Origin: Diplonema japonicum | Lineage: Eukaryota; Protista; Euglenozoa: Diplonemea | Direction: 5' to 3' | Assembly: GCA_964019335.1 (NCBI GenBank) | Contig: OZ025678.1 | Span: 248,001 to 312,000, forward strand | Length of the DNA stretch: 64,000 bases | In this document: positions 1 to 64,000 of the stretch, one piece after another | Layout of the letters: each line of letters opens with the position of its first letter | Position numbering within the stretch: position 1 is the first letter of the stretch | Translations under genes and position numbers: made by a program | The notes under the pieces: generated by a model | The model's input: only the letters and a program-made list of their open reading frames with translations | Told to the model about the DNA's origin: nothing | Database searches by the model: none

Positions 1-1
1 C

Positions 2-3000
2 AAGACATCAAAAGAGCCGAACTGCTACATGCAGGAATGCTACCACATGAAGCCGTGCGTACTTAACTTCCAGGCGAGGTGGCAGGGACCGAGCGAGTTC
101 TCCCCTAACGGAACCATCAACCTCCTGTACTCCGAGCAGGACTATGTTGGGTACAACGCGGCGAACGTACCTTCTGAAGTGAACACAATGCTGGGGAGCA
201 CTTTCGGTACTCCCCCGATCTTCAGCCAGGCGCCGTGGGCACTTGGGGGCACCTACACCCACACTTTCACTCCGAACTTGAAATCCGGCTCCTCTGCCAC
301 AGTCTACTTGAACGTTACCTTCGGGGAGAACTCTGTGACGGACTGGACGCGCTTCGTTGTGAAAGTGATCAAGCCTATTCCGAAGTCAGTTGCGATCCGC
401 ATGGTGTACCCGATGGACGTGATGTCGGGATACACCTCAACAAGGTCACCTGCACCGGCATTCATTGCACGTGCTCCTGCTGACACCGCAACTGGGGTGA
501 GCTTGCAAGCAAAGGTAGGGTCGTACTTGGAGGCACTCATTCCCTACAAGCTTACCTACGAGCCGATGGACGCAAACGGGATGAAGGTCCCGATGGTGAG
601 CGGGGCATTGACTGGCTGGACTGTGACCGCGAAAATCGACGAGTCGTCGAACAGCAAAGTTCTTGGGGCGGCGGCGTCTGGAACTGCTCTCATCACTGAG
701 CCAAAGGCCCTCCTTGCGCAGGCACTCTCTGTGGCTGGTAGCGGGACCTTCGATTTCACGTTCAGAGTGTACGTCGTGGACGGGATGTGCTCTCGTTTCA
801 TTACTACAAAGGAAGGGTGCACCATCACTTTCTCCTTCGCACATGCCACGGAATCCACGATCACAACAAGCCTGCGCACTCCCGTGCGAGTCCTGGCAAG
901 CACTGTCGAAGTCTCCATTGTAGGGACTGGGTCTGCAACTGGCGAGGCGACGGTGAGGAACGGTCTCGTTGTGGAGGCACGTCCGGGCACGTGGATTGTG
1001 TCCCCCCAGAATGTCGACACGTTCGTCTACGACGAGTTCCACCACGGCGACATCTTCGCACTGCTGAACTCCCCGTCCCCTACTAATGGGGCAACGAACA
1101 GGGACCACTTGAAGATCGAAGATGACAAATCTTATGGGGCGATGATGGTAAAAGGCTCTTGCGCATACGCAGATGGTGATGACTGCAAGGTCGCAAAATA
1201 CAGGACACAGGCCCTGTCCACGACTGGGTGGGGGGCAACGTGGGTGATGCGCCCTGACAAGCCATGCAAGAGCTGCGAATTCACTTTCCACTCCACGCTG
1301 GGTGCGGGACCTGAGTCGTACGACAAGACGAGAACAGCAAGCGGGAGGGGTTGGAAGACCTTGACTTGGACGGCAGAGACGATCGATCTGGTGTGCGCGG
1401 TGAAGGGAAGCACCGTTGCGGCTGGGTCAGCGACCGTGATCTACTTCACCTCAGGCAACACAGCATCTGCCAGCTTCGCTGTCACTGTGACAGCTGCAGC
1501 AACTGGGACGACCACCAGCGCTTACTACCCGAGGTGGTGGGTCTTCACTGACACAGCTTCTGATGTCACTGCCTCGTCGGGTTCGTACACTTTGAACCAG
1601 GCTGGCGCGACAGGAACCGTGTTGTCCGCAAAGATGGATCACGGTGTGGCGGAATTCGAAGACCTCAGCTTTGCTGGTTCTGCTGCTCCTACCGAAGGGA
1701 CCCCCGTCACAATGACCACCACTTTCCACACCGTCGGACTGCAGTACGCAGGCACAGAACCCGGCTCCATCCCGACTGGGACATCTGCTTACAGCTGTCA
1801 GGTTCTCGTGGACCTTACCTACCTGGCGCCAATTGCCGCGGTGTCGTACTTGGAGTTAACGCAGGTGGACGGGGCGACGGGTTTGTGTGGAACTGGTGTA
1901 TCAGCATCGAAATGCACTGACTGGAGCACGACGGTGGACAGCTTCACCACAGGGCTAACTTTCCACGTTGCAGTTAAGAAGATGTCGAACGGCGCAGTGT
2001 CCGCAGACACAACTATTCAGAACGCCACGATCGTGCCGCTGGGTGGGTACAGCACGAGCCCGAAGGGTGTCGCCCCTTCGTGGACGGCTACGGACTCAAC
2101 GACGTGGACGAGCGCAGACATCAAGCTCGACTCCAACTACAACACTGGCGGCACCCTGTTTACAGACGGGACCTACTCCTACACATATGGGACAATGGAC
2201 GTGCTCGCGGTAAGGAGCATCCCATCGGGATCGACAAATTCCTCCCTTGCAGACGGTGTTGGGTCAATCAAGGTTAGCTACGGTCAGACCGGTGCTACCT
2301 CGGTAGACAAGTCCCCTGTGAGAGCGGCAATCTTCCAGATCTGTAACGCTGCGTGGGACGGGTCAGCAGAAGTGACAGGGTCGTTGTGCACACAGATCAG
2401 GCTGTGGGTGCTCCCTTCGGCCACGGTGACGAACCAGCTGGTGATCACGTCGGAGTCGTCGAGCGGGGCAAAGGTGCGCGGGACTGGGTCTAGCTGTGGT
2501 AACTCCCCGGACCTGGTGACGGCAAAGGCATTTGCCTTCTACTCTGCAGCTGGTGTTACGTCGACGTCAACCCTGCGCTACTTCGTGTACGACTCTGACA
2601 TCGAGTACAGCCTCGCGGTGAAGACAGGATCGCAGGCACTGGTGATGAGTGGGTCCACTTCAGAGAATACGACTCTGTACGTCAAGAACACTGTGTACTC
2701 TATGTCTGACAAGCTCAGGCATGCTCTGACTCAGACAACAGGACTGGAAGTGTCCTTCTCGTTCTATGGGAGAGACGTGCTGTCTACGGCCACTGCACTC
2801 AGCATCTCGGCCAAGGTAGGATCAACGTCCCTGAGCTCCGTGTCTACTACTGCAACTTACACGTGGAAGGAACCCACGGAAACATTCGCGGTGTGGGACT
2901 TGAATACTGCGGTCACAATGGACACTGAATGCCCATCGAAGAGGCGCCTGCAGTCGACAATGTACAACTACAGGACGTACCACTCGAACCCACCTGGCAT

Positions 3001-6000
3001 GGGATGGGGATACGAAATGTCGGCAGCGGTAGGCCAGCCTTTCCCGATCGAGACGGTAGTGAAGACAACAGCTGGTTCGCGAGCATGGTCATTCACCACG
3101 GGCACGATGGTGAAGGTGAGCAAGCGCGGCTGGTCTGGGTGCAACGACGGTGGCGACCTTTCAGTGTATGAACTTAAGGCGTCGGCAGCGTCGGACGTTG
3201 TGGCGACAAGGGACGGCACGCTGAGTACAAGCTGGGTGTCAACGACTACACCGTTGGTGGCGACTGACAGAGGTGTCGCGACAGCTTGGCCTGTTTTTAG
3301 CGCGGAGTGCCAAGCCTGCACTTTGCAGCTCGATCTGTGCTACACTGGGAAGACCACAGCGGCCACGTGCAGTGAAGGCCTCGGTGTGGGCTCCAGCGAT
3401 CCCTCAGACAGCATGCCTATCTTCTCCGACAGGACGAAGGTCACGAAGCCTTTCAGTGTGAAGAAGCCGGTCGTGGACTTGGTTGAGATCTACTCACAGA
3501 CGACCCCCACGGCGGAGGAGAAGAAATCCGGAAGGGAGACTATCTACGTCGGTGAAATGTTCAAGGCTGACGTGCAGAACGTACAAGTGTTTGGTGAACC
3601 GAACAGGAAGTGGTCGCTGAACGAGCAGACCGGGACGTCGGCGTGGACGAGGACCATGAGTGTAAGGAGCGTCTGGAAGCCCGCTGCCGGCCATGCGACG
3701 TCAAGTGTTGAGATGCGCTACGGAAACGGCGGATTCATGCTAGACGGCGCGGCTAGGGCGTCAGCAGCCACAGGATGCTCCGCTGCCATCACCACGGTAG
3801 AATTCGAGTCCGCATCGGTGATGCCAGCAACACTGACAGGAGCAACGAGCGGATCGCTTTCGTTCTTCTTCGCGCGCCCATGCCAGAGCTGTGAAGTGTG
3901 GCTAGACTACAAGCTTTCGCCCCCCACTGGCACAATGGGTATGGGTCTTGCAGGCAGGGGGCACATGGGGAGCTTCCCCTTGAGGATGTACACAACGTCA
4001 GGATCGATCCCCATGGTGGGGCAACCCCTTGTGTACATGGTGAAGACATGCGGTACTAGCTGGCTTCTCGGTTCCGTCCCGCCTGTCGCAGTGAGGAGGA
4101 GGACAGCCTTCTCCGTGACAGCCCTCAGAGTGGATACTCACAACTTCCCCTCGTGGGACAGCAAATCGACGGCAGCTCTGTCTCTTAGCACCAACAGTGG
4201 TAACGGCGGCGGTGGGAAGGCCGTGCTCACTTCGCCCACATCCGAATCGTCTGACTCAGCAGTAATGGCACAGGAAGGGAGCGCAACTGCAAGGCTGTTC
4301 CTGACGAGGGCGTGCTACCACTGCGTCCTCACCTTCGCCGGTGTGCGCCACCACTTCACAGTGTTGACAGACCCTAAACAAATCATCGCAATCCCGACTT
4401 TCTCTTCGAAGGAAAGGACGCAGTGGCTGAAGAACGTCGGCGATGTCGGTCAGTGGACCTACGAGATCTACGCCGCGGATGAGCTCGGTGACAGGTCGTA
4501 CGTGGTCGGTGGGCCTACCCCCTTCGCTTTCCAACCGATGTACTCCACCTACAATACTGGAGGCGGTTCCAGAGTGGGCAAGGCACTGTCGCTCTCGGCC
4601 CCAGCCGCTGCCGCCTCACCTTCCGTCACTCTCACAGACGCAACACTCTCTTTGTCTACTCTTACAGCAGGGACACCAAGCACATACAAGATAACTAACG
4701 GATCAGTTGTGCACAATGGTATTCCCATCCCGTCTGTTGGGAACGAACTTGGGATGGTAGGGACGGCCACAGTGGAGCTGAGCGGGGACACCCCTACTGT
4801 TGACTTCCCGCTGCAGTTCACGATGGACGGAGCAAGCGGGGCAGCTGCTACTTTCTGGGGGGAGAAGATGACACCGAAGGTAGACTGGTCGCCCATCGCG
4901 GACAGAATGGCTGTGGATGATCCAGCAAGCAACAGCGCGGCGAGCCCGCAGTGCATGGCGACTGGTATGACCGGCATTGGATCGTGCTACTTCAGCGCAT
5001 ATGCGATTGCGCGCTCCCCGGCCGCGACCTCCGCCACCACCACATGGTACAAGTCCGTGTCAAACGTGGCTGAGAACGTCACAGCGACGGTCACCTGCGC
5101 GGCATGTGCGACCGCTGAGATCCAACCTCCAGCGATGCAATTCTGGAGGGGCGAGGTGAAGTTTATGTTGAACATTCTCACGCTAACGGGAACTGCAGCG
5201 TGCTCCTGCGACGTCACTGTGACACCACCGGCAACCCTCGTGAACGCGACCGCACAGACCTTTACGATATCCGCGACCCCAGCAACAGTGCTGACGTCTG
5301 AAGTGTGGAACTGGGCTCCCTCGACGACAGTGGCTGCTGCAAACGGTGCAGCAAACAGCATCTTGAACCGCTCTGTGTCGTTGTCCTTGATGGCGTGGGA
5401 CAGCACGGAGGCGCAGACTGGGCTTGGTGGACTCACTTGGGCCGCCAACGAGGTTACTTTCGACAGTGCAGGTGTGACTCCCACTGGCTGTTTTGTGTGC
5501 ACGAGCATCCCAATGGCCGGAGTGTGCGGGATCACCGTTGACAGCGCTGGTGGCGACACTGTGAACATTGCGGGTATCTTCACCACAACCGGAACCTGCA
5601 CCATCGCAAGCACCGCCTTTGGAGGCTTCCCTGTTGCGTCGGGGGCTGCAACGGTGAACCCCAAGCAGGCCCTTGCAGTGGACGTCATGACACCGTACGG
5701 GATTCTCCCCGCGGGCCCTGCGGCTGCGATGGGAGAAAAGGAGACTAACTTCACGTGGTTGGGTGGGATGATTGACGACGATGCAGCTGCCATTGTCGGT
5801 GAAGGGACTATCCTGAAGCTGAAGGTGCTGAACCAGAGTGGGGACCACGTGATGGGTGACTACCACACTGAATTCACGCTGACCGGGATGAGGGACGGAA
5901 ACCTCTCGAAGCTCGAAGTGCCCTACTGGCCAACGATGAAGGCGACGGCGAAGGGTGGGTACGTGCAATTCCTTTTGGACACGAACATCACAACCTTCAT

Positions 6001-8340
6001 CGACGACTGTGAGGAGGACGACATCGAGGACTGCCATGCCCCATGGATCTTCAACATCTCTGCGTCCGCGCAGGTGTACGACACGACAGGCCTCATCGGG
6101 ACGCAAGTGTTCTCCGACGTCATCAACGTCGGCCCCTTGTACTTCGTGAGGCAAGTCCGTCACATCGTCGTTGTCGCGGACATTGGAACGGAATGGCCCC
6201 CCAGGTGCGGGGAGATCGATGATAACGACATGCCCGCCAATGAGACGATGCCCCCCATGACAGACTCGCCGGGCAACAAGACGAAGATGGAGTACATGTA
6301 CTGCACCCCCATGGACATGCACCCTGGGACTGGGAGCAGGAAATTGGACAAGATGATCATGGACGGGTATGAGATTCTGAACGTCATGGGAACCGGCATG
6401 GGCCCGTCACCCGGTATGTCCATGGGTATGGGTGGGCCTTCTGGCGACTTCGGCTCTGGCAGAGGCGAGAAACCTGTGGACGGGCTCGGGATGGACTTGT
6501 ACGAAGACGAATGGCTTGCATGGGTAGACATGAACCTGGTGCCGAGGAGGGCAAGCTGGGAACAAGGGTTTAAGTTCAAGATGAAGGTGCTTGCGTTCGA
6601 TACAATGGGTGAGATCGTGGAGAACCCCGGGGACATCGGAAGCAAGGCGAAGATGATGATCAGGCCCCTTGCCGTTCCTTGCTTGAACGTTGACGCGAGC
6701 AACAACGGAGCATGGGTCATGGACACGTGCATTGACGGTGGTGGTGTCTGCAACACGGACCGCTCCATCAGCGCTCTTCCGCAGTGCAGCCAAAAGCTCT
6801 CCGGCTGGTCGTTTGACAGCGAGGAAGTGGAACTAGAGGAAGGGAAGGCGGAGATCGAGGACATTACCTTCAACGGCGGCGGCTGGAAGAGCACGGTAGA
6901 AAGGTTCATGCTCACGACGAACAGCTTCAGCGAAATGAAGGGCGGCGGGAGTTCCGTGGCGACGCTGGACGGGATGACCTTCCTGTTCGAAATGGTGATG
7001 CAGAGGCCGAAGGCTATTTTCCCACTCATGATCGGAAACAAGTGCGACTTGTCGACTAAGAAGTATGTATTTTCAAAACAAAGCAAAACACGAAACCAAC
7101 AGGTGCGATGTGAACGCGACTGTGGAGCCCCAGATGCCGTTCGAATTCCCAGCCGGGATAATCGACAGCTTCGGGCAGCTCATCACCGCCGACTCCACCT
7201 CCAACATCACAGTGACAGGAAAATGCATGGAAGCCGGCGTCACCAACGCTTTCCTCGGAAAGGTCGACCCTGTGACGGGTATTGTGGACCCCACACAGCC
7301 CCTTGTCTTCAAGTTCGAACACGGGATGGCCCACGTCCGCGATATCGGTGTTACCGCGACTTGCAACAAGATGGAGCTTACCATGACGTGTACTAGCGGG
7401 TCCGACGACAAGCTGAAGTTGTGCAACGGGAAATACGGGAAGGGGTACTTCCCTGTGGCGAACCCTCCAGGGAAGACATCCGCGCCCGAGGTACCGCCCA
7501 CGCCTGTCACCACCGAGCTTGACATGGGTATGGAAAAAAAAAAAGGAAATTAAAAAATTCACTCACAGGTTCGATGGACTCTGCGACGTTCAGCAGTTTG
7601 GACACAACGTACGCATCTGACTTCGAGAACAAGATGTTGTCCATGTTGAAGTCTTCGCCGGGGTTGGAGGTATGATTCCGATAGAAAAAAAAAAGGGGGG
7701 GAAAAAAAAAATATTCCTTTCTTTACAGACTGTTGCGACGGTGTTGTTGGAGTTCGTGTGCAATCTCGCAGCGGGGAATTCTATCACAGCGGAGGACAAG
7801 AAGAACCCTGACGTGTGCCATGACTTCCAGGCAACGGCGATGCCCACGACCGCAGCGCCTGTTGTGAACATGAGCAACATCACTACGGGATGGAGGGAGG
7901 CTGAGGAGCTGCAGACAGCCGTCGTGACGAAGGCGCAGTTCCAGGTCGTGACTGCCATTGCGTTGGACCTCACGAAGGTGTCGTCGAAGGTTGCCGCAGC
8001 AATTAAGGAGGATCTGAACAGTACTAATTCTGCGTTGAAGAGTGGTTCATCGACTTTCCAGCAGGCTTCAGGTAACGGGATTTCAGTTGGTGTTCCTGGT
8101 ACACCTACTCCCACCACGGCTATTCCCACTACCAACCAGCCCCCACCTGTCACTCCTGCTCCTGATACCACTGCTCCCACGACTGCCGTGCCAACCGCGC
8201 CACCTACAATGGCACCTGACACTCCCGTGCCCACTCTGCCTAATGTTACTGCGCCTGTTGATGCTGCTCCTGCCCTTCTTGCCCCGAACTCTCTTATTGT
8301 TATCTTGGCGGCTGCCTTGGCAGCGTTCATGCTTTTGTGA
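2..8340 (+). CDS. Giant Ser/Thr/Ala/Gly-rich cell-surface glycoprotein with Pro/Thr stalk and hydrophobic C-terminus (GPI-signal-like); 5' end lies upstream of the window
   Basis: Frame is open from position 2. GT-AG introns 7063-7102, 7528-7568 and 7670-7728 join the ORF pieces in frame. Ends ...PTTAPTTAVPTAPPT...NSLIVILAAALAAFMLL*; many NxS/T sites. Confidence 0.8.
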
Positions 8341-9926
8341 TGATCTTTTTTTTTTTTTTTTTTTTTGAACCATAGCATTTTTATTTTTTTTATTTTATTT
8401 ATTATTATTCTGATGGTATCTATTTTTTACCAACCACCCCCCTTATTTGGCGGGTTGGGGAAAAAAAAAAAAAAAAAAAAAAAAACAAAAAACAAAAAAC
8501 AGAAAAGGAAAAAAAAAAAAAAGAATGAGGGAAAAATAAAAAAAAAATCCTCAATTTTTTTTCTTGGGGTACTCCGAAAAAGAAAAAGAAATGAAATGAT
8601 TATAATGAAACAAAGGGCAGACAGTTGTTATGCTTTTTTTTTTTTTTTTTTTTTTTTTTTTGTTTTGTTTTGTTTTGTTTTGCGTTAGCAAAACTTTTGC
8701 CTGACTCCTGCTGTCGAATCTTGTTGACTCCTCCCTTTCCACCCTCTGAAGGATTTCCGATTTTCTAACAACAGAAAATAAAAAAAAAAAAAACATTTAA
8801 GTAAGCAAGGGTTGTTGAAATTACCATTTCAAGAGGAACCCCTTGTTCTTTTTTTTTCAAGGGAAAAAAGAAAATTTTTTTAAAAAAAGGGAAATAATAG
8901 AAGTTAAGGCATGCAAATTCCAAGGCTTCTTTGTTTCCTGTTTTCCCCCGTCCCTCTGTTTAAAAAAAAAAAATAATAATAATAGGGAAGGTAATAAAAG
9001 AAAGAAGTAAGTCAAGGGAAGAGGAGGAAATAATAATAAAAGAAAAGGGGGAGGGGAACAAAGTAGATTTTTTAAATTGTTTTACATAGTAACGCCTGCG
9101 GCCTTATATATGTAAGCAGCACAACGTGACACACCTAGGGGCCAGTGTTCCTTTTTTAAGTGTGAAAAAGAAAAATCCTTGTTCCCCTCCCTGTCTCTTT
9201 GTTTCCTTCCTCCTCCCAGTATTTCTTTTTTTTTCCCTTCTTGTATTTTCCTCGCTTCCCTTTCCCTCTCCCTTATTTTCTACGCCCCCTTATTTCTTTT
9301 TATTTTATTTTTTTTTACACTTTTTCTTGTCTATTTCTTTTTCCTGTAAAAAGTTTCTTTGTTCACCTGGTTGTGGCTTTCTTTTTTTTTAGAAAAAAAA
9401 ATTAAAAAAAGAAAAGAAAAACACATTATGGGTGGGTGTTTAGAAAGCTTTTTATTTTTTTTACCCCCTTCTTTTTTTTTTACTACCTCTCGTATCTTCC
9501 TCTCGCTATCTGTGGGTACAAAAAAAAACTTTTTTTTGTACTCATATCTCTCTTCTTTCGTTTCCCTTTTTATTTCCTTTCTCTCCCCCCCCCCCTTTTT
9601 TTTCATTTTCTTTTTCAAAGAGCTCAAAGGTTATCACACTGCCCAGCGCCGCATCTGGTTGTGGGGTAGGACTACTCATTCATTCTCATGTTATTCTATT
9701 CCCTAAAAAAAACCTCCCTATCCCCCCTCCTACACTTTATTACTTTCCCCCATATTTCCCTCCCCCCCCTCCCTTTTTTCCCCCCTCTTCTCTCTTCTTA
9801 ATTAAAACTATTTTCTTACCCCCTGCACCTTTTTTTTTCACCTATCATCATATAAACCAGGGCGGTCCTTGGCTCCACCCTGCGGGGAGGAGGGACCGCG
9901 AAAAAAAAAAAAAAAAAAAGAGAGAG

Positions 9927-12900
9927 ATGACAGCGGTGCAGGAGAAATTAGTGAAAGATATTTTAGATTCAAAGGTATGCCCATAGAATTCTTTTTTTTT
10001 TTTTTAAAAAATAAAAAGGGTGATTTAGCACAACTGTTGGGGATCAGTGCAGACTCGACATTCGCAGACATCAAAAAAAGGTAAAAAGAACTGTCTTTAA
10101 TAATAATACTAAAAAAGGTATCGAAAGCTTGCTGTGCAAGTGCACCCCGACAAAAACCCAGCCAAGGATGCCTCGAAAGCGTTCCAGTTGCTGCAGCAAA
10201 CTTACGACCAGGCTGAAACATATTTGAAACTGCGAGATCAGCAGCAGAAGGTGAACGCTACGGCTTCGGTGCACACACAAGGGAAAGAGACACCTGCCAA
10301 AGAGCAGCAACAACAACAACAACAACACCAGCAGCCGAGGGCAAACAACGAAACTACATCAACAGCAGCATTCTTCTTCTCATGCCCCAATTGCAAGCAG
10401 CGACTCCGCACCTTTACCGAGTACGTCAATATGACGTTCAACTGTCTTGGGTGCGGGCACTCCTTCAAAATGCAAAAGAACACCGATGACGGTGCCTCCA
10501 AGCAGGCAACCCCTACGCCCACGCCTGTCCCCACTCCCAAGCCAAACCTCTCTTGCAGTGAGGATGACTTTACAAGCAGTAGTAGTTCGTTTTCTTCTAG
10601 TGAAGATGAAGTTACCACCCCAGCCCCACCACCACCGGACCCTGCACCCACCGCCACCCACCAACATGAACCTGTTCAGAAAGAACCTAAACAACCTAAA
10701 CGAGCACCCGTTCCCAAGGGTCCGTGGACGTGTACGAAGTGCACCGCCCTGTGCCTTAGCAGGAGGGTGAAGTGCGGCACATGCGGTGCACCTCGGGTAT
10801 GGGCGTCACTAAGAAGCAAATAAAAATAAAAAAAACATATACAGCCCGGGATGAAGAAAAGAACGAGCAAAACAAGGGCAACGCCTGCCGCAACTGCAGC
10901 ACCTGCTAGTACGCCGAGTGAACCGTCTGCACCCCCTGCACGGGAGGGGGTCACCGCTTTTCAGGTTGGGAAAGAGGTCGAGGTGCGGCGCAAAGACGGG
11001 CGGTGGATGAAGTGTATCATCAAAGATGTGGACACTGCCCAGCAGTACTACGTTGTGGAGGGCAAAGAGGAAGGGGGCACAACATGGTCAAAAATGGTTT
11101 CCTTTGCGGGAACACGTGAGGTGGCCGAGGTGTACAAAATGGGACAAAAGATGCAAGCACTCCGGCAGAACGGGAAGTGGGCCCCCTGCGCCATCAAGGA
11201 CGTCGACTACTCTGCCGAGATCTACACCCTCCAAGGTGTCAGCGAGTCTGGGGCAGTGTGGACGAAGGGTATTTCCTTTGCTGCTTCGGTTCTATGTTTG
11301 AGAAAAGCAACACCTGAGGCGCGGCAATCGGCAGAGAAGCCGCTTCCGAGCCAGCCTGCAGGCCAGCCCGCAGCGAAACCTGCGACGACACCCTGGAACT
11401 GCAAGAAATGTTTGCTGCCTAACAAAGCGAAATCTGTGAAATGCAAAATGTGTGGCACCGCGAAGCCCAGCAGCGTCACTCTTAAAAAAACTGCACCTGC
11501 ACCAATTGTGCAGGAAAAGCTGCAGTCGCCCACTGGAAGCAGTGGCCCTCCTACGCCGAGTGAGCCTGTGCGGCCGAATCTGGACGAGGATGTCGATGAC
11601 ATCAAGCCCATACCCCTCCCCAAGGGGTTGAAGAAGTCAAAGCCGCAAGAATCAACGCTGCCTGAACCGGTCGCTGAACCCATCGCCCAGCCCGCAGAGC
11701 ATGTACCTGCAAGCAACAAACCCTTGCCCCCATCGCGCAGCCGCAGCAATTCAAGCGCGGCGTCCTCCTCTTCTTCCTCTTCTTCTTCCTCCGTGTCCCT
11801 ACCTACCGTTCCTGCAGCAAAGGTGAACAGGCGAACAACGCTCCCCAAGATCCCCAGCGACGATGAGCCTGCCCCTAAACGTGGGGAACGCACACGTGTG
11901 GCAGAGGACGATCACCTGAAGGCTAAGCTCAAAGAAGCAGAAGAATCTGCAAGGCAGGCCAGTACCGAGAAGCAAGAGAAAGACTCCGAGTTGCAAAAAT
12001 TGCGGAAGCAGCTAGAAGAGCAGAAGAAGCTTCAAGCCGAGATCCTCACAAAGCGGGAACGGGAGAAAGAAGAAACGGAAAAAAGCGCGCAACAAGCAGA
12101 AAAAGAACTTCGGGAAAAGGTGCGTGCAGAGATCGAAGCAGAACAGGCGAAGAAACAGGAGAGCATGGAGGAGATGCGATTGAAGATCGAGATGGAGTTG
12201 AAGAACAAGTTGAAGGCAGAGATGGCAGAGGAGTACGAGAAGAAGATGGCTAAAGCGAAAGAGCAAGTCGAGGCAGAGAGGGCACGGATCATCGCAGAAC
12301 AAAGGGAAGCGGCAGCGGAAAAAGAACAAGCCGCAGCTCGACAACTAGCTGTGCAGGAAGAAGAGGCTGCAAGGCAGCAGGAACAAGCAGTGAAAAAACT
12401 TGCAGAAATGGAACAAGAAATCGAACAAGTGAAGGCTGATAAGGACAGCGAAATCCAAACTCTAGAGCGGGAAAGAGAGATAGTGAAGCAGGAGGCAATG
12501 AAAAAACTTGAGGACAGAGCGAGAGAAGCGGAGGAAGAGCTGAAGCTCGCAAAGGTGACTTATGAGAACCAGCTGAGAAGTAGGGAAGGAGAGCTGCTGG
12601 AGATAGGACAGAAAGAATTGGAGATGAATAGGAACAAAGCAGAGGAGGAGCTGCGCGAGAAGCAAACCGCAGCAGAGAAGCTTCAGATGAGCATCAGCAC
12701 TTTGCAGCAAGAGCTGCAAGATGAGTCCGAAAAAGGCCGAAGCAGCAACGAAGAGAAGCTGCTAGAGGTATGCACCCCACACAGCACGACACTTTGCACA
12801 GCTAAAGGAAATGCAGAACCGTTTAGAGAACGTGACAACAGACAAAGCAGAAAAAGTATGCCCCCCCCGCACCACAACACGCCTTGCAGGAACAGAAGGT

Positions 12901-15305
12901 TGCATTACTAGAAGACGACCTTGCAGCAGCAAGGGAGAAGGCTGTACGTGAACGAGAGGATCACGACATGATGATCCAGGTGCAGCAAGAGGCCATTGCG
13001 AAACAGACTGCAAACCTTGAGATGCTCCAGCGTGAAACAAAGCGGAAGGCAAAGCTGCAAGAGGCCGAAGAGCGTATCAGGGAGGAGCAGGAGAAGCGCA
13101 AGGAACGCGACGTGCAGAGGAAACTGCAGCAGGCCATGGCAAGGGAAAGGCTGCAGACAGAGATCGACGCCATGCAGGTGAGCGTGATGAAGCTGCAGAT
13201 CGAAGGTTCTGAGTTGTCAGAGAACACTGTTGTAGAGGCAGCTCTGCGTGGAAAGAAACAACTAGAGGGGCAGTTGGCGGAGCTTGAGCAACAGGTCACC
13301 GACCAGGAGGAACGGGAGGGCAGGCTACAAGAGCTCATGCAAGAGACCGCAGAAGCCTACAAGAAGGCATCCGACGATGCCAACGTGCTGCGGCAGCAGT
13401 CGACAGCCGAGCAGACTATTCTTACCGAGAAGCTCTCCGAAGCAAGGAAGCTCCTGGAGCAAGAGAAGGAGTGCGCAGCGTTCTTTGCTGATCAGCTTCA
13501 AATGCAACGCGACGAGGCAAAGAGCAAGGCCAAGCGGGACAAACAGGATGCAAAGAAGCTCACCGAAGAAGAACGATTGGCTTCCGAAAACTTCTCTAGT
13601 CAGTTGCAACTAGCCGAGACAGAGGGTGCCAAGCATATGCGCAAGGTGTACGAGAAGGAGCTGAAAGAGGTATGCACGCCTTCAAGCACACCATATTACA
13701 TTCACTCAGGCGAAAGAAGCTTTGGACGAGGAGAAGCAATGTGCTGCATTTTTTGCTCAACAACTACAAGAGCAGCGGAAGCAGATCAAGAAGCTTGAAA
13801 GCATGCAGAGTGAGCTAGAGGAAGAAAAGAAGTGCGCCGAATTCTTTGCGAACGAGGTGACCAACGAGAAGAAAAAGCGGCGGGACATGGAAAAGGTAGC
13901 TGAGATCCTGGCGCAGGGCAAGAACGAGCAGTCGCAGGAGAACATCAAACAGCTGTCGCTTGCCAAACAGCAGACGGCTGAAGCGAAGGCCGCGTACAAC
14001 GATGCTGTAGCAGATAGGCTCACGGAGGAAAAGAAGAAGGACAAGGAGCTCAAAAAACTACAGCAAAACTACGATGAAATGAAGAAAAAAGCGGAAACGC
14101 CCATCTACATCCCAGTAGTACAGGTTGCCGCCGACACCCAACAAATCGTAGCACCCCAACAAACACTGCAGATCAAGCCTGCCTCAGCACCTCTCGCCAT
14201 ACAAGGAGAACCGAAGGAGCAAGAGAAGCAGCCTGCGCCATCCCAAGAAGAACCTGCCCCAGAGCCGCCTCAATCCGTGCAGCAACGACCTAGAAAACAA
14301 AAGGCTCAGGAACCGAAGATCATCATGCCTGCTTTGCCCAAGCTTGTGAGGGCGGATGAGTCACAAGTCGTAGCTCTTCCCGAACTGCCAGTGGTTGAAG
14401 ACAGTTCCCCACCTCCCCCACCTCCACCTCCGCCGGGTGCTAGCAGCGTGCCCGTGCAAGAGGACGCACCCTTCGACAGTGACAGCAGCAATAGCGACAG
14501 CGATGATGAGTTCATGAAGCTGGCGAAGATCCTTCCGAAGAAGGCGGTACCAAGGGTGTGCCCATTCCCGGACTCTGATGACGACACGTATGGCTACGAG
14601 ACAGGCACTTCGTCGCCTCTCTTCAACACGTCGTTCCAAGGCATCACGTTCAAGGACAGGGAGGGCCGCGCACTCTTCAGGTGCCCGTACTGCGACGTTG
14701 GCTTCCCAGAGGAGATGTCGTCGATCGACCTGCCCGCCTCGTGCCCAACGTGCTACTCGCCGTTTTTGCTTCTATCAAGCATGATCGTGATGATGGTCGA
14801 TGATGATGAGAAGGATCGGGAGCAGGCGAGGGAAGACGAGAGGGCAGGCATGCGGAAACAGGTGACAGACGCAATAGGAACATACAACAACGAACTGAAC
14901 TACGAGGAAAGGCGGCGGCAGATAATGTCGAACTTCGACAGACAAGAAAACCTATTTGTGCTTGGGGAGACCGACAACAGCAGAGCCGAGGCGTTGATCG
15001 AAAATCTTGGTAAAGGGACAGCCACTGCACCTCAAGGTCAGGAATCCTACGAACAGAAGAAGGCGCGTGTTCTCAAATCTGCTTCCCAGACATCTAAGTC
15101 AACGTTTATCGACGACGTGGTGGCCACCGAGGTCAGGCGGCACGAAGATATCGTCTCACGGTGTGCCTGCGGCGTCGCCTTGAAGGGAGCTTGCATCCAC
15201 TGTGAGGACATCGAAGCACCTCAGCACCTCGACCCATCTCTTTCCAAGCAGCTCTGCCCCTGCGGCTCAGCCGAAGTTGGCAGGTGCATCTTCTGTGACG
15301 ATTGA
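9927..15305 (+). CDS. Multidomain J-domain (DnaJ/Hsp40-type) protein with zinc ribbon, two RanBP2-type zinc fingers, tandem Tudor/Agenet-like repeats, long coiled coil and Cys-rich C-terminus
   Basis: Introns 9975-10018, 10081-10117, 10797-10844, 12768-12801, 12856-12889 and 13670-13709 give one frame. J-domain LLGISADSTFADIKKRYRKLAVQVHPDK; zinc fingers WTCTKC..CGTCG and WNCKKC..CKMCG. Confidence 0.75.
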
Positions 15306-15564
15306 ATTTGAACGGGAGGGGAAAAAAAAAAGAGCGGGAAAAAAAAAAAAAAAACCGAACATCTGCTTCTTCATCCTTTTTTTTTCTGTCTTTTTTTTCT
15401 TTCCCAAATTTAAAAGAAGTTTGCTTTCCCGTGTGTGTGTTGTTTTTTTTTTTTTTTTTTTCTTTCCATGTACCCATTATCTTTTCTATGTTTCGTCTCG
15501 CTTGGGGAAAAAAAAAAAAAAAAGAGGGGGAGGGGAGGGGGAGGGGGAGGGGGAGGGAGGGAAA

Positions 15565-17115
15565 ATGCCGAAGTCGATGTCAGAGAACTTGGTGATAACC
15601 GTGGACGACGGCCATGGTCTGGACTCCCCAATGGCATACGTGATGGCAGCATGTGCCTTCATGGTGCAGTTCTCGGTACTAGGAGGCATCAACAGCTTTG
15701 GAATATTCTTGGACGAGTTCCAAGACGACGAAGACCTAGGGAAACCCTCCAAGAGCGAGGTGTCACTGGTGGTGTCCTTGGCAAACGGATTAATCCCTTT
15801 CGTGGGAGTGTTCACAGGAAAGGCGGTCGACAGATGGGGCCCTAGGATTATACAAACCACCGCTGGCGTCACACTCTTCGCAGGATTATTTCTATCGTCA
15901 TACTGCAGGTCCTTTCCGTTGTTTTTATCATGTTTCGGGTTGATAATGGCAGTCAGCGGTGGGTGCACCATTGCACCGGGCCTCGCTGCTGTGGGAAAAT
16001 GGTTTGACAAAGACCGCGCGCTTGGTTTCGGGATAACATACGCCGGTTCAAGTGCGGGAACGACGGTGGTACCGTTTGTAGCACAGCAGCTTAAATCAGC
16101 GTACGGCGGCGATCAATGGAGAATTCCTTTTAGATGGCTGTCTCTGTTTTCAATTCCCGCGGTGATAGCAGGCTTACTCATCCGACCCAGGCTTCCTTTA
16201 GACCATGTTCACACCGATGCACCGGAACCCTTGAAAACAAAACAGATACTGACCAACAAAATCGTGATCGTTCTCTTTTCAACAGGGTTTCTGTTCGCAT
16301 GGGGGTTCTTCACATTTGTGGTGTATGCAGTGGCGTATGCTCAAGCAGGCGGGGATTCTCCTTACGAGTCCCGTTCCACTGTGTCAGATTCAACAGCAAG
16401 TATTGTTCTGTCCGTGTTTGGTATCACACAAACTGTAGGAAATGTTGTGTGGGGCATCGTGGCACAGAAACACGGCAACCCTGTTACGTTCAAATACTGC
16501 AATTTAATATGCGGGTTTGGAATGGCGGCTTGGCCGTGGTGTAGTAAAATCTCAACGCAAATGGTGTTTTCTGGTTTGTTTGGGTTCTTCGTCTCCGGAT
16601 GTCTGACATGCTACCCTGGTGTCATTGCAGACCACTTCGCCGGCCCACAACTTGGAAATATTTTGTCCATTATTTACCTGGGGTTTGGATTGGGTGGTCT
16701 TGTAGGGCCCCCCAGCACGGGGTTGTTCATCGAAGCTACTGGAGGTAGTTATTTGTTGCCTGCTATGGTGTGTGCTGGGAACTATATTATCGCGTACTTG
16801 TTGATGCAGTTTGTTCTTCCGAAGAACCCAACTGCCATGGAACGGCTTCCAGGTCTGTTGGAGCCTGGTAAGCAAAACACTATCGATTCGTCTCCAATCT
16901 CTCCTATGGGTAGTGGTAGGCATAATAGGCCGAAATTTGAAACGGTCTCAGACTACGAGGAGGAAGAACGTGGTGTCTGCACCCCCGCTACAGAAAAAAC
17001 ATCGTTGTTGTCAAAAAGCGGTGTTGGGACTTATGCCGCGCACGTGACGCCCCCATCTGTAACTCTTTCACCTTCGACCCCTCCGTGTCCTGTAGAAATT
17101 ACTAAGCAAATTTAG
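15565..17115 (+). CDS. Major facilitator superfamily transporter, monocarboxylate transporter (SLC16/MCT)-like
   Basis: About 12 hydrophobic segments; motif A GKAVDRWGPR; MCT-like GKWFDKDRALGFGI; start MPKS after a purine/homopolymer tract. Confidence 0.85.
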   Translation: MPKSMSENLVITVDDGHGLDSPMAYVMAACAFMVQFSVLGGINSFGIFLDEFQDDEDLGKPSKSEVSLVVSLANGLIPFVGVFTGKAVDRWGPRIIQTTAGVTLFAGLFLSSYCRSFPLFLSCFGLIMAVSGGCTIAPGLAAVGKWFDKDRALGFGITYAGSSAGTTVVPFVAQQLKSAYGGDQWRIPFRWLSLFSIPAVIAGLLIRPRLPLDHVHTDAPEPLKTKQILTNKIVIVLFSTGFLFAWGFFTFVVYAVAYAQAGGDSPYESRSTVSDSTASIVLSVFGITQTVGNVVWGIVAQKHGNPVTFKYCNLICGFGMAAWPWCSKISTQMVFSGLFGFFVSGCLTCYPGVIADHFAGPQLGNILSIIYLGFGLGGLVGPPSTGLFIEATGGSYLLPAMVCAGNYIIAYLLMQFVLPKNPTAMERLPGLLEPGKQNTIDSSPISPMGSGRHNRPKFETVSDYEEEERGVCTPATEKTSLLSKSGVGTYAAHVTPPSVTLSPSTPPCPVEITKQI

Positions 17116-17269
17116 GGGGGAAAAAAAAAGGGAGAAGTGGAAATAGGCGGCGAAAGAACATCAATGGTAATATATGGGGTTTTTCCCCCCCCTACTTTTT
17201 TTTGTAAAGAACAAGTTATCTTGGTTTTGTCTAAAGCGCGGTTGAAACCGTGTTTTTTTTTTTTTTTTT

Positions 17270-17840
17270 GTCCCAGTACCTGAACCCGCTGCTACAATGG
17301 TTGTCACAACTGCGCTGGGTGGAGAAGGACACCACCTCGGAGGTGTCGGCGGTGGAACTGGCCATTGACTTCGAATGGACGACCGGAAAGTCTTTGGGAG
17401 GCCTGCTGGAAGATAGGGCGCGCAGAATCAAAGCTCTCATCGTAAAGATAAACACAGCATGCAGGGCACGGAAGAAGCGACGCCCCTTCCCAGCGGACGA
17501 GAGAAAAAGAGTGAAGTCCCTCATCGCCATTGGAGGAAAGGCAGCTATTGGTTTCTCCAGGAGGCCAATTTTCGCCACCCGCTCCACGCACGACAAGCTA
17601 ATGGAATTGAAAGCCGACTACAAGCGGGACCGCATCACACGACTCCGCAAGACGCTCACGGCCTCAATCGGAATGAAAGCAATGCTCCAGAAGGGGAGTA
17701 TTAACAGATAGACCCCCCCCTCCCATAGGGCGGCCCTCTAGCGGGGGGCTTGTCCTGTACTTTGAGTTTTTTTAATGGGTTTTTATAAACTTCTCTAGGT
17801 TTGTACCCGGCACGTACAAATAACGGTTGTTCTTCTTTTT
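17270..17840 (+). mobile_element. 5'-truncated 3' fragment of a non-LTR retrotransposon related to the element at 50169-57582
   Basis: LLQWLSQLRW..EVSAVELAIDFEWTTG aligns with LNDWLSMLEW..QISSVELAIDYEAFSG in ORF2 of the large element, and IGFSRRPIF with YGYRRRPRF. Followed by stem-loop TTTGTAC-ccggcac-GTACAAA and a (TTC)/T tail. Confidence 0.65.
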
Positions 17841-18817
17841 TTTTTTTTTTTTTTTTTAAAGTGAGAGGGAACTGTGCGCTTTATGCATCATGTCTCACGG
17901 ATGCCATTGACTTCACTTTTTTTTTTTTTTTTTGTGGTTACGATCCGTCTCGTCGGCGGCTGGAAAGAAATTGGAGAAAAAAAAAATGTAAGGCTCTACT
18001 TTGGTAGGGATGAGTACGGCGTGCGTACATATACACGATTGAGGGAGGGGGGAAAGAAAAAAAAGAAGAAGAAAAAAAAGAAAATTAAAAAAAAAATGGG
18101 AGAAATGCTAGACCCCTGATCAAACTCAGCCCCCCTTAGTGTCCAGGGGTGCTCAATTTCTGCCCCTCAAGAAAATGTCTCAAAGCACCCCCCCAAAAAA
18201 AATCAAATTTGGTTTTTTTTAAACCGGTCTAAGTTAGAAGTTTTTTTTTAAAAAAAGAAAATCATGGAAGGGGGAAAGAATTCAGAAGAAAAATGTTCTT
18301 GGAGGGCAGTCCAGGGGGGAGGGAGATGGATTTCCTCTGATGATGCCCCCTCTGTGCTGTTCATGGACAAGGGAAAAGAAAAGCAAAAAAAAAAAAAAAA
18401 AAAGTTTTATAATATCTTGCTTTTTTTTTTTTTATCAGTGGGTTTTATAAAAAAAAAATTATAAGTATCTTGCTTTTTCTTTAATATTTCAGTAGATTAT
18501 ATTGTTTCCTCCCCCTTCATCATGGTGTATTATTTTCCTTTTATTCACCAAAGAGGAGAAACTGCAGAAGGGAGATAAAATGTAGCTTGTACGCCAACAG
18601 GGGGGAGGGCATTTCCCTTTTTTTTTTTAGGGGTTAGGCGATCCTGTCACATACTGTAGGTTCCCTTCAAAGAGATTTTTTTTTTCCTCTCTTTTTTTTT
18701 AATGCTTTCTTTCCAGCGTCCCTTTTCTTCTTCTTTCCGTACCCCCTCCCCCCCTCTTCGTCCTTTTTTTTTTCTCTTTTCATAAAACGATAGCATCATT
18801 AAAACAAGCGGGGATGT

Positions 18818-18857
<40 letters not shown>

Positions 18858-19046
18858 ATCTTTAGATTCTGACCCCAAAGCCTGGTTTGTCCTCTTCGTC
18901 CCATCAAAACTTAGCAATCACCACCTCTATCGCACTGTCCAAAAAAAAAAAAAAATTCCCACAGGGGGCAGTTAGGACTAACCTTTATTTTATCCCTTTT
19001 TTTTCACCCCTTTCTCAAAAAAAAAAAAAAAAAAAAAAAAAAAACA

Positions 19047-19877
19047 ATGTCCGACGAACAGAAGACCCCTGTCGATGTCCCCCTCGAGTCCGACGACGAC
19101 TTCGACGAGGATGAGAAGCTCATGCTGGAGAGCCACATCAAGAAGAACCAGGCTTCCGAACCCGCCAACTTCACCATGCTGTACGGGCTGGTCTCCTTCA
19201 TGACGGTGTTGACCGTGAGCTACCTCTTCCAGGTAATTTTTTTTTTTTTTTTTTTTTTTTACAAAAAATTTTCACAGACCGTTCTCGACCTTAACTTCCT
19301 CGACCCCATCAACGCTGCGGTGTACCTTGTGTCTGGTGGTGTTGCGTGCTACTTCCTTGCTGACGCTTACCTTCAAATGTACGACACTGAGAGCAGCAAG
19401 GCACTGTCTGATGACTACGGCAAGTGGATCAAGGAGCTCGAGTCGAGGAGGGGGAGGAAGGCCGACTCCATCAAGAACAAGTCCACCAAGGTGACCGCAG
19501 TTCCCACGTCCCTCAGGACCGCCAATGAAATCTACGCCGCGACGGGGAAGTCCGCCGACACCTGGAAGACCCTTGACAAGCAGGGCAAGCAGAGCTACAT
19601 TGACCAGGAGGCCGCAGAGGAGGTTGCTTACCTCGGTGGTGAGATCTCCATCCTCAGAAACTTCCAGTACCAGAGGTCCATGGGCTGGGCACTCCTTCTG
19701 TGCAACCTCCTCTTCGTGTCCTTGTCCGTTGCTGTTGCGCACATTGTGCTCAGGAACTACGACAACCGTGTTAACTACATTTGCAGCACTCTTGTGACTT
19801 CGCTCGGAGTTCAGCTTGTCGCCAAGCACAACGATGAGGCGGCCAAGGCCAAGGCAGCTGCCAAGAAGAGGAACTGA
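19047..19877 (+). CDS. SSR3: Translocon-associated protein subunit gamma (TRAP-gamma)
   Basis: Four TM segments; EDEKLMLESH resembles EEDLLLQDF; C-terminal NLLFVSL..VLRNYDNRVNYICS resembles NTLFLVV..ILKNFNPTVNYILS. In-frame 45-nt intron 19233-19277. Confidence 0.75.
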   Translation: MSDEQKTPVDVPLESDDDFDEDEKLMLESHIKKNQASEPANFTMLYGLVSFMTVLTVSYLFQVIFFFFFFFYKKFSQTVLDLNFLDPINAAVYLVSGGVACYFLADAYLQMYDTESSKALSDDYGKWIKELESRRGRKADSIKNKSTKVTAVPTSLRTANEIYAATGKSADTWKTLDKQGKQSYIDQEAAEEVAYLGGEISILRNFQYQRSMGWALLLCNLLFVSLSVAVAHIVLRNYDNRVNYICSTLVTSLGVQLVAKHNDEAAKAKAAAKKRN

Positions 19878-20382
19878 GAGAAGTAAAAAATTTAAAAAAA
19901 AATTGTAAGTCCAACCCCCCCATTTTTTTTTTTTTTTTTTTTAGTGTTTTTTTTTTTTTTTTTTCCTATTTTCTCTCACATAAGTAGGAATTTTTACCCA
20001 CCCACCCCCTGCGGTTTTCTTTACTTGAAAAAAAAAAACTACAGAAAAAAAAAAAAAAAAAAAAGAACGACTTTTTTTTTCTCTCCGCTTTTTTTTGATG
20101 TTTTTTTTTTATGTGTTCCCTCATAAGTACGTAAACCATAAAAAGTTTCCCCCTCCTTTCGTTTTTTTTCTTTTTTTTTTTTCCTTTTCCGTTTTTTTCT
20201 TTTTTTTCCCCCCCTTTCCCCCACGTTTCCCATACTTTTTTTTCTTTTCCTTTTTCTCCCTCCTTGTTTCCTTTTTTTTTTTCTTTTCCTTCTTTTTTTC
20301 TTTTACTTCGTTTTTTTCTTTTCCTTCTTTTTCCTTCCAAAAGTATGGACACGACAAGGGGAAAAAAAAAGAAGAAACAAAA

Positions 20383-22387
20383 ATGCCGTCGTCAAAAGCA
20401 AAAGCGTTGAAAAAGCAAGAGGAAGAGGCGAAACGGCAGGAGGAAATGAACAAGCGGGCACAGGACGCAGCAGACAAGCTCTTTAGACAACACGAGAGGG
20501 AACGGATCCAAAACGAAAAATGCGACAAGGTCAAACGGGAGAATGAACAAGTCATGATCCTCCTGGAAAGGGACAGACTGTCCAAAGAAAAAACCCTCTA
20601 CACCCCCATAGCCAACGAAAAACAGTACCGCCTCCACCTCGCCCTCAAGGAATACCAAAAATACCAGGATTGGGAAAACGTAGTAAGCCAAACCTGGCTC
20701 CCCTCTGTCGACTCCGAAGCCGACATCAACTCGTTCCTCTCAACATGGGAAACAGACGGCAACGCCGCACGCGAGGACAGCAAACGCGATTTAAACACCG
20801 ACTTCGCCATGATGGCAGAGGCCCACGACCTTATTGAGTTAATTCTAGCAGAACAGGACAACGCAAGGTGCAAAGAGGCAACTTCGAAGCAGCCCCACCC
20901 CCGCATCGCCTTTCACAGGAGAAACCTCATGAGAATATACGAGGCAGTACTAACAAAACTAGATGAAATGACCGCCAATATGCTTCAATATCTGGACAAG
21001 TACGTCGATCGTGATGAAGAACAAGGCATCACACTGTGCAAGGAGAACAAAGCCCTTCGTTACGGGTTATGGGCGGGCGACCGTCGTCCCCGACACAGAG
21101 GCGTGGATTACCGAGAGCTTGGGGTTAGTATGGGGCCTAAGGAAGGAGCGTATCTTCCCAAAGCTCTCGATCTTGTCAAGGAAAGAGGCATTCGCGTTAT
21201 GCAGTTAAACTTCGACCCGATGTCGCCCCGCATCGAGGAGGCCCAGCAAGGCTCGCAGTACCGCACGTTAGGCTGCGTTGTGTTCATAGAGGTGATGCAG
21301 TACCCGAAGCTCCCGCAGCAGGTCAAGGAATGGACCTTACGGCACGAGACAACCCTTGCGAAAGGGTTGCAACGGCACCCGTACCCACCGTTGCAAGCCA
21401 CCGACAACGAAGCGAAACCGATCAAAGTGTCGTTTGTCGTCCCCCCAACTGTTGTCGTCAGGCACTTGGCACCCTTCATCGGGATATGGTCGCAAGACGA
21501 GGAAACATGGGTCATGCAGGGAACAAGCGATTTCGATTATAAACGTGACACACGGACGGTTACCTTCGCTACGCAGCACTTGTCGTGCATGGCGATTATA
21601 CAGGAGAAGGGCTTCGATGTGCCTTATGAGGAGTGGTCGTTGATCCCGCAGAGTGACTCGGAAGTCTTGTTCGTCATTGAGGGTAAGCGCCGTGGGGAGA
21701 TCTCCGACCGCGAGGTGCAGATCCTCATCAAGGATAATAAATGCCGTGTCGTCGCGCCCGACGAACCCGAGCTGGACAGGCTGTGCGAGTCGTGGTACTC
21801 CCCCGCCACCCTCCTCAGGCATCTATGCGATTCTGGGTATAATTTTATCTTTACCGACAAGGATGCCGAGTACTTCCCTGATGTGCTGCCGAAAGCGAAG
21901 AAAATGGAACTTCAAGCTTATGAAGACATCTCGAACTTCTGCTCGGTCTACGCCTTCGCGTCCTCAAAGCACAACGCAGCCCGTGCCGGGTTGCAGCCAG
22001 GCGTCACTTGCGAGGACCCAACGCTTGCTTTGTTCAGAACGTCAAGGGTATGGAAGAAAAAAAAAAAGAGAAAAACAAATACTCCACTAGGAAATGCGAC
22101 CGGAGAGCCAAGACACGCCCTTCAAGCCCGACAACGAGGACACACGGTGGTGGACCATCCGGTATGGGATAGGGTCCTGCGCCATCACGAGGTGTGAGGA
22201 GACCAGCGACACCGCTGACATCAGGATCCCTGATGGGCACGAGTCACACCTCAACCTCTTCATGTGCCGCTCAGCAGACCCCGAAGCCGCTGCAGAGGTG
22301 CACAGGCGGTACGACAACGGCAACCTCCTTTTACACACCGCTGTGTTTGAATTGCTGTGCATGACGAGACCATTAAGCTTCGGGTGA
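20383..22387 (+). CDS. DNAI7: Axonemal dynein intermediate chain IC97/CASC1-like
   Basis: Charged N-terminal coiled coil, then WLPSVDSEADINSFLSTW and LRYGLW motifs typical of Casc1_N. Intron 22048-22090 joins the final exon EMRPESQ...MTRPLSFG*. Confidence 0.7.
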
Positions 22388-22454
22388 ACGGGGATATTTA
22401 AAAAAAAAGGGGGGGGTGGTATTCTGTGAATAGGTAACCAAATGGGGAACTTTC

Positions 22455-22489
<35 letters not shown>

Positions 22490-22569
22490 TTCTTCCCCCC
22501 CTACCCCCACCCCCGAATTGTACGTAAAATCAAACACAAAAAAAAAGGGGGCAAAAAAAAAAAAAAAAA

Positions 22570-23434
22570 ATGATCGGTGTTATTTTCGGTAGTGCAATTC
22601 TGTGCCTGTTCCTGTGGACGATGGTGCTGAGGATGCGTATCAAGGCGCTTAACAAGGTTGCTGGGTACTGGTTCGGCTTAGTGACAGCATGCTGCATGCT
22701 GGGGGCGTTCTTGGTGGTCAAGACAAGCGCGGCCCTGCTGCCCAGGGGGATCACCGAAGTGGTGTCGTGCAGAACTGCAAAGATCGCCTTTGCCACTACA
22801 CTGTTTCTGAACCCTCAGATAAACCTGAGGCAGGAACTCGATTGGTCAAAACTCCCAGACAAGTGCATGCTGCTCCTGAACCACACATCATGGTTCGACT
22901 CGGTCGTCTTCACGGCTGTTGTTCCTCTCTCGTTCATTTCACACTTCAGGACGCTTCTCAAGGCCAGTTTAATGAATCTTCCTCTTGGTGGTGCTATCTT
23001 CAAGAATGCGGGTCATTACCCGGTTTACTTCATTAAAGACTGGGGTGTTGATAAGGAGAAGCAAGCTCCCGTTACCAAGAGGATGAACCAGTTCATCAAG
23101 GAGAGCGACCGTGCTGTGATTTCTTTCTACCCCGAGGGTGTCGTGAACAAGGAACCCGCTACCCTTCAGACCTTCCGTCGTGGGTCCTTCGCCACCCCCA
23201 TCGAGCACGACCTCCCCATTTATGCCTTCCTTGCGGTGGGGAATGATGTTACATGGCCTGCTGGAGGGTTCCCTGGGCAGCCTGCCGATATTGATTTGAA
23301 GCTTTTCGAGGTTGGAAAAAAAAAAAAAAAGGAAAAAAAAAAAAAAAAAAAAAGGTCACACCTGCGATGTCAAAGCTCTCCGAAGATTTGAGAACCCCCC
23401 AAGCCCTGTCCGAACACTGCAGGGATGTGATGCA

Positions 23435-23469
<35 letters not shown>

Positions 23470-23563
23470 CTTTTTTTTGAAATCTTATTATTATTTTTTT
23501 TTTTTTGTACAGGAACTCGACTCGATGCTCGCAGCTAGGTCCGGTAACAAGAAGACCATCTAA
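22570..23563 (+). CDS. 1-acyl-sn-glycerol-3-phosphate acyltransferase (PlsC/LPAAT family)
   Basis: Motifs NHTSWFD (HX4D) and FYPEG, plus TFRRGSF; N-terminal TM helices; introns 23311-23354 and 23439-23512. Confidence 0.85.
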
Positions 23564-24157
23564 AAAAAAAATCTTTTTTTTTTTTTAGCTCACCTCTTCT
23601 GTCTACTGCCTAGAAAGAACACGAAAAAGAAAAAAAAAAAAAAAAAAAAAAGCATCCAAACTTCCTCTTCTTTTTTATTTATTTCCTCCTTCATCCCTTT
23701 CCTCCACACAGCGAAACTTTTGTCGATATTTTTTTCTTCATTTATTTTTCTTCTGGGAAAAGGAGAAAATGAGCAGAGAAAAAAATAAAGCATGATCATT
23801 GCTGTGCCTCCGTTAGTATTTATTTCATCTTTTTTTTCCATTTTTTTTTCTCTTTTTGGGGGCAAGAAAGAAAGAAAGAAAAAAAACAAAATATGCCGAA
23901 TGTGTCCTCCGGACTCTGATACCATATTGATATCAAAACAAAACAAAAAAAAAAAAAAAAAAAATACCATCATACATAGCTCGTTATAACGTCGAGTTAA
24001 CCAAAGAAAAAAAAAAAAAAAAAAAAGCGCGTAACTAATACCGTTATATCGGTGCAATGTATGAGTATTGTCATCCCCTATTTCCCTCCCCCCCTTTTTT
24101 TTTTACGTTTCAAAAAAGATTTTTCGTTGTTACTAGGGGAGAGAGAAAAGAAAAAAA

Positions 24158-24491
24158 ATGAACATTAACGTGAAAACCCCTGACGCTACCATTTCGGTAG
24201 AAGCACAGCCCTCATGGTCGTGTGCGCAGCTTAAAGAAGCGATAAGTAAACAGATAGGGGTTCCCACCTCTTCTCAGAAGCTGACTGTGGGAGGAAAGAT
24301 TATGAAGGATGCGAAGAAGCTCGAGGACTACCCTGCCGCAGGCACCCAAGCGGTGAGCCTGGTGGTGACCGGCGGGAACGCAAGCCGAGGCAGCTCTGCC
24401 ACAGAAAGTAAGGGTTCCTCTGAGAGGCAGCAGATCGATGGCATTGTGCAAGAATTCATCCAGATCATCAAGGCGAACAAAGAGGTTTGGA

Positions 24492-24523
<32 letters not shown>

Positions 24524-24626
24524 GTTCCTATCTCACACCCAACCCTAGGCGCAAGCTATGTACGACAAATATAAGGGTGATGTACCCGACACAGCTGATC
24601 TGCAAGCTGCACTTGGTTTGTGATTT

Positions 24627-24660
<34 letters not shown>

Positions 24661-25377
24661 TGTTGACGGCCTTGAATCCGTGAAGACAAAGGTTCTCGAT
24701 GAGCTGACGAAGGTTCTGGGGGGTGACTGGACACCCTTTGACCAGTACCACAAGCCGCTCAGGGACTATGCCATGAAGCTGCTCGGTGACGGCGAAATCT
24801 CTCTCGAGAAGAGAGACAGCTGGGTGGAGAAGGGCGGTATGCTTGATGGAAAAAAAAAAATCTTTTTTTTTAAAACAACACCCCACAGCCACCATGGGAA
24901 TGGAGAAATTTGCGGAGTACCCGTCAGTGCAGGAGACCATCGCCAAGGAATCTAAGGACGACCGTGACCTTGTCAAGGAGCTCATCCCCGTCGCGAAGCT
25001 GATCGCGCGAAGGGCCATGGACCTCTTCATCGACGGGCCCAATGCAAAATTCTCCAACGCCGTCACCTTCGGCGACCAGTCCCGTCTTCTTGTTGTAACA
25101 GCCGTCGGGGCCATGCTCGACGTTATTATCGACTGCCTCAAAGACGGTAAGCCCCAATGCAACGCGCTCATGGCAAAGATCTGCGGTGCGGTTATCGAGA
25201 AGCTTGCTGAGCGCATGCCAGAGTACAGCACCCTCTTCGCGTTTGCCGGGCCGATGACCATGAACCAGGTATTTTTTTTTAAATTTAAAAAAAAAAAAAA
25301 AAAAAAAAACATCTGTACAGATTGTTGTCTGGCATGACGAGTACCTCAAGGACATCAAGGGTAAGAGTTTCCCGTGA
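24158..25377 (+). CDS. Protein with N-terminal ubiquitin-like domain and helical C-terminal region
   Basis: MNINVKTPD..LKEAISKQIGVPTSSQKLTVGGKIMKDAKKLEDY is ubiquitin-fold-like. Introns 24485-24548, 24616-24659, 24837-24888 and 25269-25320 keep frame. Confidence 0.75.
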
Positions 25378-26808
25378 GTGTTTTTTTTTTATTATTGTAT
25401 ACACGCGGGGGGAGAGGTGGGGGAAAAAAAAAAGAAGAAGAAAAAAAAAAAAAAAAAAACCGCAGAGTGTGTTAAACAATTTTTTTTATAAAAAAAAAAA
25501 AGGAATAAAGTCCCCCGTGCTATCTTCTCTTCTGACCTGATACTGTGTTTTTTTTTCTTTTTTTGTGGAGAAAGAAGCGGGTTGGGGAGGAGGTGAAGAA
25601 AACGGTGTTACGACTCTCCTCTCTTCTCTTTTTTCTGCGGCTCGCTTTCGTTCGGCCTGAACTCCTACAGATTTATTTTTCTCCCTACCTTCTTATATTT
25701 CGTGTTTTTTTTCCCCCCCGCCTCATGGTCTTTCTTTTCATTTATATATTTTATTTTTTTTGGATAAAAAAAAATGGCTGACAGAGAAAAAAAAAAGAAG
25801 AGAAAAACCACCTCCAAGCTCTTCCTCCCCTCCCACCCCCCCCCCCCCCCCCCCCCTGGCTGTGTTCTTCTTCTTATTCATTCCACTAGAGAAGAAAGGA
25901 AAAAATAAAAAATAAAAAAAAAAGGATATTGCGAACATCGATTCTTTTTTTAAATCCCACAATTGTATTTTAAAAACAAAAAAACTGGTCTGTGTCCTTT
26001 TCGTCAAATTTTCTTTTTTATTTTATTTTATCCAAAAAAAAAAAAGGCTGTGTAAATGAAAATCTTTTTCTTAAAGACTTCAAAGCCCTTCTTCTCTGGA
26101 ACAAAACAAAAGAAAGAAACAAAACGGGAGGGTGGGGGGTGGGGTGAGGCACACAAAGAGGATATATAAAATCTTTTTTTTTAAAAAAATAAAAACCAGA
26201 AGGCACACTTTACCGTTTCCCTCCTCCTTTCATTTCTAAAATATTTGCCACCTCATGTATGTGGCCTATATTAAAGTAGTTACAGGTCCCGAAGGGGACT
26301 TTTGAAAGGAACTAGGAATGCAATGGTTACCCCTCCCCCTTCTCCCCTCTTTTCGGATGGAATTATTTAAGTGGAAAATGGGGGGGGGGGGGGGGGGAAT
26401 GATGGTTGAACTAAGGCTTTCGCTGTCCAGAGGGCCTCAAAAGTGGGCTTTGTTCTTTTATCTGCAGAACAGAAACCGAGAGAGAGTTTGAAAAAAAAGA
26501 AAAAAAAAAAAGAGAGCTATATGACAGACATCATTTTTTCCCCCCCCCATTTTTTATTTTATTTTGTTTTATTTTCCACTTTTTCTTTTCCCCCCCCCAG
26601 GCTACGGTGCACGGGACCCGCTGCTTTGGTTTTTTTTAAAAAAAAATAAAAATAAAAAAAATAAATAAAAAATCTTTTTTTTCCCCCCCCATCCCCTCTG
26701 GTCCCCATTTCTTTTTGTCATCTTTCATTTAAAGAATATTTTTCACAGTTGGGAGGGGGGAGGGTGAGAAGAAGGGGAAAAAAAAAAAAAAAAGAAAAAA
26801 AAAAGAAA

Positions 26809-27355
26809 ATGCTAAGTGAAGCTGGTTCACTGAAGCTTGCAAAGCTAAGGAGAGCCATGCTTGCGAAAGGCTTCCAACAAATTGAGTTTCTTCAAGAGGA
26901 GGTATTCGGGCAAGGCCATCCATGGGCGTGCCTGGCCCTGCTAGGGTATATGCTTGAAGCTATGTTTACAGAAGCTTACTTGGGCCTGATGGAGAAACAT
27001 TCTTGGTTTGCAGTGGGGGCCGACGACTACACCTTTGTCACAATGTTGTGGAGATTATTGAGAGAAGAAGGCCTTCGGCTCCCTATAACGGTCGATCAGT
27101 TCTTCCAGCCGAAGTTCGCAGATGTCAAGATAACTTTATTACTCGAATTCCACGATTTCTTAAAATCGTCCGGTGCGTGCAAAAAAATTCGAAAACAAAT
27201 AAAACCCGTGGCACGAGAGCCAGAGCCTAATTCATCACCACCCACTCCTACACCGCAGCACAGAATGCACCCCACCACCACCACCGGGCCAGTTCACTCT
27301 GTTGCAAAATCCCGGCATTGTGCTAAAGTTTTCAACCCGCTACCTTTGTCCGGAT

Positions 27356-27357
<2 letters not shown>
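26809..27357 (+). CDS. CEP44: CEP44-domain (centrosomal protein 44-like) protein
   Basis: GHPWACLALLGY..DDYTFVTMLWRLLREE..ITVDQFFQPKFADVKI matches the remembered CEP44 pattern GDPAASLPIISY..NDLRFIDAVYKLLRDQ..LTKKQFIQCGFAEWKI. Confidence 0.65.
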
Positions 27358-27407
<50 letters not shown>

Positions 27408-27603
27408 ATGAACAAGAAAAACAATATATTGATAATGAATTGTTATTGCTAAAAAGAGTAGTGGTAGCATTGTTGGGCTTATCCTTCTACAGGTTAACCC
27501 CGGCTGTGCACAAACACAAACAATCAACCGACTCTTTTTTTTTTTTTTTTTTTTTTAATTATTATTATTAAAAACCCGTATTTCCAATCACATCAGAGAA
27601 GAG

Positions 27604-28324
27604 ATGGGGTCCCTCTTCAAGGCGCGGGACTGGTGGCAAACACGTTGTGGAGACAACGAGGAGTTCGACAAGGGGTGCCTGGTGCTTGGGAACATCGACA
27701 ATGACCCCAGCGGGATGGAAAAAATTGTAACAGGGAGCTTTCAAGGGATACTGAGGGTGTACCAACCCAAACAGAAAGGGTACAAAGCGGACGATCTGCT
27801 TCTGGAGCAGGAACTGGACGGGCCGGTTCTACAGCTTGCAGCAGGACGCTTTCTAGCAAACAGCAACCACACGCTTCTTGCTGTTCTCAACCCGCAGAAA
27901 TTTGTGGTATACAGCGTGCAGCGAACAGGAAACGGCGAATCCGGGCATGACCCCCTTGGGAGGCAGTATTCCTTGGCGAAGCAATATGAACAGCTACTTG
28001 ACAGGTTGGCTTTCAACTTCACGCACGGTCCCTTCGGTGGGCAGACGCAGAAGGACCATGTCTGCATCCAGACGCTCGACGGGAAACTTAATTTTTTCGA
28101 GCAGGAGAAATCGTACTTCACACGGTACCTCTCGAACCCCAGCGGGAGTGAAAAATCGTTTCTCCTCCCGGGGATTCTGTGCTACCATGCTGGGATCGAT
28201 TCGTTTATAACAAGCACTTCCACATATGAGGTGGAGTGCTACAGGTACAGCACCTTTGTCTCGAGTAGTGGCAGCGAGGACAGAGACTCAGAGGGAAAAA
28301 AGGTATGAGGGAAATGTTATATAT

Positions 28325-28360
<36 letters not shown>

Positions 28361-28632
28361 GCTTCGCTGCGATTGGTCTGTCAATGTTGGGGAGGATGTC
28401 GTGGACATACAAATATGCCAGTTTTTCAAGACGTCCGGGAGCCCAGTTACCGAAATTTGCGTGCTGTGTGATCGCACGCTATTTATACTGAAGGTAAATG
28501 AGGGGGAAAATATCGAGAGGGGGAAAAAAAAATTTTTTTTTAAAAAAAAGGAAACCGGTGAAATACGGCAACAGCAACGGTTAGACTACTTCCCGTCTTG
28601 CATGTTCGCGTACCCAGTTAAACAGGTAGGGT

Positions 28633-28668
<36 letters not shown>

Positions 28669-28784
28669 ACCACTTTACAAAACTTTTTTTTTTTTTTTTT
28701 AATAGAATATCCACAACCTCCTCATTGGGACACAAGCAGCGTCCATCATGATCAACAACGACATGAAATTGCTATGGTACCTTT

Positions 28785-28824
<40 letters not shown>

Positions 28825-30486
28825 TCTGCGAAGACCAACCACGTTCCGATCGCATTGGGCGTCTCGACGCTCGCGAAGCTAGACGGCTTCATAACCATGC
28901 TCTCCGACGACGGCCACCTCAGCTGCAACTACCTAGGTACAGACCCCGCCACACAACCCACACAACTGTTGGACACGGTATATCACATCAAAACCACAAA
29001 AAAAAAAAAAAAAAGGCCCGTGAGCTCGACTACGATGACATGGACGAGGAACACCGCCAACTGCAGCAACTCATCCGGCAAGCTGTGAACGCGGGAAAAT
29101 CAGAACCCGACGACCACGTCCAACTACAATACGAATGCCCATCACAGCTTGACGCAAACGCACCATGCGAGGCAGACACCTCAGGAACGAGTAAATTCTG
29201 CACTGTCCGCCTTTTCGTCTCATATACAGGGAAGGAAGACGTAGAAAACGCAATACTCACCATAAGCGTACCCCAACCGTTTGAACTAGCACAGAGCTCG
29301 ATTCTAATCGAGAGAATAGAAGGAGGAGGTGCCCCGCAAATGGTCCCGTTGACGTTCATGCTGAGCAATGATCCATCCGTTGCTTGTTTAACACCAACAT
29401 CTCTTCAAGCAGAGGTTATGTGTTGTTACAGCTCGCCTGCAGGCGAACCATTGACGTCGCGATGCTCCTTCTTCCTCCCGATGTCGTTGGCAGGCTGTGC
29501 CATACCACCTGTTAAAAACCCGAATTTTAAAATCACGCTGGAGACCAACCTTGCTCCACCTCCCTTGCAGGTTCTTTTCGACGACGTGATCGGGAATTCT
29601 GGAGAGGCCTCTGTCAACGTGTTCTCTTTCCAATATAACAACAGCAGTGACGTTACTATTTTGGTCTCGAAAAGCGCGAATCGATGCCGTATACAGTCTA
29701 GTCAGTTTGAAGCGTTGTGGCTTTTAATTGCGGAGCTGGTGCGAAGGATGAAAATCTACTACGCGTCGCAGGGCGGGGAGACGTTGAAGATAAAATACGC
29801 GGATTCGCTTCCGTTTCAGGATTATTTCCAAGTTGTTGATACGCATTTCAATGCGAGGATTCAACTGGCGGAGTCGCAGCAGAGGCTTTCCGAGCGGGCG
29901 CATCAGTTCAGGTCTATACAGAAGCGGTTGCTTGTGAGGTTTAAAGATAGAAACCCGTCGCCCTTGAACAATTTGGATAAGCTTTTTGAAGACACGTACC
30001 GGCAGCTGCTCGGGATATCTGAGGAGGTGGACCGGCACCAGCAGGAGATCGCTGTTGCGTCCAACGTCTTGGTGTGTGCTACGCATTTAATTCTGTTGTT
30101 GGTGCAGTACCGCTTCGACATGAAGAAGGACGATATCAAAATTTTCAAACATTATCTGTCGCCTGTCGTCGTCGATTCTCCCACTCAAGGATGGGAAGAG
30201 TGTACCGATGCTGCCATGACACATTTAGTATGTTTTTTTTTTGGGGGGGAGAAAAAAAAAAAAAGCTCCGCACCTCTCTCGCTAAAACGTATAAGGAAGC
30301 CATGTCCATGCCACAACCGTTGCAGGTTTGTGTTTTCGAGGGGAGAAAAAAAAAAGATTTTTTTTTTTTGTATAGGTACCGCCGGATACAAACAAATTGA
30401 AGAAGCATATTGCGCTGGTGTGCGATCGATTGGCGAAAGGGGGTTCTTTGAAGAATGAAAAGCCGCCTACGAAGGATCAAAAATAA
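27604..30486 (+). CDS. BBS9: BBSome subunit BBS9 (PTHB1)
   Basis: Starts MGSLFKARDWW; contains IQKRLLVRFKDRNPSPL and GWEE; ends LKKHIALVCDRLAKGG. Seven introns: 28303-28361, 28494-28550, 28626-28705, 28777-28823, 28978-29015, 30228-30265, 30326-30375. Confidence 0.93.
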
Positions 30487-30901
30487 AAAATAAAAAGGGG
30501 GGGGGGGAAAGAGGTATTTTGATCTGTACTACACAAACCATTTTTTTTTATAAAAAATATAAGTGTATGGTGGGAGGAGGGGGTGTTTTTTTTTTTTCCT
30601 CTTTTTTTCTTCCCACCTCCCCCCCCCGTTTGTCTTAATTTTTTTGAAAAAAAAAGGGGAAAAGAAGGGGGGGGGGGGGGAAATGTCGTCATCTTTGAAA
30701 ACAAGAGAAAATACAACCCTTTTTTTTAAATAAAAGTAATAGAGTCATCTCCCCCCCCTCCCCATCCTCCTTTTTTTTTTTAAATAACCTCCACTTCTCC
30801 ATTTTTTTTTCCTTTTTTTTTTTTACCATTGTTTTCCCTTCAAAAAAGCCCCCCTCCTACTTTAAAAAAAAAACACAGAAGCGCCCAATAAAAAAAAAAA
30901 A

Positions 30902-31058
30902 ATGACCACTTCTTCTGACATAGGCCCGGCAGGGGTTTCGACAATGACGGGGTTGTTTCAAGCCGCTAGATCCAAAAGGGAAGGAGCCATCAAAGCGCTT
31001 GACTTGGAATTTCAAGACTTCAAGGAAACGTCGTTGATAGAGGAGGTATTTTAACAAA

Positions 31059-31101
<43 letters not shown>

Positions 31102-31840
31102 CTTCCCCCCTCCCCTACAGACATACACAAGGAGCGACATCCAAAGCCTGTTCTCCAGCTATGTGAACAATTTGAAGGTTTCTCTTAATAAGCAATTCCA
31201 AGACTTCTCTGCTGGTTTGGCTGATATTTCAGTTCAAATTCTGGAGCAGAGCGACGGGAAGCAAGTCCAGCTGGACATCGATGACTCAAGGTTCACTGGA
31301 GCTTCATTTGAAGCAGACATGCTCGCTTTAGAACAAGAATTGACAGGAAAAACGAAGTCAGGTTTGCTGCCTTCCGTTTCAGCAAGAGGTGTGGACCCAA
31401 GGCAGAAAATACTTACTGTAACGGCTGAAGGCTCCCGTCTGCAGAAGAAGGCCGCTGATATCCAACAGCAGTTCAACGCAATGATGAAAGAGAAGACAGT
31501 CGTGCAGACCGAACTTAATTACGAGCTCGATATTCTTCGATCCATTAAGGAAGTAGGTAGCACGCCGGCAGAGGTGGTCATCCAAAAACTTAAAACGGAA
31601 GTTACAGGGCTTGAAAAAGACACCGATCTAGCCCAAGCGGAGGCACAAGGGAAGATCGGTGAGTCCACACAGTTTCAAAACCTCAAAACCATTATTCAAC
31701 GGAAGAACGATGAAATTAAAACTCTGAGGGCGAGGTATGTTGTTTTTTTTTGGGGGGGGGAAGGTAAGAAAAACAAAAAAAAAATAAGGCTTGAAAAATT
31801 CGAAGTCGTTGCGAATGATGACGATGGTGAAGATGATTAG
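30902..31840 (+). CDS. LZTFL1: Leucine zipper transcription factor-like 1 (BBS17)
   Basis: Exon 1 (not in the ORF track) encodes AARSKREGAIKALDLEFQDFKETSLIEE|TYT, resembling FARSKR..VDSCFQDLKESRLVEDTFT. C-terminus QFQNLKTIIQRKNDEIKTLRARLEKFE resembles AYRNMKEILTKKNDQIKDLRKRL. Introns 31046-31120 and 31735-31788. Confidence 0.85.
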
Positions 31841-32115
31841 TTATTCTGAAATAATAAAAAAGGGGGAGGGTAAAAAAAAAAAAGTAAGATATAACTTTAA
31901 GAATTTGAAAAAAAAAAAAGAGAAAAAAAAAAAAAAAACCTACACTTATTCTTTCTTTTTTATTCTTTTTATTCTTTTTAACCCGGTTTCGTTTTTTTTT
32001 TATTCTTTTTTCTTTTTTTTTTTTGTTCCTTCTTATAATAAAGAAGAAAAAAAAAAGAAAAAAAAACTGGAGGAGGAGAGTGGTGATCCGGCATTCCATC
32101 GTCTGATTTTCTTAT

Positions 32116-32717
32116 TTTTATTTCACTCTTCAGAAATTACTTCACGCACTGGGGGGCCCATTACTTCACGCTAAATCTCATTACTTCACGGTGAAATAAT
32201 GGCCTGTTTTCCGTGAAGTAATAGGGGGTTTCCGTTAAATAATATGCCTCGGTAGGCCAATTTTTGCCTCGGTTCGGTTCCCAGTGGGGCTACTTTTTCC
32301 TCTCAGTTTGCTAATTTCCCCCGGTTCAGTTCAATTGGCCAACTTTTGCCTCGGCTCAGTTCCAAGTTGGACTACTTTTTCCTCCCAATTTGCCCACTTT
32401 TGGCTAGGCCTTGTTCCCAGTTTCTGTGGGTAACTCTTCTGTGGGTAAGGGTAACTTAGTCAGCTTACCCAAGCACCCCAAAAGACTTCAAAATACCGAA
32501 GCAGCAGAAAAAAAGGAGCCAGCGGCCGCGCTAGGTATGGGAAGGCCTGATTAGAGATGGTGACAGTGGCAATGCCAGCGACAGCGGCAGCTCTTAGTCA
32601 ACAAAAGGAGGAAAACCAACTTGTATTGTAACCTTTGTAACCCCTCTCTTGGTGTACCCCTTGTCACCCTGTTGTGCCCCTCGTGGTGAAGTAATTTCTG
32701 AGTGTCGTGAAATAAAA
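32116..32717. mobile_element. MITE-like non-autonomous element with ~30 bp imperfect terminal inverted repeats and subterminal repeats
   Basis: Left TTTTATTTCAC-tctt-CAGAAATTACTTCAC; right GTGAAGTAATTTCTG-agtgtc-GTGAAATAAAA. ATTACTTCACG occurs three times direct and once inverted; no ORF; no clear TSD. Confidence 0.55.
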
Positions 32718-32721
32718 CCAC

Positions 32722-32850
32722 TTACCTACCGCCAAGTAATGCTTTACCGACCTCTCGGTTCCACATTTTACCATCTCGGGCCCTGCGGGCCCTCGACGGT
32801 AAAATGCGGAACCTCGAGGTAACGGTAAAGTCATTACTTGTTGGCAGTAA
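32722..32850. repeat. ~130-nt imperfect palindrome (long hairpin)
   Basis: Paired arms CAAGTAATG-CTTTACCG / CGGTAAAG-T-CATTACTTG and GGTTCCACATTTTACC / GGTAAAATGCGGAACC; apex GGGCCC-tgc-GGGCCC. Confidence 0.8.
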
Positions 32851-32995
32851 ATAGCTATTTTTCTTTTTTTTTTTTCCCCACCCGCCCCCTTTTTTTTTTA
32901 AAATTTTTTTTTTTTTTACAATTTTTTTTTTTTTTTTTAAATGGCAAAAAGGGAAGAAAAAAAAAAAAAAAAAAGAAAACGATGAACGACCCAAG

Positions 32996-34112
32996 ATGAG
33001 AAAATCGTATTTCATGGACAACAGGATAGTAAGGTACCGACCGGGGGAGAAGGGGGTTCTGTTCAAAAAGGGAGATGGTTCGGCCGCAAGGGTGCTGCAG
33101 GCCGAGCAGCCGAAGGAGGTCGGCAAGGCCATCAAAAACCTCAAGAGAAACGGCTTCGACGTCAAGGCAAAAACCTACCAAATGGGCCTCCACCTCGCAG
33201 GCAAGAACGGAAACGTTGTAGAATGGGGACGCGTTCTCTCCCTCATGCACACCGACCACATCAAACAACTCTCCACCGGGTGCTACAACGCCCTCATGGA
33301 ACTATGCATCGCAGCCTTCTGCTACAACCAGGTTTTTGACGTCCGTAACTTAATGGCTAAATACGACAGGATCCCAGACACGGTAACATACTTACTCATG
33401 TTGAAGTCGCTGTCAAAAATATCCGGTGACGCCACGCGTCTTGGCGATGTTGCAACTCAACACAAAGCCTTCACCAGAGCCGTGAAAATTCTGAACATCG
33501 TGGAGTCCAGCGGCGACATCGTCATCGACAAAAACTTCATCACCGTTATGATGCAATGTGCTGCTGCTGATCAAGCGAAAATAATTCTCAGATCCGCGCA
33601 GCTCAAAGGAATGCAGCCCGATAACATTTCATACAGTGTACTGTGCGGGCTTTACGCGCAAATCGGCGATGTTTCCAACGTGTTTCGTATAATTCACGAA
33701 ATCGTGAAATCGGGCTTGAAACCAGACACGATTACCTGGAACACTTGTTTGGATGCTTGTCGAAATAAAGGCGATCTTACTCTTCTTCACCAAACGCTGG
33801 CTTATATGAACGCGCATCGCGTTCCGTTGAGCACGGCGCACCTCACCATTGTCATCCAAGCCGTGACGCCCTTTGTTGCAAATGGGAACCCCCATGCGTT
33901 GCGTGCCGCTGTTATTTGTTTCGAGGCGCTTCGGTCTAAGAAAGTCCTTAACCCGAGGGTCACATCTCGTATGGCCTCTGTCCACGCGGCGCGGGGCCCC
34001 GAAGGGGAGAGCGACCTCAATGCGTTCGTCAAAGAATTCCCCACGTTCATCGCTTACGAAGAGCAACGAGGCATTGGCATGGGGTCGAGATGGTACAGAG
34101 AAGTTCGGGGAT

Positions 34113-34114
<2 letters not shown>
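32996..34114 (+). CDS. Pentatricopeptide repeat (PPR) protein
   Basis: 35-aa PPR-type units: PDTVTYLLMLKSL, QPDNISYSVLCGLYAQIGDVSNVFRIIHEI, KPDTITWNTCLDAC. Start could be ATG 32941 if the poly-A length is misassembled. Confidence 0.8.
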
Positions 34115-34146
<32 letters not shown>

Positions 34147-34298
34147 CCATTATATTTCGCTCAATATCCTCAAAAAAAAAAAAAAAAAAAAAAAGGTGCT
34201 GGGGAGGGGGGGGAAAAAAAAAGAAGAGAAAAAAAAATCGGGTAGAATTCAAATGATATAAAAAAAAAAAAAAAAGAAAAGAAAAAGAAATTTAAGTA

Positions 34299-37200
34299 AT
34301 GAAGTGGAAAATGCTGCAACAGACAAGATGCCTTTGGAAGCTCCACCAGCCGTCCCGTGCAGTTGCATTGGGGTACGAGCTCATCGAGTGGTGCTTCGTG
34401 GCATTAGTATTCGTGTACGCCCTGGCGATGATGGACAAGGAGAGAACGAACCTACGAAATTCCCCCGAAGAGCTGCCTTTCTACAGCAAATGGCCTCAAT
34501 ACGACGACGCAGAGGGTTACGGCGCCCCCGTGCACAATTTCACACTGGACGACATGGACGGTAAGGAAATCTGGTTCGCATCAGGATCCGATCTCCCGGA
34601 AAAATCGATCGACACGTTCATCGACGACTTCAGAACCCTGACAGGAATCCCAGAAAACCTCACAAGGCTGTGGAACAACACCGACGACATGCTAGATTAC
34701 CTGAACAACCCGAAAGATCTGACATCGTTCTCCTCATGGAGGCGATGGTACAATGTAGTCGGCCAAGGCATGGCAGCGATCATAGTGAATAATACCGATT
34801 ACACTCTGTACATTGCCAACTACCCGCGGCAGGACAAAATAATTTCTGTTCAAGGCTGGGAACAATCCCCATCAGTAGGCAACATGCGCTCCTCACGCCT
34901 CGCCAACATTCAAATCGCACTGGAGACTACATTCTCGCGAACATTTTACTCCATCACGACGGACTTGAGATTCAATTACACTCGGTACGACACCGCCAAT
35001 CCCCCGAACATAGAGGATATCGTGAACAGCAATGTTCTCATGACATCAACAGCATCGTCTATAGGCCTGTACGCGCTTGCCTTGTATCTTGTGCCGTTTT
35101 TGAGAATGGTCACCAGTCTGGCACGGTCGCGGCAGATGGGCATCAAATCGTTTTTGGAGGTGAACGGTGTCTCGCTGGGCGCGTACTATCTGTCCTTCAC
35201 CCTGATATCCGTGGTGCCCAGGCTTATCATGATTCTCGCTGTGTCTGCTGTGATGTCTACCATGCTTCTTCCTGACATCTCGATGTTGGGCTTCGCTTCA
35301 TTTTTGACAATGGCGTTGATCGCATTGGTACCCTTCGCATTATTTCTGTCCATTTTCTGCAGATCCATCATCAACACGTGGAGGTTCGCCGTTCTTGTGT
35401 ATCTTGCGACAGGGGGCGTCGGGGCTTTGAACGCGTCATGTTCGAAATCGAGTCTGGTTGACGGCGGGTGTTTTCACAATTGGGGCATCAGTGCCATATT
35501 CACTCCTGCTACATTCGTATCTGGTGTTACCATCTTCACCCATAAGCAAGTGGAGCATTGGAATCACGGTGTGTCCATAACCCATCACCCCTCGCTTGGT
35601 ACCATGTATGCAATGTTGCTTGTCAACACTGTGGTGTATTCCTTACTTGCCTTCTGGGCATCCGGTGTTTTCCTTGAAAAGCGACCCGTCTTCTTTCCCT
35701 TTTCCCGTTCCTTCTGGACGAGTGTCAAGCACATCTTCACCGAGTCCACCTCGTCGGGGATTACCGCGCAGAACGTTTCCGTTGTCATCGGCCAGAAGGT
35801 CATCCTGCGTGACATCAATCTGAGCACCCCGCAGGGCAGCACCCTCGCCCTCCTTGGGCACAATGGAGCGGGCAAGACGACCTTTTTGAAGGTTATCACC
35901 AACATGCTGAACTACAAAGGTGAGGTCCGTCTGTGTGGGCTTCCCATAGAAGAGGCTTGCCGACGCGGCTTTGTCGGGTACTGCCCCCAGGAAATCGTGC
36001 GAACTGACGCCACTGTCCTTGACCTCTTAGAGCTGGTCGCGTGCATCAAGGGGGTGCCCTTCAGAGAGACACGTGCGCATGCAGAACGCGCAGCTGCCAA
36101 TGTGGGTCTGTACGACCACCTCCACCGAGCACCAACCAGCCTCGCGCTGGGCAACAAGCGAAAACTCGGCGTTGCGCTTGCATTCCTTGGGAATCCTAGG
36201 ATCGTGATCCTCGACGAGCCCACTGCGGGGCTGGACTCCCGTTCCCGCAGGCAGGTGTGGGATCTGATCAGGCGGCACAAGAACGCAACGTGTGTGTTCA
36301 CAACACATCTTCTTGATGAAGCCTGTTTAGGGGACACGATCGCAATCATGCACGAGGGACGGCTCCCTGATGACTTCATCGGCTCGATGACAGATCTGAA
36401 GAAAAAGTTCAACTGCGGGCAGAGCTTGGACATCGTCAAGACGGGCGTCAACGTGTGCGACGACAAGATCATGAACGCGGTACGGCCGTACATCCCAGAG
36501 ACATACGACGGGTGCGTGAAGAGAAGTGGGAGAGGGCTGACCATACCACTACCGGATGAAGGCGGCATGCGACGGTACGTAGGGCTGTTGAAAACCTTGC
36601 AGGACAACGAGAAGTGCAAGGCGATGGGAGTGGAGTCCTTCTCGCTGAGAATGACAGGCCTGGAGGATGTTCTCGTCAAGTTATGCGATCCGCTGAGCGA
36701 GACAGTCGAGGTCGACGACGTGGGTTCCGACTTCGTCAACATCACGAAGATAGCATCGTTCAGCCACACCATATCGACGCCTCTCCTGGCACAGTACGGA
36801 CAGCTCCCGTCTCTCCTCTCCAGCCCTGCCGAGTCAGTCAACATCCCTATGCAAATGTGGATCATCCTGTACCACATGAAAGCGCGTGCCACATTCCGTT
36901 CTCTTCGTTTCTACTCTATACAACTCATCTTCCCTGTTGCCTTCATCATTCTGTCTATTTTGTACACTTCGTACGTCAGGTCCACTCAGAAGAACGAAGC
37001 AGAGAGCGTTGAGCTCAGCGCGGCTCGCCTTTCCGACGAGGCCACGTCGCAGATCTTTGTCCGTGGCCCCGGGGCAGAGGCCATGATGAATTTCACAACT
37101 CAGCACCCACTAGAATGGGGTGTGCAGATGGCGTTTTACAACAACCCTCTCTCGGACCTGTACATGAACTCTTCTTCTGTGACGCTTGATGCTGTGGGGG

Positions 37201-40200
37201 AGGTGCAGAAGGATATTGTCGAGGTGCGCACGTGGTTCAATGAAAGCGTGTCGACCAGCATTCCTGTCGTTATCAACTACTTCATGAACGCCATGCGCAT
37301 TGAGCAGGGTGCACCGAGCGTGGTGGGGACGCTGAAGTCGTTCCCAGTGTACACCTTTGCGAAGAAAACTTACGTCCATTTGTTCGGAGCATGCCTGTCC
37401 GTCTGCTTTGCAATTATCACAGCAGTCTTCGCAGGACGGCTCGTACAAGAGAGAAACAGTGGTGCCAGGAACCTCACCCAGCTGTGCGGGGTACACGACA
37501 CCACGTTCTACGTTGCATACGGGTTGGGGGACTGCGTCACAGCACTGCTGGCACAGTTGATCATAGTTGCTGTTTTCGGCATATGGTTGTCCTCTTACGG
37601 GTCAGAACTCTTCGGTCTTATCACCACTCTGTTGCTGTTGTACACACCAGCTATCCTTGCGATGAACTACACGCTTTCTTATGTGTTTAGCAAAGGCCTC
37701 AATGCCACTGTTTTCTGCACCATCTACCACATCGCCATCAGCAGCATGCTGCTTATCTCTCCCCACACCGGTTTCTCTTCAAGAAACATCTTCCGTATCC
37801 TATCTCCCCTCGCTGCGATGCTGGAGGGTATTCTTTACTTCCTCAATCTCGGCGGCCACGCGTCACACGACGCTCTTGTGTCCCCTACCGCGAGCAAGGA
37901 GTCGCTGATCTCGGATACGTACTTCACCATCTTGTACCAACTGATCAGTTGGTCAGTTCTGCTCACTCTTGCAGAGTCTGGATACAAGATCAAAAACCTG
38001 ATTAAGAAGATGTTCCCACGGCCTACGGGGTACTACGAGAACGAAGCAGCACTTGCCGGTGTCACGCAAAGCAAGAATGTTCGTGACGAGATGAACGAGG
38101 TGGTGAACTCGTGGGGCGCTGACGACGAAACACTCTACGTCAAGCAGCTGCGCAAAGTGTACAAAAATCGGATCGCTGTGTCGGGGATGTACTTAAAGCT
38201 GACACCTGGCACCTGCTTTGGGTTGCTGTCGCCCAGTGGGGCAGGGAAGACCACAGCAGTGACGATGATGGCGGGGCTGATGGCACCGTCGCAGGGTGAA
38301 GTCACTGTACGGGGTCTCTCAAATCTGTACCCGTTGCAGCTGAAAAAGCTCCAGAAGCTGGTTGGGTACCTGCCGCAGACGGACCCGCTCCCCCCTGGGC
38401 TTACTGTGTTCGAAGTTGTCGACTTCTACGCGAGGCTGAAGGGCGTACCGGGCACCTCCAAACAAAGCATTTGCAACCTTCTCAAGACGGTCGGGTTGGA
38501 AGAATACATCGATAGAACTTGCGGTGCGCTCAGTGGTGGGAACAAACGTCTTGTTGCCTTGCTGCTCGCGTTGCTCGGGTCTCCACCGATACTTCTGCTT
38601 GACGAACCTACGGCGGCAATGGACCCTGCTACACGCCAGAAGGCGTGGTGGCTGATTAATACAAGAACCAACCAGCAGCACGAGCGGCCTATTGTGGTGC
38701 TCACCACAAACTCGCTCAAAGAAGCAGACACTGTGTGCAACAAAGTGGGTGTGATGATCCAAGGGCATCTATCGGAGTTGGGTAACCCGAAAGAGCTCAA
38801 GGAGCAGCATTCTTCAGGGTATTTCCTGCCTGTGTTGATGACCAACGACAAGTCGAGCAAGGCGTTGACGGAGGCCCTTACGGCAAAAATACCAGGCACA
38901 AAAACATTGGAAGCGCACGGGAGGAAGCTGGAGTTCCAGTTCCCAAGCGACGTGTGCCTGCCAGATGTGATTGATGTCTTGGAGAACGAGGACCACGTCA
39001 GCGAGTACTCCATCTCGAAGATGATGTTTGAACAGACATACCTGCATGCTGTCGAGCAACAGAGAGCAGCCAAACTACGTGGTGGGCTTGCAGATGAACT
39101 TGTGCCCCCTCTAAGGGTGTGCATCTTGATTGTAGGTTCGCGTGGCGATGTGCAGCCGTTCCTTGCGTTCAGTGAGAGGCTGCAGGCAGCAGGCCACGTC
39201 GTCCGCATCGCCACACATGAGTGCTTTCGGTCGTTTGTGACAAGCCACGGGGTCGACTTCAGCCCTATCGGCGGTGACCCCGAGAAGCTGATGCAGTTCA
39301 TGGTGGAGCACCCATCGATGATCACTACCAACTTGGAGGAGATTCGTGCAAAGCGTTCGATGATGAGTGAGATCTTCTCTGGGTGCTGGAATGCCGCGTC
39401 CACCTGGAAACCTGATGTCCTCATCGCTAACCCGCCGACACAGGTGCACGTCCACATCGCAGAGGCGCTGCACATCCCACTCCAGATACACTTCACCATG
39501 CCATGGTCACCTACAAAGGCGTACCTCCACCCCTTGGCAGTTGTCAGCGCCCTTGGGAACGAGCAGTCCTACGGCATTGTGGAGGACCTCATGTGGCTGG
39601 GCATGTCGGACATCATCAACAACTTCAGGGCGAGCATTGGGCTGCGGAAGATCAAACATGGTTCTGGCCTCGCCAACTCTCTCAAAGTGCCGCACATCTA
39701 CTGCGTCAGCGAGAGCCTCGTCCCGAAGCCCACCGACTGGGCGGGGCATATATCGGTGTCGGGGTTCTGGTTCCTGGACTCCCTTGCACAGGACTACGAC
39801 CCCCCGCAGGATTTGGCGGCGTTCTTGGCAGCCGGCCCGCCACCTATTTATATCGGCTTTGGGTCTATTGTTGTGCCCAGTATCAACGCGCTTGAGAAGG
39901 CAGTGTTCGGTGCTTTGCGGCGAGCCAACGATGAGAGCATTGTACCTGTACGGGCGATCGTGAGCCCTGGGTGGGCGAAACTTGGGATGAACCTCCCGCT
40001 GCCGGAGTACGTGTTTTTATTGGATAAGTGCCCGCACGACTGGTTGTTCCCACGCTGCGCTGCTGTGGTGCACCACGGCGGTGCCGGGACGACAGCGGCG
40101 GGGCTGCGCGCGGGGAAGCCGACGGTCGTGATCCCATTTTTCGGAGACCAACCGTTTTGGGGAAAGTGCTGCGAGCGGCAAAACGTGGGCCCCACCCCGA

Positions 40201-41027
40201 TACCTTACAAACAACTGACAGCAAAGAGCTTGGCGAGGGCTCTGATGGAAGCCCTGCAGCCGCGCATGGTCCAGGCGGCAAAGGAGCTCAGCGTCATGAT
40301 CAATTCAGAAGCCGGAGTCGAGACGGGACTTCGTGCATTTTACAACTATCTTCCACTCGAACCAAGCGGGTCATGGCGCGTGGAGTGCGTTGAAAACCAG
40401 CGGTGGTTCCCTGTAATAGGGTGGAGCGCCACCCTGGCAGTAGGGGACCCATCACCCTACAGCGACGAGACCGGATCCATGAGCTGTGACAGAATGGAAT
40501 ACCCATGCCCGGAAGGCTGGCAGTGGGAAGACGAATGGAGGGTTTCAAAGGTAAATGGCAGCGACCCCGATGGCTTCAGGTACGCAACTTCTTTTAAAGG
40601 CCCTTGGCGGCAGGTCCCTTCGTCCACAGATGTTGTGAGACGCAGATTATGGTTCAGAAGGAGGACCAGGACAGGTGTCAAAGAGAATGTTGGTGACGAA
40701 GTGGAAAGATTGCGAAAAGAAAATAAAGACCTCCAAACCAGGCTTGATGCACAAGCACACTACATCCAGCGCCTCATTAGCGGTATGGGGTTGGAAGCAC
40801 CTCCAAAGGAGGCTTCCCTCACAGCAAGCAGCACTCCTGAGGACCCAGACAACACGCTGAGCACTGCAGTCCACAAAGGTTGTACGGATGTGGCTCAGCT
40901 TTTATTAGAATACAGGGATTACTCGGATCCCTTCAGCACTCGGGATAGTGAAATTTTGGCAGTGTCCAGTGCTGGAAGGATATCAGAAATGGATATGGAA
41001 GATGTTAGTATAGAGTTTGCGGATTGA
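34299..41027 (+). CDS. Full-length ABCA-type transporter fused to a sterol 3-beta-glucosyltransferase-like (GT1) domain, a DysF domain and a coiled coil
   Basis: One uninterrupted 2242-aa ORF: TMD-NBD1 (GHNGAGKTT, ILDEPTAGLD), TMD-NBD2 (SGAGKTT, LSGGNKR, LLDEPTAAMD). Then GSRGDVQPF..IYIGFGS..PHDWLF..HHGGAGTTAAGL..PFFGDQPFWG, then ENQRW..GW..EGWQWEDEW..DGFRYA..VRRRLWFRRR. Confidence 0.9.
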   Translation: MKWKMLQQTRCLWKLHQPSRAVALGYELIEWCFVALVFVYALAMMDKERTNLRNSPEELPFYSKWPQYDDAEGYGAPVHNFTLDDMDGKEIWFASGSDLPEKSIDTFIDDFRTLTGIPENLTRLWNNTDDMLDYLNNPKDLTSFSSWRRWYNVVGQGMAAIIVNNTDYTLYIANYPRQDKIISVQGWEQSPSVGNMRSSRLANIQIALETTFSRTFYSITTDLRFNYTRYDTANPPNIEDIVNSNVLMTSTASSIGLYALALYLVPFLRMVTSLARSRQMGIKSFLEVNGVSLGAYYLSFTLISVVPRLIMILAVSAVMSTMLLPDISMLGFASFLTMALIALVPFALFLSIFCRSIINTWRFAVLVYLATGGVGALNASCSKSSLVDGGCFHNWGISAIFTPATFVSGVTIFTHKQVEHWNHGVSITHHPSLGTMYAMLLVNTVVYSLLAFWASGVFLEKRPVFFPFSRSFWTSVKHIFTESTSSGITAQNVSVVIGQKVILRDINLSTPQGSTLALLGHNGAGKTTFLKVITNMLNYKGEVRLCGLPIEEACRRGFVGYCPQEIVRTDATVLDLLELVACIKGVPFRETRAHAERAAANVGLYDHLHRAPTSLALGNKRKLGVALAFLGNPRIVILDEPTAGLDSRSRRQVWDLIRRHKNATCVFTTHLLDEACLGDTIAIMHEGRLPDDFIGSMTDLKKKFNCGQSLDIVKTGVNVCDDKIMNAVRPYIPETYDGCVKRSGRGLTIPLPDEGGMRRYVGLLKTLQDNEKCKAMGVESFSLRMTGLEDVLVKLCDPLSETVEVDDVGSDFVNITKIASFSHTISTPLLAQYGQLPSLLSSPAESVNIPMQMWIILYHMKARATFRSLRFYSIQLIFPVAFIILSILYTSYVRSTQKNEAESVELSAARLSDEATSQIFVRGPGAEAMMNFTTQHPLEWGVQMAFYNNPLSDLYMNSSSVTLDAVGEVQKDIVEVRTWFNESVSTSIPVVINYFMNAMRIEQGAPSVVGTLKSFPVYTFAKKTYVHLFGACLSVCFAIITAVFAGRLVQERNSGARNLTQLCGVHDTTFYVAYGLGDCVTALLAQLIIVAVFGIWLSSYGSELFGLITTLLLLYTPAILAMNYTLSYVFSKGLNATVFCTIYHIAISSMLLISPHTGFSSRNIFRILSPLAAMLEGILYFLNLGGHASHDALVSPTASKESLISDTYFTILYQLISWSVLLTLAESGYKIKNLIKKMFPRPTGYYENEAALAGVTQSKNVRDEMNEVVNSWGADDETLYVKQLRKVYKNRIAVSGMYLKLTPGTCFGLLSPSGAGKTTAVTMMAGLMAPSQGEVTVRGLSNLYPLQLKKLQKLVGYLPQTDPLPPGLTVFEVVDFYARLKGVPGTSKQSICNLLKTVGLEEYIDRTCGALSGGNKRLVALLLALLGSPPILLLDEPTAAMDPATRQKAWWLINTRTNQQHERPIVVLTTNSLKEADTVCNKVGVMIQGHLSELGNPKELKEQHSSGYFLPVLMTNDKSSKALTEALTAKIPGTKTLEAHGRKLEFQFPSDVCLPDVIDVLENEDHVSEYSISKMMFEQTYLHAVEQQRAAKLRGGLADELVPPLRVCILIVGSRGDVQPFLAFSERLQAAGHVVRIATHECFRSFVTSHGVDFSPIGGDPEKLMQFMVEHPSMITTNLEEIRAKRSMMSEIFSGCWNAASTWKPDVLIANPPTQVHVHIAEALHIPLQIHFTMPWSPTKAYLHPLAVVSALGNEQSYGIVEDLMWLGMSDIINNFRASIGLRKIKHGSGLANSLKVPHIYCVSESLVPKPTDWAGHISVSGFWFLDSLAQDYDPPQDLAAFLAAGPPPIYIGFGSIVVPSINALEKAVFGALRRANDESIVPVRAIVSPGWAKLGMNLPLPEYVFLLDKCPHDWLFPRCAAVVHHGGAGTTAAGLRAGKPTVVIPFFGDQPFWGKCCERQNVGPTPIPYKQLTAKSLARALMEALQPRMVQAAKELSVMINSEAGVETGLRAFYNYLPLEPSGSWRVECVENQRWFPVIGWSATLAVGDPSPYSDETGSMSCDRMEYPCPEGWQWEDEWRVSKVNGSDPDGFRYATSFKGPWRQVPSSTDVVRRRLWFRRRTRTGVKENVGDEVERLRKENKDLQTRLDAQAHYIQRLISGMGLEAPPKEASLTASSTPEDPDNTLSTAVHKGCTDVAQLLLEYRDYSDPFSTRDSEILAVSSAGRISEMDMEDVSIEFAD

Positions 41028-41187
41028 ACTTTTTTTTTCTTCTTCTTTTTTTCTTGATTTTCTCAACACTAGCTTCTAAATACGGGAGGGGGGGGGGAAT
41101 GGATCAGATTCGCTGGAGGAAAATTAGATCTAAACAAGGAAGAGGTGGGAAAAAAAAAAAAAAAAAGAAAAAAAAAAAACTATTTAA

Positions 41188-42512
41188 CCCATAACACTCC
41201 AAGGCGCAAATATTTGTCGTTTTGAAAAATTGTTTTTTTTTCTCTGTGTACTTTTTCGTCCCCACGACCCCCTGGATCTCCAAGAACGACTATAGTGAGG
41301 AGTTATTTTCAACTGCATTTCATGCTGCGCTGCATCACTTTACCTTGTTGTCCACCCACCAAGTGGGTCCCAAATCCGAGTAGATAGGCTAAAAACGCAA
41401 AATAACGGGTGTGCATACTGTGCCCAAATTGTTCCCAAAAAACGCAAAGGTAAAGCCAAAACAGCTACAGACGAGGTCCAACCTTCATGGGTAAGGGAGT
41501 CGGTACCCATAGAGACCATAAAATAGGCCAGTGGGGAGAAAAAAAGCTGTCCTGTGGTACGCAGAAACCTGACGACGCAAAATGGTTATTCCTTCGGTTT
41601 TTTTATAAGAAGCTCACAGACGTCATCCAAGAAGAGACAAACAAGCAAAAGGACACTGAGATTGATAAAATTTCGACCCAGGACTCCACCGCTTACTCGG
41701 ATTGAGCATTGCGATGGGTTTACGGCGTGCCCAGAATCAGCAGTCGTATTGGTCCACAGGACCCATGAAAATCCCCCTTTTCAGTATCACGATGCCCAGG
41801 AGACGCTACTGGGAAATCAAAAGTACCCAGCCTCCACTTCACTCACACAGAAGAGTCAAACGGTGATGTGTTGTGAAGATACGAGGGTTTCTGGACAGAA
41901 TTGGTGACAAGGTGGGCAAAAGCAGCAGTGCCAGGAAAACATTTAAGCATTGACGAGACACTCGTACCTTCACGGGGCAATTGGGGGGCTGCGGGTCTAC
42001 TGTCCTCTCAAGCATAAAAGATATGGCATAAAAATCTACTGCCTAAACTGCACGAGCACGGGTTATCTTTTGCGTTTTCACATCCACGCCACCAAAACCG
42101 AGGGGCACGCACTTGAAGATTTCAGTGTTGTGGAAAAGGCGGTGCTGGGGTTAACAGAGCCTTTCCGGGGAAATGACAACACGGTAGTTTGCGATAGCTA
42201 CTTTTCGACTGTGGGTCTGGCCGAAGCCCTGTGAAAAAACTTTGAGGGGCTTGCATTTCGTTGGGGTGTTGCGGACTCTTCTGGTGGGCCCTAGAAGTGA
42301 CAATAGTTAACTGCCATGCACTTCAAATAAAATATGGTTCAGGGATGCCAAAGAGATACACAACCCTGGCTGCTTTTAAAGAGCGCTTTCGAGCGTTGCA
42401 TGGACCCGTTTTACCTGCAAACGGGGGTTAAATGCTGCCATTTTTCACCTCAAATTATGAAAAGGAGCAAAAAAGGGACCCCTATGTAGATAGGGCCCTG
42501 GAGTGTTATGGG
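41188..42512 (+). mobile_element. Decayed piggyBac-superfamily DNA transposon
   Basis: 14-bp perfect TIR CCCATAACACTCCA (41188-41201) / TGGAGTGTTATGGG (42499-42512). TTAA on the left (41184-41187) and (T)TTAA on the right. Frameshifted transposase remnants SIDETLVPSRG, PLKHKRYGIKIY..TGY, VVCDSYFSTVGLAEAL. Confidence 0.9.
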
Positions 42513-42594
42513 TTTAAAAAAAAAAAAAAGAAATGTGACATTGCTTCGTGTTTCCCTTCTTCCTTTCTTTTTCTCTCTTTTTCCCACGTCTCCT

Positions 42595-42645
<51 letters not shown>

Positions 42646-43368
42646 CTCTAACTTTACCTCACTCGAAAATTTTACGTGTTATGTACTACATTTCATATTT
42701 ACCAAATGGATTTTTTTTTTAATTATTTGAATGCAAGAATTTTGACGCCTTCTTGGTAGGGGAACAGGGAAAAAAAAAAGAAGACAGTAAGGCTCTCCCT
42801 ATGCATAGTTTAAATAACCATGTTTAAAGGAAAAAAAAGGGGGACAGGAAAGGCTGAAACTGACTCTCGATGTGGGCCTTCTCTTCCCCCCCCAATCAAA
42901 AATTTTGAATTTTTCAGATTTATATTCTTGCACCAAAAAAAAAAAAATGTCAGCTTTTATGCGCTACAAAAAAAAACCCCTCCTAAGAAAAAAGATCCTT
43001 TTAAAGACCGGCTGTGCAACAAAAACAAAGAAAAAAAAAAACTTGCCTCGTTCTTCTTTTTTTTTTCGGTTGCTAGCACTTCTCCCCCCCCCCCCCCCCC
43101 CCCATCATAGTGAATATTTCGTTATTCTTGGGGTGGGGAAAAAAACTTTTTTTTTTCCCCTTCGCCTTTTTTCCGTCTTATTTCCTATCTAGTCGAAAAA
43201 AAAAAAAAAAAAAAGTGTTGCAAAGAGAAGGGAAGCGATTTCTTTTTTTGTTTTGGTTTTTTTTTTTTCTTTTTTTTTTTCCCTTCTTTTTTTTTCTCTC
43301 CAGAACAAAAGAAAAAAAAAAAAACACACGAAATCAAAGGGAAGAAGTGAAGGAAGAAAAAAAAAAAA

Positions 43369-44029
43369 ATGGGGTGCACAGAATCGAAGGAGGCGCCAAA
43401 AAGCCAAGCACCTACACAAAAAGCACCAGTAGAAAACGCAAGTTCGAAACAGGTTTGGCAGAACGGGGAGGTGTTCCCAAGCCAACTTGTGGGACACCGC
43501 ATCCAAAGGCCAGACAGAAAATTAGAAGGTGTAACACTTGTGGACTGTTTGGTAGACAACGCAAGAGACTTCGAGTATGGAATTTATTATTATTATTATT
43601 ATTATTATTTTTTTTTCTCCCTCCAGCCTGGAAAGATGCACGCTCCGAAACTGTAAACTGATAAATTGCCACTTGAAAGATTGCACTATAGAAGCAGGCA
43701 CGGAGGTGAACCGCTGTGTGGTTAAAGGGGGTACCTCTGTGGTATTTCTTTCTTTTTTTTTTTTATATTCAGAAAGAAAAAAAAAAGTACATCCCCCCCC
43801 CCCACTCTAGGACGCGACGCTTACCTCGGGAACTGAAGTTTCTGAGAATTGTGAAATAAACAGGTGTATGGTGACAGACCGCTGCACTATTAGAAACTGC
43901 ACCATTGGCCGGGATATCACCACCACTGGATCGATGTTCTACTCTTGTAACGGGAACCCTCAGCCACCCCCAAATGACGTGCACTGCAACGGCTGCATTT
44001 GGGGAGAACAGGCGGTGCAGTCCGTATAA
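43369..44029 (+). CDS. Small dually acylated-type (MGC) protein with Cys-periodic beta-helix-like repeats
   Basis: Starts MGCTESK. Introns 43575-43626 and 43742-43810 give LERCTLRNCKLINCHLKDCTIE..NRCVV..ENCEINRCMVTDRCTIRNCTIG..QSV*. Confidence 0.7.
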
Positions 44030-44034
44030 GATAG

Positions 44035-44071
<37 letters not shown>

Positions 44072-44983
44072 CCGAAGGATAGAAGCGGGAGGAGGGAGGG
44101 GGAGAGAACATTAACCTGAACTCATACATTTGCAAGCAAGAGAATAGAGTCACAAACAATCAGCTGACTTTTAGTTTTACAAACCCCTCTCCAAGTTTTC
44201 TTACTTGTTTTCTGATGTATGATTACGTTCTTTCATATTCTTTTGTGAGTGTTTTTTTTTCTTCTTTATTATTCTTCCTCTTTTGTAAATAGGCACTCAA
44301 GTGAAACAAAAAGAATGCGCGGGGATCCTTAAAACATTCAGTTTGATGTGATTTTTTTTTTTGTTTCTTTTTTTCTTCTTCTTTCATATGTCTTCTAATC
44401 ATTTCTAAGCCAGTTTCACCCTCTGTATTCACACTCCCCCCCCCCTTTTTTTTCCCTATCTCCGCAAAAAAAAAAAAAAAAGAACACCCCTTATATGTGG
44501 CTGTCAAAAAATTTTACCAGAGAACAGCAGAATGCGGGTTGCAGATTGTCACTGTCTGGAGGAGATACAGCACTGAATATAAAAATAAAGAAATAGAGAA
44601 AAAGAAAGAAAGAATGAAGAAAAAGCTGAACAAAAGAGAGGAAAAAAAAAAAAGGGAATACCAGAGTGAAAGGTTGAAGTGATCTTTGTTTTTTTTTCTT
44701 TTTTCTTAACACTCCGTCCATTTTCTTTTCTGTACTGCCGCTTCTTTCCCCCTCCCTCCCCCCTTTTTTTTTCTACTCCTGGATAGAAACAAAAAGAAAA
44801 AAAAAAACACTTTTTTTTTTTTTCTCCGTTTTTTTTTTTTTTTCATTCATTCTCCCCTTTTTTACCAACTCACCTTCACTTCCCCCAATTTTTTTTTTTC
44901 TTCAAATACCTGCAAAAAAAATAAAGAGGCGAAGAAGGCGGGGAACGGGGGAAAAAAAAGCGAAAAAAAAAAAAAAGAAAAAA

Positions 44984-45664
44984 ATGCCCACACCAACCAC
45001 CCCTAGCAGGTACCTTAGAACAGGACCAAAACCGCCTCCCAGCAGCACATTGCTACATGGAGCAAAAACCTCATTAGATTGCGCTGGCAAGGTGACGGGC
45101 AGTGCCTCTAGCAGGGGCCAGATGATGCGCGCAGCCTACAAGGACAAGGATAGGGGTATTCTGCATGGGCATGGCGGGGACATACCAGGAGCCAAAGGAT
45201 GTTACTACTGCTGGACTGGGCAGTACGAGAAGTGCAGGCAGCATCGGAGCAAAAGCCCTTCCTTGGGAAGTGCAGTGAGAGCACGGTCAAGAAGCCGGTC
45301 TCGATCTCGGTCGAGATCCCGGTCTAGAGGCCGCCCTACTGCGCAGAGGAGCATCAAAACTTTTACCCCCTCAGCCGAGGGGGACATAGTCCCTGTTACC
45401 CCTTACAGTTCCATCTTACTCCGCCCGGAACGGCGGTTGTTGCGTTCCACCTCCTCAGGGTACAGCACCCTCTCCGGGACGCCTTTGCCTTCGCCGTCTC
45501 CCTCCCTGCGTTCCGGGACATCCACATCCGCACGCAGGGGCGCACAGCACAGGAACCCCGTTGTTGCACAAACCGACCGTTTAGTGATGCAAAGCATCGC
45601 ATCGGGACGGTGCAACAGCACAAGGAACCTGCCCATGCCGGATCTGTTTTCAATGTCACCTTAG
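44984..45664 (+). CDS. Hypothetical basic, Arg/Ser-repeat protein with a C-x2-C-x7-C-x2-H motif
   Basis: GC-richer 226-aa ORF between homopolymer tracts; (RS)7 run; CYYCWTGQYEKCRQH. Confidence 0.55.
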   Translation: MPTPTTPSRYLRTGPKPPPSSTLLHGAKTSLDCAGKVTGSASSRGQMMRAAYKDKDRGILHGHGGDIPGAKGCYYCWTGQYEKCRQHRSKSPSLGSAVRARSRSRSRSRSRSRSRGRPTAQRSIKTFTPSAEGDIVPVTPYSSILLRPERRLLRSTSSGYSTLSGTPLPSPSPSLRSGTSTSARRGAQHRNPVVAQTDRLVMQSIASGRCNSTRNLPMPDLFSMSP

Positions 45665-45802
45665 ATTTTTTTTTTTTTTAAATATAAAATTATTTTTATG
45701 TTGTTGATATTTTCCCCTGTATAAAGTTTTTTTTTTTTGAATTGTGCGCGCTCATGTATTTCCCTACAAAAGTGACAAAAAAGAAAAGCAAGAAAAAAAA
45801 AG

Positions 45803-46277
45803 ATGTTCAGAGTGCTTGGAAGGAACGCGCTGAGGACGCAGGGCATGCAGAGCCTCAGGTGGGCGAGCGTGAGCGGGATTCAGGGGATTGAAAGGATCAC
45901 CTACGTGAAGAAAATAAAAATGAACGGCGAGGCGTGCAAGAAGTGCGGCGAAGTGACAGAGAGGCTTGAGAAGGCTGACCAGTTCAAGCAGATTGATGAG
46001 GTGCTTATCGCTGACGAGAGGGACGAGTCCAGCGCTGGCATGGCCATCGCTCAGAAGCACTCTGTTGAGAGAGCACCTTTTTTCGTTGTGGAAAAAGCAG
46101 ATGGATCTGTATGGCTTTAAATCAAAAAAAAAGAAAAAAAAGAAAATACAACAACAGGTTGACATCTACACCATCTACTTCGAGTTTGTGAAGAAGGTTC
46201 TGAAGGGGAAAGCGAACGAGGCAGAGGCCCTGAAAGACACCATGGAACAGAACAGAGATGTTCTTGACATGATTTAG
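45803..46277 (+). CDS. Small CxxC thioredoxin/glutaredoxin-fold-like protein with mitochondrial presequence
   Basis: Presequence-like MFRVLGRNALRTQGMQSLRWAS; ACKKC; cis-Pro-like RAPFFVV; intron 46109-46157. Confidence 0.7.
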
Positions 46278-46880
46278 AAAGGGAACAGGGGTCTGAGGAG
46301 AATCAGTGAAGCATTTTTAAAGAAAAAAGAAGAAGGAAAAAAAAAAAGGAGGGGGGATAATAAAACGGAACGAAACTTGATTAAAAGTACCGCTTCTTTT
46401 TTTTTTTTTGTATTACCCCACTTTTTTTTTCTTTTTAAATATTTTTTTTAAAAAAAAAAAAGCTTCCTATTTTCCTTTGTACTCCTCTTTTTTGTTTTTG
46501 TTTTTGTTTCTTTCTTTCTCCAATATTTCCAATGGCAGCTCGCAGCTCAACAGCCGGGGGAGGGATGGGGAAGAGAGGCTTTTTTTTTTTCTCTTTCGTT
46601 TGGATCCTTTTCTTCGATCTTGCTTTATTTCTCTCCTTTTTTTTTTTTTATATTCTTGGTGGGTCGTTGCTGACACCTTCCTCCCCCCATCATAGTGAAT
46701 TTTCTTTTTCTTTTCTCCCCTGTCGTTTTCCTCCTGGGGTGGTTGGGGCGATCGTGCCTTCGGTAATTTCCGAGCTAAATACTCTTTCCTTCCCTTACCT
46801 CAATTACAACTGGTTTCTTTCTCTTTTTCATTAAACAGTGACATCTCCACTTCCAACACCATCCCACCAGGCTGTTCAAG

Positions 46881-47923
46881 ATGCGTTTCTCGTCTGTGCT
46901 GCTGCTGTCGATGGGTGTGATGGCCCAGGGCCTCACTGAGGACTACATCAGGATGAACGCGAAGTCTATGTGGTCCGTGTTCAAGCAGGACTACAACAAG
47001 GTGTACTCCCCCGCGGAGGAGGGGAGGAGGTACGCGATCTTCTACCAGAACATGCTGAAGGCGGCTGAGATGGGTTCCGAGTACGGAGCCTCCCCCTTCG
47101 CGGACCTCACCGAGAAGGAGTTCTCCGTGTACCACAGCGCCGGCAACGCCTTCAAGAAGGCCCCCAAGCAGCCCCTGAGGAGTTATGCTGATGTCAAGGT
47201 CTCTGCTGACCCTGTGGATTGGAGGCCCAAGGTACAAGAAAGAAAAAAGATAAAAATAAGACAAAATAAAATTTAAATATTTACACTACTATTCTTTTTT
47301 TTTTTTAGGGAGCCGTGACCAACGTGAAGAACCAGGGCCAGTGCGGGTCGTGCTGGGCATTCTCGACAACCGGGAACGTGGAGGGGCAGTGGTTCCTTGC
47401 GGGGCACACCCTGACCTCTCTGTCTGAGGAGCAGCTCGTGGCTTGCGACAAGAAGGACGACGGGTGCAACGGGGGCCTCCCTGTGGACGCGTACAAGTAC
47501 ATCGAGAGCGCCGGGGGTCTCGAGACGGAGGGGGACTACCCGTACACCTCGGGGACCGGGAAGGTTGAGGCCTGCAAGTTCGAGTCGACCAAGGTGGCCG
47601 TGAAGATCTCCAGCGGGTCGGTCCTCCCCGGGCACGAGGCCTCGATGCTGACCTGGATGGCGGCGAACGGTCCCATGTCGATCGGTGTGTACGCTGGCGG
47701 CCTGAAGTGGCAGCTGTACACCGGCGGGATCATGAAGGGGTGCGAGGTGAGGCAGCCGGACCACGGTGTCCTCATCGTCGGCTACGGCACCGAGAGCAAC
47801 GTCCAGTACTGGATCATCAAGAACTCCTGGGGCGCGAGCTGGGGTGAGAACGGTTACCTCCGTGTCACCTACGGGGACAACTCCTGCAACATCCAGAGCA
47901 TGCCTTCCTCCTCCAAGATCTAA
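46881..47923 (+). CDS. Papain-family (C1A) cysteine protease, cathepsin L/F-like, copy 1
   Basis: Signal peptide, I29-type prodomain (ERFNIN-like, FADLT), QGQCGSCWAFS, DHGVLIVGYG, YWIIKNSWG; intron 47232-47308. Confidence 0.95.
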
Positions 47924-48366
47924 ATAAAAGCAGATCTCTGGACACCACCACCCCCACAATCATCCCTCACCCCATGATGAACTTTTTGAAAACGTTACGG
48001 GAGGGGGAACGAAACCATTTTCCCTGTTTTTTTTTCCTTTTTTTTCCCTTTCTTTTCTTTTTAACCCTTGTTCCATTTTTTTTTATTGCGGGGGGAAGAG
48101 GAGCTTCGTTCTCTCTTCTTTCCTCCATTTCCAAATTTCTTTTTTTCAGTGAGCACTCCCCCTTGCACACTGAAACTTTGTCGAATTTATTGTTGCAAAA
48201 AAAAGGGAAGCGCATTGCCTTCTTCCCTTTTCTTTCTTCCAAAACCGCGTGATATTTTGATTTTGATTTTCTTTTGCAATTGTATTTTTGTTGTTTGTTT
48301 TTCTTGTTCTCTCCCCCCCATTCTTAATCACTTCAGCTACCTGCACAACAACAACAACAACAAAAT

Positions 48367-49996
48367 ATGGATCCATCGATACTTCAGAAGTACGAGCAAG
48401 GGGAACGCCTCGGGTCCGGCAGACAGGGGTCGGTGTACAAGGTGGTGAGGAGGGTGGATGGAGGTATCTTTGCGATGAAGGTGTTGGAGGCGCCCGCGGA
48501 AGAGGTGCACAGGAAGAACGTGGAGGAGGTGCAGCACATGCTGAAGCTGAAACACAAGAACCTTGTTCCCTGCCTTGACTTCTTCGAGACGACAAAGCAG
48601 CTGGCAAGGGAATCCCTTGGGAAGGTGTGGCGGGTTCACATCGTGATGCCCCTGTACGGAAAAGGGGACCTCTGCTCATGCGTCCAAAAGGAGGGACCCC
48701 TCTCTCCGGAGAGGGCGGACAGGCTCTTGCGGGAGATGGGAGGGGTCCTTCAGTACATTCACAGTGAGGGCTTCATCCACAGGGACGTGAAACCCCAAAA
48801 CATCATGGTGTCGGGGAAGGGACCTCTTTCTGCGGCCAGTGTTACTTGCGGCGGGGAAGGGGAGGCAGAGTTCATCCTGGCCGACCTGGGACTGTCGAAG
48901 GAAGTGTCCTCCGATGGGGTAGCGAACTCCTTTGCAGGCACACCAACTTACATGGCACCCGACTTCTTCAACGAAAAGGACGGCTACACCAACAAAGTAG
49001 ACATGTGGGCCCTCGGGGTGACTGTGTGTAACGTGGTGCTCCAAGAAGACCTGAGGAATCTCTTTCTGAAGTACCTGCATTCTAACCGGGAGCTTGTGAT
49101 GGGGGAGCTTCAGACCCACCTCCCCCCTGCCCTCTTGGGGGTTGTGTCCCGCCTCCTCTCCACCGACCCTTTGGAACGCCCCAGTGCACTGGAGATGCTG
49201 CAGACGAGACCCCCTGGGATGGTTCCTCAGCCAACTGGAATTGTTCTTCTTGCTGTTGGGAGTGTTGGTGGAGAAGAGAGGAAAAGGAAGCTCTGCGTGG
49301 CAGTGGGGGCAGCAAAGGCCTTCTCTTCGATGGGGCAGGAGCTCCTCAGGGTTCGCAGGTTGGAGGTCTTCGACAAGGACTTCGGGGAGTTCGTGGAGGA
49401 GGACGACGGGGACATCGTGTTCCAGGACAAGGGACGGGTCCGTGTCGTGTTTGAAGCACCGCTCCCAACCACCGCTGCTACTTCAACCACAGCTACTTCT
49501 TCAACCACCAGTGACAGCAGCAGCAACATGCACCCACCTGCTGCGAACAACACCACCCTCACAAAAGAGGAGGAGAGGCTTGCCTTGGCCAGTGCTGTTT
49601 CAAAAGGCGACCTTGAGGAGATGAGGCATCTTGTTCTGGAGCGGGGTGTTGACCCTGGTGCAACGGACAGCGATGGTTTCACAGCCCTGCACTATGCAGC
49701 TCGCGGAAACAACTGTGTCGAGGCTGTGGCTGCTCTCGTCTGTTCTTACGACCAGGACCCTGGTGTCAGAAGCAACTATGGTTGGACTCCGGTCCATGAA
49801 GCAGCAGAGAATGGAAGTCTCGAGACAGTTAAATATCTTGTTGAGACTCGCAGTCTCGGCGTAGGTGTCAAAAGCAACGATGGTCGGACACCGCTTCACC
49901 AAGCAGCACTGAAGGGCCACCTCGAGACAGTTAAATATTTTGTTGAAATCAGGAGAGGTGCGGCATCACGCACTCTTTCCGTCTCATACACAAAGA

Positions 49997-50057
<61 letters not shown>

Positions 50058-50168
50058 TGTTGAAACTCGCGGTCAAGACGCTGGTGTCAAATGCAACTAC
50101 GGTCGGACACCGCTTAATCTAGCAGCACTGAACGGTTACCTCGAGACAACTAAATATCTTGTTGAAAC
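48367..50168 (+). CDS. Ser/Thr protein kinase + ankyrin repeats, copy 1; 5' part, interrupted by two retroelement insertions
   Basis: GSGRQG, AMK, HRDVKPQN, DLG, GTPTYMAPD, DMWALG; ankyrin units GxTPLHxAA..GHLETVKYLVE. Confidence 0.85.
49949..50055 (+). mobile_element. Severely 5'-truncated copy (about 45 nt + poly-A) of the adjacent non-LTR retrotransposon
   Basis: CAGGAGAGGTGCGGCATCACGCACTCTTTCCGTCTCATACAC is identical to 57500-57541, followed by poly-A. Flanked by TTGTTGAAA on both sides (49940-49948, 50057-50065). Confidence 0.9.
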
Positions 50169-50656
50169 AAACTGTACTTTGTACTGTACTTTACTGTACT
50201 GTACTTTATTGGCTGCTCCCCGTGGCCAATAAGGTTCCTACAGGGAGTCAACGGGGCTGTCTTCCCTTATTACACACCTCGCCCCCCACACACACAAAAA
50301 AAAAAAAAGAAAGAATATTGTAATTGTAATAGTTGTTTGCTGGTGACCGGTGAACGGTGCTGGTGGTGTTGGCTGAGCGGGCTGGTTTAGCTGATTGGTT
50401 GAATTGAATTGATTTGAGTTGAATTGAGTTGTGTTGTCTGCTGGTGAGTGGTGATTGGTGCTGGTGTTGGTAGTATTGGTTGAGCTGGTTGGTTTGATTG
50501 CAAGAATTGAACAGAAGTGTTGGAGAACGCTAGATCCCTCCTTCCTTCCCTTCCTCTTTCATTCCTTCCCTTCCTTCCTATTCTACTGCTGCATTTCCTC
50601 GTCATCATCATCATCATCATCATCATTTATTCTCGTCTTCTTCCGCCACTGTCAGT

Positions 50657-52525
50657 ATGAACGTCAACCTCATACTGGACAAGCTGGAGAGCTTGAAGGG
50701 AGGGTCCCTTACGGTGGAGGTGAGGACCCAGATATATCGGATGATCAACCTGATCACCGATATGATGGTGGCGGAGATGGGGCAGGGGCCGGCCCTGCAG
50801 GTGTCTACACCGGCGCGGAGGACGCAGCCGGAGCCGCAGCAGCCGCCCGTGCTGACGCCGGGGCCATGGAGGACGCCGCGGAGGGCTCCACGGACCCCCG
50901 GGAAGCCGACGAAGGGGAAGTGGAGCGACCCCAGAAGGAGCGGCAGGGGAGCCTGCGAGGGAGGCGAGACTGGTCCCGGGTGACTGGTTGCTTCCTGTGC
51001 TGGAGGAGGCAGGGGACGAGGGGGTACTGCTGGTGCCCGAAGGGGGAGAGGCCGAGGCCTACGACGCCGCCGCAGACAGCTGCGCGGACAAGCTGTTGCA
51101 GAGCAGCAACGGCACGTGGGTCCTGCTGACGCGGAGGAGGGTCAAGGCCCTCAACGGAGGGCTGCCACACGCCCATGAGAACGTGAGGATGGCGGTGCCA
51201 GTGGGCCTGAAGGCACCGAAGACACTATTCGTGACAGTGTTGGGAAGTTCCCTGAAGGGGGACTCCTGACTGGGGTGCAGCAGCCGCAGCTTCCGACCGC
51301 AGAACCGACGGGGGAGGCTACAGCAGAGGCCCTGAAGAAGCAGCGGACGGTGGTGATGTCGGCAGTGCTTGCCGCCAAGCACATCCAGAAGAAGGAGCCG
51401 GGGGTCTGGGCTCAATTGGTGGACCAACAGGTGGGAGGCGAGTGTGCAAAGCGCGAGGTGGCGCACGCAGCAAGGAACGTGGGAGTGGTGCTGCACCCCA
51501 CGTACATGTGGGGGGTCACCCGGGAGCAGGGACGGGTGGAACTGATGCTGAGGACGAAGCCGGCGGAAGCTGAAAAGCTTCTTCGCGCCTCAGGACACGG
51601 AAGGGTCTTCTTCAAGGCGCACTCATTCAACAGGGGGAGAGAGCTTGCGGCCGACTCCATTTGCTGGCTGAAGAAGGAAGTCCCGGTGGAGGAAGCACGG
51701 AGGGCGGCGCTGACGCACCAGGTGGGACTCGCCTACACCAAGTCGCGGCTTGGGATCAGGCTCTCATCGCCGGAGCTCAGGGCGGCGTTGGAGATCTCCA
51801 GTGGGGACCTCTTAGAAGAGCCGAGGCCGAGGCGGAACCGGTACATAGTTACTGGAGGAAAAATGCACGATCACACGGATGACGTACTAGCGGAGCTGCG
51901 GACGGCAGGGTGGAACTGTGCCAGCGCCGCCACGTTCGTCAGGCGGGGAAGCGGTGCGCGCACCTTCGTTGTCTGGGCGGAGCAGGGTCCGAGTTTTGGG
52001 ATGTTCGGCAGGGATGGAGAGCTCGAGCCGCTCAGGGTGAGGCAGGCGGTGGACAGCGTGAGGCCCCAGGGGCAGAAGAGATGGAACGGCCCCACCAGGG
52101 GCGTGCGGTTGCCGAGGAGGGTAGGGGACCCCTCTGACCGGCCCCCGGTGCAAGCTAGCTCCCCTCCCCGTGCGACAGGGGTGAACCCCGGCCCTACGGC
52201 AGAAACGGGTGTGGAGGCCGCGTCGTCGTCGTCGTCGTCGTCGTCAAGGATGGACGATGGGGAAGGGACGGTGGAACGGGACGGGAGAAAGCGCCCGCAT
52301 TCGGAGAGGTCGCCGGAGACGGCCTGTCTGGCGGAGAAGAAGGTCCACACGCACGAGTGGCCCGAGAAGAGCGGGGAGGCGGCGACGGAGAGCTGGGTGT
52401 GCAGCGGATGCGGTGACAAACGCCCCAGGACAAGGCCGAGGGAATGCTCGTGCGGCATGTGCATCTGTGTGGGGTGCTACACGAAAGTGCGCAGGGAAGG
52501 CGAGGCGAAGGCGAAGGAGGAATGA
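50657..52525 (+). CDS. Retrotransposon ORF1 (two apparent frameshifts near 50945 and 51257), C-terminal Cys-rich finger
   Basis: Consecutive ORF pieces 50657-50983, 50988-51269 and 51275-52525; ends WVCSGC..ECSCGMCICVGC. Confidence 0.6.
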
Positions 52526-52549
52526 CTATTCCTTCCTTCCTTTGCGCGC

Positions 52550-55500
52550 GTGCTCCGCTGTGTGCGGTTGTTGTTGGTGTTGTTGTTGTTCCTACTACTT
52601 CTTCTTCTTCCTCTTCATCTTCTTCTTCTCGGGTATGTTGGAGGAGCGACGGGCGCAGCGGGGGAATCGCGCGGATGGATGCACAAGGAGCTCGCTCTCT
52701 TCACCTGTCTCTTGTGGCACAACAACAGCATGGCCGATGTGAAGCAGGATCCGAGGACCCGCTCGACTGTGGTAAGACAGCTCCTGCTGCTCGCAGGCGA
52801 TGTGGAGCGCAACCCGGGGCCACAGTTGGTGGTTGGCACGCAAAACGTGACTTCCTGCAACTCGCAGATTGCAGCGATTCAAGGCATCCTGGAGGCAACG
52901 GGGACGCACGTGATGGGGATCACTGAGACGCGTGTCCTGCGTGCCGGGAGAGCCTTCGTGGAGAATGCGATGGCGGAGAGCGGGATGCGGGTGCTTTGGG
53001 CCGAAGCAGCTGATGTAGGACCAAATCTCTACTCGTGCAGCAGCAGAGGGGTGGCGCTACTGCTCCCTCGAGAGGCTCTTGCCTGGACCGTCACGCCGAA
53101 CGATGAAGATACGCTGCTTTACGTCAACGAGGGCAGGCTTGGGCACTACGAGGTAGCATGCGGGGAAGGAGGCAACACGGTGCACATCTTGCTCGTTTAC
53201 GCATACCAGCAGAGGGAGGCGAGTAGGCGGGAGGCTCTGCTCAGGACGGTCTTCCGGTACGCGGCGGGACTGGGGCAAGTGCCAGTGGTGGTCATGGGGG
53301 ACATGAATGCCGATGGTGAAAGATCGAAGGCGCTGCACGCCGCAGTAATCGGGGGATGGACCGATGCATCGCTGGAGTGTGCGGAGAGAGAAGGACGGGA
53401 TCCACCGGTGACGTATCGGCGCAGCGAGGAGAGTCAGGACGGAACGCGGATCGACATGATCCTGCTCAATCAGGTGGCGGCAACAGGCCTGAGATCGTCG
53501 AGCACCGTGGAGACCAGCTTCCCTCAACACTGTACGGTAACGGCGGAGCTGGGGACGGAGGCGTTCAGTCAGGCGTGCCTCGCATACAGGCTTCCGAAAG
53601 CCATCGACGTGGACAGCTGGCCGACGTGGTCTAACGAGGAAGAGGACGAACTGGCGGAGGAGTGCGCACGGGGGTGTGAGGCGCCTTCCCCGGGGTGGCA
53701 GGGGAGTGGGCTAACGTGACGGCCGCCATGGAGGAATACCTGCTCCGAAGAGACAGCGAAGTGACCCACACGCGAGGGCATCGGGGAAGGGGTGCTCTCC
53801 GGGAACCGATTGTCTCGAAGGTGGCTGTCGAGACCCGGTGCAAAGGGAGCGGGGAAGCGACGCTGCGCCAGGTCCACGTCATGAAGGCGTTGAACAAGAC
53901 GGGGGCCGTCCTGAGGATGATGAGGACAGCGGAGACGACGGGGATCGCACTCGCTGCGTTGCGGGAGCCGCGGAAACGAGGCAAGTAGGTGTTGGGCCAA
54001 TGCGAGAAGGCAGAGGACGCTCGCAGGCCCACACTTGCCGGACGACACACAGTGGCCAGTAATACTTCCCTCTCGAGAACACATGGAAGGACTGGTACGT
54101 CTTGTGGGCGAGGTGGGAAGGAACCTCGCGGCCTCGGCAGCATCCGAGAAGATGAGGTCGTGGAGGGGGAGACTGGAGCGTGAGTTCCAGCGGGGAGGAA
54201 CGCAGCTGGCGAGGATGGTAAGGGGAGATGAACCGAGATGCGGCCTTACCATGCTGCGGCGAGACGACGGCTCGACGACAGCGGATGTGTCGGAGATAGA
54301 CGATGCGTGCATCGAGGCGTGGGGTCCGGTCATGAGGATGTATGACCGCGACAACCCCGAGCCAGCATGGGCCCCTTTCGCGGAGCGTTTCGGGCGGTAC
54401 GTGCCCCACCGAGAACAAGAGCTGGACGACATCACCGCGGACGAGATTAGCGCGGTGCTGAAGACGAGGACGCGCGGGGCCTGTGGGGTGGACGGATGGC
54501 GGCTGAAGGAGCTGAAGAAGATACCAACACCGTTGCTCCAGAGGCTCGCACATTTCTATAACAGGGTGGAGGAGGAAGGGGCTTGGCCCCCAGCACTCAT
54601 GACTGCGCTTGTGTCGCTCATTCCGAAGGGGGAAGGAAAACGACCGCTGCAACAACGTCCCATCACCGTGACGTCGCTGATCTACAGGACATGGGCCACG
54701 GTGCGCGTGCTACGATGGCAGGAGGAATGGATTCACCCCACGCAGAGTGGCTTCCGGAAGGGAAAGTCAACGTACAACACGGTGATGCAGATCTCGCTGC
54801 AGATCGAGGAGTCCCTCCTCACAGGGAAGCCGCTTCACGGCCTGGCCCTGGACTACGCCAAGTGCTTTGACAGGGTGCCGAGGGAGGTCACACTGAAGCT
54901 CCTGGAGACGATGGGAATGTCGGAACGAGTGCTGCGGCCTTTGAGAGCTGTCTACGGCGGGCTCCGGCGGAGGTTCAAGTACGCCCTGGGTGTGGGCCGT
55001 GCCTTTGAGACCACGAATGGTGTGCTACAGGGATGCCCCCTCTCCGTGGTGCTCATCAACGCGCTGATCAGTGTGTGGGCGCGAGCGATTGAGGGGGAGC
55101 ATCCAGGCGTGCTCACACCTTCGTATGCGGATGACGGCTACCTGGTTTCTCTGGAAGGACATGCGAAGGTACAGGCGGCAGCCGACCTTACCAACGAGTT
55201 CTGCGTGCTCACTGGCATGGCACTGAACGAGGGGAAGACATTCGCCTTCAGCACGGCCAAGAAAGCGAAGAAGGTACGGAACAGCAGGACTGGAGGCCAC
55301 TTCCCTGCGACAGAGAGGGTCGCGTGTTTGGGGTGCACGCTGGTGACCACGAATAGCGCGAGACAAGTCGATGAGCGAGTACGGGCGGCGACAAGGAGGG
55401 TCGCGAACCTGGGAGGTGTCCCGCTTCCGTTCGACGTAAAGACGATGCTCCATGGATCGATCTGCACGAGCTCCGTCCTGTACAGCGCACCCTTCAACAG

Positions 55501-57388
55501 ATGCAGTGCGGCCGCCAGGGTCGCGTACGTGGACGAGTCGGTGTTGAGCCTGTGGGGGCACGACACGGGGAGATCGAGGAGGTGCAACAAGGCGGTGCTG
55601 GTGGTTGCGGGGTACTCTCACCGCAACTACATGAACGTAGCGGAGCGGTACCGGAGGGTGCAGTTCGCTGCGGTGCAGTGCAGGAGAGATGCTGGTCTGG
55701 TGACGAGGCTGAACGAGGTGAAAGCCCTCTACGACAAGAGAGGCGTGTCACCTTCCGTTGCAGGGAACTATGCTGACGAACGGGGTCCGGTCGGCCTTCT
55801 GGTCGCCGACCTGAAGTCAGTGGGACTGATGTGGGAACACGACCTCCGGGCTCTGAGGACCGAGAACGGAGACGTGGTTGACCCCTTGGCCATGGAGCCA
55901 CGCGAGTGGGAACACTATGTGCGCGTCCTGCTGAAGAAGCAGGCGTTTGCGGAGGTGGTGAAACTGAGGCCAGAATATGCCGGCATCGAAGGGGGCGTGG
56001 ATTTTGTGGCGACGAACTCGCTCCGCAGGAAGACTGGCTCGTACGCTGTGCAGAGAAGCCTGCTGAAGATCGTGACGGCCGGGGTCGTGACGAACGACTA
56101 CCTGTCACACGCGAGCAGGGGGAACATCGGGGAGGAATGTGAGCTGTGCGAGAGTGGGGAAAGAGAGACCCGGGAACACCTGTGGTGGCACTGTGACGCC
56201 TACGCCGACATCCGTGCCGAATATGGACTCAACGCTGAGACTGCGGCGGGTTGGCCGAGCTGTCTGCGGACCCTGGGGGTGATGCCAAAGGACTTCAACA
56301 CCGGAGATCGCACCCTTCTCGCGGAGAAGGTGCAGGCGATGATGTGCGCGATCAACAGCAAGAGACTTTCCTTTGTGGACAACAAAAGAACCCTCCGCCT
56401 GCGGACACCGCCGTGGGATGCAGTGGCTGGGGTGCCGGGCACCAGGCACGAGTCCCCTTTTAGGGGCAAGTTGCCGGCGGGCGGGCTGTGGGTCTGGGAC
56501 GCCAGTCATTTCTTGGCGCTGAACGACTGGCTGTCCATGCTCGAGTGGACGGACGAGGGGCAAATATCAAGTGTCGAGCTTGCCATCGACTACGAGGCGT
56601 TCTCGGGTCTTCGGATCGAGAAGACGGTAGGCTTCCGCCGCCGGACCGTAGGGACGACAGGGCCGCTGACCTTGAAAGAGAGAAGCGGTGAGCTTTACTT
56701 CATGCTGGAACGCATGAGAATGATGAGAGAGAGGTTTGGGAACGAGACCCCGCTGATACCGGCCGAGATGGGTCAAGTGACGTGCCTGGCGCGGGTGGGT
56801 GGCCCGCTGCAGCTCTACGGCTACAGGAGAAGGCCGCGGTTTGTGTCGATGGGCACGACCGCCGTCGTCGAGAAGATCCTGCAGAAGGGTGTGAGCGAGC
56901 TGTTGGCGGGTACGACGTGGGGGACTGGCCTCTACCCCGAGTACCCCGAGACCGACCACAGCGAGCAGCACTGGGCAGACCTTGTTGAGAGGCTGGAGGG
57001 GAGAGAGGACGAGGGAGCGGTGCAGGACCCTGTGTACTGCCCCCCGGGGGTGCTCACCTTTACAGGGACGCACTGGACCGGGAGCACCACGTGCAGGCGA
57101 CATCGGAAGCCGAAATGCGACCGATGTGGGAACGCGCCGAAGAAGGCCGCGATTACCCTGGATGCGTGCTGCCGCGCGCACCACCACGAAGCGGATGGGC
57201 TGCCCGTGAGGGTATGCGAGGCCCACTCCATGACAGTTTGCGGGAAGTGTTCGTCGCTTGTGCGATGCTGCAAGAAGCACCATGTGTGCAAAAGGCATGC
57301 GGAGAGGACTTGCTCTATATGCAAGGAGGGGACGGAACTGGTGGACCGGTTACCGTCTGCTTGCTGTGCGAAGGGCCATCATGGCTAG
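52550..57388 (+). CDS. Retrotransposon ORF2: 2A-like peptide, AP endonuclease, reverse transcriptase, CCHC finger (frameshifts near 53700 and 53970)
   Basis: APE motifs GTQNV, GITET, MGDMNA, RIDMI, PQH. RT motifs QRPITVTS, QSGFRKG, LDYAKCFDRV, GVLQGCPLS, YADD. Finger CELC..ETREHLWWHC. No RNase H recognised. Confidence 0.88.
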
Positions 57389-57540
57389 CGGACCGCCAGG
57401 CCGCCCGAGCAGTGACTGCCTGAACAAGGCCGCGTCGCCGACGCAACGTCACCCTACACCCTGCACCCTACGTCCCTTTTCCTACACCCTCCCCTACACC
57501 AGGAGAGGTGCGGCATCACGCACTCTTTCCGTCTCATACA

Positions 57541-57582
<42 letters not shown>

Positions 57583-57584
<2 letters not shown>

Positions 57585-57893
57585 TGTTGAAACTCGCGGT
57601 CTCGACGCAGGTGTCATGTGCAACAACGGTCGGACACCGCTTCATCGGGCAGCACTGAACGGCCACCTCGAAACAATTAAATATCTTGTTGAAACTCTCG
57701 GTCTCGACGCAGGTGTCAAAAGCAACGACGGTCGGACACCGGTTCATCAAGCAGCACTGAAAGGCCACCTCGAAACAATTAAATATGTTGAAACTCTCGG
57801 TCTCGACGCAGGTGTAAATGCAACGACGGTCGGACACCGCTTGCTCTAGCCAAAATGAGCGGAAACCCCAAGTTGGTTAGTTATCTGTCTTAG
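57583..57893 (+). pseudogene. Displaced 3' ankyrin repeats of kinase-ankyrin copy 1
   Basis: LVETRGLDAGVMCNNGRTPLHRAA...; frameshift near 57815, after which the alternative frame ends GRTPLALAKMSGNPKLVSYLS*. Confidence 0.8.
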
Positions 57894-58448
57894 GCAATAT
57901 GGGAGTAAAGAGAAGCTCCCCATTTAAAAGACTAACCCAAAGAGCGATTTTATTTAATAAATGAAAAAACGCTTTATGCTATGAAGCATCAATGAAAAAA
58001 AAGAATGAAAAAGAAGAGGAGAAATAAAAAACATGAAGTGTTATAAGAGAAAAACTACCAACCCACCCTGTGCACCGAGTAATCGTTTTATCCATTCTCG
58101 AATGGTGCTCTGCCACTGAAGTCTCGCTTCTGGTGCTAGATATGTGGGTCTTCGCGCTCCGGGGTGGAAGGGGTGGTGGAAACATTTGAAAAATAAAATA
58201 TAAAAAACAGTGATCCTTTATGGTTTTAAAAAAAAGAAAAGAAAACCGACAACCAACAAAAAAGAATAAAATTCTACCTATTAACGAGAAAGTGTTCCCC
58301 CTTTTTTTTCACTCCAAAACGCGTCCACCGATATGGTTCCCTTCCCCCCCCCCTTTTTTTTTAATGTGTCTTTCTTTTGTAGATAAGTACTTCAGGCAAG
58401 GTAGAAATATAAAAAGAAATTTAAAAAAAAAAAAAAAGGAACTAACCG

Positions 58449-59393
58449 ATGACCGCAGTAGAAGCCACGAAGCCAAAGGTCGCATTTCAAAACCCCCCAG
58501 GGGAACACAGTACAAAGAAAGTTAAGTACGAAAGCCTGAAGAACCGCAAGAGCTGCTTAATGTACGGACACACGCTAAACCCAAACCTAAGCATCTGGAA
58601 GGAACAGCTTGCAGCGGAAGCAGGCAAGAAATGGAAGGTAGCGCTGTCTGAAGGAACGGAGTGCGACGTCAAGAAACGTCATGTTATTGAAAACGGTGTA
58701 CTGGGGATGCCCGAAGAGGTCCTGGAAGTTGATGTGTTCACCCCTGAAGAGTCCAAAGCCATCATCGCAAACGCCGAGTCTATAGGTTACCTAAGCATCG
58801 AGGAGCAGCGGGAAAGAACTGCACTTGGTGAACACTTAATCAAGAACAACTCTGGGATGCTTTTCGTGGAGTCCGCCGAGTTTGCTGCGTCGATGTGGCG
58901 GCGCATCAAGCACCTCACGAGGCCTGAGAAACTCGCTTGTCGGGATTTATCACACGGGTTTGAGTTTTGTGGGTGTCCGGAGGGTCCTTGGGAACCCTTT
59001 GGGATCCATCCCAGAATGAAGCTTCTAAAGTACACCCCTGGAGACAGTTTCAGCCCACACAGTGACACCTCATACAAGCTTGACGTTGTGGGCCCTGTAC
59101 GTGGCCAGTTCCGGAACGGGAAGACGTTGGCGATGTACTTGAACACGGCCAACGGTGTCGACTACTCTGGTGGTGAGCTGAGCTTCTTGGAGCCGTCTGT
59201 TGTTGAGTTTGTGGAGGGGAAGCCTGTTGCTCGATTCCCACCGAGGAGCCCTGCTGTACGTGTCACCCCCTCTGCTGGACGTGCAGCCATATTCAACCCT
59301 AAAGAGTTCCACACCGCAGAAGTTATCACATCGGGTACAAAGTACATGATCCAGGCTGATATCATGTACCGTGCTCCTTCTAAGGTGCAGTAG
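58449..59393 (+). CDS. 2-oxoglutarate/Fe(II)-dependent oxygenase (prolyl 4-hydroxylase-like fold)
   Basis: LLKYTPGDSFSPHSD (HxD), AMYLN, GGELSF, distal H in FHTAEVITSGTKY. Confidence 0.85.
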   Translation: MTAVEATKPKVAFQNPPGEHSTKKVKYESLKNRKSCLMYGHTLNPNLSIWKEQLAAEAGKKWKVALSEGTECDVKKRHVIENGVLGMPEEVLEVDVFTPEESKAIIANAESIGYLSIEEQRERTALGEHLIKNNSGMLFVESAEFAASMWRRIKHLTRPEKLACRDLSHGFEFCGCPEGPWEPFGIHPRMKLLKYTPGDSFSPHSDTSYKLDVVGPVRGQFRNGKTLAMYLNTANGVDYSGGELSFLEPSVVEFVEGKPVARFPPRSPAVRVTPSAGRAAIFNPKEFHTAEVITSGTKYMIQADIMYRAPSKVQ

Positions 59394-59926
59394 AATAGTA
59401 CCCCCTCTCTCTCTTCCCTAGCTTTTTCCTCTATCTTGTTCCCTCTCTGTCTTAGATATTCTTTTTTTCTGTTTTTTTTTTTTTTCAAGCTGTTGTGACT
59501 CTTCCTCCTCACACCGGCCTATTCCATTGCTTCTCATGTGTTGTTATCCCCCAATTTTTTTTTCAGCTGTCAATGTGGTATTTTGTCAAAAAGAATAAAA
59601 GGAGGGAAGGGGAGAATAATACAACGAATAGGTGCGAAAGAAAATGGTTCGCACTTTTGCGCACAAGAGCAGCAAGCACGCCAATCCTTTTTTTTTGTCT
59701 TTCTTACTTTATGAATAAACAGTGGGCACTCCTGCCACACTGAACTTATTTAGCGAAATTCCTTTTTGTCCCTACTGGTGACCCTGTCACGTACTGCAGT
59801 TTGGTTTAACTCGCTCTTAATCTCGCTTAATCTCTTCTTCTGGCCTAATGTTTTTTTTTTTCTTTCCTTTTTTTATATATTTCCCCCTCTCGTGTGATGT
59901 TACAAACCTCTTTACCAGATACCAAG

Positions 59927-60969
59927 ATGCGTTTCTCGTCTGTGCTGCTGCTGTCGATGGGTGTGATGGCCCAGGGCCTCACTGAGGACTACATCAGGAT
60001 GAACGCGAAGTCTATGTGGTCCGTGTTCAAGCAGGACTACAACAAGGTGTACTCCCCCGCGGAGGAGGGGAGGAGGTACGCGATCTTCTACCAGAACATG
60101 CTGAAGGCGGCTGAGATGGGTTCCGAGTACGGAGCCTCCCCCTTCGCGGACCTCACCGAGAAGGAGTTCTCCGTGTACCACAGCGCCGGCAACGCCTTCA
60201 AGAAGGCCCCCAAGCAGCCCCTGAGGAGTTATGCTGATGTCAAGGTCTCTGCTGACCCTGTGGATTGGAGGCCCAAGGTACAAGAAAGAAAAAAGATAAA
60301 AATAAGACAAAATAAAATTTAAATATTTACACTACTATTCTTTTTTTTTTTTAGGGAGCCGTGACCAACGTGAAGAACCAGGGCCAGTGCGGGTCGTGCT
60401 GGGCATTCTCGACAACCGGGAACGTGGAGGGGCAGTGGTTCCTTGCGGGGCACACCCTGACCTCTCTGTCTGAGGAGCAGCTCGTGGCTTGCGACAAGAA
60501 GGACGACGGGTGCAACGGGGGCCTCCCTGTGGACGCGTACAAGTACATCGAGAGCGCCGGGGGTCTCGAGACGGAGGGGGACTACCCGTACACCTCGGGG
60601 ACCGGGAAGGTTGAGGCCTGCAAGTTCGAGTCGACCAAGGTGGCCGTGAAGATCTCCAGCGGGTCGGTCCTCCCCGGGCACGAGGCCTCGATGCTGACCT
60701 GGATGGCGGCGAACGGTCCCATGTCGATCGGTGTGTACGCTGGCGGCCTGAAGTGGCAGCTGTACACCGGCGGGATCATGAAGGGGTGCGAGGTGAGGCA
60801 GCCGGACCACGGTGTCCTCATCGTCGGCTACGGCACCGAGAGCAACGTCCAGTACTGGATCATCAAGAACTCCTGGGGCGCGAGCTGGGGTGAGAACGGT
60901 TACCTCCGTGTCACCTACGGGGACAACTCCTGCAACATCCAGAGCATGCCTTCCTCCTCCAAGATCTAA
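59927..60969 (+). CDS. Papain-family (C1A) cysteine protease, copy 2
   Basis: Same translation as 46881-47923; intron 60278-60354. Confidence 0.95.
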
Positions 60970-61376
60970 ATAATAAAATAAAAGCAGATCTCTGCACACC
61001 ACCCCTCCCACAATCATCCCTCACCCCATGATGAGCTTTTTGAAAACGTTACGGGAGGGAAAATACGAAACCATTTTCCCTGTTTTTTTTTTTTTTTTTC
61101 CTTTCTTTTCTTTTTAACTCTTGTTCCATTTTTTTTTATTGCTTGGGGGAAGAGGAGCTTCGTTCTCTTTTCTTTCCTCCATTTCCAAATTTCTTTTTTC
61201 AGTGAGCACTCCCCCTTGCACACTGAAACTTTATCGAATTCCTTTTTGCAAAAAAAGGGAAGCCGCATTGCCTTCTTCCCTTTTTTTCTTCCAAAACCGC
61301 GTGATATTTTGAATTGTATTATTGTTATTTGTTTTTCTTGTTCTCCCCTCCATTCTTAATCACTTCAGCTACCTGC

Positions 61377-61377
<1 letters not shown>

Positions 61378-61437
<60 letters not shown>
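61378..61437 (+). repeat. (CAA)20 microsatellite immediately upstream of the kinase copy 2 start
   Basis: Direct count; the paralogous position 48346-48363 has (CAA)6. Confidence 0.9.
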
Positions 61438-61439
<2 letters not shown>

Positions 61440-61440
61440 T

Positions 61441-63317
61441 ATGGATCCATCGATACTTCAGAAGTACGAGCAAGGGGAGCGCCTCGGGTCCGGCAGACAG
61501 GGATCAGTGTACAAGGTGGTGAGGAGGGTGGATGGAGGTATCTTTGCGATGAAGGTGTTGGAGGCGCCGCGGAAGAGGTGCACAAGAAGAACGTGGAGGA
61601 GGTGCAGCACATGCTGAAGCTGAAACACAAGAACCTTGTTCCCTGCCTTGACTTCTTCGAGACGACAAAGCAGCTGGCAAGGGAATCCCTTGGGAAGGTG
61701 TGGCGGGTTCACATCGTGATGCCCCTGTACGGAAAAGGGGACCTCTGCTCATGCGTCCAAAAGGAGGGACCCCTCTCTCCGGAGAGGGCGGACAGGCTCT
61801 TGCGGGAGATGGGAGGGGTCCTTCAGTACATTCACAGTGAGGGCTTCATCCACAGGGACGTGAAACCCCAAAACATCATGGTGTCGGGGAAGGGACCTCT
61901 TTCTGCGGCCAGTGTTACTTGCGGCGGGGAAGGGGAGGCAGAGTTCATCCTGGCCGACCTGGGACTGTCGAAGGAGGTGTCCTCCGATGGGGTAGCGAAC
62001 TCCTTTGCAGGCACACCAGCTTACATGGCACCCGACTTCTTCAACGGAAAGGACGGCTACACCAACAAAGTAGACATGTGGGCCCTCGGGGTGACTGTGT
62101 GCAACGTGGTGCTCCAAGAAGACCTGAGGAATCTCTTTCTGAAGTACCTGCATTCTAACCGGGAGCTTGTGATGGGGAAGCTTCAGACCCACCTCCCCCC
62201 TGCCCTCTTGGGGGTTGTGTCCCGCCTCCTCTCCACCGACCCTTTGGAACGCCCCAGTGCACTGGAGATGCTGCAGACGAGACCCCCTGGGATGGTTCCT
62301 CAGCCAACCGGAAAAAAGGTTCTTCTTGCTGTTGGGAGTGTTGGTGGAGAAGAGAGGAAAAGGAAGCTCTGCGTGGCAGTGGGGGCAGGAGCGGAGGAGG
62401 TTCGGATGGCGGCAGCAAAGGCCTTCTCTTCGATGGGGCAGGAGCTCCTCAGGGTTCGCAGGTTGGAGGTCTTCGACAAGGACTTCGGGGAGTTCGTGGA
62501 GGAGGACGACGGGGACATCGTGTTCCAGGACAAGGGACGGGTCCGTGTCGTGTTTGAAGCACCGCTCCCAACCACCGCTGCTACTTCAACCACCAGTGAC
62601 AGCAGCAGCAACACGCACCCACCTGCTGCGAACAACACCACCCTCACAAAAGAGGAGGGGAGGCTTGCCTTGGTCAGTGCTGTTTCAAAAGGCGACCTTG
62701 AGGAGATGAGGCATCTTGTTCTGGAGCGGGGTGTTGACCCTGGTGCAACGGACAGCGATGGTTTCACAGCCCTGCACTATGCAGCTCGCGGAAACAACTG
62801 TGTCGAGGCTGTGGCTGCTCTCGTCTGTTCTTACGACCAGGACCCTGGTGTCAGAAGCAACGACGGTTGGACTCCGGTCCATGAAGCAGCAGAGTATGGA
62901 AGTCTCGAGACAGTTAAATATCTTGTTGAAACTCGCAGTCTCGACGCAGGTGTCAAAAGCAACGATGGTCGGACACCGGTTCATCTAGCAGCACAGTACG
63001 GCCACCTCGAAACAATTAAATATCTTGTTGAAACTCTCGGTCGTCTCGACGCAGGTGTCAAAAGCAACGATGGTTGGACACCGGTTCATCTAGCAGCAGA
63101 GAACGGCCACCTCGAAACAATTAAATATTTTGTTGAAACTCTCGGTCTCGACGCAGGTGTCAAAAGCAACGATGGTTGGACACCGGTTCATCAAGCAGCA
63201 CAGAACGGCCACCTCGAAACAATTAAATATCTTGTTGAAACTCTCGGTCGTCTCGACGCAGGTGTCAAAAGCAACGATGGTTGGACACCGCTTCAATTTC
63301 TGCGTTCCATTTATTAA
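61441..63317 (+). CDS. Ser/Thr kinase + ankyrin repeats, copy 2 (1-nt deletion near 61567 relative to copy 1; no retroelement insertion)
   Basis: ATGGATCCATCG start as in copy 1; GCGCCGCGG versus GCGCCCGCGG; tandem 99-102 bp ankyrin units about 62850-63293. Confidence 0.8.
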
Positions 63318-63487
63318 ATAAAATCGCGTTTTGGGGTAGTTTAAGAGGGGATGCTCTTTACTCAAAATCCCAAACTGCCTATGACAGATAACTAACCAGC
63401 TTGGGGTTTCCGCTCGCTTTGGCTAGAGCAAGCAAAGACCAGCAGGGCAACAGGAAGAGATGGTGGTCGAGGTGTGGCACAGCATAC

Positions 63488-64000
63488 ATGACTACCCACG
63501 ACGGCGACGAAGCCCTGGCCCCACACTCAGCCCCAGCCCCGGCCCCGCCCCTCGCAAGCCACCACAAGAAGAAGCGAAAGGGAGGCGCATGCCCGGACGT
63601 GTACCTTGGCCACGACACCAAGCTGGTAAGGACCAACACAGATCGTGCACCAGCGCCACCTCTGCTCGTCAAATGGCGGTCCAAGAGCGCGAAGCGCGGG
63701 CAGTTGTGCGACGGACAAGCGGAGCCCGCAAAGAAGAAAGACCGCTTGGACCTCCTCAGGGCGAACCGACGGTCGGGCAAGGCCGCCGTTCACGCCCTGG
63801 CTGAAGAACATCGAGCGGGTCTGGAAGATAAGCTCTCCCACACGAAACTGGCGACGGCCGGGATCGTCGAAGCGGAAGGGGAGTGGACGCCAGAAGCCAT
63901 GATACGGGTCTGCAAACACGTGCTCGGCGAAGAGCCTAAAACCGCGAAGGAACTCGGGATTCACATGAAGTTTGTCCGGTTCGCCCTCATCCTGGACTTT
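63488..64000 (+). other. Unidentified GC-rich open frame running off the window end (possibly mobile-element derived)
   Basis: Stop-free from 63434 to 64000 (MTTHDGDEAL...HMKFVRFALILDF); absent from the ORF track because it has no stop; starts at a rearrangement breakpoint. Confidence 0.4.

What the first reader, a model, noticed from the sequence alone, without database searches (positions are those of the whole stretch)
34299..41027. ABCA lipid exporter fused to a sterol-glucosyltransferase-like enzyme and a DysF domain: candidate make-and-export glycolipid machine
Seen: one intronless 2242-aa ORF with a complete TMD-NBD-TMD-NBD ABCA, then a full two-lobed GT1 enzyme (about 39111-40350), a DysF module (about 40375-40670) and a coiled coil, with no stop or homopolymer spacer between them. 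Known: ABCA proteins move sterols and lipids; GSRGDVQP/HHGGAGTT/PFFGDQ are hallmarks of UGT80/Atg26-type sterol glucosyltransferases; DysF occurs in ferlins, Pex30-family proteins and TECPR1 as a membrane/lipid-binding module. Inference: the cytosolic tail glycosylates a sterol or lipophilic xenobiotic and hands it to the fused transporter, possibly at a membrane contact site. I do not know this architecture from characterised proteins.
Basis: partly seen in the sequence, partly recalled or inferred. Interest (0 to 1): 0.88.

Follow-up and report, generated by a model that had tools for sequence, protein, structure and literature searches.

The report
ABCA transporter fused to lipid glucosyltransferase
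The marine protist Diplonema japonicum encodes one 2242-residue protein that joins a complete ABCA lipid transporter to a sterol-glucosyltransferase-type enzyme and a lipid-binding DysF domain. The fusion is conserved across diplonemids, I found no paper describing it, and it suggests a built-in "make a glycolipid and move it" machine, though that function is untested.

Summary
Window 34299-41027 (+) is one uninterrupted 2242-aa ORF: ABCA transporter (TMD-NBD-TMD-NBD-R domain), a short length-conserved linker, a UGT51/UGT80-type GT-B glucosyltransferase, a DysF domain and a helical tail.

The genome is Diplonema japonicum. It has three such fusion genes: this one, one on contig C30 and one on C62. 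Fusion proteins also occur in transcriptomes of six other named diplonemids, in two ancient clades. The scan had already noted the two paralogs on other DNA (s1-856834, s1-861412).

Additional results:
- The GT-DysF module is older than the fusion. It exists stand-alone, often with a C2 domain, in euglenids and Amoebozoa.
- The ABCA and GT trees are congruent, which fits a single early fusion.
- All 10 fusions analysed have one degenerate ATP site, and it is the opposite site in the two clades. None of 31 unfused ABCAs has one.
- The GT catalytic motifs are invariant.

No paper found describes the architecture. The make-and-move mechanism is plausible but untested, and direct RNA reads could not be obtained. 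The call is a new variant of known kinds, with moderately high interest.

The parts
34299..41027 (+). Single intronless ORF of 2242 aa (stop at 41025-41027): ABCA-GT-DysF fusion gene, clade A paralog of Diplonema japonicum
   Evidence: the exact protein is on record in EukProt
34359..35672 (+). TMD1: TM1 (aa 21-39), exoplasmic domain ECD1 (aa ~40-256, five N-x-S/T sequons), TM2-6 (aa 257-458)
   Evidence: hydropathy scan and sequons; no Pfam hit for this half
35763..36449 (+). NBD1 (aa 489-717): canonical Walker A (GHNGAGKT), Walker B (LDEP) and H-loop His, but a degenerate signature LALGN (nt 36141-36155)
36906..37943 (+). TMD2: TM7 (aa 871-889), ECD2 (aa ~890-1027, three sequons), TM8-12
   Evidence: Pfam ABC2_membrane_3 aa 870-1180; hydropathy; ABCA1 alignment aa 1028-1583
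38127..38807 (+). NBD2 (aa 1277-1503): deviant Walker A SPSGAGKT (nt 38229-38252), H-loop His replaced by Asn (nt 38703-38714), canonical signature LSGGN
   Evidence: AF2 and Foldseek to ABCA4/1/3/7
38814..39017 (+). ABCA-type regulatory (R) domain after NBD2 (aa 1506-1573)
   Evidence: Pfam R1_ABCA1 weak here (18.5 bits), 38.8 bits in fragment P0125; Foldseek aligns NBD2+R (~340 columns) to ABCA4/1/3/7
39042..39119 (+). Linker from the R domain to the GT (aa ~1582-1607) with conserved VPPLR. Spacing from the R-domain FEQxY motif to GxRGD is 31-33 aa in clade A and 26-28 aa in clade B
   Evidence: AF2 pLDDT 59-68 here
39120..40364 (+). GT-B glucosyltransferase of UGT51/UGT80 (CAZy GT1) type (aa 1608-2022) with invariant G[ST]RGDVQP, HHGGAGT and PFFGDQxFWG
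   Evidence: UGT51 E 1e-78; TMt 0.85-0.88, 36-37% identity
40377..40670 (+). DysF domain (aa 2027-2124): ENQRW start, W-x-W-x3-W, and an Arg stack VRRRLWFRRR
   Evidence: TECPR1 8p5p E 6e-10; AF2 long beta-hairpin at model residues E776-787 and E863-874
40686..40787 (+). Conserved helical, coiled-coil-like segment (aa ~2130-2163, E-x-E-x-LR-x-EN...)
   Evidence: present in all 11 fusion proteins; AF2 helix at aa 2131-2139 with low pLDDT; coiled-coil pairing not tested
40788..41024 (+). Variable, low-conservation C-terminal tail (aa 2164-2242)
   Evidence: tail length after the DysF varies from 34 to 275 aa among orthologs

Best explanation
This is a real single gene of Diplonema japonicum. It encodes a full-size ABCA (type V) lipid transporter. 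A length-conserved linker of about 26-31 residues follows its cytosolic C-terminal R domain. After the linker come a UGT51/UGT80-type UDP-sugar:lipid (most likely sterol) glucosyltransferase, a DysF membrane-lipid-binding domain and a short helical segment.

Most likely mechanism:
- The tail sits on the cytosolic face of the same membrane, held there by the DysF domain.
- It uses UDP-glucose to glucosylate a sterol or similar hydroxylated lipid in the cytosolic leaflet beside the transporter.
- The ABCA moiety, driven by its single competent ATP site, moves that glycolipid to the other leaflet or out of the membrane.

Shown here: the architecture, its conservation and ancestry, intact catalytic motifs, one degenerate ATP site, and sterol-pathway genes in the genome. 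Inferred: the acceptor, the sugar, the direction of transport and the coupling itself.
For: One ORF with all domains.

Support for the junction:
- Contigs from three independent studies cross it with 0 differences.
- The exact 2242-aa protein is in EukProt.
- The C30 paralog is 100% identical to a complete Trinity ORF of D. japonicum.

Conservation:
- Fusion proteins occur in Namystynia, Rhynchopus, Artemidia, D. ambulator, Flectonema and Lacrimia, plus unnamed ENA assemblies.
- In a search of 1.84 billion representatives, no protein other than these fusions and one fragment matched both the NBD2 and the GT part.
- The GT is the best conserved domain (62-69% identity in clade A), the catalytic motifs are invariant, and the spacings from R domain to GT and from GT to DysF are fixed.

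Domain identities:
- GT matches UGT51 by sequence (E 1e-78) and by fold (TMt 0.85-0.88).
- The ABCA part matches ABCA1/3/4/7 at E 1e-82 to 1e-90, against 1e-28 for the next ABC class.
- DysF domains bind lipids: sphingomyelin in TECPR1 (PMC10476172) and phosphatidic acid in Pex30 (PMC12101077, PMC12101078).

Genomic context:
- The only close UGT51-like genes in the genome are the three fused ones.
- The genome encodes an oxidosqualene-cyclase-like protein and a sterol C24-methyltransferase.
- The ABCA and GT trees are congruent.
Against: - The runs laid were contigs of unknown kind, probably DNA.
- Stand-alone GT-DysF(-C2) proteins work without an ABCA in euglenids and Amoebozoa. The ABCA could therefore only replace C2 as a membrane anchor.
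- The AF2 linker has low confidence (pLDDT 59-68) and pTM is 0.68, so no fixed enzyme-transporter interface is predicted.
- The transmembrane domains are very diverged (18-41% identity among the fusions, 25-31% to other ABCAs), so substrate class cannot be read from homology.
- The DysF lacks TECPR1's K152-K153-W154 sphingomyelin site.
- No canonical squalene epoxidase was found.
Confidence: 0.5

Rival explanations
1. Anchor-only fusion. The ABCA and the glucosyltransferase act on unrelated substrates. Fusion merely tethers the GT-DysF enzyme to a particular membrane, replacing the C2 (or PH/GRAM) targeting domain of its stand-alone relatives, or lets the tail regulate the transporter.
For: The closest stand-alone relatives carry GT-DysF-C2, and the C2 is missing from the fusions. 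The linker is predicted flexible. Fungal UGT51/Atg26 uses PH/GRAM domains for targeting (general knowledge).
Against: Linker length has stayed fixed across two ancient clades while the rest of the protein varies by 800 aa. Every close GT copy in the genome is fused. The ATP-site degeneration is specific to the fused ABCAs, 10 of 10 against 0 of 31, which suggests the transporter itself changed with the fusion.
Confidence: 0.2
2. Reverse order. The ABCA extracts or flips the acceptor (for example ingested or outer-leaflet sterol) towards the cytosolic face, as the importer ABCA4 does, and feeds it to the tethered GT. The resulting glucoside stays inside the cell for storage, signalling or detoxification.
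For: ABCA4 shows that ABCA proteins can run inward (general knowledge; ABCA4 is among the best structural matches). Diplonemids are phagotrophs or osmotrophs that take up foreign lipids (general knowledge).
Against: Most ABCAs, including the best sequence match ABCA1, are exporters (general knowledge). Nothing in the sequence indicates direction.
Confidence: 0.17
3. Xenobiotic conjugate pump. The GT glycosylates lipophilic foreign compounds (phase II) and the transporter expels the conjugates (phase III).
For: UGT51-family and GT1 enzymes are promiscuous towards hydrophobic aglycones. Structural neighbours include antibiotic and flavonoid glycosyltransferases.
Against: Conjugate export is typically done by ABCC and ABCG transporters, not ABCA (general knowledge). 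The nearest enzyme by far is the sterol glucosyltransferase, at E 1e-78 against 1e-26 for the next group.
Confidence: 0.08
4. Artefact. Either an assembly chimera, or two cistrons that are separated at the RNA level by trans-splicing and polyadenylation between NBD2 and the GT.
For: No direct RNA reads over the junction could be obtained here.
Against: Contigs of three studies span 36000-41025 without a difference. The exact full-length protein is in the EukProt source, and the C30 paralog matches a complete Trinity ORF there. The frame stays open in 11 proteins at 18-69% identity per domain. An upstream mRNA ending at the junction would lack a stop codon. The ORF has none of the homopolymer tracts that mark intergenic DNA here.
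Confidence: 0.03

Closest known systems
Human ABCA1, ABCA3, ABCA4 and ABCA7 (solved full-size ABCA lipid transporters)
   Same: Same TMD-NBD-TMD-NBD order. Exoplasmic domains lie between TM1-2 and TM7-8. There is an ABC2_membrane_3-type TMD and an R domain after NBD2. Best PDB sequence matches are E 1e-82 to 1e-90, and Foldseek aligns NBD2+R at 30-34% identity.
   Different: Only 25-31% identity overall. The ECDs are short (~215 and ~140 aa). One composite ATP site is degenerate, whereas 31 unfused ABCAs have both sites canonical. A roughly 660-aa enzyme tail follows the R domain.
Saccharomyces cerevisiae UGT51/Atg26 sterol 3-beta-glucosyltransferase (PDB 5GL5, 5XVM); UGT80 family, CAZy GT1
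   Same: GT-B fold with the GSRGDVQP, HHGGxGTT and PFFGDQ motifs. E 1e-78, 36-37% identity, TMt 0.85-0.88, rmsd 2.3-3.2 A.
   Different: There are no PH/GRAM targeting domains. The catalytic domain is C-terminal to an ABC transporter and is followed by a DysF domain. The acceptor is untested.
Uncharacterised stand-alone GT-DysF(-C2) proteins of euglenids (Rhabdomonas, Ploeotia, Entosiphon), Amoebozoa (Physarum, Luapelamoeba, Ceratiomyxa, Soliformovum, Paramoeba), Chloroparvula and Salpingoeca
   Same: Same GT plus DysF module, 42-54% identical to the window's tail. They fall in the same half of the GT tree (33 rows, UFboot 88 / SH-aLRT 92), apart from most fungal and oomycete enzymes.
   Different: They are 590-1140 aa soluble proteins, often with a C2 domain and never with an ABC transporter. 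The fusion lacks the C2.
DysF domains of TECPR1 (8P5P), dysferlin, myoferlin and Pex30
   Same: Sequence match E 6e-10 to TECPR1 N'DysF. The Trp/Arg stacking core is kept: W-x-W-x3-W, and Arg at the positions of R159, R161, R165 and R167 (PMC10476172). These domains bind membrane lipids (PMC10476172, PMC12101077).
   Different: TECPR1's sphingomyelin-site residues K152-K153-W154 align with P-S-S, so the lipid specificity is unknown. W138 is Phe in the diplonemid copies.
Functional analogies recalled from general knowledge, not tested here: ABCA12 (glucosylceramide loading of lamellar bodies), peptidase-containing ABC exporters (PCAT), and fungal glycolipid gene clusters pairing a GT1 enzyme with an exporter
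   Same: An ABC transporter handling a glycolipid; an enzyme domain fused to an ABC exporter that processes what it exports; a GT and an exporter working as a pair.
   Different: None has a glycosyltransferase covalently fused to a eukaryotic ABCA. In the fungal clusters the partners are separate genes.

Membership tests
ABCA subfamily of ABC transporters | Full-size TMD-NBD-TMD-NBD in one chain | tested here: met
   Pfam ABC_tran x2 and ABC2_membrane_3; 6+6 hydrophobic-segment pattern
ABCA subfamily of ABC transporters | Large exoplasmic domain between TM1-TM2 and between TM7-TM8 | tested here: met
   Gaps of aa 40-256 and aa 890-1027 between hydrophobic segments, carrying 5 and 3 N-glycosylation sequons. 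Topology is inferred, not measured.
ABCA subfamily of ABC transporters | Closest relatives are ABCAs, well separated from other ABC classes | tested here: met
   PDB: ABCA1/3/4/7 at E 1e-82 to 1e-90, next class at 1e-28. Database hits are named ABCA1/ABCA3-like.
ABCA subfamily of ABC transporters | Regulatory (R) domain following the NBD | tested here: met
   R1_ABCA1 hit at aa 1506-1573 is weak in this copy (18.5 bits against 27) but 38.8 bits in P0125. Foldseek aligns about 340 columns of NBD2+R to ABCA4/1/3/7.
UGT51/UGT80 sterol glucosyltransferases (CAZy GT1) | GT-B two-lobe fold with the family's N-lobe GSRGDVQP motif and C-lobe HHGGxGTT / PFFGDQ nucleotide-sugar motifs | tested here: met
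   these columns are invariant in the 46-sequence alignment A1
UGT51/UGT80 sterol glucosyltransferases (CAZy GT1) | Transfers glucose from UDP-glucose to the 3-beta-OH of sterols | not testable with these tools
   Only homology (E 1e-78 to UGT51) and the presence of OSC-like and sterol methyltransferase genes in the genome
DysF (dysferlin/peroxin) domain | Sequence similarity to known DysF domains, including the Trp/Arg stacking core | tested here: met
   TECPR1 8p5p E 6e-10, dysferlin 2.5e-5, myoferlin. The stack residues align (PMC10476172).
DysF (dysferlin/peroxin) domain | Pfam PF06398 above the gathering score | tested here: not met
   20.5 bits against 26.8 in this copy. It is met in the euglenid relatives (29.9-49.1 bits) and is listed in the precomputed annotations for orthologs P0005, P0014, P0031, P0037 and P0049. 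PF06398 models the whole Pex24p protein, so a sub-threshold score here is not disqualifying.
DysF (dysferlin/peroxin) domain | Sphingomyelin-binding site of TECPR1 N'DysF (K152, K153, W154) | tested here: not met
   These residues align with P-S-S. This is a TECPR1-specific feature, not a defining feature of DysF.

The most novel reading that the evidence does not exclude
The protein is a true coupled synthase-translocase. The tethered enzyme makes steryl (or other lipid) glucoside at the cytosolic leaflet, and the same polypeptide's ABCA moiety flops or extrudes it using one catalytic and one regulatory ATP site. I know of no other eukaryotic ABC transporter that carries the enzyme making its own substrate. 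It would also be a Rosetta-stone hint that ABCA transporters and stand-alone GT-DysF-C2 enzymes cooperate in other eukaryotes.
Probability: 0.35. Interest if true: 0.8.

Novelty: new variant of a known kind. Interest (0 to 1): 0.66.

Why it matters
ABCA transporters are central to sterol and lipid traffic, yet their physiological substrates are often uncertain. A natural fusion to a lipid glucosyltransferase links ABCA function to steryl or lipid glucosides and gives a direct, testable hypothesis.

Diplonemids are among the most abundant and diverse heterotrophic protists of the ocean, and to my knowledge Paradiplonema papillatum is genetically tractable, so the hypothesis can be tested in vivo.

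The two paralog clades have inactivated opposite ATP sites. This is a natural experiment on functional asymmetry in ABC transporters, in a subfamily where all 31 unfused members compared here have both sites canonical.

The stand-alone GT-DysF-C2 family seen in euglenids and Amoebozoa is itself uncharacterised.

Tried and rejected
- **RNA evidence.** The look-up of sequencing runs listed no run on record as RNA. The four runs laid were Logan contigs of unknown kind, totalling 61-66 Mb, close to the genome size. Their ends at about 34262 and about 41025-41092 coincide with homopolymer tracts, so they say nothing about transcript ends.
- **The look-up of encoding contigs.** The species and gene neighbourhood of ENA proteins P0004, P0008 and P0121 remain unknown.
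- **Metagenome scan with the junction peptide.** It found only four GT-only loci and no fusion. The exact-peptide patterns make this a weak search.
- **Subcellular proteomics of P. papillatum (PMC12697944).** The held supplements do not contain the terms glucosyltransferase, ABCA or sterol.
- **Literature.** Three searches returned no description of the fusion.
- **Pfam on TMD1.** No hit for the first transmembrane half.
- **GT tree.** The GT tree alone does not resolve whether the two fusion clades are sisters (UFboot 35, SH-aLRT 6). The ABCA tree joins them (SH-aLRT 100), but it is a quick LG+G4 tree with long branches.
- **C62 paralog.** It has an intron, so it was analysed exon by exon. 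The joined protein was not built or searched.
- **Rejected readings.** Assembly chimera, two cistrons, and bacterial contamination. The neighbours are eukaryotic genes (BBS9/PTHB1, PPR, kinase-ankyrin) on the same strand.

Full report
**1. Observation**

Window 34299-41027 (+) is one ATG-to-stop ORF of 2242 codons.

Pfam finds two ABC_tran domains, ABC2_membrane_3 (aa 870-1180), a weak ABCA1-type R domain (aa 1506-1573), Glyco_transf_28 (aa 1608-1742, E 6e-23) and EryCIII-like_C (aa 1901-1993). The tail alone gives a sub-threshold PF06398 match at tail residues 28-120 (E 2.7e-4, 20.5 bits against a cut-off of 26.8).

Sequence comparison with solved structures settles the identity of the tail domains:
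- The GT matches yeast UGT51 sterol 3-beta-glucosyltransferase (5xvm, 5gl5) at E 1e-78 over its whole catalytic domain.
- The next segment matches the N-terminal DysF of TECPR1 (8p5p; E 9e-9 in the tail search, 6e-10 alone), dysferlin and myoferlin.

The ABCA part matches ABCA1, ABCA3, ABCA4 and ABCA7 at E 1e-82 to 1e-90. The next best ABC class is at 1e-28.

A hydropathy scan gives the ABCA pattern: TM1, a gap of about 215 aa with five N-x-S/T sequons, five hydrophobic segments, NBD1, TM7, a gap of about 140 aa with three sequons, then further hydrophobic segments. There is no transmembrane-like segment in the tail beyond the buried beta-strands.

The ORF has no homopolymer of 7 or more bases. 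The flanking intergenic DNA has 31 T, 23 A and 16 A just upstream and 10 G, 17 A and 12 A just downstream.

**2. Organism and reality of the junction**

A paralog on contig C30 (L013:3490-9978:-, 2163 aa) is 100% identical over its full length to EukProt EP01064_Diplonema_japonicum_P006544, a Trinity transcript with a complete ORF. The assembly size (62.5 Mb, 132 contigs) fits the published D. japonicum YPF1604 genome of 62.3 Mb (PMC13598402).

The window's own 2242-aa protein is found by exact look-up with source "eukprot". This suggests that a de novo transcript encodes the whole fusion, because the named D. japonicum entry there is a Trinity ORF.

Logan contigs of three separate studies each cover 36000-41025 (40981 in one of them) in a single piece with zero differences (records 9, 17, 25). 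These runs are of unknown kind and are probably DNA. Their contig ends coincide with the homopolymer tracts, so they support the assembly, not the transcript.

No RNA run could be laid, which is the main gap in the evidence. The evolutionary argument is strong, however. The frame stays open across the junction in 11 proteins whose domains are only 18-69% identical. An mRNA ending between NBD2 and the GT would have no stop codon.

**3. Distribution**

Searching long proteins with the tail region found the same architecture in several diplonemids:
- Namystynia karyoxenos
- Rhynchopus humris
- Artemidia motanka
- Diplonema ambulator
- Flectonema neradi
- Lacrimia lanifica
- three unnamed ENA proteins

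An exhaustive HMMER search of 1.84 billion representatives used aa 1251-2242 (NBD2 through the tail) as the query. No protein other than these fusions matched both the NBD2 and the GT part, apart from one 675-aa fragment with the junction (P0125). All other top hits matched either the GT or NBD2 alone. A two-domain protein would outscore single-domain hits, so the fusion appears restricted to diplonemids in that library.

D. japonicum itself has three copies:
- The window copy on C31.
- The C30 copy, 42% identical over its full length.
- The C62 copy.

The C62 copy is the ortholog of D. ambulator P0031 (61-63% identity). It contains one short GT..AG intron of about 45 nt, holding an A18 run, inside the GT domain. 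I analysed it exon by exon and did not build the joined protein.

Apart from a distant 473-aa GT1 on C35 (30% identity over the C-lobe only), the genome has no stand-alone relative of this enzyme.

**4. Ancestry**

The closest non-fused relatives of the tail are 590-1140-aa proteins with GT plus DysF, often followed by a C2 domain. They come from:
- euglenids (Rhabdomonas, Ploeotia, Entosiphon)
- Amoebozoa (Physarum, Luapelamoeba, Ceratiomyxa, Soliformovum, Paramoeba)
- Chloroparvula
- Salpingoeca

The GT-DysF module is therefore older than the fusion, and the fusion lacks the C2.

The careful GT tree (52 rows, 432 columns) gives these supports, as UFboot/SH-aLRT:
- Fusion clade A: 100/99. Members are the two D. 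japonicum copies, P0004, P0008, Rhynchopus and Namystynia.
- Fusion clade B: 100/100. Members are Artemidia, D. ambulator, Flectonema and Lacrimia.
- Clades A and B as sisters: only 35/6.
- The wider group also holding two Paramoeba-transcriptome proteins: 84/83.

In a quick LG+G4 tree of the ABCA moieties against 31 unfused ABCAs, clades A and B form one clade (SH-aLRT 100). The internal branching matches the GT tree, with a hemistasiid basal in each clade and the C31 and C30 copies as sisters. Long-branch attraction cannot be excluded for that node.

Each clade contains both hemistasiids and diplonemids, and the junction has the same layout in both. The simplest history is one fusion before the divergence of the sampled diplonemids, followed by an early duplication and a later one in Diplonema.

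**5. Constraint**

| Domain | Identity to the window copy, clade A | Clade B |
|---|---|---|
| GT | 62-69% | 46-52% |
| DysF | 53-66% | 40-43% |
| NBDs | 50-61% | 34-38% |
| TMDs | 25-41% | 18-21% |

The motifs G[ST]RGDVQP, HHGGAGT and PFFGDQxFWG are invariant (invariant columns in A1).

Spacing is nearly fixed although total length ranges from 2163 to 2964 aa and the C-terminal tails from 34 to 275 aa:
- From the last R-domain motif to GxRGD: 31-33 aa in clade A, 26-28 aa in clade B.
- From FFGDQxFWG to ENQR: 75-82 aa.

**6.

In clade A, including the window, one composite site is canonical and the other is not.
- Canonical: NBD1 has canonical Walker A, Walker B and H-loop, and NBD2 has a canonical LSGG signature.
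- NBD2 Walker A begins with Ser (SPSGAGKT), and in Rhynchopus the Lys is also lost.
- The NBD2 H-loop His is N, C or G in several members (N in the window).
- The NBD2 Walker B Glu is N or M in two lineages.
- The NBD1 signature is LALG, LGTG, VSLG or LPIA instead of LSGG.

In clade B the pattern is mirrored:
- NBD1 Walker A has a 2-residue deletion.
- The NBD1 H-loop is S or K in three of four members.
- The NBD2 signature is LPAS, LTPS, LSTS or LNES.
- NBD2 Walker A, Walker B and H-loop are canonical.

In the same alignment all 31 unfused ABCAs have canonical Walker A, signature and Walker B at both sites. So 10 of 10 fusions, against 0 of 31 controls, have one degenerate composite site, and the two clades degenerated opposite sites. 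By analogy with asymmetric ABC transporters (general knowledge), one site probably hydrolyses ATP and the other binds it or regulates.

**7. Structure**

AlphaFold2 on aa 1251-2140, with a 46-sequence alignment, gave mean pLDDT 89.8 and pTM 0.68. Confidence was low only at the very ends and in the R-to-GT linker (pLDDT 59-68).

Foldseek placed the GT on UGT51 (TMt 0.85-0.88, rmsd 2.3-3.2 A, 36-37% identity). It placed NBD2 plus the R domain on ABCA4, ABCA1, ABCA3 and ABCA7.

The DysF part shows the long beta-hairpin described for TECPR1's DysF. The Trp/Arg stack is conserved: W-x-W-x3-W, and Arg at the positions of R159, R161, R165 and R167. TECPR1's sphingomyelin-site residues K152-K153-W154 align with P-S-S (PMC10476172). 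The domain is therefore probably a lipid or membrane binder, as in TECPR1 and Pex30 (PMC12101077, PMC12101078), but its partner lipid is unknown.

**8. Mechanism**

NBDs and R domains of ABCAs are cytosolic, so the tail is cytosolic, where UDP-glucose is available. The genome encodes an oxidosqualene-cyclase-like protein and a sterol C24-methyltransferase, so a sterol acceptor is plausible. A canonical squalene epoxidase was not found.

My best reading (confidence about 0.5) is a make-and-move unit. The DysF domain holds the GT on the bilayer, the GT glucosylates a sterol or similar lipid next to the transporter, and the ABCA moves the product.

The rivals are:
- Anchor only, with the ABCA replacing C2 (0.2).
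- Reverse order, with the ABCA feeding the acceptor to the GT (0.17).
- A xenobiotic conjugate pump (0.08).
- An artefact or two mRNAs (0.03).

None of the functional steps is shown by my data.

**9. Novelty**

Each domain belongs to a known family (see the membership table). The combination was not found in the literature searched and appears restricted to diplonemids.

The scan had already flagged the two paralogs on other contigs of this genome (s1-856834, with a follow-up reaching the same reading, and s1-861412). I verified the first directly and the second exon by exon.

I rate this a new variant of known kinds. The interest lies in the enzyme-transporter coupling and the reciprocal ATP-site degeneration.

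**10. Limits**

- The single read-laying run (5901 letters) returned contigs only.

Noticed in passing
window 41122-41900: The DNA just downstream of the gene is covered by many short contigs at 4 to 100 times the gene's depth (164-1849 against 16-45), with many variant positions, in all three D. japonicum run sets. It looks like a dispersed multi-copy repeat.
   Followed up: no
window 34116-34275 and 41030-41180; also 42500-43800: Intergenic regions are packed with long homopolymers (31 T, 23 A, 16 A, 46 T, 20 C and others). The 6.7-kb ORF has none of 7 or more bases. De Bruijn contigs of public runs break exactly at these tracts.
   Followed up: partly
G000:C62, L014 about 6144-6190 (minus strand): The clade-B paralog of the fusion gene carries a short GT..AG intron of about 45 nt, containing an A18 run, inside the GT domain. 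The window copy and the C30 copy are intronless.
   Followed up: partly
whole genome G000 (C3:306765-307757, C4:23327-23512): An oxidosqualene-cyclase-like gene and a sterol C24-methyltransferase gene are present, but no canonical squalene epoxidase (PF08491) was detected. The genome may use an alternative epoxidase, or the search may have missed it.
   Followed up: no
window 29040-30458, 32996-34114, 48367-50232, 20095-22197, 22570-23391: All sizeable ORFs lie on the + strand, like a polycistronic unit. The neighbours are a PTHB1/BBS9 homolog, a PPR protein, a kinase with ankyrin repeats, a Casc1_N protein and an acyltransferase. None has an obvious link to the fusion gene.
   Followed up: partly
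run X1 (organism A) on window 36934-38870 and 40039-40269: A run from a different labelled organism holds low-depth contigs 90-99% identical to parts of the gene. This points to a close relative or another strain that carries the same gene. No piece crosses the junction.
   Followed up: no
G000:C35 (L005:673-2091): This is a stand-alone 473-aa GT1 protein (Glyco_transf_28 plus EryCIII-like_C), only 30% identical to the fusion's C-lobe. It is the only other enzyme of this superfamily found in the genome.
   Followed up: partly
proteins P0002, P0003, P0010 (oomycetes): Very long oomycete proteins (1900-3700 aa) carry UGT51-like domains together with PH, zinc-finger or chloride-channel Pfam hits. 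P0010 has several separate GT matches. These may be other GT fusions or merged gene models.
   Followed up: no

Follow-up and report, generated by a model that had tools for sequence, protein, structure and literature searches.

In the diplonemid Diplonema japonicum, a gene for a protein kinase with ankyrin repeats is interrupted twice, at the same position of neighbouring repeat units, by inserts with a common 3' end. This locus raises the question of whether a retrotransposon can use a protein-coding repeat as its specific target, or whether the pattern is a product of duplication, recombination or misassembly. The window analyzed is a stretch of 64,000 nt containing this gene and a paralog. 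The pattern is very probably that of a sequence-specific APE-type non-LTR retrotransposon (LINE) of a diplonemid that inserts into an ankyrin motif by target-primed reverse transcription. Its site, orientation, target duplications, domains, recent near-identical copies and transcripts were all observed.

Two inserts in a kinase-ankyrin gene

The features of the interrupted gene and its paralog are as follows.

48367..49949, + strand: 5' part of the host gene, protein kinase domain and ankyrin repeats (Pfam Pkinase 3.5e-46, Ank_2 3e-31; ORF list)
49939..49948, + strand: upstream target duplication of the short insert (TTTGTTGAAA; one mismatch to 50056-50065)
49950-50055, + strand: short tail-only copy with A-rich tail (direct reading)
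49950..49994, + strand: final 45 nt of the element, beginning 2 nt 5' of the 3' hairpin (identical to 57500-57544)
49995..50055, + strand: tail of the short copy, rich in A: GAC followed by 58 A (direct reading)
50056..50066, + strand: downstream target duplication of the short insert (CTTGTTGAAA = 50056-50065; direct reading)
50158..50168, + strand: upstream 11-bp target duplication of the full element (CTTGTTGAAAC; direct reading and public contigs)
50169..57582, + strand: full-length non-LTR retrotransposon, 7414 bp including A41
57542..57582, + strand: poly-A of the full element, 41 A (direct reading)
57583..57593, + strand: downstream 11-bp target duplication of the full element, same 11 nt as upstream
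57583..57895, + strand: severed 3' part of the host gene, three further ankyrin units, the last ones with a 3-nt deletion and a frameshift
62916..63241, + strand: four empty target sites of the kinase-ankyrin paralog 61314-63317

The first-pass annotation had described two inserts sharing a 3' end at one site of the ankyrin units, each with its own target duplication. Both points hold: 45 nt are identical, CTTGTTGAAACTCGCGGT lies directly 3' of both poly-A tails, and the duplications (49939-49948/50056-50065 and 50158-50168/57583-57593) are separate for each insert and 10–11 bp long. The CTTGTTGAAAC sequence abutted by both tails encodes L-V-E-T of an ankyrin unit. The short copy had been placed from 49949; the copy is present, but it starts at 49950, and the T at 49949 is either host DNA or an extra base. 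In silico excision of each insert with one duplication restores uninterrupted, in-phase 34-residue ankyrin units. The paralog, 96% identical, aligns gap-free over both insertion positions, which bears out the empty sites reported there and places them at 62916, 63018, 63123, and 63225.

Target motif and genome-wide census

On sequence evidence, the insertion target is a 17-nt motif, AAATAT^CTYRTYGAAAC, coding for K-Y-L-V/I-E-T in a single young ankyrin-repeat family. This family is found mostly within kinase-ankyrin genes, and CTNGTNGAAAC is the sequence in the ankyrin arrays that is abutted by the element poly-A. A genome census, which is a lower bound, identified at least about 16 independent insertions of the element family on six contigs of the 62.5-Mb genome (15 on-target and one off-target). 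The on-target events comprise 13 clusters of 300-nt downstream flanks that are less than 80% identical to one another (58–80%), one copy known only by its 5' end (C60:26492), and one 23-nt copy on C72. The off-target copy, on C112, has the target duplication GTTAAAG. The insertion nucleotide TAT^CTY and the sense orientation are common to 15 of the 16 events; as read from the DNA, such use of one nucleotide and one orientation in a multicopy target meets the criterion for a sequence-specific LINE.

The first-pass annotation had asked for the flanks of other copies and would have been refuted by unrelated ones. Among the matches listed, the poly-A adjoins CTYRTYGAAAC of an ankyrin unit at all family 3' ends but one, and that scenario fails. 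Every recovered 5' junction lies in the same motif, 8–11 nt further on, including those of copies cut at element positions 3049, 3249, and the window equivalent of 57385. The target duplications follow the local target variant (CTTGTT, CTTATT, CTCGTC, or CTCGTT). For the 20-nt tail probe, at least 21 copies were found at 0–1 mismatch, and its reversed control matched only at 2–3 mismatches. Unoccupied 17-nt sites number 139 in the 62.5-Mb genome versus none in the reversed control, a single oriented match is expected by chance at about 1e-6, and the AARTAYYTNRTYGARAY motif occurs eight times in the window versus zero in 100 shuffles. The earlier proposal of an ankyrin-coding multicopy target is supported, in a narrower form: only the 17-nt motif of one young subfamily is used, not ankyrin arrays generally. 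No published report of this kind of target for a retrotransposon was found in the literature searched.

Recent activity is evident from four long copies that are 99.3–99.9% identical with pure A23–A41 tails, and from the transcriptome proteins P0001 and P0002, which are 99–100% identical to the element reverse transcriptase (RT). Otherwise, the nearest database proteins are unnamed or automatically named Diplonema and metagenome sequences with 29–46% identity.

Under target-primed reverse transcription, the bottom strand would always be nicked opposite TAT^CTY, the freed 3' end would prime cDNA synthesis on the poly-A tail, and a top-strand cut 8–11 nt further on would generate the target duplication. 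The primer end (…CAAG-3') lacks a T run able to pair with the poly-A. The asymmetry of the target places all copies in the sense orientation of a transcribed host gene, so that host transcription can include the element. The endonuclease, perhaps together with cysteine-rich domains, may read the motif, as in R1 and TRAS. Such recognition is inferred only; no nicking data exist, and the DNA reveals just an invariant bottom-strand position.

Element anatomy and tail-only copies

The copy in the window is the only one in the assembly with both ends, which are unlike each other (a spliced-leader remnant versus a hairpin and A41). Its components are as follows.

50169..50211, + strand: 5' end, made of stuttered pieces and closing with CTGTACTTTATTG, the 3'-terminal 13 nt of the 39-nt spliced leader
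51275..52525, + strand: ORF1, 416 codons, cysteine-rich C-terminus
52550..53719, + strand: frame holding the APE-type endonuclease (Pfam Exo_endo_phos 2.4e-6)
52799..52822, + strand: 2A ribosome-skipping motif DVERNPGP, just 5' of the endonuclease
53700..54034, + strand: APE-RT linker, resembling the linker of related one-ORF elements only in a frame that differs from both neighbours
54035..57388, + strand: RT frame (first Met 54083; YADD 55127; CCHC motif 56138; cysteine-rich C-terminus)
57502..57530, + strand: 3' hairpin, 11 bp with one bulge and a 6-nt loop, 11 nt 5' of the poly-A (fold -17.8 kcal/mol, z -3.9)

The 39-nt spliced leader of this genome was read from six genomic places. The same 13-nt remnant heads the copy at C60:26492 and would fit an mRNA template. 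No ribozyme or other known RNA was detected by Rfam at the element 5' end, and no Pfam family matched ORF1. The endonuclease retains the GD.N, D, and H columns, and its structure model (core pLDDT above 90) has the human L1 endonuclease as top fold match (prob 1.00, TM 0.75–0.77). The RT domain matches Pfam RVT_1 (4.2e-20), and its best solved relative is human L1 ORF2p (2e-18, versus 3e-8 for R2). No RNase H domain was found by Pfam in the element. With RVT_1, YADD, and the L1 ORF2p and L1 endonuclease matches, the criteria for an APE-type LINE (an RT with a YxDD box and an upstream APE) are met. Those for a LINE with a restriction-like endonuclease (C-terminal endonuclease, no APE) are not, as the APE is N-terminal to the RT. 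The remaining LINE criterion (poly-A 3' end, variable 5' truncation, target duplications, and no terminal repeats) is likewise met by the structure of the copies.

ORF1, APE, and RT are each open, but APE, linker, and RT lie in separate frames or ORFs in the four long copies. In all four, the linker is in another reading frame, with several stops when read in the frame of its neighbours. The upstream limit of the RT frame is the same in the other long copy on C31 and shorter in the two long copies on C60; all three start after ORF1. Because no copy in the assembly has been shown to encode a contiguous APE-RT protein, the long copies may have been mobilized in trans, or recoding or separate translation may be needed.

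The 45-nt form accounts for nine events, namely the window copy and eight other independent loci with differing flanks (<80% identical), duplications, and poly-A lengths. Tail-only copies begin at 57500 or 57502, the 5' base of the stable 3' hairpin, and show few junction types (GAAA+CAGGAG, GAAA+GGAGAGG, and single extra bases). Microhomology was rejected as a sufficient cause of this fixed start, since the junction overlap is only 1–2 nt. Selection for in-frame inserts was rejected as well, since the frame is kept in only about 5 of the 11 short events. The 45-nt copies may derive from a fragment of the tail RNA, or synthesis may have been aborted; in either case the 3' hairpin would set the limit. 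The hairpin is presumably bound by the RT, and the fixed product points to an RNA element that this enzyme recognizes.

The suggestion that insertion can truncate or change kinase-ankyrin genes is supported. The host frame (48367-50232) runs through the short copy, whose A-rich tail is read as a lysine run, and stops at 50232 inside the long copy. In several paralogs, in-frame tail-only inserts correspond to lysine-rich linkers of 20–40 residues, and long kinase-ankyrin reading frames still contain old mini-insertions that keep the frame. Some tiny copies are, as predicted from these frames, now read as part of host proteins. A protein search for transcripts with an exonized insert, using a C60 kinase-ankyrin frame, returned only distant ankyrin proteins (≤43% identity), except for a partial match (50% over 36% of the query) in a list swamped by generic repeats. 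A search for other nick-site "scars" with the same kind of 3-nt deletion was negative. P0044, a Diplonema papillatum gene model with an RT fused to ankyrin repeats, shows no KYLVET junction in its protein sequence alone.

A second, unrelated poly-A sequence (family B) occurs at the identical nucleotide in three arrays. Its loci, like C60:33-41 kb, were seen only within 1.5 kb of each match. No coding capacity has been shown for it, and Rfam detected no known RNA or ribozyme in it. Its interpretation as a related LINE, based on an RT C-terminus 5' of the C11 copy, was rejected, as a search of its own genome assigned this ORF to an adjoining abundant dispersed LINE.

Competing explanations and related elements

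One or a few old insertions could have been spread by segmental duplication, unequal crossing-over, or gene conversion, so that site specificity is only apparent. Duplication after insertion is real in this genome: one short insert is present on C60 in eight copies that have the same diagnostic changes, the same A12 tail, and flanks 97–100% identical, and a 4.1-kb copy occurs twice within a 9.1-kb segmental duplication. Even with such duplicates collapsed, however, the 13 clusters with 58–80% identical flanks remain, and their inserts are nearly identical to the active element. Moreover, the copies differ in their truncation points (1, 3049, 3249, about 7217, and 7332/7334), in their poly-A lengths (A12–A58), and in target duplications that each match the local target. 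This explanation is largely refuted and appears very improbable. A purely local artifact, in which the window is misassembled or the short copy duplicates the 3' junction of the long copy, can draw on the near-identical 102-bp ankyrin repeats of the host and on the A58 tract. It can nevertheless be practically dismissed. Public contigs from three runs in two studies cross the 5' junction 50168/50169 without mismatch, and a 316-nt contig reaches from the host flank into the short copy, whose 5' side is thereby bridged by 30 nt. The 3' side has no such bridge, because A58 breaks all public contigs; the public runs consist of short contigs only, and provide neither RNA ends nor expression levels. 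Local duplication, which the first-pass annotation had named as a possible refutation, fails because eight further loci carry the 45-nt form, with flanks, duplications, and poly-A lengths that differ. In addition, host DNA continues straight into element position 7332, a junction that unequal crossing-over could not create, and a tail-only copy near a long copy is found again at C31:393459/394041 and on C60.

Homology-guided insertion is harder to set aside, albeit still unlikely. Templates carrying ankyrin sequence, whether element transcripts with read-through or host mRNAs in which the 45-nt insert and A run are already present, would anneal to the arrays and be resolved by recombination or repair without endonuclease specificity. 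This would also account for the fixed 5' end and the few junction types of tail-only copies; all copies are co-oriented with transcribed host genes, and the in-frame tail inserts of host paralogs would be present in abundant mRNAs. Nevertheless, long copies with unrelated 5' truncations share a precise 3' boundary and 8–11 bp duplications, which indicate staggered nicks rather than recombination. The poly-A lengths of 12 to 58 resemble those of real tails, family B uses the identical nucleotide, and the off-target copy also has a target duplication.

Beyond sequence-specific target-primed insertion itself, a broader interpretation can be offered only tentatively. It envisages an endonuclease-defined landing pad in coding DNA, with a LINE specialized on a protein-coding tandem repeat, a regular hairpin-delimited 45-nt product, a nick site shared with at least one unrelated poly-A sequence, and mini-insertions kept in frame as lysine-rich linkers in kinase-ankyrin proteins. 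If true, the element would be a parasite living in a safe haven that, at the same time, repeatedly generates variation in a host protein family. Apart from this interpretation, the reading frames show a direct link from transposon activity to protein change by two routes, with a full copy truncating a kinase-ankyrin gene and tail-only copies adding lysine-rich linkers of 20–40 residues in frame.

The prevailing view is that site-specific retrotransposons persist by occupying redundant targets that encode no protein, among them rDNA, small-RNA genes, telomeres, and microsatellites. This rule is widened by a LINE on a protein-coding repeat. The element also offers a natural case of an APE endonuclease with an inferred recognition site of roughly 17 bp, useful for understanding, and perhaps borrowing, target recognition. 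Close parallels are R1, TRAS, and SART of insects, which share the combination of APE and RT, a poly-A-type 3' end, a one-nucleotide bottom-strand nick in a multicopy tandem target, a fixed orientation, short target duplications, and common 5'-truncated copies. Work from the Fujiwara laboratory reportedly attributes their specificity to the endonuclease. Their targets are 28S rDNA or telomeric, whereas here the target is a protein-coding ankyrin motif in a euglenozoan host. Human L1 ORF2p is the best solved match for the RT sequence and endonuclease fold, and L1 likewise primes in a poly-A-dependent manner, is variably truncated at its 5' end, and makes target duplications; however, L1 uses a loose TTTT/AA consensus genome-wide, in contrast to 15 of 16 events at one 17-nt motif. 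L1Tc and Ingi of trypanosomatids have only a loose insertion-site preference. They resemble the present element in their euglenozoan host, APE-type organization, poly-A tail, transcription within host polycistronic units, and a 2A peptide 5' of the endonuclease, a motif known from both (PMC3708506). Unlike them, with their single ORF and RNase H, the present element has separate frames, no RNase H by Pfam, and a strict site. SLACS, CZAR, and CRE reside in euglenozoan spliced-leader genes, and together with R2 they share a strict site in a multicopy host gene and co-transcription with it. They differ in having a C-terminal restriction-like endonuclease and no APE, whereas the APE fold here is N-terminal and the RT is nearer to L1 ORF2p. 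The "R2" names carried by Diplonema papillatum homologs are automatic labels.

Two insertions in a kinase-ankyrin gene

The host gene encodes a protein kinase domain (Pkinase, 3.5e-46) followed by ankyrin repeats (Ank_2, 3e-31), with 34-residue units that end in ...L-E-T-V/I-K-Y-L-V-E-T. Consecutive units are interrupted at the identical point (K-Y^L-V-E-T), with one insert in each, and CTTGTTGAAACTCGCGGT directly follows the poly-A tail of both.

48367: start of the host gene
49950-50055: short copy, the element's last 45 nt and an A-rich tail including 58 pure A
50169-57582: long copy, 7414 bp, with 41 A at its 3' end
57583-57895: last three ankyrin units of the host gene
61314-63317: paralogue, 96% identical to the host gene

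Each insert has its own target duplication: 10 bp with one mismatch at the short copy and a perfect 11 bp at the long copy. Removal of each insert and one duplication by a script left the ankyrin units uninterrupted and in phase. The paralogue aligns without gaps over both insertion points and has four free target sites (i.e., the motif without an insert). The tails, duplications, restored units, and paralogue alignment confirm what the first-pass annotation had read as two insertions at one ankyrin position, and the empty sites that it saw in the paralogue are also borne out. The short copy adds 117 nt in the host frame, which encode a lysine run, and the frame stays open through it. The frame ends at a stop (50232) within the long copy, such that the last three units are cut off; the anticipated truncation of a kinase-ankyrin gene thus holds at this locus.

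Public contigs from three runs in two studies cross the 5' junction of the long copy (50168/50169) without mismatch, and a contig of 316 nt extends from host DNA into the short copy by 30 nt. All public contigs break at the A58 tract of the short copy. These contigs also include sequence flanking other copies, as well as empty sites of paralogues. In two runs, contigs join 49940 to 50195, skipping 254 nt, and this joint could not be matched to a known copy or allele.

Two further features of this locus were observed. One unit downstream of the full element (57780-57800) lacks exactly CTT 3' of the nick position and reads K-Y-V-E-T, perhaps as a scar of repair; no further CTT deletion at the nick site came up in a pattern search. 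In addition, the paralogue has a one-base shift near its start (61314-61700) relative to the host gene, which places its N-terminal kinase part out of frame. The paralogue could be a pseudogene or have a different start.

Structure and coding capacity of the element

The long insert is a non-LTR retrotransposon with the following features.

50169-50211: stuttered 5' head, 43 nt, with the final 13 nt of the genome's 39-nt spliced leader at its 3' end
between the 5' head and ORF1: long leader region
51275-52525: ORF1, with no Pfam family
52799-52822: 2A ribosome-skipping motif DVERNPGP
57452-57499: C-rich heptamer repeats (CACCCTR-like) of the 3' untranslated region, immediately 5' of the hairpin
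57502-57530: 11-bp 3' hairpin (-17.8 kcal/mol, z -3.9), followed by 11 nt and the poly-A

The spliced leader sequence was taken from six genomic places that bear the leader followed by GT. Both 5'-complete copies (50169-50211 in the window and local positions 2488-2515 of stretch L027) open with stuttered pieces, GTACT / ACTGTACTTT, and end in the 13 nt of the leader. Because no AG precedes the element body, the same point cannot be spliced again, and the regeneration of the 5' end remains unexplained.

An in-frame stop separates ORF1 from the 2A motif and endonuclease (region 52523-52822). A 2A motif of this kind is known in Ingi and L1Tc (PMC3708506). The APE endonuclease (Pfam, 2.4e-6) has conserved catalytic columns in an alignment with 24 relatives, and its AlphaFold core (pLDDT >90) has the human L1 endonuclease as the best fold match (probability 1.00, TM 0.75-0.77). 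The reverse transcriptase (RT; RVT_1, 4e-20) has YADD and a CCHC motif, and the best match among solved relatives is L1 ORF2p (2e-18, against 3e-8 for R2). The best protein hits were to Diplonema papillatum and, like the spliced leader, are consistent with a diplonemid host. The RT frame is 99-100% identical to two transcriptome-derived proteins, indicating that the element family is transcribed.

Similarity of the APE-RT linker (53700-54034) to the linkers of related single-ORF elements is seen only in a frame that differs from those of both neighbours. The upstream limit of the RT frame is the same in the other long copy on contig C31, and the open frame is slightly shorter in the two long C60 copies; the arrangement appears to be common to the long copies that cover it. 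The first Met of the RT frame is at 54083, where one transcriptome protein also starts. Recoding, separate RT translation, and trans-mobilisation are all compatible with this frame split and remain open.

Target specificity across the genome

A 20-nt tail probe was searched against the 62.5-Mb assembly, in which the window belongs to contig 31, with the reversed probe as a control; only the best candidates were scored, and the counts are lower bounds. At least 21 copies were found at 0-1 mismatch, whereas the reversed control matched only at 2-3 mismatches. Every flank was read, and copies were clustered by the 300 nt on their downstream side. Eight C60 copies represent a single old insert multiplied by gene duplication, and a 4.1-kb copy was duplicated once. 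Collapsing these duplicates left 13 clusters with flanks just 58-80% identical to each other. Adding a C60 copy whose 5' end is intact and a copy of 23 nt on C72 brings the total to at least 15 independent events on target (contigs 31, 60, 68, 72, and 105). The poly-A abuts the ankyrin motif in all copies except one on C112 (C112:167051, minus strand; stretch L055), which is about 300 nt long, has an internal deletion and its own 7-bp duplication (GTTAAAG), and lacks an ankyrin flank. Only 139 free copies of the motif AAATATCTYRTYGAAAC are present genome-wide (reversed control, 0), and a random oriented insertion would hit it with odds of about one in a million. Accordingly, 15 of 16 events on target cannot be attributed to chance, which, with the divergent flanks, supports the earlier proposal of an ankyrin-coding repeat as a multicopy target.

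Every on-target poly-A is followed by C-T-Y-R-T-Y-G-A-A-A, with the first C missing in two, and the upstream junctions lie after GA, GAAA, or GAAAC of the identical motif. The duplicated bases are those of the local target variant (CTTGTT, CTTATT, CTCGTC, or CTCGTT). This rule also holds for copies whose 5' truncation falls at element positions 3049, 3249, and ~7217. The constant 3' boundary across truncation types indicates a fixed bottom-strand nick opposite TAT^CTY; the position of the top-strand cut differs by up to 3 nt, which fits target-primed reverse transcription. The four long copies share 99.3-99.9% identity and have tails of pure A23-A41, indicating recent activity.

A genome search for poly-A abutting the target motif revealed a second sequence, family B, which is up to ~570 nt long, is unrelated to the element, and has a different tail. 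It had no match in Rfam, and no coding capacity was seen.

L084:1471-1690 (C68): family B copy, at the ankyrin site (C68:349141)
L081:1230-1770 (C72): family B copy, at the ankyrin site (C72:173250)
L082:1222-1803 (C116): family B copy, at the ankyrin site (C116:82633)
L083:1300-1770 (C11): family B copy, away from this site

The three on-target copies occupy the identical ankyrin nucleotide and have duplications; two of them have flanks 90% identical and may be paralogous. An RT fragment beside the C11 copy belongs to an adjacent abundant LINE rather than family B. The shared nucleotide supports a protein-defined nick site over pairing between element RNA and target, and cannot distinguish mobilisation in trans from a remnant of a sister element. 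Separately, a poly-A run lies next to the target motif at C60:40266 (L071:1250-1520). The 1.2 kb upstream is low-complexity and non-coding, contains several A tracts, and lacks an ankyrin flank; this run may derive from a further retro-copied RNA or from rearrangement of an array.

In mechanism, the element is nearest to the APE-type LINEs R1, TRAS, and SART, whose single fixed nick falls in a multicopy tandem repeat. By host and 2A motif, it is nearest to Ingi and L1Tc, and it is not of the R2 type. Full-text literature searches for an ankyrin or protein-coding LINE target found nothing relevant, and the D. papillatum genome paper mentions LINE-like gene models in general terms only (PMC10161547). 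The evidence supports a site-specific LINE whose target is of a new class, with clade placement not established. A D. papillatum gene model (P0044) has an RT 34% identical to that of the element, fused to two ankyrin repeats, and might mark a related ankyrin-associated element in a second species.

Tail-only copies and possible effects on host proteins

Nine of the 15 on-target events are the same 45-nt product, starting at the equivalent of 57500 (CAGGAG...) or 57502 (GGAGAGG...), i.e., two nt upstream of the hairpin's 5' base or at the base itself. Some have a single extra base, and one has 49 extra nt. Random 5' truncation cannot yield this fixed start, microhomology overlaps by just 1-2 nt, and selection for frame does not account for it, as the reading frame is kept in only about 5 of the 11 short events. 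Our best guess, by inference, is that the hairpin and tail form the RNA portion held by the reverse transcriptase, and that the minimal insert would then derive either from a protected fragment left by decay or processing or from aborted synthesis. Alternatively, such copies may have been made from host mRNAs already bearing the insert via homology-guided repair, which is likewise inferred.

Copies cluster at four loci: within one array, a tail-only copy is separated from another copy by one to five ankyrin units, which may reflect few target arrays or local reinsertion.

C31:393459/394041: clustered copies
C60:190603/195083: clustered copies
C68:348710/348929: clustered copies
window: short and long copies

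Several C60 paralogues have open frames of 577-791 or more residues through old in-frame inserts at K-Y^L-V-E-T.

L040, L041, L044, L056, L062 (C60): old in-frame inserts
L026:2470-2530: old in-frame insert

Together with the truncation by the full copy, these inserts indicate that the element truncates genes and also leaves linker peptides that are tolerated, with protein production not shown. One kind of old insert is a decayed 45-nt tail that adds about 18 residues with lysines at the end. The second kind, an A-rich piece of 39 nt, is unrelated to it and of unknown origin; one gene contains this piece twice.
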